From Candidatus Peregrinibacteria bacterium (GTDB lineage: Bacteria > Patescibacteriota > Gracilibacteria > UBA1369 > PNNO01): DNA of 32,000 bases. Each line of letters starts with the position of its first letter. Position 1 is the stretch's first letter. Below are positions 1 through 32,000 of the stretch, in pieces. The notes under the pieces are model-generated. The model was not told the origin of the DNA. It did not search any database and saw only the letters and a list, made by a program, of their open reading frames with translations. Location of the stretch: positions 6,211 to 38,210 of the forward strand of contig WJKT01000042.1 of assembly GCA_014728955.1 (NCBI GenBank). Direction: 5' to 3'. A program made the position numbers and the translations under genes.

Positions 1-171
1 AATCCTTCGGATTGTAATGTACTTATCGATTCGTATTATAGAACAGCATGCTTTAACCAGGTGATTGTTAATCAGGTTAAAAAAACATACGATACTTCGT
101 TATGCGATCAAATTGAAGATCAGCAAATACAGCGTGACTGTATGATGATTCAGCCTGAAAGTGAGAATTAA
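1..171 (+). CDS. 3' end of a CDS cut by the window edge (56 codons, stop TAA 169-171); Cys-containing tail ...NPSDCNVLIDSYYRTACFNQV...SLCDQIEDQQIQRDCMMIQPESEN
   Basis: Frame 1 is open from base 1 to TAA at 169-171. It is absent from the ORF track because it has no start in the window. No family recognised. Confidence 0.35.
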   Translation, partial: NPSDCNVLIDSYYRTACFNQVIVNQVKKTYDTSLCDQIEDQQIQRDCMMIQPESEN

Positions 172-1349
172 ACTTCAACTTCGCCACCGACCGGCCTATA
201 TCCTTGTGCGTTAAAACAGGTAACGCCTACTTGTATTTGGGTTGCTGCTGTAAATTTGTTTACAATTCTGAGGGTATACCCGATAGGGACGTTTTCATCA
301 AAAATTCGTTCAACTCCCAATAGTGAGAAATTTGGTATCGAACTGTTGTAATTGGTAATATTGTGCCAATATGAAACAGCATATTCACCGGCACGATCAC
401 ATGTCGGAGTTGCAAGAGCGTTATAATCACTGCTTAATCCACCACCACCGGTGCTATAGGTAGTGTATTTTGAATAAAAGCTGCCAATGCGTTTTGCGTT
501 CAGGTAGCCGTCAACATTAACAACCAGGTCTCCATGATGCGTAGACTGGATGTCGAGTGTTCCGGTTTCAAGAATAATCCATGGGGAATCTATAAGTGCC
601 AAACCACTTGATTTAAGTTCTGAAATGTTTAGAAAATTCATAAGTTTCAGTGATTGTTCTCCTTCGGGATCGCTGAATTTTATGTTGCCATCTGTGTCAA
701 TAAGAACATTTGGATCATCATCATTTTCAGGATCCATCATTAGACTGCCATATAATTCAGTGGCTCCTTGTACGACTAATCCCGAAAAATTAGGGATCAC
801 ATCTCCCGAGGGAGGGTCGTCACATGGTTCGGTAGTACATTCTTCTTCTTCTGTTTCTATAATATATTCAGGAAATATAAAATCTCCCGTTCCAAGGGTA
901 TCAATAATGTCCCCGGGTCCTTCGGTAGGGAATGATAATCCTGAATCTGCGGCTATGTTTCCTGTAAGGTCTGAATAATCAACAATGTCAAAAACAAAAT
1001 CGGTAATAAGAACCGGATTGAACGACGATTGTTCCACAACGCACGTACTTGAACATCCGTCTCCATTTGCAGTGTTTCCATCATCACATTCTTCAACACC
1101 CGCTTGTACAAAGCCATCTCCGCATGATGCAGCGGTACAATCGTTTAAACAAGAATCGGTATTGAGTGAATTGCTGTCATCACATTCTTCATCTCCGACA
1201 ACTTTGCCGTCGCCGCAAAACCCCTGGGCAACATTAGGATCTAAATCTAAATTTATTTGTTGAAATGCATAAGCATTAAGGGAAAAACTGCCGAAAATAA
1301 GAAGTCCGGTTACGATGGAGAAAGGCAAAAACCAATGTTGTTTGTTCAT
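168..1349 (-). CDS. Secreted cysteine-rich repeat protein with a large C-terminal domain of unknown function
   Basis: N-terminal signal-like segment MNKQHWFLPFSIVTGLLIFGSFSLNAYA. Two repeats, CGDGKVVGDEECDDSNSLNTDSCLNDC and CGDGFVQAGVEECDDGNTANGDGCSSTC, fit the Myxococcus-type Cys-rich repeat pattern (CGDG-x6-EECDDGN). The rest has no recognised motif. Confidence 0.7.
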   Translation of the reverse strand: MNKQHWFLPFSIVTGLLIFGSFSLNAYAFQQINLDLDPNVAQGFCGDGKVVGDEECDDSNSLNTDSCLNDCTAASCGDGFVQAGVEECDDGNTANGDGCSSTCVVEQSSFNPVLITDFVFDIVDYSDLTGNIAADSGLSFPTEGPGDIIDTLGTGDFIFPEYIIETEEEECTTEPCDDPPSGDVIPNFSGLVVQGATELYGSLMMDPENDDDPNVLIDTDGNIKFSDPEGEQSLKLMNFLNISELKSSGLALIDSPWIILETGTLDIQSTHHGDLVVNVDGYLNAKRIGSFYSKYTTYSTGGGGLSSDYNALATPTCDRAGEYAVSYWHNITNYNSSIPNFSLLGVERIFDENVPIGYTLRIVNKFTAATQIQVGVTCFNAQGYRPVGGEVEV

Positions 1350-1382
1350 GGTGAAAAATTTTAATTATTATTTCTTATAATT

Positions 1383-2438
1383 TTACCATGAAGACAGTGC
1401 ATTGTCCATTGCACGATTAAATAGTGAAACAATTTTCTCATCGGTTTGATCGTCGATATCTTTTATTAAAAGACGAATAACATAGGCTCCCGAACGTGTG
1501 ATAGTTGCATAGGTTTGACTGGTGCTGGTCCATCCCGTATCCCATATAATGTCATTGGTGCCGGTATAATCAAAATCCCACTTGTATGATAACGAGGTGT
1601 TGTCGGGGTCGTAAGATCCCTGAGCATCAAGTGTAATGCGAGAGCTATCTTTGCTTGTTTCAACATCAAGATGTGCAATGGGAGGTCTGCTTTCTCGTAT
1701 ATAAACCAAGGCTCGGGCCGTATCCAAACTTCCTTCCGGATCACGAACTTCTACAATAACATTTTTAATACCGGGATACTGAAAATTATGTGTTTTTTTG
1801 GCTGAAGAGCTATATGGGGTGTCCCATTGTCCATCACCGTTATAATCGAATCGATATTCCAATAAAGATCGTCTGTATTGGCTATCTGATGAATGAGAAG
1901 CGTCAAAAGAAAAAGGGACTCCGGGTGTCCCCAAAGTAGGGGTTGCTGAGATTCGCGCTTCGGGTGGTGTGTTTTCTACAATATAAATTTTTTGAGTTGT
2001 ACTTGAAACATTCCCTTCTCTATCTAAAACTTCCATGCGAACAGTGTTTAATCCACGCGTTTCATAGGTATGTTCTACACTTCGAGTAACCGAAAAATAG
2101 GTATCTATTTCTCCGTCATTTTCAAAATCAAATCGGACTTCAAGCAAATGAGCGGGGGTTTCTTCATCACTTGAACCGTTGCCGTCAAATGTAAAGACGG
2201 TCTGCGTTGTCCCGCTTAGTTGATCAAGATTCCCCGTATTGTTACGAACGCGCAAGACTGCTTGTGGGGGGATAGTGCTGGTATTTTTCTTATATGAGGG
2301 GTCATCCAAAGTATACTGTGAAGATTCACTGATGCCGTGTGCGAGCATGTTTGCGTTAACAGGTATGGCATTCACAAAGGATAGAATGACAAACAGTAAT
2401 CCTGTGGATATATTGATTGTTTTCATAACGGTTAGCAT
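1383..2438 (-). CDS. Secreted protein with three PKD-like repeats
   Basis: Signal-like N-terminus (MLTVMKTINISTGLLFVILSFVNAIPVNA). Three units of about 90 aa share the motif F.FD...S.D....L.YR(W)DF..DG..DT (FTFDGNGSSDEE..VRFDFENDGEIDT; FSFDASHSSDSQ..YRFDYNGDGQWDT; LDAQGSYDPDNTSLSYKWDFDYTGTNDIIWDT), typical of PKD domains. Confidence 0.8.
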   Translation of the reverse strand: MLTVMKTINISTGLLFVILSFVNAIPVNANMLAHGISESSQYTLDDPSYKKNTSTIPPQAVLRVRNNTGNLDQLSGTTQTVFTFDGNGSSDEETPAHLLEVRFDFENDGEIDTYFSVTRSVEHTYETRGLNTVRMEVLDREGNVSSTTQKIYIVENTPPEARISATPTLGTPGVPFSFDASHSSDSQYRRSLLEYRFDYNGDGQWDTPYSSSAKKTHNFQYPGIKNVIVEVRDPEGSLDTARALVYIRESRPPIAHLDVETSKDSSRITLDAQGSYDPDNTSLSYKWDFDYTGTNDIIWDTGWTSTSQTYATITRSGAYVIRLLIKDIDDQTDEKIVSLFNRAMDNALSSW

Positions 2439-2482
2439 ATACTTTTACAGCTAAAGGAGCGTATTGTGCTATAAAATACTTA

Positions 2483-2527
2483 AAAAGTCAACATTAGTAT
2501 TGACTTTTGGTTGAAAAGTTTTAAAAT
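2483..2527 (+). promoter_or_regulatory. Perfect 9-bp inverted repeat overlapping a candidate sigma70-type promoter for the 2560 gene
   Basis: The inverted repeat is AAAAGTCAA (2483-2491), 8 nt, TTGACTTTT (2500-2508). The promoter is TTGACT (2500-2505), 16 nt, TAAAAT (2522-2527), about 30 nt upstream of the ATG at 2560. It lies in the divergent region between the PKD gene and the 2560 gene. Confidence 0.3.
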
Positions 2528-2559
2528 ATACGCCTTGTAATAAAAGATAATCGCTAAAA

Positions 2560-3045
2560 ATGGAGAAAAAATCCGATAATCCGGAAAAAGGCAAAATTAT
2601 TCTATTTGGAAAAGAAGTGGTTGAAAATGCTGTTGAAAAATGGAATAGAGGCAATGAAATAGGTGATGAGCGACTTATAGAGGAGTCAAGTCGGCAATTA
2701 AAACTTTATGAAGAAATTTTTCCTATTGCACAGTATTTTTCAGCAATAGCACACATCCAATTATGGAACGATACCTTGGTACCTCGTCTACAAGAGTTGT
2801 TTGAAGCACTGGAAATACTGCTTAATAATTCTGAAGTTAAAAATAGTACATTGCTTCGTTCATGTAGAGAGGTAATGTATTTTTTGGCCGAACAAGATAG
2901 GTTGTATCCGTTATCGGATCATCGTCCCGAAAATGTTACGATACATACTGTAAAAAACACTCTTGCGATTATTAATAAAAAGGGGCTTTCACAAGAATTG
3001 TTTACTACTTTGTATGAGCAAATAAGCGCTTTGCTAGGCAGATAA
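2560..3045 (+). CDS. Hypothetical protein, 161 aa, predicted helical and cytoplasmic
   Basis: Long ORF with host-like A/T-ending codon usage. No recognisable motif. Confidence 0.55.
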   Translation: MEKKSDNPEKGKIILFGKEVVENAVEKWNRGNEIGDERLIEESSRQLKLYEEIFPIAQYFSAIAHIQLWNDTLVPRLQELFEALEILLNNSEVKNSTLLRSCREVMYFLAEQDRLYPLSDHRPENVTIHTVKNTLAIINKKGLSQELFTTLYEQISALLGR

Positions 3046-3831
3046 TTGTTCGTCGTCAAATTGGGAAACAAATCCATCAAGCGCATGATCGGGTTTTGTA
3101 TGCTGTAGGACATCTTTAATTCTCCCGGCGAAATTTTCCTGATAGTGCTTGAATCCTTCATCTCCCAGCTTTTCCCCATCCATAAACAGAATAAGGCTTC
3201 CGCTCGGATTAAATTCTTTTAATTCTTTGCTTTTACTTAAGGTTATATCTATAGGAAGAATACGATTTTCTCCGTCGGGGAATAACGAACCGTCAAGAGT
3301 GAAAAATCCATCAGTACTGTATAAAATATCAAGCGGAGTCCCCGAAGCGTTGTAAAATCGAACTTTATTGTAATCGGTTGTATTAAGCTCTTCACATACA
3401 TGTTCTTGTAAATCGGTAATAAATTCATTGCGCGGAAGGGAACGTCGAATAGGTCCCGGTTCCCATGGGGTATATTGTTTTGGATGGGCGTTAATCGTAT
3501 ATCGAATAAGCGCTTCCCGGAGCAAATCATGATTAAAATATTTTTTGATTCGCCACATGGTATTGCGAATGTGTTGTTGCTGTTTTGGTGTTACGGTTTC
3601 TTCATGTTGTTGGGCAAGAATAAGCAGCTTTACCAATCCTTCTTTAAGATGTTTAATTTGTTCTTGAAACCGAGGATTATTGCTAAAATGAGTGCTTAAT
3701 AATTCTCCTTTATCGTACATGGACACCGCCAGTTTTGGATTGTTTTTTGGTTTCACCGAGTTGCCACCGAGAAACTCTTCGGCTAATTTTCCCGTTTCGC
3801 GAAAGGAAGGGATGTTTTGTCTTCGTGCCAT
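3034..3831 (-). CDS. Hypothetical protein, 265 aa
   Basis: Longest ORF in the region; the overlapping ORFs look like shadow frames. No recognisable catalytic motif. Its 3' end overlaps the convergent 2560 gene by 12 nt. Confidence 0.6.
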   Translation of the reverse strand: MARRQNIPSFRETGKLAEEFLGGNSVKPKNNPKLAVSMYDKGELLSTHFSNNPRFQEQIKHLKEGLVKLLILAQQHEETVTPKQQQHIRNTMWRIKKYFNHDLLREALIRYTINAHPKQYTPWEPGPIRRSLPRNEFITDLQEHVCEELNTTDYNKVRFYNASGTPLDILYSTDGFFTLDGSLFPDGENRILPIDITLSKSKELKEFNPSGSLILFMDGEKLGDEGFKHYQENFAGRIKDVLQHTKPDHALDGFVSQFDDEQLSA

Positions 3832-3899
3832 GGAATATTTTTTTATGTTTTCATGTTATTATGCCATAAAAACACAAAAAAGGCTAGGGGTTCTTATTA

Positions 3900-5786
3900 C
3901 TAAAGCGACTCTACCACATCGATAGTAATATTATCCGGAACAGTTGGAACAGTAGGGGACCATGCCGGCCAACTATCAATGGAAACACTGTTTATTGAAG
4001 GCAATTGTTGAATATAGTTTTCGGCTTCTTGTATTTTTTTGCCGAGAATATGCTCTTTGATGTTGTCGATAATACGTCTGCCCCCTTCTTTATCCGGACT
4101 GATTTCATATTGTTCAATACCTTTAATGGTTGCTGTTATTTTTTGTCGTGTAGGGTCATCTCCTTCTTCAATCGGAACAAGTCGTATGGTAACGCTTTCA
4201 GTATCTATTTTAGTGAGGATTTTTTCGGGATTTTTTGAGAGTTTCAGTTTTGCTCGAAGAATATTAAGAAGCTCATTATGATTATATGCGACTCCTTTAA
4301 CATACATTTGCCCTTTTACTTCAAACGATTCAATCATTTGTCCTTGAATATTTTCTGGGATGGTAATAACCGGATCTCCCGTATCGAATGCTCCCTGACC
4401 CGTGAGTAAGGTTAATTCCATATTTTTTTCTCGATTCATTTCCACCACTTTTATTTTCAATTCTTCTTCAATAGCATTCATTAATTCGGATTCCATTTTT
4501 CCGCGTGCCGCTTCTATGTCCTCTTCGGAAACCATCTTATGTGTGATGGTTTTTCCACCGGTGAATTCAGTAGTGCTTTCGGCATATAGTTTTTCTCTAT
4601 TTGCTTCAGAAAGGCCCGGTAAAAAGAAATCATGGGGGCCGATATTGCCTCGTTCGCCAATAACTTGGCCGTTTGCATCAACTTCATCGGCAACAACAAA
4701 AGCATCAAGTTTTCCCGGACCGGTTAAACTAGCCGCCGGCACGGTTACTCCTTCTTGAATTCTAAAGACCAGTCCATCTGCTGTTTGGAATCGTGTTTGC
4801 TCGATAAGGGGCCATTCTCTGCTTGACGTGTTAATAATGGTTATGGTTCCTGTTGCATTTTTCCCTTCGAATTTTTTACCTGTTGTATAGTACGTAGTGT
4901 TTTTAACCATGGTTACTTCAACCGGGAAACTGGCAATGACATTGGTTGGATGCGTATCCAAATAGGTGCGATTGCTTGGGGCTTCGGCGAGTGTAACGTT
5001 GGCCGAAACTGTTAACGTATCTGATTTAGGTGTAATACGTACGGTTGCTCCCGGAATTGCTATATAAACAATGAGAAATAAAATCAGCACCGAAATGGTA
5101 ACAAGAATGGTGAGCGCCTGTCTGTTTGGAGAAACAAGCACATAACGATTCTTTTCTTTTTTACGTTTTTTCCCTGACTTTTTTCGTGGTAGTCGAGGCT
5201 TTTTCGACGATCCTTTGGATTTTTTTTTCGTGCGTCGAATGAGTTCGGCAATCGATATCTTTTTTGATTTCAGGCGTGTCGGCGTATCGTCTTCAAATGA
5301 GTTTACGCTTGCTTCAAGTGGGGAAATCTTCAAATGATCATCAGCGAGTTTACCGGATACTAACGAAGGATGTTCGCTGTCTTCCAGTTTGTCAAAAACA
5401 CTAAATCCGGCACGATTTGCCAGCTGCATTCCGTTTGTATCGTTGGTGATAATAAAGACATTCTTTTTTAATTCTTCCGCTTTTCGTTTTAAAATACGTA
5501 AATTAACGATACTCTGAAATAAAATTGCACGTTTGGGAACAACAATATAGATGTTTTTCATCTTATATTTCTTGAGTTTGTCGTAAATAGTGGTGATTTC
5601 GTCGTCAATCTCGGTAAAGAGCACTTTTTTCTTAGATATAATCTTTTCCTGAAGCTTTGCCTGCTTCTTTACATCTTTTTTGCTTGCATTAACGCTTCTT
5701 TTTTTAAGAGAAACTTTAGACTTCGTTGTTTTTTTACTACGAGTAGTCTTTTTTGCAGATCCTTTTTTCTTACGAGGAGGATTCAT
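3900..5786 (-). CDS. Bitopic membrane protein, 628 aa: Lys-rich N-terminus, small cytoplasmic domain, second Lys-rich linker, one TM helix, ~390-aa extracytoplasmic domain. Tightly coupled to ftsA.
   Basis: Start at 5786 is 3 nt after the ftsA stop (5790). Lys-rich stretches are KKKGSAKKTTRSKKTTKSK and KKKSKGSSKKPRLPRKKSGKKRKKEK. The TM segment is ALTILVTISVLILFLIVYIAIPGA. No tubulin/FtsZ GGGTGxG signature. From memory, the extracytoplasmic part resembles CPR proteins annotated as baseplate-J-like; I cannot verify this here. Confidence 0.75.
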   Translation of the reverse strand: MNPPRKKKGSAKKTTRSKKTTKSKVSLKKRSVNASKKDVKKQAKLQEKIISKKKVLFTEIDDEITTIYDKLKKYKMKNIYIVVPKRAILFQSIVNLRILKRKAEELKKNVFIITNDTNGMQLANRAGFSVFDKLEDSEHPSLVSGKLADDHLKISPLEASVNSFEDDTPTRLKSKKISIAELIRRTKKKSKGSSKKPRLPRKKSGKKRKKEKNRYVLVSPNRQALTILVTISVLILFLIVYIAIPGATVRITPKSDTLTVSANVTLAEAPSNRTYLDTHPTNVIASFPVEVTMVKNTTYYTTGKKFEGKNATGTITIINTSSREWPLIEQTRFQTADGLVFRIQEGVTVPAASLTGPGKLDAFVVADEVDANGQVIGERGNIGPHDFFLPGLSEANREKLYAESTTEFTGGKTITHKMVSEEDIEAARGKMESELMNAIEEELKIKVVEMNREKNMELTLLTGQGAFDTGDPVITIPENIQGQMIESFEVKGQMYVKGVAYNHNELLNILRAKLKLSKNPEKILTKIDTESVTIRLVPIEEGDDPTRQKITATIKGIEQYEISPDKEGGRRIIDNIKEHILGKKIQEAENYIQQLPSINSVSIDSWPAWSPTVPTVPDNITIDVVESL

Positions 5787-5789
5787 ACG

Positions 5790-7040
5790 TTATATTTGCA
5801 TTAAGCGAACAATTTTTTTGAGGATTTTTGATAATACTTTTTCTTCACCCAGATATTCCAATCCCAAATTGGCAAGAGAAAGGGGAGTAATGTCCTGCGG
5901 ATCTTTCATCCTCTTTGTTTCATCTACCATATTACTCACCATATTGGGTTTAAGAAAGCTAATATGTGGTTTTTGTGAGAATGGTAATTTTCTAAACCAT
6001 TCTCGTGTCTCGAGAACTTCTTTAATTTCCGGCAGATGAGAACCACCTCCACATAGTAAGATCTTTGAAGGCAGAACATCTATTTCTTCAAATTCCGCTA
6101 AGGTAAGAGCTACTCCCGAGAGCCACACTTCGCAGTCGCTTTTCATCGCTTCGCGAACAATTTTATGTGATTGTTTTTCCAGTTTATCCGAACTATAGGC
6201 GAGTTTTATTTCTTCCGCTTCTTGAAATGAAATATTTAAGCTTTGTGCAAGCCGCTTAGTGAACGTTCGTCCGCCCAGAGTAAACATACGTGTTCCTTCA
6301 ACGCTACCGTTTCTTACAATGGCAATGTCGGTTGTGCCGCCACCAATGTCAATAAAAATAGAAGAAACATTTCCTCCGTCTTCATGACCCATACATCGCG
6401 CAACGGCATAGGGTTCCGCGGTAATAGCCATAAGTTCTTTATCGAGCTCAGCTGCTATGGTTTGTAATGCGCCAAAGTGCACTAGCGGGGCGAAAGCATT
6501 AAAAATACTGATATCAACGTCTTTTCCCTGAAAGCCGATAGGATTGGATACTTTATAACTATCTATTTGAACATCAACGATCGCCGCGTTAACCAGTTTT
6601 ACATCGATTTCGTTATAGCCGGTTTCAAATGCAAGGTCACTGCGGACTTTATCGAATGCCTTCCATTGAATTTTATGTACAATATTTTTTAATTCAGCAA
6701 GATCTATTTTACTGCTTGGCTCACGCCTGCTGTAAGAGAGCGTTGTTGTTGCACCTTTAACCAACTCTCCCGCAATACCCATAATCATCTGATTTGCAGA
6801 AACGCCGGCCATTCGTTCGGCATCCTTAATAGCCTTTTGACAATTGCGAATAACGCCGCCGATATCGGTTACGGCGCCACTTTGCATGTCTCCTAATTTT
6901 TGTTTGTGTCTGCCGACTCCGATAACACGTCCCTTTGTCCCTTCAGAGAGACAAATAAGAGCCTTTACAATTTCGGTGCCGATATCAAGCGCGAGATAGA
7001 TATTTCTACCGCCACTTGCTTTTCGTGTGAAAATAGCCAT
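5790..7040 (-). CDS. ftsA: Cell division protein FtsA (actin-like ATPase)
   Basis: Actin-fold phosphate motifs LALDIGTEIVKALI and FIDIGGGTTDIAIV; C-terminal amphipathic tail KILKKIVRLMQI. I place the start at Met41 of the track ORF (ATG at 7040, MAIFTRKASGG..), giving a typical ~416 aa. The track ORF runs up to 7160. Confidence 0.85.
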   Translation of the reverse strand: MAIFTRKASGGRNIYLALDIGTEIVKALICLSEGTKGRVIGVGRHKQKLGDMQSGAVTDIGGVIRNCQKAIKDAERMAGVSANQMIMGIAGELVKGATTTLSYSRREPSSKIDLAELKNIVHKIQWKAFDKVRSDLAFETGYNEIDVKLVNAAIVDVQIDSYKVSNPIGFQGKDVDISIFNAFAPLVHFGALQTIAAELDKELMAITAEPYAVARCMGHEDGGNVSSIFIDIGGGTTDIAIVRNGSVEGTRMFTLGGRTFTKRLAQSLNISFQEAEEIKLAYSSDKLEKQSHKIVREAMKSDCEVWLSGVALTLAEFEEIDVLPSKILLCGGGSHLPEIKEVLETREWFRKLPFSQKPHISFLKPNMVSNMVDETKRMKDPQDITPLSLANLGLEYLGEEKVLSKILKKIVRLMQI

Positions 7041-7250
7041 TAAATAGGTGAAAAAGCCTTCATAAACTAAGAGCCCATACATTGTATAGAAAGCCCTTCT
7101 GCTGGTCAAGAAGTTAACGGGGATTTTATTGATTGACAGGGACTGAATAGCTGGTATCATTTTTACGTTTTACAATAGACGTTTTTCGTTGAAAAACAGT
7201 CGGTTGTGACATTGTTGATCTTTCAAACCCCGCAGAGAAGGAGAAACGTT

Positions 7251-7469
7251 ATGAAGTATGTCATGCTCAAGCGCATCCGCAACACCTCTGAATTGTGTGT
7301 CATGGATGTCGGCAAGGATGCACAGTTCAACGGTCACGACATAGTGCCGGGGGACTATGTATTCAGCGAGGATCTTGAGGCACTGGTTGATAGTGGGTTC
7401 TCAGTTCTTTGCATGCAAAGCGAAGAGGGCTCTCTTCCGAGAGGTCCGCTTCATCAATATAATAAATGA
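7251..7469 (+). CDS. Small ORF (72 aa) of unknown function, compositionally atypical, antisense to the ddl-ftsA transcription direction
   Basis: ATG at 7251 is preceded by GAAGGAGAAACGTT, a strong SD that is otherwise rare here. GC counted by hand for 7261-7440 is 50-53% against a much lower-GC surrounding sequence (not counted). Many G/C-ending codons (ctc, cgc, atc, aac, acc, ggc). No homolog recognised; it could be non-coding. Confidence 0.35.
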   Translation: MKYVMLKRIRNTSELCVMDVGKDAQFNGHDIVPGDYVFSEDLEALVDSGFSVLCMQSEEGSLPRGPLHQYNK

Positions 7470-7521
7470 AAGGGGTGTAAGATTGTTTTCCCGCCGCTAT
7501 GTGATTCGTAGTGGTGGGAAT

Positions 7522-8637
7522 TTATTTAAACCAATTGCCGGCACGCTCATATGATACTTTTTTCTCATTCTTTTTGGCGTGTTGTTCAAAACCGAGTTGG
7601 ATAATACGATCAATGAGTTTTTCATATGCAATACCCGATTTTGACCACATCTTCGGATACATACTGATTGTCGTAAAGCCCGGCATGGTATTTATTTCAT
7701 TAAGATGAAGGTCTTTCGTTTTTCTGTCATAAAACACATCAACACGCGCAAGCCCGCAACAATCGAGTACTTTATATGCCCGAAGCGCCATGTTTTGTAC
7801 CTGTTGTTCAAGGTGGCGGGATATATCTGCAGGTACCTGAGTACGCGACTTCCCATCAATATATTTATCGTTATAGTCATAAAATTCACCGCCGACCAGC
7901 ACTTCTCCTACATGAGCTGTTTTTGGATTGTCGTTTCCAAGTACGGCGCACTCCAGTTCGCGTATCTCAAGCCCTTTTTCCACTAATATTCTGTGGTCGA
8001 ATGAACATGCTTCTTCCATAGCCTCTTGTAACTGTTTTGTGTTTTTTACTTTTGACACGCCAACGGAAGATCCCATATTAGCGGGTTTAACAAATACGGG
8101 ATAGTCCAATTCGTTTTCTATACGACGCATAACTTCTTGAGGATTTTCTTCCCATGCTCGCTTGTTAATTCCGATATAGGGGATAATGGGTAATCCCGCT
8201 TCTTCCCATACCGCTTTCGTCATCAATTTATCCATACCCACTGATGATGCTAGAACACCACAGCCGGTGTACGGAACGTTTGCCATTTCAAAAAGTCCCT
8301 GAATAGTACCGTCTTCACCAAAAGGGCCATGTAAAACCGGGAAAAATATATCAACGTGTATTTTTTCATATGTTTTTTCATCAAGATGCAAAAGTTCATG
8401 TGCGCCGCTTTTTGCATTGAGAACGACTTCTGTTAAGCCGCTGTAATCACCTTTTTGGAATGATTCTATAGCCCCGTCTCCGGAAAGCCATTTTCCTTCT
8501 TTGGTTATCCCGACGGGAATAACGTCATATTTTTTTGGATCCATTGCTTCGATAATATTTTTTGCTGAAACAATAGATACCTCATGTTCACCGCTGCGGC
8601 CGCCAAAAACTACCGCAACACGTATTTTATTACTCAT
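7522..8637 (-). CDS. ddl: D-alanine--D-alanine ligase
   Basis: N-terminal RVAVVFGGRSGEHEVSIVSA, FPVLHGPFGEDGTIQG and an ATP-grasp C-terminal half (LNEINTMPGFT). Typical length of 371 aa. Confidence 0.95.
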   Translation of the reverse strand: MSNKIRVAVVFGGRSGEHEVSIVSAKNIIEAMDPKKYDVIPVGITKEGKWLSGDGAIESFQKGDYSGLTEVVLNAKSGAHELLHLDEKTYEKIHVDIFFPVLHGPFGEDGTIQGLFEMANVPYTGCGVLASSVGMDKLMTKAVWEEAGLPIIPYIGINKRAWEENPQEVMRRIENELDYPVFVKPANMGSSVGVSKVKNTKQLQEAMEEACSFDHRILVEKGLEIRELECAVLGNDNPKTAHVGEVLVGGEFYDYNDKYIDGKSRTQVPADISRHLEQQVQNMALRAYKVLDCCGLARVDVFYDRKTKDLHLNEINTMPGFTTISMYPKMWSKSGIAYEKLIDRIIQLGFEQHAKKNEKKVSYERAGNWFK

Positions 8638-8713
8638 GGATGTTTGTTAAGTAAGCATAAGAACTATAGCAGAATTCTCACGCATTATTCAATTGATCGG
8701 TGGTGATAAGAGC

Positions 8714-8741
8714 TTGCACTTTTATGCATCTTTGCTAGAAT
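8714..8741 (+). promoter_or_regulatory. Candidate sigma70-type promoter for the BI-1/yceD/rpmF/nusB/rnc string
   Basis: TTGCAC (8714-8719), 16 nt, TAGAAT (8736-8741), about 45 nt upstream of the ATG at 8785. Confidence 0.3.
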
Positions 8742-8784
8742 TTCTAACCACACTCTTTTTGATAATTTGTAATGTAATAAAAAT

Positions 8785-9477
8785 ATGAATATGAATAATC
8801 CGATGCACTCTCAGGGAGAAGCATTATGGACAAATAAAGAAGAAATGACCGCAACATTTTTTGGTAAAGTAATGTTCGCGTTTGCATTGGCTATTTTAGT
8901 CTCTACTCTCGGGGTATGGATTGGATTTTCTTATCTTATAGAAACCTTTGTAAAAACTCCTAATCTTATATGGATTGTATTTATAGCCGAATTGGGACTC
9001 ATTTTTACTTCATCAATGTGGAGTAGAAAAAGACCTCTTAACTATGTTCTTTTTGCATTTTTTGCATTACTTACGGGCATTTCTATTACTCCGTTGCTTC
9101 TTATGGCTGCTATGACGGCTGGAAGTGGTGTTATTGTAAAGGCATTACTTGCAACAGTGCTTATGTTTGGTGCGGCCGGCGCTATAGGATGGACTACAAA
9201 ACGATCGCTCGAAGGAATGCGCGGTTTTTTGTTTATTACACTAATAGGTATGCTGATTGTTGGTATTATCGGCATATTTATCCCATGGGGTAGTAATTTT
9301 GAGATGATTTATTCGGGCATCGGGGTGCTGCTTTTTAGCGGCTATGCTATGTATGATTTTCAAAGGATTAAGAAGTTTCCCGAAGACAGATATATTGATG
9401 CCGCGTTACATTTATATTTGGATATATTTAATTTATTTATCTTTATCCTGAGATTGATTCTAAGTCAACGATCATGA
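8785..9477 (+). CDS. BAX inhibitor-1/YccA family membrane protein
   Basis: About 7 TM segments and the family-typical C-terminus YIDAALHLYLDIFNLFIFILRLI. Confidence 0.8.
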   Translation: MNMNNPMHSQGEALWTNKEEMTATFFGKVMFAFALAILVSTLGVWIGFSYLIETFVKTPNLIWIVFIAELGLIFTSSMWSRKRPLNYVLFAFFALLTGISITPLLLMAAMTAGSGVIVKALLATVLMFGAAGAIGWTTKRSLEGMRGFLFITLIGMLIVGIIGIFIPWGSNFEMIYSGIGVLLFSGYAMYDFQRIKKFPEDRYIDAALHLYLDIFNLFIFILRLILSQRS

Positions 9478-10040
9478 GTATAAAAGGATGTACATTTGAC
9501 GTAGGTGATCTTGTTCGTGGTGAGCAGGGTGTTGCGGTGTCGTTTGATATCAAGCAATCTATTGAAAAAGCCTTTGCTGAAAACGAAAAACCGGTTTCTC
9601 CGTTGCAGGCGACCGTTACCTTTATGAAAATTGCGGAAGGAATTCATGTTTCTCTTAAGAATATGTGCGCGAAATTCCCTTTTATATGTAACAAATGTGG
9701 GAAAGAGTTTGTACGTGAAATTACTGTAAATGATAGGGAAAGAGTATATTTTTTTGAAGAAGATAAAGAGGAGAAGGATATCTTTGATCGCTACCATGTT
9801 GATTTGAAAAACATGACGGTTGATATTACAGAGCTTATAAGACAGGAAATGATCTTGCATTTTCCGACAATTCCAGTATGCTCTAAGAGCTGTAAAGGCC
9901 TTTGCCCAGTGTGCGGAGCAGATTTGAACGACACATCGTGCAGCTGCACTGTGCAGGAAGTTACAGAAGAGAAACCACTCGCTATACTTAAAACGTTATA
10001 TAATGCCAAAGCATCCGGTTCCGAAGAAAAAAACAGCTAA
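9474..10040 (+). CDS. yceD: YceD/DUF177 family protein (large-subunit rRNA accumulation protein)
   Basis: C-terminal CSKSCKGLCPVCGADLNDTSCSC motif and the conserved position directly upstream of rpmF. Confidence 0.8.
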   Translation: MSIKGCTFDVGDLVRGEQGVAVSFDIKQSIEKAFAENEKPVSPLQATVTFMKIAEGIHVSLKNMCAKFPFICNKCGKEFVREITVNDRERVYFFEEDKEEKDIFDRYHVDLKNMTVDITELIRQEMILHFPTIPVCSKSCKGLCPVCGADLNDTSCSCTVQEVTEEKPLAILKTLYNAKASGSEEKNS

Positions 10041-10242
10041 GTCAACCACCAAACGTCGTTATAGTGCGTTTGAAAAGAAGGTGCAAAAGAAACTTGCAGA
10101 TCGCATCCATGTTGTAAAATGTGCGGATTGCGGTGCGGCAAAAATGGTGCATCATGTTTGTCCAGAATGCGGGAAGTATAAAGGGCGACAAGTTGTTGAT
10201 CAGGCGAAAAAAATAGATAAGATTACCACCGTAAAAGCGTAA
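10003..10242 (+). CDS. rpmF: 50S ribosomal protein L32 (zinc-ribbon form)
   Basis: N-terminus HPVPKKKTAKSTTKRRYSA. Cys pairs CADCG...CPECG. Follows yceD and overlaps its 3' end by 38 nt. Confidence 0.9.
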   Translation: MPKHPVPKKKTAKSTTKRRYSAFEKKVQKKLADRIHVVKCADCGAAKMVHHVCPECGKYKGRQVVDQAKKIDKITTVKA

Positions 10243-10251
10243 TTTGAAAAC

Positions 10252-10686
10252 ATGGCCAGTTATCGCCATTTGGCAAGAATTGCAGTAATGCAGACAATCT
10301 TTGAGTATGAATTTGCTCGGAAGGCTGATCCTGAAAAGGATATTAATCCTTCCGGAAAGCTGCTTTACAATATTAAACAACTGTCATCAAAAATAAAAGA
10401 TACCTCTTTTGCCGAGGAAACCTTGCAGGGGGTTATTGATCATCAGAAAAAAATTTACGATATTATTCAAAAAAACGCTCCCGAGTGGCCGGTTGATAAA
10501 GTTGCTCCCGTGGATCGTGCTATTCTTGAAATAGGCGTTTATGAAATCGTGTATTCCGATGATGTCCCTCCTGTTGTTGCCATTAACGAGGCAATTGAAA
10601 TTGCAAAAGTCTACGGTGATACGAATTCCGCCAAGTTCATAAATGGTGTGCTTAGCGCGGTTATGTCCGACCACACCGCTTCATAA
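10252..10686 (+). CDS. nusB: Transcription antitermination factor NusB
   Basis: RHLARIAVMQTIFEYEF at the N-terminus and VDRAILEIGVYEIVY...VPPVVAINEAIEIAKVYGDTNSAKFINGVL, which is the NusB signature. Confidence 0.9.
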   Translation: MASYRHLARIAVMQTIFEYEFARKADPEKDINPSGKLLYNIKQLSSKIKDTSFAEETLQGVIDHQKKIYDIIQKNAPEWPVDKVAPVDRAILEIGVYEIVYSDDVPPVVAINEAIEIAKVYGDTNSAKFINGVLSAVMSDHTAS

Positions 10687-10706
10687 TATATTTTAAAATC
10701 ATATAC

Positions 10707-11408
10707 ATGCCAAATAGATATCAAGAATTGGAAAAACAAATAGGGATAACTTTCGAGAACAAAACCTTACTTGATACCGCCTTTGTGCATAAATCATTTA
10801 TGAATGAATATCATAAAGACGATAAAGAAGATAATGAGCGCCTCGAATTTTTGGGGGATGCTGTTCTTGAGCTTACCGTTACCGAGTATCTATACAAAAC
10901 GTATCCAAAAAAAGATGAAGGCCAGTTAACCAATTGGCGGTCTGCATTAGTAAAAGGAGAGCATCTCGCCGAAGTGGGGAAAGAGCTGAATTTGGGGACG
11001 TATTTATATTTGAGCCACGGAGAAGAAAGATCGGGAGGAAGAAAGAAAAATTATATTTTGGCAAATACCGTAGAGGCTGTCATTGGAGCGCTTTATTTAG
11101 ATAAAGGGTATCGTGTGACACATACATTCATTTCTAAATATATTATTACCAAGTTAGAAAAAATTCTCGAAAAAGGTCTTCATATAGATGCAAAATCACA
11201 TTTGCAAGAATTGTCACAAGAGAAGCTTTCCATTACTCCCGAATATAAACTTCTCAGCGAAAGCGGACCGGATCATGCAAAACGTTTTGTTATGGCAGTC
11301 TTTTTTGGAAATGATAAAGTAGGTAAAGGAGAAGGAAGTAGTAAGCAAAATGCCGAAGAAGATGCGGCTCGTAATGCGCTTGCCGAAATTAATTGGGAAA
11401 AACACTAG
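10707..11408 (+). CDS. rnc: Ribonuclease III
   Basis: RNase III signature ERLEFLGDAVLELTVTEYLY and a C-terminal dsRBD (GPDHAKRF...GEGSSKQNAEEDAARNAL). Confidence 0.95.
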   Translation: MPNRYQELEKQIGITFENKTLLDTAFVHKSFMNEYHKDDKEDNERLEFLGDAVLELTVTEYLYKTYPKKDEGQLTNWRSALVKGEHLAEVGKELNLGTYLYLSHGEERSGGRKKNYILANTVEAVIGALYLDKGYRVTHTFISKYIITKLEKILEKGLHIDAKSHLQELSQEKLSITPEYKLLSESGPDHAKRFVMAVFFGNDKVGKGEGSSKQNAEEDAARNALAEINWEKH

Positions 11409-11414
11409 ACGCGT

Positions 11415-11831
11415 ATGATGATGCATGAGAAATCGTGTGGACTGGTGGTGTACCACAAAAATCTTCATGGGGAGATTGTTTTTTTACTTCTTCATTATCC
11501 CGAAGGGCATTGGGAATTTCCAAAAGGACATGTAGAATCTGATGAAAATGAAAAACAAACGGCATTACGTGAGGTGCAGGAAGAAACCGGTATACAAAAA
11601 GTACATTTTGTTGATGGATTTAAAGAAACAATAGAGTATAGATTCACCCGTAAAGCAACGGTTATCAACAAAGTGGTAACATTTTTTCTTGCGCGCGTGG
11701 ACGCAATGAATATTTCACTTTCTCATGAGCATAAAGCATATAAATGGTTGCCTTTTGACGAAGCGATTAAAACGGTAACCTTTGAAAATGCTCGAAATAT
11801 TTTAAAAAAAGCAAAGCAATTTCTTGCTTGA
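11415..11831 (+). CDS. NUDIX hydrolase (Ap4A-hydrolase-like)
   Basis: Nudix box GHWEFPKGHVESDENEKQTALREVQEETGI (G-x5-E-x7-REUxEExGU). Confidence 0.85.
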   Translation: MMMHEKSCGLVVYHKNLHGEIVFLLLHYPEGHWEFPKGHVESDENEKQTALREVQEETGIQKVHFVDGFKETIEYRFTRKATVINKVVTFFLARVDAMNISLSHEHKAYKWLPFDEAIKTVTFENARNILKKAKQFLA

Positions 11832-11887
11832 GCGACTCTTTTTTTCTATAGTGGGCATAGGTAATTTATCCCTTAATAATATATATA

Positions 11888-13369
11888 ATGCGCGTATCGT
11901 ATTCTAAAGCACCGAGTGCTAAGCCTGACATGCTTGTTTGTCCCGTTTTCGATCATGGAAAAAAGAAAAGTATCGACCATCCGGCAGTAAGAAAAGCTGT
12001 GGGAAAAATGAAGAAAGATAAGTTGTTTCAAGCTAAGAACGGTACGAGTGTTATGCTATATCCTTCTTCAAAGAATCTGCCGAAACGATTACTTGTTATT
12101 GGTCTGGGAAAGAAATCAAAAGCGTCTGAGACGAAGGTACGTAATACGTTGGCGAAACTATTAAAGGGATATCAAAAAAAAGATATTAATTCTATTGCAC
12201 TGCTTACGTGTACGGATATTAATCAGTACTTGCAGGCGGTTGTTGAAGGAATGTTGCTTATTAATTACAATCCCGCCCAATATAAGACGGGAAAAAATCG
12301 TAAAAAAGTGCAGGAAACGTTATTTAAATCATTAACCATTGTTGGATCTGATATTACTGCTGATGAGAGGAAAGCGGTTAAAAGAGCACAAGTGCTGAGC
12401 GAATCGGTTGACGTTGTGCGTGATCTGGTTAATGGAGCGCCTAATCATATTACTGTCGATGCATTTGCGGATAAGGCTAAAAAAATTGCAAAAAAGAACA
12501 AATATTCGATAAAAGTATATAACAAATCGTGGATTACCAAAAAAGGTATGGGGGCCCTACTTAGTGTAAACAGTGGTTCGGGCAGTAAGTCTGCACGATT
12601 GGTGGTTATGGAATATAAGCCGAAAAAGAAATCAAAAAAAGCCCCTATTTTATTGGTAGGGAAGGGGCTGATTTTTGATGCAGGAGGGTATAATCTAAAG
12701 CCCTCAAAATATATTGAAGATATGCATCAGGATAAGGCGGGAGGATCCTTGGTTGTTGGTGTTTTCAATGCGCTAAAAGCATTAAATATTAATCGCCGTG
12801 TTATCGGGATTGTTCCGTTAACGGAAAATTTAATCGATGCGGATGCTCAAAAACCATCGGATGTCGTTACCAGTTATTCAGGGAAAACCGTTGAAATACG
12901 AAATACCGATGCGGAAGGAAGAATGATTTTAGCTGATGCGCTTACGTATGGTATTGAAACATATAAACCTGAGTATACTATTGATTTTGCAACATTGACG
13001 GGAGCATGTGTTGTTGCTCTTGGTGATAGATATGCAGGGTTGATGGGGAATAATGAATCATTGGTAGAGAAGATTAAAAAAGCCGGTGATAATACCGATG
13101 AACTTGCATGGAAAATGCCGATTCATGATGATTTTAGAGAAGCAATGAAAGGAAAGGTTGCCGATTTGCGAAATATTGATGATGAGACCAGTAGTATGGC
13201 GGGTGCTTCAAAGGCTGCCGCTTTTCTGGAGCATTTTGTGGGAAAGAATAAATGGGCTCATCTGGATATAGCGGGCGTTGCCTATAATAAAAAACCGAAA
13301 GATATCGATCACCCCTTTGCAACCGGATATGGTGTGCGGATGATGATCGACTTTTTAGAGAATTGCTAA
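11888..13369 (+). CDS. pepA: Leucyl aminopeptidase (M17 family)
   Basis: VGKGLIFDAGGYNLKP and the M17 signature NTDAEGRMILADAL. Confidence 0.9.
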   Translation: MRVSYSKAPSAKPDMLVCPVFDHGKKKSIDHPAVRKAVGKMKKDKLFQAKNGTSVMLYPSSKNLPKRLLVIGLGKKSKASETKVRNTLAKLLKGYQKKDINSIALLTCTDINQYLQAVVEGMLLINYNPAQYKTGKNRKKVQETLFKSLTIVGSDITADERKAVKRAQVLSESVDVVRDLVNGAPNHITVDAFADKAKKIAKKNKYSIKVYNKSWITKKGMGALLSVNSGSGSKSARLVVMEYKPKKKSKKAPILLVGKGLIFDAGGYNLKPSKYIEDMHQDKAGGSLVVGVFNALKALNINRRVIGIVPLTENLIDADAQKPSDVVTSYSGKTVEIRNTDAEGRMILADALTYGIETYKPEYTIDFATLTGACVVALGDRYAGLMGNNESLVEKIKKAGDNTDELAWKMPIHDDFREAMKGKVADLRNIDDETSSMAGASKAAAFLEHFVGKNKWAHLDIAGVAYNKKPKDIDHPFATGYGVRMMIDFLENC

Positions 13370-13400
13370 AAAAGCATGTAATTGTCGTTTGGTTCTCAGT

Positions 13401-13895
13401 TTACACCGACCATTTTTTAAGTACGGGATTCGCATCGTGCGGATACTCTATACTTGGTCCTTTTTCAACTACAATGCCTCGATCTTTTAAAATATCAAAT
13501 TGAGGAATAACTTCAGGATAGCCTTCTTGGAAGACAACACGTTTTATACCGGATTCGGCAATAAGGCTTGAACATACACGACATGGATGTTTTGTGCAGT
13601 ATATAGTTGCTCCTTTTACTGAAATTCCTTTTTTTGCAGCACGTGCCAGGCACCATTGTTCAGCACATAAACCGTAACATATTTCTCGTCGTTGCCCGGA
13701 GATGATATCCATTTTATCCCGTATACACCGCAATCGTGTGCAGTCGTATTCCGGATGCCAATCATTGGTATGCTTAACAATAATAGAGCCATCTTTGACA
13801 ATTGCTGCTGCAATATTGGCTCGGAGGCAGCGGGCGTTAGGTTCCATTTCATCAATAATGCGTAAAAATTTTTTATCTTCTTTGGAAATGGCCAT
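13401..13895 (-). CDS. Cytidine/deoxycytidylate deaminase family protein (dCMP-deaminase/ComEB-like)
   Basis: Zinc motifs CAEQ (where dCMP deaminases usually have HAE) and HPCRVCSSLI (PCxxC). 164 aa. Confidence 0.75.
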   Translation of the reverse strand: MAISKEDKKFLRIIDEMEPNARCLRANIAAAIVKDGSIIVKHTNDWHPEYDCTRLRCIRDKMDIISGQRREICYGLCAEQWCLARAAKKGISVKGATIYCTKHPCRVCSSLIAESGIKRVVFQEGYPEVIPQFDILKDRGIVVEKGPSIEYPHDANPVLKKWSV

Positions 13896-13982
13896 AACAA
13901 AAGCTGTTTATAAAACTAGTGCACAATAATGCTACCAATTTTAAGTATAGCAATATTTGCTAGAAGGTGAAATACAGCTATG

Positions 13983-14156
13983 TTATTTTTCTTTTCCACC
14001 GCAGAAACAAACCGGCAGAATCATCATAATACCCAGAATGATAAACAGTAGCGGAAGGTAAGGTGCAATACCAAGCTGGATCATTTGTAGGTTTTCCAGA
14101 AGGAATAAGATCCCTCCGACAATAAGAATGATCCCTTTACAATAACAGTCATTCAT
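13983..14156 (-). CDS. Small membrane protein, 57 aa, two TM segments (below the ORF-track cutoff)
   Basis: Hand translation of the minus strand gives MNDCYCKGIILIVGGILFLLENLQMIQLGIAPYLPLLFIILGIMMILPVCFCGGKEK*. It fills the gap between the deaminase and nrnA-like genes on the same strand. It is hydrophobic with Cys clusters at both ends. Confidence 0.4.
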   Translation of the reverse strand: MNDCYCKGIILIVGGILFLLENLQMIQLGIAPYLPLLFIILGIMMILPVCFCGGKEK

Positions 14157-14231
14157 ATAAAAAAAGATAAGAGGCTTCGTGAGTGATTATATCGCCGTGT
14201 AAACTCTGCGTCAACAAAAGTTTTCTTCAGT

Positions 14232-15191
14232 TTAATCTTGGGGCTCTATTTTCCACGTTTCTTGTGCTACGATTTTTCCCGGAATAGTAAATCCGGCAGC
14301 TTTTTTATGTCCGCCTCCACCAAATTGCTCACATAAAGCGGAAACATCAATGTCATCTTTTCCGGCTCGCATAGACCCCTGAATATTACCGTGGATATCT
14401 TCCGAAAGGAGTATGGTCATACGTGCTTCGCGGGCACAATTTAAATAATTGATTACCCCGGCGAGTTCTCGAGAGCTGGCCTTGGTTTCTTCAAGTTCTT
14501 GTGTACTGATTTTGGATACAAGTGTTCCTTTATCGTTAAGACGTGCATTTGAAAGTACCGTTCCCCAAAGTCGTAATTGCTCAACAGAGTGGGTATTAAA
14601 TAGTTTTTTTGCAATTTTTTGGGTTTTAGCACCTTTTTTTTGTAGTTCTCCTGCTGTTTTTAGTGTTTCTTGTGTTGTGTTGGAATGCATAAAACTTCCT
14701 GTGTCGTTGTATATGCCGGCGAGCAGACAAGTAGCAATATGGCTGCTATATGAAAGATGTGTCGCTTCAAAAAGATGATATAAGATTTCCGTAGTTGATG
14801 CTGCATGAGGATTAATAATAGTTATATTTCCATAGCGAGTATTGGTTGTATGGTGATCAATATTAATAACGGGAATATTTTTTTCTTCTATGACATCTGG
14901 AAATTTTGTTTGTTCGGGAGTGCTGCAATCAAGAGCAATAATACAGTCGGTTTGTGATGGTATTTTTTTACGTATGGTGTGATTTTGTTTTAAAAAAAGT
15001 AACGATTCGGGCAAAGGATCGGCGCAGACACAGGTGAATGAGCCTGGATACTGCTTGTTAAGTACATACTGCATAGCAAGAGCCGACCCGATGGTGTCGG
15101 CATCCGGGTGTCGATGTGAGAGAAGAGTACAATGATTTGAGTTCTCAATTGTTTTAAGCGCTTTTTTAAATGTGGATATAAGGGTTTTCAT
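14232..15191 (-). CDS. nrnA: DHH/DHHA1 phosphoesterase (NrnA-like oligoribonuclease/pAp phosphatase)
   Basis: Motifs HRHPDADTIGSALA, ALDCS, NIDHHTTN (DHH) and DHHA1 GGGGHKKAAGF. Confidence 0.85.
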   Translation of the reverse strand: MKTLISTFKKALKTIENSNHCTLLSHRHPDADTIGSALAMQYVLNKQYPGSFTCVCADPLPESLLFLKQNHTIRKKIPSQTDCIIALDCSTPEQTKFPDVIEEKNIPVINIDHHTTNTRYGNITIINPHAASTTEILYHLFEATHLSYSSHIATCLLAGIYNDTGSFMHSNTTQETLKTAGELQKKGAKTQKIAKKLFNTHSVEQLRLWGTVLSNARLNDKGTLVSKISTQELEETKASSRELAGVINYLNCAREARMTILLSEDIHGNIQGSMRAGKDDIDVSALCEQFGGGGHKKAAGFTIPGKIVAQETWKIEPQD

Positions 15192-15242
15192 GTCGTAAAC
15201 AAAGGAAAAAGACTATCGTAAGCGCGCAATTAAAAACGATAT

Positions 15243-15281
15243 TAAAAAGTAGAAGACCTTTCTATTATGAGAAAGGTCTTC
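15243..15281 (-). terminator. Rho-independent terminator after RuBisCO
   Basis: A 12-bp perfect stem, GAAGACCTTTCT (15252-15263) with AGAAAGGTCTTC (15270-15281), and a 6-nt loop. On the minus strand it is followed by CTACTTTTTAA. It lies 56 nt past the RuBisCO stop. Confidence 0.65.
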
Positions 15282-15336
15282 ATTATAAAGGGCTGATTAT
15301 TTCCTGCAAGAAGCTACACTTGCACAGGGACGGTAA

Positions 15337-16638
15337 TTATGTTCCCCACGTGTCTAGGGCTTCTTGTAATGCCTTATGTGATTGCGCATATTCTTTTAGA
15401 GGGGTATCGGACATAGCAGCATGTACCGCTTGCATAATAGCTTGTGCTCCCATTGCGGTGCCGCCCGGATGGCCATGACATCCTCCGCCCATTTGACAGA
15501 CGATATCTTTTCCCATTGCTTTAACAACATGAGGAATTTTCCCGGGATATAATCCGCCTGAAGCTACAGCAACAACCGGTTTCATCCCATACCATTCCTG
15601 GCCGAGGGTTTCCATTTCTTTGTTTGGTTCAACGCTATCTTTTTCGAGCGCTTCCACAATAACCATGGTTTCTTTTTCGCCTCCTTCCATTTTCCCTGCA
15701 CCGGCGGTTCCGGTATGAAGAAGGTCGACGCCAAGCATACGATACACTTTTGCCAGAACAAGCATTGAAATGGTAAATCCCGGCTGGCGTGTAATTGCTC
15801 CGTGCATAGCTCGGTGTGCGTGAATAATTTGTCCGGTGTTTTTTCGTCTATACGTTTCCACCGCCGAAAAACCGAGGGTGACAACATCAAGCATACAAAC
15901 CTCACCACCGTGCTTTTTCACTACATCGCTTCGTCGCATCATCTCATCAAAATGTGAATGAGTAATATTAGCAAGATATATTTTTTTGTGCCCCGTTTCT
16001 TGTTCGGCTTTATCTCTCATTTTAAATGTTAGTTTTATTCGCGTGTCAAAATCATTAAATGATTGTGATGTAAGATTCTCATCATCTTTTACAATATCAA
16101 GTCCTTCTCCTTCGTTCCCCGACCAGGCCTGATAGCCAACTTTAGCATGCTGCTCACTGGTAAGTCCTACTTTTGGTTTAATAATTGTTCCGGTAAAAGG
16201 ACGGTCGTGTACATCCGCAATAGCCCGAACTCCTTCGATTCCGTGAGCGGGACCCGGAAATTTTTCAATAATGTCCTTGGGGAATCTGATATCGCAAACT
16301 CTCAAACTTTCCAAAATTTTCATGCCGAGAATATTTCCGCAAATTGACGATAATATGCCCGACATATTGCTAACCTCAAAAAGACCTATTGGGTAGGCGA
16401 TAGTAGCTAATTCCCGCTCTTTGTCGATAGAAATAACGTGCGGTTTTAATTGATGTGCGATTTTCTCGTTCATTGTTGAAATTTTTGTCCATGTACCTAT
16501 TGATGATTCCGCGGCGAGTTGTTCAGCGGCTTCTTCGTACGATACGCCTTGTTTTGGCGTATATTTGTACAAGCAGACGACATCGCTTTCCGCCGGCTTA
16601 TAATCGGGATCATAGTAATTGATTTGTTCGTATTGCAT
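15337..16638 (-). CDS. rbcL: RuBisCO large subunit, form III-like (archaeal/CPR type; form III versus II/III not resolvable by eye)
   Basis: AAESSIGTWT, GTIIKPKVGL, the carbamylation-site VKDDENL, IHAHRAMHGA, GTAGAGKMEGG, ASGGLYPG and QMGGGCHGHPGG all align with the Thermococcus form III enzyme as I recall it. No small subunit or phosphoribulokinase (PRK) gene is nearby. Confidence 0.9.
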   Translation of the reverse strand: MQYEQINYYDPDYKPAESDVVCLYKYTPKQGVSYEEAAEQLAAESSIGTWTKISTMNEKIAHQLKPHVISIDKERELATIAYPIGLFEVSNMSGILSSICGNILGMKILESLRVCDIRFPKDIIEKFPGPAHGIEGVRAIADVHDRPFTGTIIKPKVGLTSEQHAKVGYQAWSGNEGEGLDIVKDDENLTSQSFNDFDTRIKLTFKMRDKAEQETGHKKIYLANITHSHFDEMMRRSDVVKKHGGEVCMLDVVTLGFSAVETYRRKNTGQIIHAHRAMHGAITRQPGFTISMLVLAKVYRMLGVDLLHTGTAGAGKMEGGEKETMVIVEALEKDSVEPNKEMETLGQEWYGMKPVVAVASGGLYPGKIPHVVKAMGKDIVCQMGGGCHGHPGGTAMGAQAIMQAVHAAMSDTPLKEYAQSHKALQEALDTWGT

Positions 16639-16734
16639 ACCAAAAATGGTTATAGATTACAGAGTGATAATTGATATTATTATACTATAAAAAGAGGCAA
16701 CTGTCACATCCTGTAATGATGATAAGGAATGACG

Positions 16735-17628
16735 TTATGGACGCTTTTTGATTTCGCGTTCCTGAAACTGATTGCCGGTAATAACAATGTAAACAATAGC
16801 AAAATACGGTATTGCAATAGGAAGAAAGCTTGCGCCGCCAACCAAAATGGTGAGTAGTAGTCCAATGGCAATAATAGAAGAAATAAAGCGTTCCAGAACG
16901 CCCAAAGCAAGGAGTAATCCTATAAGAATACCAAAGATGCCGGTATTAAAAATTAACAGCTCATGAGAGAAATTTTGTAAGCCGAAGATGCTTTGCATAA
17001 TGTTGAGAAGTGGCCTTTCAGCAAGGAATTGTATTGCCGGGTCCGGATTAAGTATATGATGATGGAGGAAAATCATAATAAGTCCTGCGCCGGTAATAAA
17101 ACGTAAAATCGGGAAAGCGTATTTCCGATAACGATCTAAAAATGACTGTTTGTCGACCGGATGAAAGAAAAAGGTGAAGCTAAGAACGTCACGATGAATA
17201 ATAAACAAGAAGATCCCGATTCCTAAAAAGACTGAATAATCAAGTACTTTAAGTGGCGGGAAGAAAAAGAATCCGCCGATAAAAAGTGCGATAATACCAA
17301 TGGTGCACAGGCGGGTAAATGTGCCGAGAATAAGGCCGAGACCGATAATGATTTGTGCGTAGCTGAAAATGGTATGGGCAAGACTGTCATGTAAAGCTAT
17401 GCCCGGAGCAAACAGATAGTTTTGAAAACCACTAACAATAAGTAGTATTCCAACGGCAATAGAAAGCACGGTAGCATCCAAAAAAGCGCCGGAGCGTAAT
17501 ATTTCGGCCAATTTTTGTATTGCATTGTTTTTTCGTGCACCATATTCAACAAAAAGTGCCGTCAAAAAAAGAAAAACGGCGACAACTGTTGGTACGATAT
17601 ACCAAGCCAATGAGCTGTTTTCAGTCAT
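16735..17628 (-). CDS. Polytopic membrane protein (~8 TM), unknown function; faint DoxX-like character
   Basis: Hydrophobic throughout. Starts 20 nt after the ferredoxin stop and ends 96 nt before the RuBisCO start on the same strand. No firm family motif. Confidence 0.7.
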   Translation of the reverse strand: MTENSSLAWYIVPTVVAVFLFLTALFVEYGARKNNAIQKLAEILRSGAFLDATVLSIAVGILLIVSGFQNYLFAPGIALHDSLAHTIFSYAQIIIGLGLILGTFTRLCTIGIIALFIGGFFFFPPLKVLDYSVFLGIGIFLFIIHRDVLSFTFFFHPVDKQSFLDRYRKYAFPILRFITGAGLIMIFLHHHILNPDPAIQFLAERPLLNIMQSIFGLQNFSHELLIFNTGIFGILIGLLLALGVLERFISSIIAIGLLLTILVGGASFLPIAIPYFAIVYIVITGNQFQEREIKKRP

Positions 17629-17648
17629 ACAAAAAGGTGTGAAGTTAT

Positions 17649-17837
17649 TTATTCTTTCCAGCTGATAGCTGAAACAGGGCAGGCATCGATAGCCGATTGA
17701 ATTTTTTCTTCATCATCACCGGTAGGATTGACGGCTTTTGATTTACCGTTATCTTGCATTTCAAAAACTTTTGGACATAGTTGTACGCAAAGGCCACATC
17801 CTATGCACGTATCTTGATCAACGTGGGCAGCTTTCAT
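17649..17837 (-). CDS. Small single-cluster [4Fe-4S]/[3Fe-4S] ferredoxin (62 aa)
   Basis: MKAAHVDQDTCIGCGLCVQLCP....ACPVSAISW has the CxxCxxC...CP pattern of Thermotoga/Pyrococcus-type ferredoxins. I place the start at Met37 of the track ORF (ATG at 17837); the upstream extension is AT-rich and implausible. Confidence 0.8.
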   Translation of the reverse strand: MKAAHVDQDTCIGCGLCVQLCPKVFEMQDNGKSKAVNPTGDDEEKIQSAIDACPVSAISWKE

Positions 17838-17936
17838 GAAAACCAGGTTAATTAATAAACATTTCTTCAGAATAATAAAATTATATTTAATTTTAAGCAA
17901 GTTTTCATTACTATAAAACTGTAACAACAATGTATT

Positions 17937-18314
17937 ATGAAGCATCGGTTCTCACATCAACGTGCGTTAATACGGAAGATATTAACCGATTACAAAGGAC
18001 ATTTAAGTGCTGAAGAAATTTATGAACGTGTTCTTAAACACGAGCCTTCCATGAGCTTGGGAACTGTATATCGTAATTTACATGTATTGGAGGGGATGGG
18101 AGAAATACGAAAATTAATGGTGAAGGAAAAAGCTTTATATGAAGGGGAAAGAAAGCCTCATCATCATATAATATGTACACGATGCGGAATGGTAAAAAAT
18201 GTATATAAACCGGCCCATTTAAAATGTGAAAAATGTCTTTCCTGGGTTCATGATTTTACGGTTGAGGAAGCATTTATCACAGCGTACGGCGTATGTAAAC
18301 AATGCAAAAAATAA
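17937..18314 (+). CDS. fur: Fur-family metalloregulator (Fur/Zur/PerR type not resolved)
   Basis: Winged-helix segment HLSAEEIYERV...SLGTVYRNLHVLEGMGEI, an HHHIICTRCG metal/Zn motif and C-terminal CKQC. Divergent from the ferredoxin gene. Confidence 0.85.
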   Translation: MKHRFSHQRALIRKILTDYKGHLSAEEIYERVLKHEPSMSLGTVYRNLHVLEGMGEIRKLMVKEKALYEGERKPHHHIICTRCGMVKNVYKPAHLKCEKCLSWVHDFTVEEAFITAYGVCKQCKK

Positions 18315-18316
18315 TA

Positions 18317-18661
18317 CTATCGTTGATGCGCAACCTGCTTTAATTGGTTCGCAAGAAGTGTTCCCTGTTTTTTTGTAATATTATGATTTTTTGAGGTTAA
18401 AATGCCGTTTTCATATTCAACGCCAAGGAATACATGTAAGGTGAAAAGATCATCTTCGTCCAGCCCCTGTAACATAAGCCTTTCCTGGAGCTCGTGTGTC
18501 ACGTCATCAAGGTGATAGGCGTGGTAAGCGCAAATATGGTCTAGATAGTCACTAAACTCATTGACGTTACTTATTTTTGATAAAGTTTTTTTGACGCTAT
18601 ACGGGAGCGATCTCGGGGGAGGGAAATCATCGGACGGAGGAATGTCGTCAGAAATACTCAT
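18317..18661 (-). CDS. Hypothetical acidic protein, 114 aa
   Basis: ORF with host-like composition. No motif recognised. Confidence 0.45.
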   Translation of the reverse strand: MSISDDIPPSDDFPPPRSLPYSVKKTLSKISNVNEFSDYLDHICAYHAYHLDDVTHELQERLMLQGLDEDDLFTLHVFLGVEYENGILTSKNHNITKKQGTLLANQLKQVAHQR

Positions 18662-18748
18662 TGTTTATGTATAAAATATAAGGCGAAGATTACTGTAGCA
18701 CTAAGGAGAAAAACTGTAAATAGATAAGTTGCAAAAACATGATACACT

Positions 18749-19135
18749 ATGCCCATGAAAACCATATATCTTGTTGGCAATGCACTGGTCCCGGAAGATG
18801 CACTGCCGTTGCACATAAAAGAACAATTAGTAAAGCAATTTCCGAATATAACCTTTAAAGAATTCGATCCAACGGAGAATCTTCCTGAGGATAGTCCGGA
18901 GCTTACAATGATAGACACGGTTCAGGGGATTGATCGTGTTTGTGTATTTCGGGAGATTGATTCATTTTCCAGCCAAAAAGCTTATTCGATGCATGATTTT
19001 GATCTTGGTTGGCAATTAAAGCTATATAAAAAAATGGGAAAGGTTGAAAAGGTAACGATTATTGGCATTCCCATGGGAATGGATGAAAACACGGCCTATG
19101 CCCAAGTAGCCAAGGAAATCGGTCGTTTAATGTAA
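18749..19135 (+). CDS. [NiFe]-hydrogenase maturation endopeptidase (HycI/HyaD-like)
   Basis: Aligns by eye with E. coli HycI: IYLVGNALVPEDAL versus LLCVGNSMMGDDGAG, MIDTVQG versus IVDATDMG, YSMHDFDLG versus TTHNMPLNY, VTIIGIP versus VIFLGIQP. The acidic, Asp and His metal-ligand positions are kept. The adjacent large subunit has a cleavable C-terminal extension. Confidence 0.6.
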   Translation: MPMKTIYLVGNALVPEDALPLHIKEQLVKQFPNITFKEFDPTENLPEDSPELTMIDTVQGIDRVCVFREIDSFSSQKAYSMHDFDLGWQLKLYKKMGKVEKVTIIGIPMGMDENTAYAQVAKEIGRLM

Positions 19136-19147
19136 AGATTTATAGGA

Positions 19148-20143
19148 TTAGAGGAGGCGTGTGATTTTATTTGATGCATCTCGCACTTCAAGGCGTATCT
19201 GTTCTTCGGTGCTGCCCGAGGGGTATTGAAGATGAAAAGCAGTTTCGTTCGGTTGTTTTTTGTAGCGGCGATTTAATGGTTCACGATGGGTGATAAGCGA
19301 ATCATCCGGATGAAGAACGTGTGATTGAAATACGCGGACTCTTGTAGCGATACAAACGTGATAGGGAAGATCCGAATGCAGATTGTCTTTGAGCGTGACG
19401 TCACCTTCTATTATATGGTCCGGATCGGTTGTTGGTGTATCTTTGGAAACTGTAAAAAACGTTCCCAGGTCAACGGGACGACGATGATCATTTTTTGTTT
19501 TGTGTAAAAGAACACTGAGAGATATTTCTTGTGGAATTATGATAGTTGAGTCTGACGCAAACTGTTTGGCGTTCTCGCTAATTGCAAGTTGTGGTTCATA
19601 AAGCAGTGCTCTGCCCATTGCTTCGCTTATTACAAGATCCGGTGTAGATGATGGAGTATAGGTTGCTGCATCATGATGCACAATGGTAGGGAAGTACTCA
19701 GTAAGGTCAAGTTGTTCAATAAGTTTTTGAACGCATTGTAAAGCGCCTTCTTGGATATCAACCAAAGTGAATTGGATTTCTTGTGATGAAAAATGATGTG
19801 TAAGGGGAAGTGCGAGCGTAGCAAAAGGACCACATCCCATATAGGCGATAGAAAGCGTTTTGTAGGGGTGTTTTTCTTGCAGCGTTTTAATGGCTGCATA
19901 AATACCCTGTATAAAAATAGTGGTTCGTTCGGTGTCAAGCATGCAATGGGCTGCTTCAACCGGGGCAATACATGATCCTTTGGGGGTGGTAATATGTTCT
20001 TGATGTTCCCATAAATCTTGTTCAATAGCATCTTCCAGCTCATGAAAAAGTTTGATAATTGAAACACGTGTTTTTTTGCTGCTGGGAGGTTCAATAATAT
20101 GCTGTGCCGTTTCTTCCAGTTGCTCGGTGAGATATTCTTTCAT
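19148..20143 (-). CDS. Class I SAM-dependent methyltransferase-like protein with PRMT-like motifs, 331 aa
   Basis: Motif I-like LSIAYMGCGPFATLAL, acidic post-I FTLVDIQE, and DLVISEAMGRALLYE, which resembles the PRMT double-E loop (xxIISEWMGYxLLxE). Same strand as the hydrogenase large subunit, starting 60 nt after it. Confidence 0.45.
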   Translation of the reverse strand: MKEYLTEQLEETAQHIIEPPSSKKTRVSIIKLFHELEDAIEQDLWEHQEHITTPKGSCIAPVEAAHCMLDTERTTIFIQGIYAAIKTLQEKHPYKTLSIAYMGCGPFATLALPLTHHFSSQEIQFTLVDIQEGALQCVQKLIEQLDLTEYFPTIVHHDAATYTPSSTPDLVISEAMGRALLYEPQLAISENAKQFASDSTIIIPQEISLSVLLHKTKNDHRRPVDLGTFFTVSKDTPTTDPDHIIEGDVTLKDNLHSDLPYHVCIATRVRVFQSHVLHPDDSLITHREPLNRRYKKQPNETAFHLQYPSGSTEEQIRLEVRDASNKITRLL

Positions 20144-20203
20144 AGCGAAAAAATAAGAGTAAAAAGGAAGTTATTGTATATATACTCTTATATTTGTCAA
20201 TTT

Positions 20204-21514
20204 CTATTTGGATTTTTTCCAATTAATGGTGAGGAAGTGTGTTGCACAACTCATGCAGGGGTCATATGCGCGGATAAGCTTTTCAATTTCCATGCGCACA
20301 TGATCTTTGTCCATATTTTCTCCATCTTTGTCCAGATAGGTTTGCACCAAATGCCGTATATCATTTTCTATATTAATTTGATTCTGAGCCGTAGGGACAA
20401 CTACTTCAGCATCGGTAATTTTCCCTTCTTTATCGAGCTGTATATAGTGATATAGCGTTCCTCGCGGCGCTTCTACAACGCCAACACCGTCTCCCGCTTT
20501 GATAGGAATGCTATCAGGCGGTTCAGGGGTAACGGTATGGGTCTCAATAAGCTCTATCGCATGGTCGATTGAATGCAGTATTTCAATAGCTTGAGCTAGA
20601 TTATTGTGATACACATCAATCGAAGGGAAACGATCAATATATTTTTTTGCATTTTTTTTTGTATTGTCGTGAAGTGCTTCACTATTCACATTAAGGCGGG
20701 CCAACGAGCCAACCATATATTCTTTTCCTTGTAAGGTGTAAGCCTTGGCTGTTGAATAAGGAATAACCACTTCTTTTAGCTGTGTTCGAAATTCCCGTTC
20801 CGGCACGCAAAAATTACCTTCACTGCAGAGAGCGGGTCCCTCCAAAAAGCTGAAATCTTTCGTTTTTAAACCGACAAATTTTGTTTTCCGTTCAAGGCTA
20901 AATGGGCAGTTGTCAAAAATATCCATTAAAAATAACACTTTTTCCCGTATGGATTTTAGTTCTTTTTTGCTGTTTTCCAATTGCTCTTTTGTTGGATATT
21001 TTACAAATCCGCCAACCATAGGGAAAGGAGCGTGAACGGCTCTGCCTCCGACGTACGTTGATAAGTTATTCCCGGCTCTTTTAATGTCAAACATGTCATG
21101 CAAAAGCTTATGTTCGGTTTTGTCGTTTTCATCAAAGGCCAATACTGAATCTTTTCCGATAACATCTGGTAATGCAAAAACATATAAATGTAATGCGTGA
21201 TCCCGTATCATCAGGCCATAGGTAAGCAGTTTACGTAACATGGTTGTTTGCTCTGAAGGTTCATAATTAAGAGCATCTTCAATAGCTTCAATAGCGGCCA
21301 ATAGGTGCGCTATACTACAGGTTCCGCATATGCGTGAAAGCAATTGAGGAACTTGTTTATAGGGTTTTCCTAAGATGGCTTTTTCAAAAAAACGTTTGTT
21401 TTCCATAATCTTAAATTCAACTCCTTCGATTTTATTGTCTTTGATATAGACATCCATATCTAAATGCCCTTCAATTTTTGAAAGCCCTTCTATGGAAATA
21501 TTTACCTGATGCAT
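20204..21514 (-). CDS. [NiFe]-hydrogenase large subunit (soluble, group 3-like)
   Basis: N-terminal IEGLSKIEGHLDMDV, L1 motif RICGTCSIAH and C-terminal DPCMSCATH, giving all four Ni-Fe cysteines. A 10-aa extension FLTINWKKSK follows; extensions like this are removed by a maturation protease. Confidence 0.9.
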   Translation of the reverse strand: MHQVNISIEGLSKIEGHLDMDVYIKDNKIEGVEFKIMENKRFFEKAILGKPYKQVPQLLSRICGTCSIAHLLAAIEAIEDALNYEPSEQTTMLRKLLTYGLMIRDHALHLYVFALPDVIGKDSVLAFDENDKTEHKLLHDMFDIKRAGNNLSTYVGGRAVHAPFPMVGGFVKYPTKEQLENSKKELKSIREKVLFLMDIFDNCPFSLERKTKFVGLKTKDFSFLEGPALCSEGNFCVPEREFRTQLKEVVIPYSTAKAYTLQGKEYMVGSLARLNVNSEALHDNTKKNAKKYIDRFPSIDVYHNNLAQAIEILHSIDHAIELIETHTVTPEPPDSIPIKAGDGVGVVEAPRGTLYHYIQLDKEGKITDAEVVVPTAQNQINIENDIRHLVQTYLDKDGENMDKDHVRMEIEKLIRAYDPCMSCATHFLTINWKKSK

Positions 21515-21520
21515 AAACGC

Positions 21521-22039
21521 TTATGAGTGATTAGTAATAGAGTCTGATTGATCGATAATCTTGAATTTTTTGAGGTATTTATCGACTACTTCTATAAATG
21601 TTTTTTCTATCATGGGGCATCCTGGAACTTTATCGTCAACATCAACAAGTTCATGTAGTGCATAGACCGTATCGGCCTGATCAAACTGCAGCAGATATGG
21701 TGAGATTTCTTTTTTCAGTTTGTCGTCAAAATTGTTTCGGTGCCCGGAAGGGAGCCCGGTAACAGCACATGAACCGATAGCAACAATATACTGAGAATTT
21801 TTTCTTATTTTAAGAAGCTTTTCTTTATCTTTATCCGAAGCGATAGCTCCTTCAACAAAGGCAACATCAATATCTGAAAGAGTATTGTTGCTTTGCAATA
21901 CATTGGCATGTCGGAATTCGAAGAGTTTTTTGAATGCAAAAAAATTATCGTTGAGCATTTCAACGAACATAATGGTTGAATCCTCGCAACAGGTAAAGGA
22001 AAACCAGCCTATTTTTAATTTTTTTTGCTTTGTCGTCAT
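21521..22039 (-). CDS. Minimal [NiFe]-hydrogenase small subunit (172 aa, proximal cluster only)
   Basis: From Met15 of the track ORF (ATG at 22039): WFSFTCCEDS, IGSCAVTGLPSG, VPGCP. That is exactly four Cys and no Tat signal. The stop is 6 nt before the large-subunit start. Confidence 0.8.
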   Translation of the reverse strand: MTTKQKKLKIGWFSFTCCEDSTIMFVEMLNDNFFAFKKLFEFRHANVLQSNNTLSDIDVAFVEGAIASDKDKEKLLKIRKNSQYIVAIGSCAVTGLPSGHRNNFDDKLKKEISPYLLQFDQADTVYALHELVDVDDKVPGCPMIEKTFIEVVDKYLKKFKIIDQSDSITNHS

Positions 22040-22086
22040 CAACGCTAAACATATCGTACTATTCCTTTGTACGCAAGACAAAGCTA

Positions 22087-23460
22087 TTAAAAATAAAGAT
22101 CCCGCTCACCTTCTTCTATACGGATGAGACGCTCTTTTGTTTTTTCACGAACATCTTCGGATGGGATGTGATTGGTATAGTGCGTAATGATTGCTTCACC
22201 TTTTTCTTTTACGGAAGGAGAGGCGTAATCCTCCAGATATTCTTTAAGTGTTAAAATAGCGTTGGGGCGGCAAAAATTATGGATTTCCCCCGGTTTGGCA
22301 ATGTCCATAAAATCTTGTCCGGTTCGACCGAGGCGATAACAGGCAGTACAGAAACTCGGAAGCAATCCTTCATCCAAAATGCCCTCAATTACCTCGTCAA
22401 CACTGCGTTCATCGGAAAGGGTGAATTGTTTGAGGTCTTTTTGTCTGCCATACCCTCCGGGTGAAGTGCATGATGCCGCACTGGTCTGAGAAATTCCTAT
22501 CTCAAATGCTTTTTTGCGGACAGAAGGCGTTTCGCGTGTTGAAATAATCATGCCGGTATACGGCGTGCTTAAACGCAAAATAGCGATAATTTTTAAAATT
22601 TCTTTTTCACTGACTGTATGTGGCCATTTATCTTTAACTGTCTCGGCAGGCTGTAAGCGCGGAACCGAAAAGGTATGAGGGCCAACACCGTATTTTTTAT
22701 CCAAATACTGCCCGTGTGAAATTAACGCGAGAGTATCATACCGCCAGTCATATAGGCCATACAAAACTCCTAAGCCAATATCGTCTATACCAGCTTCAAA
22801 CGCTCTGTCATGAGCAAAAAGCTGTCTTTCATAATCAGCTTTTGGTCCTTTGTGCAGTTTTTCGTAGGTTGGTCGGTGATACGTTTCTTGAAACAATTGA
22901 TAGGTGCCGATGCCAACGTCTTTCAATTTTTTATAATCCTCGACAGATGTAGCGGCAATATTAACATTTACTCTCCTAATATCTCCTTTTCCTTCTTTTA
23001 CCGAGTAAATTCTTTTAATGACATCAATAACATAATCGATAGGTGTTTCACCCGGGTGCTCGCCAAATTCCAATAAAAGCCGTTTATGACCCATATTAAT
23101 AAGAACCCGTGTTTGTTGTTCTACTTCATCCAGACTTAATTTTTTACGTTTCATTTTATTGCGAATGTGGAATCCACAATATTCGCAGTCGTTTACGCAA
23201 TAATTTGATACGTAAAGTGGTGCAAACAGAACCAGTCTTTCTCCATAAATTTCTTTTTTGATTTTCCACGCCGATTTGAACATATTTTCTGTGTATTTTG
23301 GATCGGCGTTTATCAAAACTGCAGATTCCTCTAAAGAAAGTCCTTTCATTTTTTCGGCTTTTGATAGGACTTGCATTATTTGATTTTCTGTTGGATTTTT
23401 CGTTTCTTCAAGGAGTTTCTCAATCTTTTCCGAGTCAAATATCTCACGTATTTTTGACAT
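22087..23460 (-). CDS. hydG: Radical SAM tyrosine lyase HydG ([FeFe]-hydrogenase-type CO/CN synthase)
   Basis: CX3CX2C at C88/C92/C95 (YVSNYCVNDCEYCGF), then FQETYH, SVPRL and SAAS. The C-terminal auxiliary-cluster motif PSFCTACYRLGRTGQDFM...C(RPNA) is CX2CX22C by my count; HydG has it and ThiH lacks it. Confidence 0.85.
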   Translation of the reverse strand: MSKIREIFDSEKIEKLLEETKNPTENQIMQVLSKAEKMKGLSLEESAVLINADPKYTENMFKSAWKIKKEIYGERLVLFAPLYVSNYCVNDCEYCGFHIRNKMKRKKLSLDEVEQQTRVLINMGHKRLLLEFGEHPGETPIDYVIDVIKRIYSVKEGKGDIRRVNVNIAATSVEDYKKLKDVGIGTYQLFQETYHRPTYEKLHKGPKADYERQLFAHDRAFEAGIDDIGLGVLYGLYDWRYDTLALISHGQYLDKKYGVGPHTFSVPRLQPAETVKDKWPHTVSEKEILKIIAILRLSTPYTGMIISTRETPSVRKKAFEIGISQTSAASCTSPGGYGRQKDLKQFTLSDERSVDEVIEGILDEGLLPSFCTACYRLGRTGQDFMDIAKPGEIHNFCRPNAILTLKEYLEDYASPSVKEKGEAIITHYTNHIPSEDVREKTKERLIRIEEGERDLYF

Positions 23461-24719
23461 TAATCTAGGGTTAGTTTTTCCTCAAGCATCTTATAACTCT
23501 CATCAGTATTGTAAAGACCGTATTTTTCCCACATTCTGGTATTGAGCGCCTCTTTTCGCTTATATATCTCGTAATGTTCTGCATATTTTTCCGGTGTTAG
23601 ATTGAACATAAGTGAGTTTGCACCTGCCTGAATTGCATTTTTCCTTCCGTTAACCGGATCAAGTGTCTCAAGTGCAGTAACTACAGGAATTTTTGTATCT
23701 TTCATTTCCAGTCTTAAAATCGAAATCATTTTTAAATTCATCTCTTCCGTTCCGGGATTGTCATTCTCAAAAGGGGTGTGTTTGCAGGGAACAAAAGGTC
23801 CCATAGAAATCATGTCGAACTTGTTTTCGCGCATTGTAATTATGTCGTCGGCCAGATCAGAAATAGTTTGTCCGGGTAGTCCAATAATCGACCCTGAGGC
23901 AATAAAATAATTGAGTTCCTTCATAAATTTTAAGTGCTCTATGCGAGTTTTTAAATCTTTCCCGTTTTTATGAATTTTCTTAAAAAGATCGGGATTTGAA
24001 CTTTCAAATCTAAACAAAACGCCATTTGCTCCGGCTTCTCGCAGTTCTTTATACGTCTCATAATCTCTTTGTCCGATGCTCATAAATATAAACACCCGGG
24101 TTTTTTCTTTGATTTTTTTGACCATTTCAACCAGCTTTTCTTTCGTGTAGTATGGATCATCTCCAGATTGAAGAACTATTAATTTATAACCTTTTCCTCG
24201 CACAGCTTCATCAACGGTTTCAACAATTTCATCGATTGGCATTCTGTATCTTTTAATTGTCGCGTTCTCTTTCCTGAGGCCGCAATAAGCGCAGTCATTA
24301 ATACAGTAATTTGAAAATTCAATAATTCCGTGGATGCAGAAAAAATCGTTAATGTTCGCTCGGCGCATCATATCGGCTTCGCTAAAAAGGGCTTCTGCCT
24401 CACGGCCTTCGCACTTTAACAAATATTCAATCTCTTCTTTTTCAAGAGGTCTTTCTTTAGAATTTTTAATAATTTTGACAAATTGGGGATCCAATGTATC
24501 CGGATCTGTTTTTTGAACGTGTTCAAGCAGCTCCAAAATCTCTTTTGCATCTTTTTTATCGACTTTTTGGACGGCAATATCCGACATATACAAAACCCAG
24601 TCACCAACTGTTACCTCGGAGACAGCTTTTATAGAGATGGTTTTTTGAACGTCTCCTTGTTTGATGACGGCCTTATTTCCATGTATTTTAACAACTTTTG
24701 CCGGGATGGTAAGGCACAT
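23460..24719 (-). CDS. hydE: Fusion protein: N-terminal HypC/HupF-like domain (aa 1-~70) joined to radical SAM HydE (aa ~95-419)
   Basis: MCLTIPAKVVKIHGNKAVIKQGDV...VGDWVLYMSDIAVQKVDKKDAKEILELL matches the HypC pattern MC(L/I)xxPxxxxxIxGNxAxV...VGxWVLxHxGxA, including the essential Cys2. The rest aligns closely with Thermotoga HydE as I recall it: IIEFSNYCINDCAYCGLR (C139/C143/C146), KRYRM..EIVE, IVLQSGDDPY, GSIIGLPGQTISDLADD, FDMISMGPFVP. The stop overlaps the hydG start (TAATG). Confidence 0.85.
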   Translation of the reverse strand: MCLTIPAKVVKIHGNKAVIKQGDVQKTISIKAVSEVTVGDWVLYMSDIAVQKVDKKDAKEILELLEHVQKTDPDTLDPQFVKIIKNSKERPLEKEEIEYLLKCEGREAEALFSEADMMRRANINDFFCIHGIIEFSNYCINDCAYCGLRKENATIKRYRMPIDEIVETVDEAVRGKGYKLIVLQSGDDPYYTKEKLVEMVKKIKEKTRVFIFMSIGQRDYETYKELREAGANGVLFRFESSNPDLFKKIHKNGKDLKTRIEHLKFMKELNYFIASGSIIGLPGQTISDLADDIITMRENKFDMISMGPFVPCKHTPFENDNPGTEEMNLKMISILRLEMKDTKIPVVTALETLDPVNGRKNAIQAGANSLMFNLTPEKYAEHYEIYKRKEALNTRMWEKYGLYNTDESYKMLEEKLTLD

Positions 24720-24744
24720 GAATATCTGGTAACGCTATTACTAT

Positions 24745-24772
24745 TTTATAAAAAATCTTTGGTGGGCCTCAA
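24745..24772 (-). promoter_or_regulatory. Candidate promoter of the hypC-hydE/hydG/hydrogenase operon
   Basis: On the minus strand: TTGAGG (24772-24767), 16 nt, TATAAA (24750-24745), about 25 nt upstream of the ATG at 24719. The -35 element overlaps the tRNA-3'-end-like repeat. Confidence 0.3.
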
Positions 24773-24842
24773 CGACCACGGATTTAACCAGGGAGGCACA
24801 GGTACCTTATCTACCACGGCTGGAACCGACTGACAGTAAGGT
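24766..24842 (-). other. GC-rich double hairpin ending in a tRNA-3'-end-like AGGCCCACCA and a T6 run. Function unresolved: terminator of the 24951 gene, operon leader or relic tRNA half.
   Basis: Hairpin 1 (24804-24842) pairs ACCTTA/TAAGGT, then CTGTCA/TGGTAG (two G-U pairs), then CGG/CCG. Hairpin 2 (24766-24797) pairs GCCTC/GAGGC around an imperfect T-arm-like stem, GG-TTAAAT-CC. On the minus strand CCACCAAAGATTTTTT follows. The region is far more GC-rich than other spacers here. Confidence 0.3.
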
Positions 24843-24950
24843 TACGAATGGTTTTGTTGAGCGGGTTATTAGAGATATAAAGCAATACTTAGCACGTAAC
24901 AGTTTAACACTTTGTGCAGAATTGTTGAATAGGACTCTAAAATGAATAAT

Positions 24951-25295
24951 CTACCTTCTTAAGTAAATTCCAAGAAGAAGGAGCGCAATTATAACTAATA
25001 GTACAATTACAATATTGGAAATAAGGAACTGAAATAGTGGAATTAAGATTATTAATGCTAATCCAAGTACATAATAAACAACAGGGGCGATAACTGGCCA
25101 CAGTTCTCCAAAGATAAATATGAAAATGGTGAAAATTATTATGCTTTCAAATAGTCCAACAAAGGTTTGAAGCAAGTTTATTGTTGAGGAATTTTTTTGT
25201 TTTTCTTCATTTGACTGAGTGAAATATCCAAAGAAGATAATATATAGCTTGCTCTTTTGTTTTGCCTTTTTGTCTTTAATTTTTGTATCTTGCAT
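24951..25295 (-). CDS. Small membrane protein, 114 aa, Lys-rich N-terminus and 3 TM segments
   Basis: ORF with strongly hydrophobic segments (IIIFTIFIFIFGELWPVIAPVVYYVLGLALIILIPLF...VIVLLVIIALLLLGI). Very AT-rich. No family recognised. Confidence 0.5.
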   Translation of the reverse strand: MQDTKIKDKKAKQKSKLYIIFFGYFTQSNEEKQKNSSTINLLQTFVGLFESIIIFTIFIFIFGELWPVIAPVVYYVLGLALIILIPLFQFLISNIVIVLLVIIALLLLGIYLRR

Positions 25296-25505
25296 TGTCT
25301 AGTTGTTTGACTTTCTTGCTATTATTATACCATATATTAGCATTTCAGTAAACCAAGTTGGCATTGAAATATGTTGCACAGATTTAAGAGAGAAATGTCA
25401 ACTTGAATTTTATGAATTACATAGAAACTTCTTGATTCGTCAAATTTAGCACTGTATCTTGCAGAGTGCTAAAAGCAAAACCCGTTATTCTTAACAAAAC
25501 AGCTT

Positions 25506-25898
25506 ATGGCAGAAGAAAATCCTATTCTTTCAATCGGACCTGATGGCGTAAAAATAAATACTACAGAGGGATCCTCGCTAAAAACCAATACCACCAATAC
25601 TATTATGGAAGGGGTTGAACAATATAGTTCTGGTGGTGAGATCTCTCATAAGGCAACTGATACCCTAGTCCAAAAGGACAACGAAATGAGTGTTTCAGGA
25701 AGTGGAAAGATAACGAACCAGGGGAGTGTTCTTTATCAAGAGGGAAATATAATGAAGGCAACTGATAATGGAGAAATATCAAATATAGTTGGTAATGGTA
25801 CTATCGTACTGAGTGTTGTTCTTATTCTTAGTATTTTAGCAGATGTTGCAACTCTTTTAACTACAGGAAAGCATTTTTGGCAGTTATTCAATGCTTAG
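25506..25898 (+). CDS. Tail-anchored protein, 130 aa, Thr/Ser/Asn/Gly-rich soluble part and one C-terminal TM
   Basis: ORF with the C-terminal hydrophobic segment GTIVLSVVLILSILADVATLLT. No family recognised. Confidence 0.45.
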   Translation: MAEENPILSIGPDGVKINTTEGSSLKTNTTNTIMEGVEQYSSGGEISHKATDTLVQKDNEMSVSGSGKITNQGSVLYQEGNIMKATDNGEISNIVGNGTIVLSVVLILSILADVATLLTTGKHFWQLFNA

Positions 25899-25907
25899 TG
25901 CTTCTCT

Positions 25908-25932
25908 AAAAAGCAGAAAGTAAGTATCTGCT
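25908..25932 (-). terminator. Weak hairpin plus T-run downstream of the tRNA
   Basis: AGCAGA (25912-25917) pairs with TCTGCT (25927-25932) across a 9-nt loop. On the minus strand TTTTT follows. The stem is short and AU-rich. Confidence 0.3.
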
Positions 25933-25963
25933 GCAGAATTGAAAAAATATTAGACGTCTATTT

Positions 25964-26039
<76 letters not shown>

Positions 26040-26116
26040 TTTGTAAAAGATCAACAGCGGCATTATACATGGAAAGCCGCTACGGAGTGAATACAAAATA
26101 TAAGAACGTATTGAAT

Positions 26117-26473
26117 TTATTTCTTCGTTTCTTTTGATTCGGTCTTTTTTGATTGTTTCGCCGGAGAAGCTTTCTTCGTTTTCTTTGATGGTGCTTTCGA
26201 AGGTTTTACTTTGCCGGATCGAGCAATAGCTCGTGCTAATTTTGATTTCTTATTGGCAGCATTTTTCTTATGAATGATATTTTTTTTCGCTGCCGTGTCA
26301 ATTACTTTGTATGCCTGCGGCAACGCTTTCTCTGCTTCTTCCTTTTTTCCTTCTTGTGCGGCGGTAAGCACTTTTTTCATATGCGTTTTCATGAGACTAC
26401 GCAACGGATAGTTTCGTTCTTGTCTCTTTTTTGCTTGTTTAACACGTTTTTTTGCTGATTTAATAATTGGCAT
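26117..26473 (-). CDS. rpsT: 30S ribosomal protein S20 with a Lys-rich C-terminal extension
   Basis: MPIIKSAKKRVKQAKKRQERNYPLRSLMKTHMKKV is a typical S20 N-terminus. The extra ~30-aa tail is KVKPSKAPSKKTKKASPAKQSKKTESKETKK. Confidence 0.9.
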   Translation of the reverse strand: MPIIKSAKKRVKQAKKRQERNYPLRSLMKTHMKKVLTAAQEGKKEEAEKALPQAYKVIDTAAKKNIIHKKNAANKKSKLARAIARSGKVKPSKAPSKKTKKASPAKQSKKTESKETKK

Positions 26474-26548
26474 AGTGATGATTTAGTATTGCTTCTACAG
26501 AAATTGCCCATAAAATATAGGTGATACATCCTCTAATGTCAAACCTTT

Positions 26549-27166
26549 ATGAATGCCACTAAGCATCATGGTAAGGAGATTATTTTGGCTTCTGAAAGCA
26601 AACGAAGAATTCAGCTGCTTGAAGGCCTCCGTATACCTTTTAAATCGGTCCCGAGTACTATTATTGAGCCTTCCTTTGATAGCAGTCATCAAAAACCGGC
26701 TGCCTTTGCTATTTCGAATGCCCGTCAAAAAGCCCAGTCGGTTGCAGAAAAACAAGAACGCAGTGTAGTGATTGGAATGGACACAATAGGTGAATATGAA
26801 GGACGCGTATTCGAAAAACCTCGTGATAGAGCTCATGCTCGGGAAATGATCCGCTTGTTGAGCGGAACAACCCACCACGTTATTACGGGTATAGCCATTA
26901 TTGACAGTGATTCCGGGCAATCGGTTGAAGCTGCGGAAACGACAACCGTGACCTTTAACAGTCTTTCCGGAAATGAAATTGAAAGCTATCTTGATTTTGG
27001 AGAATGGCGAGGGCTTGCCTGCGGATATGGTATTCAGGGAATCGGGGCACTGTTTATCGAAAAAGTTGAAGGTGATTATTTTAATGTGGTTGGTTTTCCT
27101 CTTCATCGTTTTTATCATCTGATGAAAGAAATGGGATTGGATATACTTAAAATAATGGGGGAGTGA
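26549..27166 (+). CDS. maf: Maf-like nucleoside triphosphate pyrophosphatase
   Basis: IILASESKRRIQLLEGLRIPF, VIGMDTIGEYEGRVFEKPRDRAHAREMIRLLSGTTHHVITG and AYGIQG motifs. Confidence 0.85.
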   Translation: MNATKHHGKEIILASESKRRIQLLEGLRIPFKSVPSTIIEPSFDSSHQKPAAFAISNARQKAQSVAEKQERSVVIGMDTIGEYEGRVFEKPRDRAHAREMIRLLSGTTHHVITGIAIIDSDSGQSVEAAETTTVTFNSLSGNEIESYLDFGEWRGLACGYGIQGIGALFIEKVEGDYFNVVGFPLHRFYHLMKEMGLDILKIMGE

Positions 27167-27233
27167 ATTTTAATCTGGTAAAAACCCTTTAAATAAGGTA
27201 AAATAAAAGGGAAATAAAAATAAAAGTATCGAT

Positions 27234-27644
27234 ATGAATGCTCATAAGATTGTAACGTTTATCAAATACACATTGGTGGCAACCGTGGGGCTGACCTGCG
27301 ACATGACAACACTCTTTATGTTGGTTGAATATGCTCATTTTCCCATCTTGCTCGCTACCGCGCTAGCTTTTATGGTCGCGGTAATTGTCAACTTTAATCT
27401 GCATAAACGATGGACCTTCCATGATACGTCACATAATTTGAAAAGACAGTTTACCGCCTTTTTTGTTATTTCGATAATGAACTTTGTACTAACGCTTGTA
27501 TTTATGTTTATTTTTGTCGATCTTGTGCATCTTTGGTATGTACTGGCAAAAATTATTACAGCAACGCTCGTTCTTATTTTCAGTTATATCATGAATCGGT
27601 TATGGACGTTTAAAAAGATACATGTAAAGGGGAAGACCTTTTAA
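27234..27644 (+). CDS. GtrA-family membrane protein
   Basis: 136 aa, 4 TM, with IKYTLVATVGLTCDMTTLFMLVEY and two copies of the family-typical (H/N)(K/R)(R/L)WTF motif. Confidence 0.8.
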   Translation: MNAHKIVTFIKYTLVATVGLTCDMTTLFMLVEYAHFPILLATALAFMVAVIVNFNLHKRWTFHDTSHNLKRQFTAFFVISIMNFVLTLVFMFIFVDLVHLWYVLAKIITATLVLIFSYIMNRLWTFKKIHVKGKTF

Positions 27645-27723
27645 GATAAACGTTTCCCCCATACGTTAATTCCTAATAGGCTTCGTGTTTAGAAGTTTTT
27701 TTGTGTGCACGCAACATTAACCC

Positions 27724-27756
27724 TTGACAAAAACAAGCGATGTAGTTATAATCGCT
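27724..27756 (+). promoter_or_regulatory. Consensus sigma70-type promoter, with a palindrome over the -10 element, upstream of the surface-protein gene
   Basis: TTGACA (27724-27729), 17 nt, TATAAT (27747-27752), which is a perfect consensus, about 100 nt upstream of the ATG at 27852. AGCGAT (27736-27741) and ATCGCT (27751-27756) form an inverted repeat bracketing the -10. Confidence 0.55.
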
Positions 27757-27851
27757 TCTAAACTTTGTAATGTCATGCGCCCTTTCTCTTTATAAAGAAC
27801 AGAAACACCATTAATATATGTACAATTTTTACACATTTAAACCCTTTATGT

Positions 27852-30800
27852 ATGTATAAGACAGCACAAATCTTCAAACGCACGGCGGCAACGTTGATGG
27901 TTATGTCGCTTGCGTTGACGCTTTTTGTTGCAAACATCGCTTCGGTAAAAGCTGATGTTGCGGCAATTGATAGCTTTGAAGTTGTTCAAAGCTCTTTTAA
28001 TCCGTCAGAACAATCGGCGGAAATTAATTTTTCCCTTAATACATCGGGAAAAGTCGGTTTGGAAATCCACGAAGGCAGCAATCCTATTAAAACGCTTGCA
28101 ATGCGTCAGGATGTAACTGCGGGAAGCCACACGTATTATTGGGATGGTACCAATGATAGTGGCACGCAGGTTGCCGAAGGAACGTATAAAGCACAACTAC
28201 TTTTCTATGGTAGTGATTTTGCTTTATTTGCCGATGATACTGTAACTGTAGATTTTGGTGGAGGTACAACCCCTCAACCAACCAATGTGATTACCAATGA
28301 TTACGCCTATCCTCAACAATTTGATCCTCGCTTGGAAACAACCAAGATTTATTTCACTCTTAACGATTCTGTTGAAGAGTTAGCGGTGGAAATTGAGAAA
28401 AACGGATCACATGTTGTTACTTTAATGAGTAATCAAAGTAAGTCATCAGGAACATATTATGTGATATGGAATGGTAGAAACAAGCATAATGTGACTGTTG
28501 GTGAAGGTGAATATCGTTATGTAATAAGTGCAACCGGAGATTTCGGCAGCGATGTTGAATATGGGTATATTGCCTCAAATTATGGTAGCGAGATTGGCAT
28601 AGAGCCTAATGTTACAAACGACTATGTTTCACCATCTACCTTTGATCCGCAAGATGAGGATACTCGAGTATTTTATACCCTAAATACCGGGGCGGATGTA
28701 ACCGTTGAAATTTACGACGGGTCAATGCTTGTTGATATTTTGTCCGATCATGAAGATGAAAATTCGGGAACGCATTCCGTAATATGGGATGGGCGAAATC
28801 TTAACGGCGATCTTATGTCGGAGGATACCTATACCTATAAAGTATATGCGGAAAATGCATGGGGAGATGATATGGAAGAAGGATCGGTTACTGTTGATTA
28901 CGAATCAAACAACAATACCGTTGTAACACCGGATGTTACCAATACCTATGCTTCTCCGGATGAATTTGATCCGACTGAAGAAGATACTACTATTACCTAT
29001 ACCTTAAATACATGCGCTTATATAACGGCAAAAGTATATAAGAAATCAAATAATGCATATGTAACAACATTGGAAGAAATTGATTATCAATGTGAAGGAA
29101 ATCATTCATTAACATGGGATGGACGCGATGATGATCATGATATTGTAGAGAATGGTCAATATACTATTGAAATAAGTGCTCAAAACAGTAAAGGATCTGA
29201 TGAAGAAGATGATGAAGTGACTGTTGATGACCCGGATGCAGATGATGATACTGGAGACGCTCCAAATGTATATGATATGGAGGTTGATCCGGAAGAATTT
29301 GACCCATATGACACAACAACAACGCTTTCATTCAGACTTGATGAATGTGCCGATACAACTGTTCGCGTATATGATGAAGACGATGATCTCGTTAACGAAT
29401 TACGTGATGAAGTGTATTGGTGTAGTGGAGAACACGATGTCGTATGGGACGGTGAAGATGAAGATAATGATGAAGTTGAGGAAGGAGACTATTACTTTAA
29501 AGTCATTGCTGAAAATGAAGATGGCGACGATACCGAGGAAATCTGGGTAGAAGTCGATTATGATGCAGATGATGATGCAGATGAAGATCCAAAAATTACA
29601 GATGTTGATGTTGATCCGGAAGAATTCGATCCATATGAAGAAGAAGCTGAGCTTAGCTTTGAATTAAACACCTGTGCTGAAGTTACCATCGAAGTACGTG
29701 ATGATGATAACGATCTTGTTTATGAAGTGATTGATGACAAATGGCTTTGTGAAGGAGATCACGATTATGACTGGGACGGAGAAGATGAAGATAACGATTA
29801 TGTAAGACAAGATGATTATGAGTTCTATATAAGAGCTGAAAATAGTTATGGAACCGATACCGAGCGTGCCGATGTGGAAGTTGATTATAATGGGCACACG
29901 GTAGATGAAGAAGAACGATGTGCGGGATACCTCGATGTGAGTGCCAACGATCCTTATTGTGAAGCAATTGAATATGTAAAAGGTTCCGGCATTTTCGACG
30001 GATATCCTGATGGTTATTTCCGTCCATACCAGGCAATTAATCGTGCAGAAACAACAAAAGTGATTGTACGAGCATTTAATTATCCTGAACTGCCTGCCGA
30101 TGGTACAAACCTTGGATTCTGGGATTTATCACCATGGGATTGGTACATGGGATACATTAGAACAGCAAAACAATATGGAATCATTCAAGGATACCCTGAT
30201 GGAAGCTTTAAACCGGCACAAACGGTTAATCGAGTTGAATTATTAAAGATTTTCCTTGAATCGGCTAAGGTTGCGTTACCATCATGTGCGGGACCGTCGT
30301 ATCCTGATACAATGGCAAACGTGTGGTATTCAGACTATGTATGCTATGCAAAAATGCATAACTTGATGGATACCGATTACTACGGGATGTTTAATCCGGC
30401 GAAACCGATGACTCGTGGTGATGTTGCTGAATTGTTCTATCGATATTCCGAACGAAATCTTGGAGATAACAATTATTACGACGATGACTACTATAATGAT
30501 TACGATTCGCCTCGTGTATCAAATGTACGTCTTTCCGACTATGTTGTAGAGGAAGGTGATGGATTCAGAGTGTATTACACGCTTGATGAAGGAGCGGAAG
30601 TAACAATTGAAATCCTCGATGACAATAAAGATGAAATCCGGACTTTGCTTGATGAATTATATCGTTCAAGTGGCGAACATAGTGTTTATTTTGACGGAGA
30701 AGATGACGATGAAGATGAATTATCCGAGGATGAATACTTTGTCCGTATCGAAGCTGAAAACCGAAATGGACGATATAAAGTTGATATCAAATTTGAAGTT

Positions 30801-31121
30801 GATGAAGATGCCGGTGGTGTACGTATTACATCACTTGAATTGTCGGACGATGAATTTGATCCTGATTACGAAGATGTTGAAATCTCATTCCGCATTACTG
30901 AAGATGCTGAAGTTACCGTACGAGTTTACGATGACGATGATGACTTTGTAGCGGAATTATGGGATGACCGTGATCGTGACGAAGGCAACCATGACCTTGA
31001 ATGGGATGGTAGAGATGATGATGACGATCAAGTTTCGGATGGTAATTATACGATCAAAGTTATTGCTGATGATGGTGATGATACCGATACCGACGAGATT
31101 GAAGTAGAAGTTAATAGCTAA
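27852..31121 (+). CDS. Large acidic cell-surface (S-layer-associated) protein: signal peptide, 6 FlgD-Ig-like repeats, 3 SLH domains, 2 more repeats
   Basis: Signal-like N-terminus (AATLMVMSLALTLFVANIASVKA). Eight units of about 105-110 aa have the pattern (F)DP....(I/L)(S/Y)(F/Y).L......(V/I).(V/I)......V..L........G.H...WDG.D..........G.Y. (FlgD Ig-like/FlgD-C type). The SLH motifs are listed in the separate feature. Confidence 0.85.
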   Translation: MYKTAQIFKRTAATLMVMSLALTLFVANIASVKADVAAIDSFEVVQSSFNPSEQSAEINFSLNTSGKVGLEIHEGSNPIKTLAMRQDVTAGSHTYYWDGTNDSGTQVAEGTYKAQLLFYGSDFALFADDTVTVDFGGGTTPQPTNVITNDYAYPQQFDPRLETTKIYFTLNDSVEELAVEIEKNGSHVVTLMSNQSKSSGTYYVIWNGRNKHNVTVGEGEYRYVISATGDFGSDVEYGYIASNYGSEIGIEPNVTNDYVSPSTFDPQDEDTRVFYTLNTGADVTVEIYDGSMLVDILSDHEDENSGTHSVIWDGRNLNGDLMSEDTYTYKVYAENAWGDDMEEGSVTVDYESNNNTVVTPDVTNTYASPDEFDPTEEDTTITYTLNTCAYITAKVYKKSNNAYVTTLEEIDYQCEGNHSLTWDGRDDDHDIVENGQYTIEISAQNSKGSDEEDDEVTVDDPDADDDTGDAPNVYDMEVDPEEFDPYDTTTTLSFRLDECADTTVRVYDEDDDLVNELRDEVYWCSGEHDVVWDGEDEDNDEVEEGDYYFKVIAENEDGDDTEEIWVEVDYDADDDADEDPKITDVDVDPEEFDPYEEEAELSFELNTCAEVTIEVRDDDNDLVYEVIDDKWLCEGDHDYDWDGEDEDNDYVRQDDYEFYIRAENSYGTDTERADVEVDYNGHTVDEEERCAGYLDVSANDPYCEAIEYVKGSGIFDGYPDGYFRPYQAINRAETTKVIVRAFNYPELPADGTNLGFWDLSPWDWYMGYIRTAKQYGIIQGYPDGSFKPAQTVNRVELLKIFLESAKVALPSCAGPSYPDTMANVWYSDYVCYAKMHNLMDTDYYGMFNPAKPMTRGDVAELFYRYSERNLGDNNYYDDDYYNDYDSPRVSNVRLSDYVVEEGDGFRVYYTLDEGAEVTIEILDDNKDEIRTLLDELYRSSGEHSVYFDGEDDDEDELSEDEYFVRIEAENRNGRYKVDIKFEVDEDAGGVRITSLELSDDEFDPDYEDVEISFRITEDAEVTVRVYDDDDDFVAELWDDRDRDEGNHDLEWDGRDDDDDQVSDGNYTIKVIADDGDDTDTDEIEVEVNS
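29259..29900 (+). repeat. Intragenic tandem duplication: two adjacent repeat units with a 327-nt (109-codon) period
   Basis: GTTGATCCGGAAGAATT occurs at 29283 and 29610. TGGGACGG(t/a)GAAGATGAAGATAA(t/c)GAT occurs at 29445 and 29772. Both pairs are offset by exactly 327 nt. Confidence 0.8.
29919..30465 (+). other. Three tandem SLH (S-layer homology) domains in the middle of the 1089-aa protein
   Basis: YLDVSANDPYCEAIEYVKGSGIFDGYPDGYFRPYQAINRAETTKVIVRAF; FWDLSPWDWYMGYIRTAKQYGIIQGYPDGSFKPAQTVNRVELLKIFLESA; YPDTMANVWYSDYVCYAKMHNLMD..GMFNPAKPMTRGDVAELFYRY. Confidence 0.8.
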
Positions 31122-31156
31122 AGACGAAATCGCGAAACAATACGAATATATGGTTG

Positions 31157-31196
31157 AAAGAGCACCTTGTCCCATTGATAAGGTGCTCTTTATTTG
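31157..31196 (+). terminator. Rho-independent terminator after the surface-protein gene
   Basis: A 12-bp perfect stem, AAAGAGCACCTT (31157-31168) with AAGGTGCTCTTT (31180-31191), and an 11-nt loop. The 3' arm ends in TTT and ATTTG follows. Confidence 0.65.
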
Positions 31197-31233
31197 ATAG
31201 AATAGTAAGAAGCATCAATTAAAACAAACAACT

Positions 31234-31485
31234 ATGAAAACGCGAAAAACAGTAGCTCTCGGAGCACTTATCGGTACGGCTTTTGCTCTTATGTTTGCTC
31301 CTCAAAAGGGTGAAAATGTACGTAGAAAGCTTCATAACGAGACACATAATCATCGTATAGACATTCAACCGCTGGGCAGGGGATATGCACAGTTATTTCA
31401 TGAATTTATTCGAGTTATGAAAACGAAATACATTACGATTCGCGGGAAGAACCCGTTTACTGTAACCGCCTTGAAAAAGCAATAA
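31234..31485 (+). CDS. YtxH-domain protein (83 aa)
   Basis: N-terminal LGALIGTAFALMFAPQKGENVRRKL matches the YtxH signature (G..G...G.LFAP.(K/S)G...R). Confidence 0.65.
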   Translation: MKTRKTVALGALIGTAFALMFAPQKGENVRRKLHNETHNHRIDIQPLGRGYAQLFHEFIRVMKTKYITIRGKNPFTVTALKKQ

Positions 31486-31574
31486 ACGAATATGTAGGGG
31501 AGACAAGGCTAAAATCTTGCATATTTTGGAGAGTGATTTATAATTAATTTTGTACTTAAATAACTAATTTTACT

Positions 31575-32000
31575 ATGGGTAAACATCGATCAGGACTATT
31601 ATTGGGAATGATAGCCGGTACGGCACTGGGTATTCTTTTTGCTCCCAAAAAAGGGAAGAAGTTGCGAGAATCAATTAAAAGAGAACGAAGCCAGGGTGGT
31701 TATGGATTGGAAGCGGTTAAGGATGGGTTTGTCGATATGGGTAAGGAGGTTATTCATACTGCAAAAGAAGCGTATGAATCGGAGCCGGTTCAAGAGCAGC
31801 TTGGTAAAGCGAGAGTTGCTGCTGAAGAAATGGCTGAAGAAGGGAAAAAACGAGCGACAAAAGCTGCAAAAAAAGTTGGAAGAAAAGCAAAGACCGCAAC
31901 AAAGAGAACAGCTACAAAAGCTAAGAGAAAAGCTAAAACAACAGCGAAACGCGCTTCTACAAAAGCTCGTAAGTTTACAAAGAAAAAGCTCAAAAAATAA
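31575..32000 (+). CDS. YtxH-domain protein with a Lys/Ala/Thr-rich basic tail (141 aa)
   Basis: GLLLGMIAGTALGILFAPKKGKKLRESI is the YtxH signature. The C-terminal tail is KKVGRKAKTATKRTATKAKRKAKTTAKRASTKARKFTKKKLKK. Stop TAA at 31998-32000. Confidence 0.75.
   Translation: MGKHRSGLLLGMIAGTALGILFAPKKGKKLRESIKRERSQGGYGLEAVKDGFVDMGKEVIHTAKEAYESEPVQEQLGKARVAAEEMAEEGKKRATKAAKKVGRKAKTATKRTATKAKRKAKTTAKRASTKARKFTKKKLKK

Follow-up and report, generated by a model that had tools for sequence, protein, structure and literature searches.

How is the iron-carbonyl-cyanide part of a [NiFe] hydrogenase active site built at a locus where the structural genes share an operon not with HypD, HypE and HypF but with HydG and HydE, two enzymes known only for building the cofactor of the [FeFe] hydrogenase? 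The question is raised by a window of 32,000 nucleotides from an uncultured Candidatus Peregrinibacteria bacterium (assembly GCA_014728955.1, contig WJKT01000042.1, positions 6,211 to 38,210). A preliminary description made from the sequence alone had noted the unusual gene order and proposed a shortcut maturation route, in which radical-SAM-derived Fe-CO/CN is passed through a fused HypC domain to the [NiFe] large subunit. Hence, we re-examined each gene of the locus and compared it with related loci from other genomes. The genes were found where they had been placed and the observation itself is confirmed, with one correction on the extent of the operon that is given below.

The first gene of the operon, at 24719-23460 on the minus strand, encodes a HypC::HydE fusion of 419 aa. 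PF01455 HupF_HypC covers aa 1-65 (69 bits, cut-off 28.5), TIGR00074 scores 60.8 (cut-off 48) and TIGR03956 HydE covers aa 87-392 at 267 bits (cut-off 254.6). The HypC domain spans aa 1-72 (nt 24504-24719), begins MCLTIPAK and retains Cys2 and Pro6. A linker helix follows, and then a radical-SAM HydE barrel from about aa 85 to 419 with the CX3CX2C motif as CINDCAYC. In comparison to solved structures, TmHydE scores 242 bits and T. kodakarensis HypC gives an E-value of 7e-11. The AF2 model has a pLDDT of 89 and a pTM of 0.88, and Foldseek matched TmHydE with a TM-score of 0.86-0.90, normalised by the TmHydE chain length. C2, L3 and P6 are invariant in 95 homologues, whereas the residue equivalent to His51 of E. 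coli HypC is replaced in almost all the fusions aligned.

The start codon of the second gene, at 23460-22087 (minus strand), overlaps the stop codon of the fusion (TAATG). Its 457-aa product is HydG, a radical-SAM tyrosine lyase that builds the Fe(CO)x(CN) synthon; this activity is inferred here from homology. TIGR03955 scores 566 bits (cut-off 312), and T. italicus HydG (4WCX) scores 572 bits over the full length at 56% identity. CVNDCEYC and the C-terminal CX2CX22C motif are present, and the His that we take, by residue count in the 4WCX alignment, to be the dangler-iron ligand reported for the published structure is conserved. In a small neighbour-joining tree T. italicus HydG nests among the fusion-linked HydGs, and these therefore do not form a separate family.

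The [NiFe] structural genes follow on the same strand. The small subunit starts at an ATG at 22039 and extends to 21521, which gives a product of 172 aa and the 47-nt gap after HydG that had been described earlier, although an upstream TTG at 22081 is also possible (186 aa). PF01058 scores 66.5 bits and the best NCBIfam matches are sulfhydrogenase delta subunits, aligned only to positions 1-154 of 261. Only the NuoB-like domain is present and, by length, the part that carries the medial and distal clusters in full-length group-3b delta subunits is missing. The large subunit (21514-20204, minus strand, 436 aa) lies after a 6-nt gap, matches PF00374 and is most like group 3b. Its best NCBIfam models are ShyA and HydA sulfhydrogenase alpha (261 and 250 bits), both below their equivalog cut-offs. 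It carries the L1 motif RICGTC and the L2 motif DPCMSCATH, followed by a 10-aa C-terminal extension, FLTINWKKSK.

A gene of 128 aa at 18749-19135 on the plus strand, convergent with the operon, is homologous to HycI/HyaD endopeptidases (hhalign against the HycI-type profile: probability 94.5%, E 8e-8), and its invariant D17, D56 and H82 align with invariant Asp, Asp and His columns of that profile. It is predicted to remove the C-terminal extension of the large subunit. In the loci examined, large subunits that carry an extension have such a gene nearby, and most that end at the His do not.

Between these lies a gene of 331 aa (20143-19148, minus strand), which the preliminary description had called PRMT-like and had listed with the operon. 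The gene has no Pfam hit on its own, but a profile of its family finds PRMT7 (3WST, E 8.5e-6) and PRMT1 (E 2.5e-4) as the best solved relatives, and members of this large family (1431 representatives) hit Methyltransf_25, Methyltransf_31 and PRMT5. The description as a PRMT-like class-I methyltransferase is therefore defensible. However, the gene is probably not in the operon, as the 60-nt gap after the large subunit holds a sigma-70-like promoter match at 20200-20173 (minus strand; TTGACA-16-TACAAT, 11/12), and the gene follows the large subunit in only one other locus, L009 (L numbers denote the loci compared here). The promoter match is only a hint since the total number of promoter-like sites in the region is no higher than in shuffled sequences. 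The gene is not a conserved part of the system.

Pfam searches of the window detected no HydA, HydF or HypA/B/D/E/F anywhere in the 32 kb, and no ORF of 60 aa or more carries a Walker-A motif.

We next asked whether the linkage is conserved, its absence from related genomes having been named beforehand as a result that would count against the proposal. A total of 110 non-redundant HypC::HydE loci (1.26 Mb) from Patescibacteria, Brocadiaceae/Planctomycetota, Thermodesulfobacteriota, Syntrophales and others were compared, and the opposite was found. HydG lies within 300 nt downstream of the fusion in 66 of 82 loci. A [NiFe]-specific gene (large or small subunit, HypA, HypB or endopeptidase) lies within 10 kb in 36 of 63 loci with at least 8 kb of flank: the large subunit in 30, HypA/B in 10 and the endopeptidase in 14. 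Conversely, roughly 16% of loci have the fusion without an adjacent HydG (L136 and L137 are examples), and in 27 of the 63 well-flanked loci no [NiFe] gene lies within 10 kb. No HypD, HypE or HypF was found in these neighbourhoods by phmmer, six-frame tblastn or signature motifs, and no HydF-like GTPase or HydF Cys/His motif was found. Small HydA-like genes occur near the fusion in two loci only: L069, one of the 110, where the gene lies between the fusion and HydG, and L003, a separately retrieved locus, where it lies 9 kb away. When contigs were matched on their size, 7 of the 120 best large-subunit clusters were placed on contigs that also carry a fusion, against 1 of the 120 HydA-like clusters.

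The module accompanies at least three kinds of [NiFe] hydrogenase: group-3b-like four-subunit enzymes (L011, L014, L016 and L036), a group-1-like [NiFeSe] enzyme with cytochrome b (L027) and a sensor-like enzyme followed by a hybrid histidine kinase (L031-L033). HypA-HypB sit directly beside fusion-HydG in L031, L032, L033, L027, L025, L048, L098 and L106. Several loci read like a hyp operon in which hypD/E/F have been exchanged for hydE/hydG; L031 has the order fusion-HydG-HypA-HypB-small subunit-large subunit, and L027 has small subunit-large subunit (Sec)-cytochrome b-endopeptidase-HypA-HypB-fusion-HydG. In some loci the module occupies the place that hypCDEF holds in a textbook hyp cluster.

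The reading that we consider somewhat more likely than not is that HydG and the HypC::HydE fusion form a radical-SAM module dedicated to building the iron-carbonyl-cyanide part of the [NiFe] active site, which takes the place of HypD, HypE and HypF in these lineages. In this view, HydG would cleave tyrosine and assemble CO and CN- on its dangler iron as a cysteine-bound Fe(CO)2(CN) synthon, as is established for characterised HydG enzymes. The HydE barrel would then take up the synthon and use a 5'-deoxyadenosyl radical to free the Fe(CO)x(CN)y unit from its cysteine carrier, as is established for T. maritima HydE. The product would not dimerise for delivery to HydF; instead, the mononuclear unit would be captured by Cys2 at the free N-terminus of the tethered HypC domain. 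A CO/CN exchange, perhaps using the extra cyanide from the second turnover of HydG, would give Fe(CN)2(CO), a step that is speculative. The known synthon has two CO and one CN and the [NiFe] site needs the reverse ratio, which speaks against this reading. The HypC domain would dock on the apo large subunit and deliver the iron unit, nickel would be inserted, by HypA/HypB where those genes are present, and the 128-aa endopeptidase would finally remove the C-terminal extension. HypC is a [NiFe]-specific chaperone, and it is fused here at the N-terminus, the only position that keeps Cys2 free.

The gene identities, the spacing of the four operon genes at -1, 47 and 6 nt and the recurrence of the linkage across several phyla are results of the sequence comparison, whereas the chemistry is inference throughout: the HydG and HydE activities from homology and motif conservation (HydG keeps every motif needed to make Fe-CO/CN), the final delivery and processing steps from homology to the canonical pathway, and the capture of the iron unit by Cys2 by reasoning alone. 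The interpretation offered in the preliminary description is accordingly supported in part. The absence of hypDEF was shown only within 10 kb, and hypD/E/F, hydF or hydA may lie elsewhere in these genomes. The loci with the fusion but no adjacent HydG, the well-flanked loci with no [NiFe] gene, the HydA-like genes of L003 and L069 and the nesting of T. italicus HydG among the fusion-linked HydGs also speak against the reading. Local absence is weak evidence on its own, as the closest relatives of this large subunit, in Gracilibacteria and DPANN archaea, also lack hypDEF nearby yet have no HydG or HydE. Literature searches found no prior description of such a system, and the findings point to an undescribed way of making the [NiFe] active site.

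Of the alternatives, the one that survives best, although we regard it as unlikely, is that the module supplements a canonical Hyp pathway encoded elsewhere, with HydG and HydE providing only the CO ligand, or a pre-carbonylated iron, to a HypC paralogue. The anaerobic source of CO in [NiFe] maturation is otherwise not known. The same synteny supports a role in [NiFe] maturation, extra stand-alone HypC genes sit next to the fusion in L039, L041, L042, L077-L079 and L127, and the Gracilibacteria and DPANN relatives show that hypDEF need not be near the hydrogenase genes. However, in eight or more loci hypA-hypB are adjacent to fusion-HydG, at the place where hypCDEF would be expected, and hypDEF was not seen once in 1.26 Mb. 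HydG also makes cyanide as well as CO, so a second cyanide pathway would be redundant.

More doubtful is the possibility that HydG and HydE do their textbook job for an [FeFe] hydrogenase encoded elsewhere, which in CPR might be one of the ~284-aa HydA-like proteins, with the HypC-like domain standing in for HydF and the closeness to [NiFe] genes reflecting a general clustering of hydrogen-metabolism genes. In its favour, HydG and HydE score as equivalogs of the [FeFe] maturases, HydG is close to T. italicus HydG, HydA-like genes lie near the fusion in L003 and L069, and a family of ~284-aa PF02906-only proteins is widespread in Patescibacteria. Against this stand the rarity of HydA-like genes beside the fusion compared with the [NiFe] large subunit, the single HydA-like cluster matched to a fusion contig, and HydF, which was never seen in the loci searched. 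No Fe_hyd_lg_C or HydF family appeared among the 25 commonest of the 191 Pfam families tallied for the 27 loci without [NiFe] genes. This reading explains neither the fused [NiFe]-specific chaperone with its invariant Cys2 nor the adjacency to hypA/hypB and endopeptidase genes in Planctomycetota and 'Deltaproteobacteria' MAGs.

Least likely is that the module makes a different iron-ligand unit or small molecule for these hydrogenases or another target (for example, a non-standard ligand set on the [NiFe] iron) and resembles either known pathway only partially, for although the CO:CN ratio, the replaced His51 and the unusually small hydrogenase of the window would be in keeping with this, the large subunits linked to the module belong to ordinary classes with standard L1 and L2 motifs and HydG and HydE keep their catalytic motifs.

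Among known systems, the locus shares with HydE/HydF/HydG maturation of the [FeFe] H-cluster [2Fe] subsite a HydG and a HydE domain that pass the NCBIfam equivalog cut-offs, but HydE carries the HypC domain, no HydF or standard HydA was found in the window or the 110 related loci, and the neighbours are [NiFe] genes. With HypABCDEF-plus-endopeptidase maturation it shares the HypC domain, the endopeptidase and the large-subunit extension, and HypA and HypB are adjacent in the non-CPR loci; it differs in that HypC is fused to a radical-SAM enzyme, that HypD (scaffold) and HypE/HypF (cyanide from carbamoyl phosphate) are not in any locus, and that the window itself has no HypA or HypB. The sulfhydrogenase alpha and delta models are the best family matches for the two subunits, as in group 3b (sulf)hydrogenases of the Pyrococcus furiosus SHI/SHII type, and related loci in other CPR and Thermodesulfobacteriota have the full beta, gamma, delta and alpha set, but the window enzyme has two subunits only, with no beta or gamma, and its scores fall far below the equivalog cut-offs. 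The minimal two-subunit [NiFe] hydrogenases of Gracilibacteria and DPANN archaea, whose large subunits are 52-59% identical, carry two HypC-family genes and no HydG or HydE at their loci, and share with the window the layout of a small subunit (~160 aa) plus a large subunit (~428 aa) and a convergent ORF of 111-128 aa in the endopeptidase position.

Four tightly packed genes lie on the minus strand of the window. The first encodes a HypC::HydE fusion (24719-23460), in which PF01455 covers residues 1-65 (69 bits against a cut-off of 28.5), TIGR00074 scores 60.8 against a cut-off of 48, and the HydE model TIGR03956 scores 267 bits against an equivalog cut-off of 254.6, which is a marginal pass. 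The second is HydG (23460-22087), for which TIGR03955 scores 566 bits against a cut-off of 312 and whose ATG overlaps the TAA of the fusion as TAATG. The small subunit gene (21521-22039) follows after a 47-nt gap and encodes 172 aa from the ATG at 22039, although an upstream TTG at 22081 is a possible start, while the large subunit gene (21514-20204) follows after a further 6 nt. Pfam searches of the 32 kb returned no HydA, HydF or HypA/B/D/E/F, and no ORF of 60 aa or more carries a Walker-A motif. The preliminary description, which had reported these genes in this order and the absence of the remaining maturases from the window, was therefore accurate at the level of the genes.

The sequences of the two radical-SAM enzymes suggest that they are functional. 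HydG aligns end to end with Thermoanaerobacter italicus HydG (4WCX) at 572 bits and 56% identity, and it contains the radical-SAM CX3CX2C motif (CVNDCEYC) and the C-terminal CX2CX22C auxiliary-cluster motif CTACYRLGRTGQDFMDIAKPGEIHNFC. The histidine that we take to hold the dangler iron, by residue count in the 4WCX alignment and with reference to the published structure, is also conserved. The HydE portion aligns with T. maritima HydE (TmHydE) at 242 bits, and an AlphaFold model of the fusion built from 95 homologues is confident (pLDDT 89, pTM 0.88) and matches TmHydE structures in Foldseek with a TM of 0.86-0.90, normalised by the TmHydE chain length.

The N-terminal 71 residues of the fusion match T. 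kodakarensis HypC at an E-value of 7e-11. The domain begins MCLTIP, with the cysteine directly after the initiator methionine, and both Cys2 and Pro6 are invariant in the 95 sequences aligned. Unlike the stand-alone HypC/HupF proteins of about 80-100 aa that partner with HypD, this domain is fused to a 340-aa radical-SAM domain, and HypD was not found in any of the loci compared. The histidine equivalent to His51 of E. coli HypC is replaced by Met, Ile, Val, Ala or Asn in almost all the fusions aligned, with a Tyr just before it, whereas the stand-alone HypC encoded in L041 (the L numbers denote the individual loci retrieved for comparison) retains the His.

The large subunit matches PF00374 at 124 bits and carries the L1 (RICGTC) and L2 (DPCMSCATH) nickel-iron ligand motifs, followed by a 10-residue C-terminal extension. 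A placement in group 3b, whose members are alpha-delta-beta-gamma tetramers, is only tentative: its best family models are ShyA and HydA (sulfhydrogenase alpha), both with scores below their cut-offs, and no beta or gamma subunit genes occur in the window. The hydrogenase (21521-22039 and 20204-21514) is thus a bare heterodimer with a small subunit reduced to the NuoB-like domain, unlike the four-subunit enzymes in other CPR loci. A single-cluster ferredoxin gene at 17649-17945 encodes a possible electron partner.

The convergent 128-aa ORF (18749-19135) has no Pfam hit and only a weak single-sequence NCBIfam hit to a NiFeSe maturation protease (E 0.004). However, a profile built from this protein and five orthologues aligns to HycI-type endopeptidases with an hhalign probability of 94.5% (E 8e-8), and the invariant residues D17, D56 and H82 align with invariant Asp, Asp and His columns of the HycI-type profile, in agreement with the metal-binding triad of the HycI/HyaD endopeptidases. 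Across the loci, large subunits that carry a C-terminal extension have such a gene nearby, while most of those that end exactly at the L2 histidine do not. Many module-linked large subunits are of the latter type, and no endopeptidase gene was seen in their loci (L011, L013, L014, L016, L019, L021, L031-L033, L036, L037, L039, L042 and L046).

The 331-aa gene product was listed in the preliminary account, after the large subunit, as a PRMT-like methyltransferase. It belongs to a large family with 1431 representatives at E-values up to 0.001, and the family profile finds PRMT7 and PRMT1 as its best solved relatives (E 8.5e-6 and 2.5e-4, respectively). E174 and E183 are invariant, while Pfam scores are below cut-off, and membership of the protein arginine methyltransferases proper, with their class-I methyltransferase core, double-E loop and beta-barrel, is only tentative. 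The label 'PRMT-like' is therefore defensible, but we rejected the gene as a part of the system because it follows the large subunit only in the window and in L009, and because it is preceded by an 11/12 sigma-70-like, promoter-like site.

Loss of linkage in related genomes had been named beforehand as a result that would refute the proposed system, and hence we examined whether the linkage is conserved. The fusion architecture is common, as the best 120 clusters (54-100% identity) all carry PF01455 plus PF04055. Scans of species-representative genomes (53 loci) and JGI metagenomes (76 loci), each limited to 10 kb of flank, gave 110 loci and 1.26 Mb of sequence after removal of duplicates. HydG was found within 300 nt downstream of the fusion in 66 of the 82 loci with at least 1.5 kb of downstream sequence. 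Among the 63 loci with at least 8 kb of flank, 36 had a [NiFe]-specific gene within 10 kb, with the large subunit in 30, HypA or HypB in 10 and the endopeptidase in 14. As a rough expectation, by reasoning and not by a computed control, a genome with a few hydrogenase loci per several Mb would give only one to a few large subunits in 1.26 Mb of random sequence. HypD, HypE and HypF were sought by phmmer, by six-frame tblastn with the E. coli proteins and by signature motifs, and none was found. An apparent HypF zinc-finger pattern in L040 belongs to a protein with repeated CxxCH haem-binding motifs, most likely a multihaem cytochrome c. As for HydF and HydA, the usual partners of HydG and HydE, a search by motif only found no HydF-like GTPase and no HydF Cys/His motif, and HydA was not found within 10 kb, with the exception of a small HydA-like gene in one of the 110 loci (L069) and another in a separately retrieved locus (L003), which are considered below.

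The hosts include not only CPR lineages (Peregrinibacteria, Moranbacteria, Jorgensenbacteria, Falkowbacteria and Berkelbacteria) but also Brocadiaceae (Kuenenia and 'Ca. Wunengus'), other Planctomycetota, Thermodesulfobacteriota, Syntrophales and groundwater 'Deltaproteobacteria' MAGs, and the linked hydrogenases differ in kind. The operon of L007 lies on a 1.37-Mb CPR chromosome (OY969931.1). Four-subunit group-3b-like enzymes are encoded as beta-gamma-SS-LS directly before fusion-HydG in L014 and L016, and on the opposite strand in L011 and L036. In L027, from a groundwater 'Deltaproteobacteria' MAG, the order is SS-LS-cytochrome b-endopeptidase-HypA-HypB-fusion-HydG. The large subunit of this group-1-like enzyme (5699-7420, plus strand) has an in-frame TGA at the first cysteine of the L2 motif (DP*MACAVH plus a 15-aa extension), which we read as a selenocysteine-containing [NiFeSe] enzyme. 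In L031-L033 the order is fusion-HydG-HypA-HypB-SS-LS-hybrid histidine kinase and the large subunit has no C-terminal extension, which is the layout of H2-sensing hydrogenases. In L027 and L031-L033, the module occupies the place that hypC-D-E-F holds in a textbook hyp cluster. In L044 (11375-19293), from 'Ca. Kuenenia hertensis', a type I restriction-modification system (HsdM, HsdS and HsdR) lies between the fusion gene and hypA-hypB-small subunit, and no HydG lies within 10 kb in either Kuenenia locus (L035 and L044).

Other observations argue against the model put forward in the preliminary description. About 16% of loci have the fusion without an adjacent HydG, including L136 and L137, although L138 shows the full operon. 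Of the 63 well-flanked loci, 27 show no [NiFe] gene within reach, and a Pfam tally of 149 neighbours in these loci showed no hydrogenase family among the 25 most common of 191 families. In L003, a 283-aa PF02906 protein (12109-12829, minus strand) is encoded 9 kb from the fusion. In L069, a CPR metagenome contig that also has [NiFe] small and large subunits downstream, a 217-aa HydA-like ORF (11330-11983, minus strand; motifs SRCP, SPCE and CEGGC; E 1.7e-5 to the mini-HydA profile) sits between the fusion and HydG and could be a carrier or scaffold, or a remnant. A family of ~284-aa proteins made only of the [FeFe]-hydrogenase catalytic domain (PF02906; motifs SPCP, PCxxK and CSGGC) is widespread in Patescibacteria, with source names including Moranbacteria, Buchananbacteria, Staskawiczbacteria and Parcubacteria. 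When the lengths of the longest contigs of the respective hits were matched as a proxy for co-occurrence, only one of the best 120 clusters of this family appeared to share a contig with a fusion, against seven of the best 120 large-subunit clusters, a comparison of low power since it covers only the best 120 hits of each search. Most of these proteins lie on contigs that do not appear among the fusion-bearing ones, which raises the question of how, or whether, they are matured.

The nearest outgroup of the window's large subunit (52-59% identity) is in Gracilibacteria and DPANN archaea (L058, 9486-12803; L059, 8781-11645; and a JGI contig of 927,715 nt). It has the same minimal layout of a small subunit of ~160 aa and a large subunit of ~428 aa, with a convergent ORF of 111-128 aa, and carries two HypC-family genes, one of 65-72 aa and one of 125-185 aa with an N-terminal extension. 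Neither HydG/HydE nor HypD/E/F lies within 10 kb, and in two of the loci pyrimidine and carbamoyl-phosphate genes flank the hydrogenase. Local absence of hypDEF is therefore not diagnostic on its own. The possibility that the [NiFe]-linked HydG genes form a separate clade was rejected, as T. italicus HydG nests among the fusion-linked HydGs in a small neighbour-joining tree. The chemistry of HydG is probably unchanged, but the CO:CN ratio of its known product (2:1) does not match that of the [NiFe] site (1:2).

The functional link between HydG plus HypC::HydE and [NiFe] hydrogenase is strongly supported by conserved synteny across several phyla and several hydrogenase classes, and by the fusion itself. 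The proposal in the preliminary description, that Fe-CO/CN derived from radical-SAM chemistry is passed through the fused HypC domain to the [NiFe] large subunit, is thus supported in part: the gene content, the fusion and its linkage were established from the sequences, whereas the chemistry, the activity of the enzymes and the replacement of HypD/E/F are inferred, the last from flanks of 10 kb and not from whole genomes. On present evidence, we consider replacement of HypD, HypE and HypF by the module to be somewhat more likely than not. A supplementary role, such as that of a CO donor, is unlikely but remains the better of the alternatives, and a conventional role in [FeFe] maturation is less likely still.

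In its fullest form, which we hold only tentatively, this would be a complete alternative pathway for the [NiFe] active site, spread across Patescibacteria, Planctomycetota (including anammox bacteria), Thermodesulfobacteriota and Syntrophales. Both CO and CN- would come from tyrosine through HydG, HydE would process the organometallic iron unit, and the fused HypC domain would hand it straight to the large subunit, such that HypD, HypE, HypF and carbamoyl phosphate would not be needed. Full-text literature searches found no paper describing a HypC::HydE fusion or a role for HydG/HydE in [NiFe] maturation, although most subscription journals were outside their coverage and prior description elsewhere cannot be excluded. 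None of the papers found to mention HypC, HydE and HydG together appeared to address this, and a survey of Clostridium acetogens, a paper on archaeal [FeFe] hydrogenases, a CPR paper and the Kuenenia genome paper with its supplements were not relevant to this point.

The two main hydrogenase classes are generally taught as having unrelated, class-specific cofactor assembly lines. A natural system that wires HydG and HydE into [NiFe] maturation would break that rule, would give a defined enzymatic source for the CO ligand under anoxic conditions, which is not known to have been settled for the canonical pathway, and would suggest an evolutionary bridge between the two machineries. In practical terms, it could offer a two-gene replacement for hypCDEF when [NiFe] hydrogenases are expressed in other hosts. 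It would also mean that 'HydE' and 'HydG' annotations should no longer be read as markers of [FeFe] hydrogenase metabolism in CPR, anammox and deltaproteobacterial MAGs.

A 114-aa protein of unknown function and a Fur/PerR-family regulator (window 16735-18661) are syntenic next to the hydrogenase locus in two other Peregrinibacteria-type loci, L005 (10914-12299) and L050 (18098-18657). A DoxX-like membrane protein is also present in L005, while L050 ends before this position. This arrangement hints at metal- or redox-responsive regulation. Other genes in the window fit its origin from a 38,232-nt contig of Candidatus Peregrinibacteria (CPR/Patescibacteria), as does the complete identity of the fusion and of the large subunit to NCBI proteins from such a MAG. 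These genes encode an S-layer/FlgD-Ig giant protein, FtsA, Ddl, NusB and RNase III, as well as a 433-aa RuBisCO large-subunit homologue (15337-16638, minus strand; PF00016 plus PF02788), which is probably the form II/III enzyme of the nucleoside-salvage pathway described in CPR.

Follow-up and report, generated by a model that had tools for sequence, protein, structure and literature searches.

HypC, HybG and HupF are chaperones of the Fe(CN)2CO unit of [NiFe] hydrogenases, and the HypC fold is specific to this class of enzyme. These chaperones are free proteins of 70–100 aa in which Cys2 becomes the N-terminal ligand of the iron, and His51 is needed in E. coli HypC. HypC works on a scaffold with the [4Fe-4S] protein HypD, on which Fe(CN)2CO is assembled with the help of HypE and HypF and the ligands are derived from carbamoyl phosphate. 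The [NiFe] site carries one CO and two CN ligands, whereas the known product of HydG, a maturase of [FeFe] hydrogenases, carries two CO and one CN. To our knowledge, HydG is the sole enzyme that makes both CO and CN on iron. Posewitz et al. are said to have described in 2004 a fusion of HydE to HydF in green algae. HydF is the acceptor of the HydE product (PMC10114646). According to current reviews, no [NiFe] cofactor can be made without six Hyp proteins, and the most pressing open question is where the CO ligand of the [NiFe] site comes from under anaerobic conditions (PMC12134894).

Results

A HypC-like domain and HydE form a single polypeptide

A sequence-only reading of a 32,000-nucleotide stretch of DNA from a Candidatus Peregrinibacteria bacterium (the window) had proposed that one ORF fuses a HypC/HupF domain to the radical SAM enzyme HydE. 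This ORF (23460..24719, minus strand, as are all of its parts given below) starts with ATG and encodes 419 aa without an internal stop, and all of the peptides that had been quoted from it are present. The profile searches that had been suggested as a check exceeded both thresholds. The Pfam model HupF_HypC (PF01455) matched residues 1–65 over its full 65 positions with 69.0 bits against a cut-off of 28.5, and the HydE equivalog of NCBIfam (TIGR03956) matched residues 87–392 with a score of 267.0 against a cut-off of 254.6. In addition, the fusion scored 60.8 with the HypC/HupF model TIGR00074 (cut-off 48), and Radical_SAM (PF04055) matched residues 133–291 with 80.8 bits. PylB, BioB, HmdB and ThiH were rejected as assignments for the radical SAM part, as their scores were far under their own cut-offs and under that of HydE. 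In sequence searches the PDB matches to the fusion were T. maritima HydE (TmHydE; E = 1e-70) and T. kodakarensis HypC (E = 7e-11 to 4e-12, the latter for 2z1c). An AlphaFold model of the fusion had a pLDDT of 89 and a pTM of 0.87, and its HydE part superimposed on TmHydE with a TM score of 0.85–0.90 (Foldseek). Thus, with a single frame and both domains above curated cut-offs, one polypeptide physically joins components of two hydrogenase maturation systems, as had been claimed.

The internal boundaries differed from those first proposed. The HypC/HupF-like domain comprises residues 1–65 (24525..24719), followed by a short linker at residues 66–77 (24489..24524) and by the HydE domain at residues 78–419, which together with the stop codon occupies 23460..24488. 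The linker was without regular secondary structure and of low model confidence, the weakest block of the model being residues 61–70 with a mean pLDDT of 68, and its sequence varied among members of the fusion family. It is about 12 residues long rather than about 25, and both the similarity to HydE and the first helix of that domain set in at about residue 78–87 rather than at about residue 95.

Both domains depart from their canonical counterparts

The fused N-terminal domain shares with HypC, HybG and HupF (PF01455, TIGR00074; PDB 2Z1C, 2OT2) the full-length Pfam match, an N-terminal Met-Cys-x-x-x-Pro, five strands with a C-terminal helix, and a gene that adjoins that of a [NiFe] large subunit. 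The Met-Cys that had been pointed out is present (MCLTIP, with the Cys2 codon at 24714–24716), and Cys2 was invariant in both alignments of fusion sequences (117/117 and 86/86). In contrast, the position of E. coli His51 is Met45 in this protein and is I, M, V, A or T across the fusion family, never His, whereas the His of the GDW/YVLVH motif is kept in the solved HypCs and in neighbouring stand-alone HypCs. Assignment of this domain to HypC was thus borne out for the fold and the Met-Cys, but it is not a standard HypC. It also differs from the free chaperones in being tethered to HydE and in that no HypD partner was found nearby. In three related loci (L087, L092 and L097) a stand-alone canonical HypC with the His is encoded immediately upstream of the fusion, and in others (L040/41, L042, L060 and L063) one lies near it.

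The C-terminal domain passed the equivalog cut-off for HydE (TIGR03956; T. maritima 3CIX, 7O1O) and shares with it the fold, the CX3CX2C motif and an adjacent HydG gene. The three radical SAM cysteines (C139, C143 and C146; 24282–24305) were present in 117/117 sequences. The catalytic and Fe(I)-binding residues of TmHydE were also conserved among 86 fusions: Q107, R159 and E161 (Q184, R237 and E239 in the fusion) in all 86 in each case, M291 (M371) in all 86, M224 (M303) in 85, and K309 (K389) as K in 78 and R in 7. The product pocket differed. In TmHydE, R54 touches the CN ligands that the Fe(I) product carries (PMC11826987), and three of the four CN-contact residues R54, T134, R155 and T269, which read R, T, R and T in the three canonical HydEs compared, are replaced in the fusion by H130, F/Y212 and G233, only T269 being retained (T348). 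H160 is likewise replaced by Phe. A Cys128-Ile-His130 sequence specific to the fusion family (24330..24338) lies just before barrel strand β1, and its C128 and H130 were found in 86/86 fusions; the corresponding residues of the canonical HydEs are H/F/Y (position 52 of TmHydE) and R/R/R (R54). The fusion thus differs from canonical HydE in its additional HypC domain and in its new invariant Cys128, and the C-terminal auxiliary-cluster cysteines are absent from it.

The fusion gene heads an operon with HydG and [NiFe]-hydrogenase genes

In the window the fusion is followed, with short gaps and on the same minus strand, by genes for HydG, a [NiFe]-hydrogenase small subunit and a [NiFe]-hydrogenase large subunit. 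The sequence-only reading had overlooked this neighbourhood. HydG (22087..23460, 457 aa) scored 566 bits with TIGR03955 against a cut-off of 312, and its motifs are intact (CX3CX2C, residue 88; CX2CX22C, residue 371). Its ATG overlaps the TAA stop codon of the fusion by 1 base (TAATG).

The small subunit is a short form of the delta type (21521..22081, 186 aa) with the proximal-cluster domain (Oxidored_q6, 66.5 bits), whose best NCBIfam matches were sulfhydrogenase delta subunits under their cut-offs. Its homologues align from residue 15 on, which makes an ATG at about 22039 the probable start codon. The large subunit (20204..21514, 436 aa; PF00374, 123.7 bits) is group 3b-like. It contains RICGTCSIAH and DPCMSCATH-FLTINWKKSK and runs on past its last His as a C-terminal tail of 10 residues; both Cys-pair motifs were kept in 28/28 full-length linked homologues. 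Its nearest NCBIfam models were those of sulfhydrogenase alpha subunits. The large-subunit motifs and the best NCBIfam matches (ShyA/HydA and ShyD/HydD) are thus shared with group 3b [NiFe] hydrogenases, whereas the score with the group 3b equivalogs was far under the cut-off (261 vs 700). Group 3b enzymes have an αβγδ composition, whereas profile searches of this window found neither a beta nor a gamma subunit; many related loci do encode beta (Fer4_22) and gamma (FAD/NAD/DHODB Fe-S) subunits, as in group 3b. The maturation genes of this operon, unlike those usual for group 3b, are of the HydE/HydG type.

Beyond the large subunit lies a candidate maturation endopeptidase of the HycI/HybD type (18749..19135, plus strand, 128 aa). 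The protein is divergent, and its matches to HycI and maturation-protease profiles were weak (E = 0.004–0.035), as were those of its homologues (E = 2e-4, 1e-3 and 9e-4); a profile search against PDB sequences gave nothing meaningful. The gene is conserved near the large subunit in the loci L001, L006 and L021, with D17, D56 and H82 invariant, and it was confined to loci whose large subunit ends in a tail. We base the assignment on the sub-threshold HycI matches of four homologues, on the D/D/H residues and on this co-occurrence with the tail. Across the linked loci, tail, protease and HypA co-varied sensibly. A 331-aa ORF past the large subunit (19148–20143) was rejected as a member of the system, as it had no homologue in related loci and has a strong promoter-like site of its own; a promoter and terminator scan of the window was overall not above chance.

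The fusion and its linkage to [NiFe] genes are widespread in CPR bacteria

An identical protein is present in NCBI. Searches of NCBI, JGI, ENA and Logan gave more than 120 protein clusters, and among the matches listed PF01455 and PF04055 were found together in all 120 clusters (54–100% identity). The full-length fusion was also present in 80/80 loci taken from 448 matching metagenome stretches. As the same architecture recurs in these independent assemblies, a misassembly or frameshift at the junction can be ruled out: the fusion is a real, widely conserved gene in uncultured CPR bacteria, kept at 42–100% identity across hundreds of sequences. The fusions were monophyletic with respect to canonical HydE, and database labels for them read only ‘HydE’ or ‘biotin synthase’. 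The sequence-only reading would have been refuted had the architecture proved to be both common and characterised before. Common it is, with hundreds of sequences from CPR bacteria, but we found no paper that characterises it; in a literature search that covered only a minority of subscription-journal papers, neither the fusion nor a link between HydEG and [NiFe] hydrogenase was described.

We compiled 87 non-redundant loci, with flanks of about 798 kb in total lying within ±10 kb of each fusion. In unbiased clustering of the ORFs, the top neighbour families were HydG and the [NiFe] large and small subunits, followed by the 3b beta and gamma subunits, HypA and the protease. HydG adjoined the fusion in 40 of the 58 non-redundant loci with at least 1.5 kb downstream, and of the 39 loci whose downstream flank measures 5 kb or more, 19 had a large subunit within 10 kb. 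By our rough estimate, chance would give about 2% for a locus present once in a genome of about 1 Mb. No [NiFe] genes were nearby in about half of the long-flanked loci. The gene order of the window recurred at 87, 68, 59, 58 and 57% identity, and also with a HypC-HydE-HydG triple fusion, of which we found one case. Frequently the fusion was embedded between the gamma and delta genes, in the order beta-gamma-[HypC-HydE]-(HydG)-delta-alpha-HypA. Seven contigs appear to carry both the fusion and a close homologue of the large subunit. The association of the fusion with [NiFe] genes appears to be ancestral, since the fusions are monophyletic and [NiFe] linkage occurs in nearly all of their sub-clades; one sub-clade had neither HydG nor [NiFe] genes nearby.

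Searches by blastp, tblastn and motifs found no HypD, HypE or HypF in the approximately 798 kb of flanks of the 87 loci, and HydF was likewise absent from these flanks. The same methods detected the corresponding genes in positive controls (hypF-C-D-E in L018 and hydE-G-F in L103 and L104), and in both canonical references HydF belongs to the operon. In contrast to canonical HydE, the fusion at these loci was never directly beside HydF or HydA and was typically beside [NiFe]-hydrogenase genes. The one HydA-like gene among the 87 loci, a Fe_hyd_lg_C gene with degenerate H-cluster motifs, lies 9 kb from the fusion (L003). Gracilibacteria with the same hydrogenase family have HypC paralogues with no HydE or HydG nearby. 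Canonical HypD is present in at least one CPR lineage (candidate division CPR2). We saw no contig carrying both HypD and the fusion, which is a weak test given that HypDs from many phyla share about 50% identity.

Discussion

The HydG and [NiFe] neighbourhood of the fusion suggests an alternative way of building the [NiFe] active site. Our main reading, which we consider about as apt to be right as wrong, is that the fusion is a CPR-specific HydE variant whose product acceptor is its built-in HypC-like domain rather than HydF. We also see about an even chance that HydG and HypC-HydE would supply an Fe-CO/CN unit to the co-encoded group 3b-type [NiFe] hydrogenase, as judged from gene content and conserved residues. 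The main reading draws on the operon in the window, the conserved linkage with its excess over the chance expectation, the ORF clustering and the embedded position of the fusion. It also draws on the shared contigs, the probable ancestral association, and the absence of HypD, HypE, HypF and HydF from the flanks, as well as on the intact large-subunit motifs, the residue pattern and the analogy with green-algal HydEF. In both fusions HydE is covalently joined to the receiver of its product, a role that is proposed here for the HypC-like domain. The acceptor in HydEF is a GTPase with a [4Fe-4S] cluster, whereas here it would be a HypC fold with a single Cys, and a different acceptor implies a different destination enzyme.

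If its intact motifs support the chemistry of canonical HydG, HydG would cleave tyrosine and use its auxiliary cluster to assemble a synthon, Fe(Cys)(CO)x(CN)y. The conserved residues of the HydE domain suggest that it would then carry out radical attack on the cysteine sulfur with C–S cleavage. In canonical HydE, arginines stabilise two Fe(I) units by contacts with their CN ligands, and the units are then passed to HydF. In the fusion, the altered lower pocket (R54 to His130, R155 to Gly233, T134 to Phe212, and the new Cys128) may instead hand a mononuclear Fe-carbonyl/cyanide to the Cys2 thiolate. The earlier suggestion that a tethered Cys2 could hold the substrate or product of HydE fits this remodelled pocket and the triple fusion with HydG. 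The arrangement would resemble the HypC–HypD scaffold in placing Fe-CO/CN between the Cys2 thiolate and a Cys of the partner, possibly with a partner His as a further ligand, before transfer to the large subunit; here the partner would be the radical SAM barrel (Cys128/His130) instead of HypD, and the ligands would come from tyrosine by way of HydG instead of carbamoyl phosphate. By analogy with HypC, the HypC-like domain or an adjacent stand-alone HypC would pass the iron unit on to the large subunit in its apo form. HypA, encoded in these clusters, would insert nickel, and the small endopeptidase, also encoded there, would cleave the C-terminal tail where one is present. CO and CN derived from tyrosine would thus take the place of all or part of the HypD/HypE/HypF route. 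In the full form of this proposal, possible but somewhat doubtful, the [NiFe] site would be built without any HypD, HypE or HypF, with both CO and CN derived from tyrosine via HydG, the iron released by HydE, and delivery by the HypC-like domain (Cys2 with Cys128/His130).

Several observations speak against the main reading. The product of HydG, with two CO and one CN, does not match the one CO and two CN of the [NiFe] site, and the large subunit looks canonical. This mismatch would be settled if HypD, HypE and HypF were encoded elsewhere and HydG with HypC-HydE contributed just one portion of the cofactor. The likeliest portion would be the CO ligand or a pre-carbonylated iron, and the HypC-like domain would pass this iron to a HypC/HypD scaffold for completion of the cyanation. 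Such an addition to the classical Hyp pathway, which we regard as unlikely, would fit the His-bearing canonical HypCs upstream of or near the fusion and the HypD known from CPR2, and the anaerobic origin of CO is the main open question in a 2025 review (PMC12134894). Against it, the flanks of the 87 loci lack HypD, HypE and HypF, yet HypA, the protease and HypC do cluster there, and the weak test of contig co-occurrence with HypD was negative. The main reading is also opposed by the incomplete linkage, by the sub-clade without HydG or [NiFe] genes, by the Gracilibacteria hydrogenase loci without HydE or HydG, and by the occurrence of HypD in CPR2.

The retention of M224 and M291, the residues proposed for Fe(I) dimerisation, as in [FeFe]-type chemistry, and the Fe-hydrogenase-like gene in L003 likewise count against the main reading, and they raise the alternative of ordinary [FeFe] maturation, in which the target hydrogenase lies elsewhere, the HypC-like domain replaces or assists HydF, and the proximity of [NiFe] genes reflects co-regulation only. 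HydE and HydG do score as [FeFe] maturase equivalogs, conservation extends to K309 and to the Met residues that bind Fe(I), and [FeFe] hydrogenases have been reported in some Peregrinibacteria. We nevertheless consider this quite improbable: HydF is absent from all of the loci yet present in the operon of both canonical references, the single HydA-like sequence is degenerate in its H-cluster motifs, [NiFe] structural genes enclose the fusion, the HypC fold is that of a [NiFe]-specific chaperone, and other residues stand in place of those whose CN contacts stabilise the diiron product. That the two domains are joined without chemical coupling is very improbable. Reduced genomes often have operon neighbours fused to one another and the linker is short and variable, so that the organism's own HypC might have been joined by loss of an intergenic region and act independently of the barrel, or the pair might make some other metallocofactor. 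However, the fusion is monophyletic and maintained over hundreds of sequences, it goes together with invariant, family-specific alterations of the product pocket of HydE and with the absence of the HypC His, it has been extended to the triple fusion, and the pTM of the model suggests a defined arrangement of the domains.

HydG and a HypC-tagged HydE amid [NiFe] structural genes constitute a concrete candidate for an alternative route, and the system is small, with four to six genes. As a natural HydE variant with an altered product pocket, the fusion is also useful for studying product release by HydE. If HypD, HypE and HypF indeed take no part, two supposedly independent maturation systems would be interchangeable at the level of the Fe-CO/CN synthon, and the site might carry non-standard ligands, such as Fe(CO)2(CN).

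Architecture and distribution of the HypC-HydE fusion

As the sequence-only reading had described, the fusion gene is one continuous frame that encodes 419 aa with no internal stop codon; it lies on the minus strand (23460..24719) and begins with ATG. The N-terminal HypC domain proposed there was borne out by profile searches, in which the Pfam HupF/HypC domain (PF01455) covered residues 1-65 at full length (69 bits; cut-off 28.5) and the NCBIfam HypC/HupF model scored 60.8 (cut-off 48). The C-terminal HydE assignment also held, as the Pfam Radical_SAM domain spanned residues 133-291, the NCBIfam HydE equivalog narrowly exceeded its cut-off (267.0 versus 254.6) and Thermotoga maritima HydE (TmHydE) matched this part with E = 1e-70. 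Solved HypCs matched the N-terminal part (E ~1e-11). PylB, BioB, HmdB and ThiH were rejected as identities, all scoring far below their own NCBIfam cut-offs. The AlphaFold prediction, based on 117 members of the family, had a pLDDT of 89 and a pTM of 0.87, and its barrel superposed on TmHydE with a TM-score of 0.85-0.90. The linker had been placed at ~25 aa, with HydE beginning at residue ~95; instead it is shorter, spanning about residues 66-77, and HydE has its first helix from residue 78.

PF01455 and PF04055 were combined in all 120 of the best homologue clusters (54-100% identity; NCBI, JGI, ENA and Logan), and the full-length fusion was present in 80/80 loci retrieved out of 448 matching metagenome stretches. 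Because the architecture is conserved in these clusters and loci, misassembly at the junction, against which the earlier reading had proposed a check, is excluded. In the source databases the homologues carry no label beyond 'HydE' or 'biotin synthase'. The window itself is from a Candidatus Peregrinibacteria bacterium (CPR/Patescibacteria). Relative to canonical HydEs, the fusions formed one clade in a neighbour-joining tree. Linkage to [NiFe] hydrogenase genes occurred in nearly every sub-clade; one sub-clade had neither HydG nor [NiFe] genes nearby.

Linkage to [NiFe] hydrogenase genes

In the window, the fusion heads a cluster of minus-strand genes. The next gene, HydG, has a start codon that overlaps the stop of the fusion (TAATG) and is well above its cut-off (566 versus 312 bits), with CX3CX2C and CX2CX22C motifs. 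It is followed by a short [NiFe] small subunit (21521-22081, minus strand; Oxidored_q6) and a 436-aa large subunit (20204-21514, minus strand) carrying RICGTCSIAH, DPCMSCATH and a 10-residue tail. The nearest models of both are sulfhydrogenase (group 3b) subunits. NCBI annotates the large subunit only as 'hypothetical protein GF369_01705', even though its motifs are intact. Because the small subunit is short (186 aa, whereas many related loci have 250-260 aa) and neither beta nor gamma subunits were found in the window, we conclude that the Peregrinibacteria enzyme is a minimal hydrogenase of two subunits that lacks an obvious electron partner. HypD, HypE, HypF, HypA, HypB, HydF and HydA were likewise not found in the window.

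The opposite (plus) strand encodes a 128-aa HycI/HybD-protease candidate of weak similarity and, beyond it, a Fur-family regulator (17937-18314, plus strand), which is beside the protease-like gene and the cluster and could exert metal-responsive control. The 331-aa ORF downstream of the large subunit (19148-20143, minus strand) resembles methyltransferases only faintly. Related loci contain no homologue of it, and it has a promoter-like site of its own that is close to consensus (TTGACA-16-TACAAT at 20200-20173). A type III RuBisCO typical of the CPR nucleoside-salvage pathway (TIGR03326, 536 bits; 15337-16638, minus strand) lies ~3.5 kb from the cluster. A 1089-aa surface protein with eight FlgD_ig repeats and three SLH domains (27852-31121, plus strand) has a syntenic counterpart in locus L001, from a 68%-identity genome.

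The order fusion-HydG-small-large was repeated in relatives at 87, 68, 59, 58 and 57% identity. ORF clustering across the window and 102 fetched loci (103 sequences in all) yielded 87 non-redundant fusion loci with 798 kb of flanks, in which the commonest neighbour families were HydG and the [NiFe] large (34 loci) and small (32 loci) subunits, followed by gamma (FAD/NAD/DHODB Fe-S), beta (Fer4_22), HypA and the protease. HydG was adjacent in 40 of the 58 loci whose downstream flank was 1.5 kb or longer, and the large subunit was within 10 kb in 19 of the 39 whose downstream flank was 5 kb or longer. A frequent order was beta-gamma-[HypC-HydE]-(HydG)-delta-alpha-HypA, which therefore places maturase genes inside the structural operon; seven contigs were judged, from their lengths, to carry the fusion together with a close large-subunit homologue. 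An exhaustive HypC-domain search also found an 881-aa HypC-HydE-HydG triple fusion (P0125, L020:10001-12646) that exceeded the cut-offs of all three NCBIfam models, with small and large subunits and HypA following and 3b beta/gamma-like genes upstream.

Both Cys-pair motifs were retained in 28/28 full-length linked large subunits. Large subunits with a C-terminal tail of 7-14 residues co-occurred with a protease-like gene, in which D17, D56 and H82 are conserved, while those ending at His had no protease gene nearby and often had HypA. This fits the usual scheme, in which nickel is inserted before proteolysis.

Four-helix-bundle genes (23S_rRNA_IVP, PF05635) lie between or beside hydrogenase subunit genes in some loci (L006:13460-13876 and 16234-16611; L020:16727-17110). 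The same hydrogenase family, at 55% identity, occurs in Gracilibacteria (L021:12095-12803 and a JGI 927-kb contig) with a 72-aa HypC-like protein, a 168-185 aa protein that ends in a HypC domain and adjoining carbamoyl-phosphate/pyrimidine genes (CPSase small chain, OTCase, DHOase); no HydE/G or HypD/E/F was found near it. Close large-subunit homologues in the DPANN groups Woesearchaeota, Micrarchaeota and Aenigmarchaeota (P0334, P0343, P0346, P0370, P0374; L022) share 54-56% identity, which suggests transfer between both small-genome groups; the Micrarchaeota locus had no maturation genes nearby.

Remodelling of the HydE product pocket

The N-terminal Met-Cys noted from sequence was fully upheld, Cys2 being invariant (117/117 and 86/86). 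The HypC pattern stood in its fold and Cys2 and failed at the canonical His position, which is never His in the fusions; His is present in solved HypCs and in stand-alone HypCs just upstream of some fusions. The latter genes (76-78 aa; L087:608-844, L092:1845-2075, L097:1604-1834) encode this His within GDWLLAHGDLA and have His-rich tail ends (e.g. SGHNHAHSH) that might bind nickel.

The fusions keep the radical SAM cysteines and TmHydE Q107, R159, E161, M224, M291, K309 and T269. Four residues that all three of the canonical HydEs used for comparison (three phyla) share are replaced: R54 by His130 (86/86), T134 by Phe/Tyr212 (84/86), R155 by Gly233 (85/86) and H160 by Phe238 (85/86); position 52 is an invariant Cys128. 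In TmHydE, the polar residues in contact with the CN ligands of the product, an Fe(I) species, are R54, T134, R155 and T269 (PMC11826987), and its S3 product site, next to M224, is close to the surface at a proposed exit towards HydF (PMC10114646). The barrel of the fusions therefore keeps its catalytic half, whereas its product/exit half is remodelled into what resembles a Cys/His metal site.

Maturation partners and possible roles

HypF, HypD and HypE queries from L018, a confirmed classical hypF-C-D-E operon, matched within ±10 kb of the loci only L018 itself (blastp, tblastn and motif scans). With queries taken from canonical Cetobacterium and Bacteroides hydE-hydG-hydF operons, tblastn over the same ±10 kb found HydF in no CPR locus and a HydA-like sequence only in L003 (25% identity). 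This Fe_hyd_lg_C protein (L003:12109-12828, minus strand), 9 kb from a stand-alone fusion, has ASPCP, SPCYAK and CSGGCIGGPA where H-cluster motifs are expected, and thus may not be catalytically active as an [FeFe] hydrogenase.

The most economical reading, to which we give about an even chance, is a HydG plus HypC-HydE route to the [NiFe] large subunit. Tyrosine would be the source of the diatomic ligands, by way of HydG, and the HypC-like domain would take over from HydF in accepting what HydE produces, presumably at Cys2 and independently of HypD/E/F. The iron unit would then go to the co-encoded large subunit, which HypC-type chaperones naturally serve. However, the ligand sets do not match (2CO/1CN versus 1CO/2CN), the Met pair implicated in dimerisation is still present and [NiFe] genes are not nearby in about half of the long loci. 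It is possible, at roughly half that likelihood, that the module instead feeds CO, or iron that is already carbonylated, into a classical Hyp system whose genes lie elsewhere; HypD is present in candidate division CPR2, and the local absence of HypD/E/F extends to ±10 kb. Ordinary [FeFe] maturation is unlikely, and a fusion without chemical coupling is the least probable reading.

A 2025 review of [NiFe]-cofactor biosynthesis mentions neither HydG nor radical SAM chemistry (PMC12134894), and we found no description of a HypC-HydE fusion or HydEG-[NiFe] linkage in a literature coverage that was incomplete, so an earlier report is possible. The fusion is HydE-like in most comparisons but departs in its product pocket and, within ±10 kb, in its lack of a HydF/HydA partnership. 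It shares its fold and Cys2 with HypC but lacks the canonical His and is not a free protein. From these mixed outcomes we suggest that the proteins form a HypC-tagged, pocket-remodelled HydE clade that is a plain member of neither family. The original observation is confirmed and its interpretation supported in part, and the operon context makes the fusion more interesting than that reading had it.
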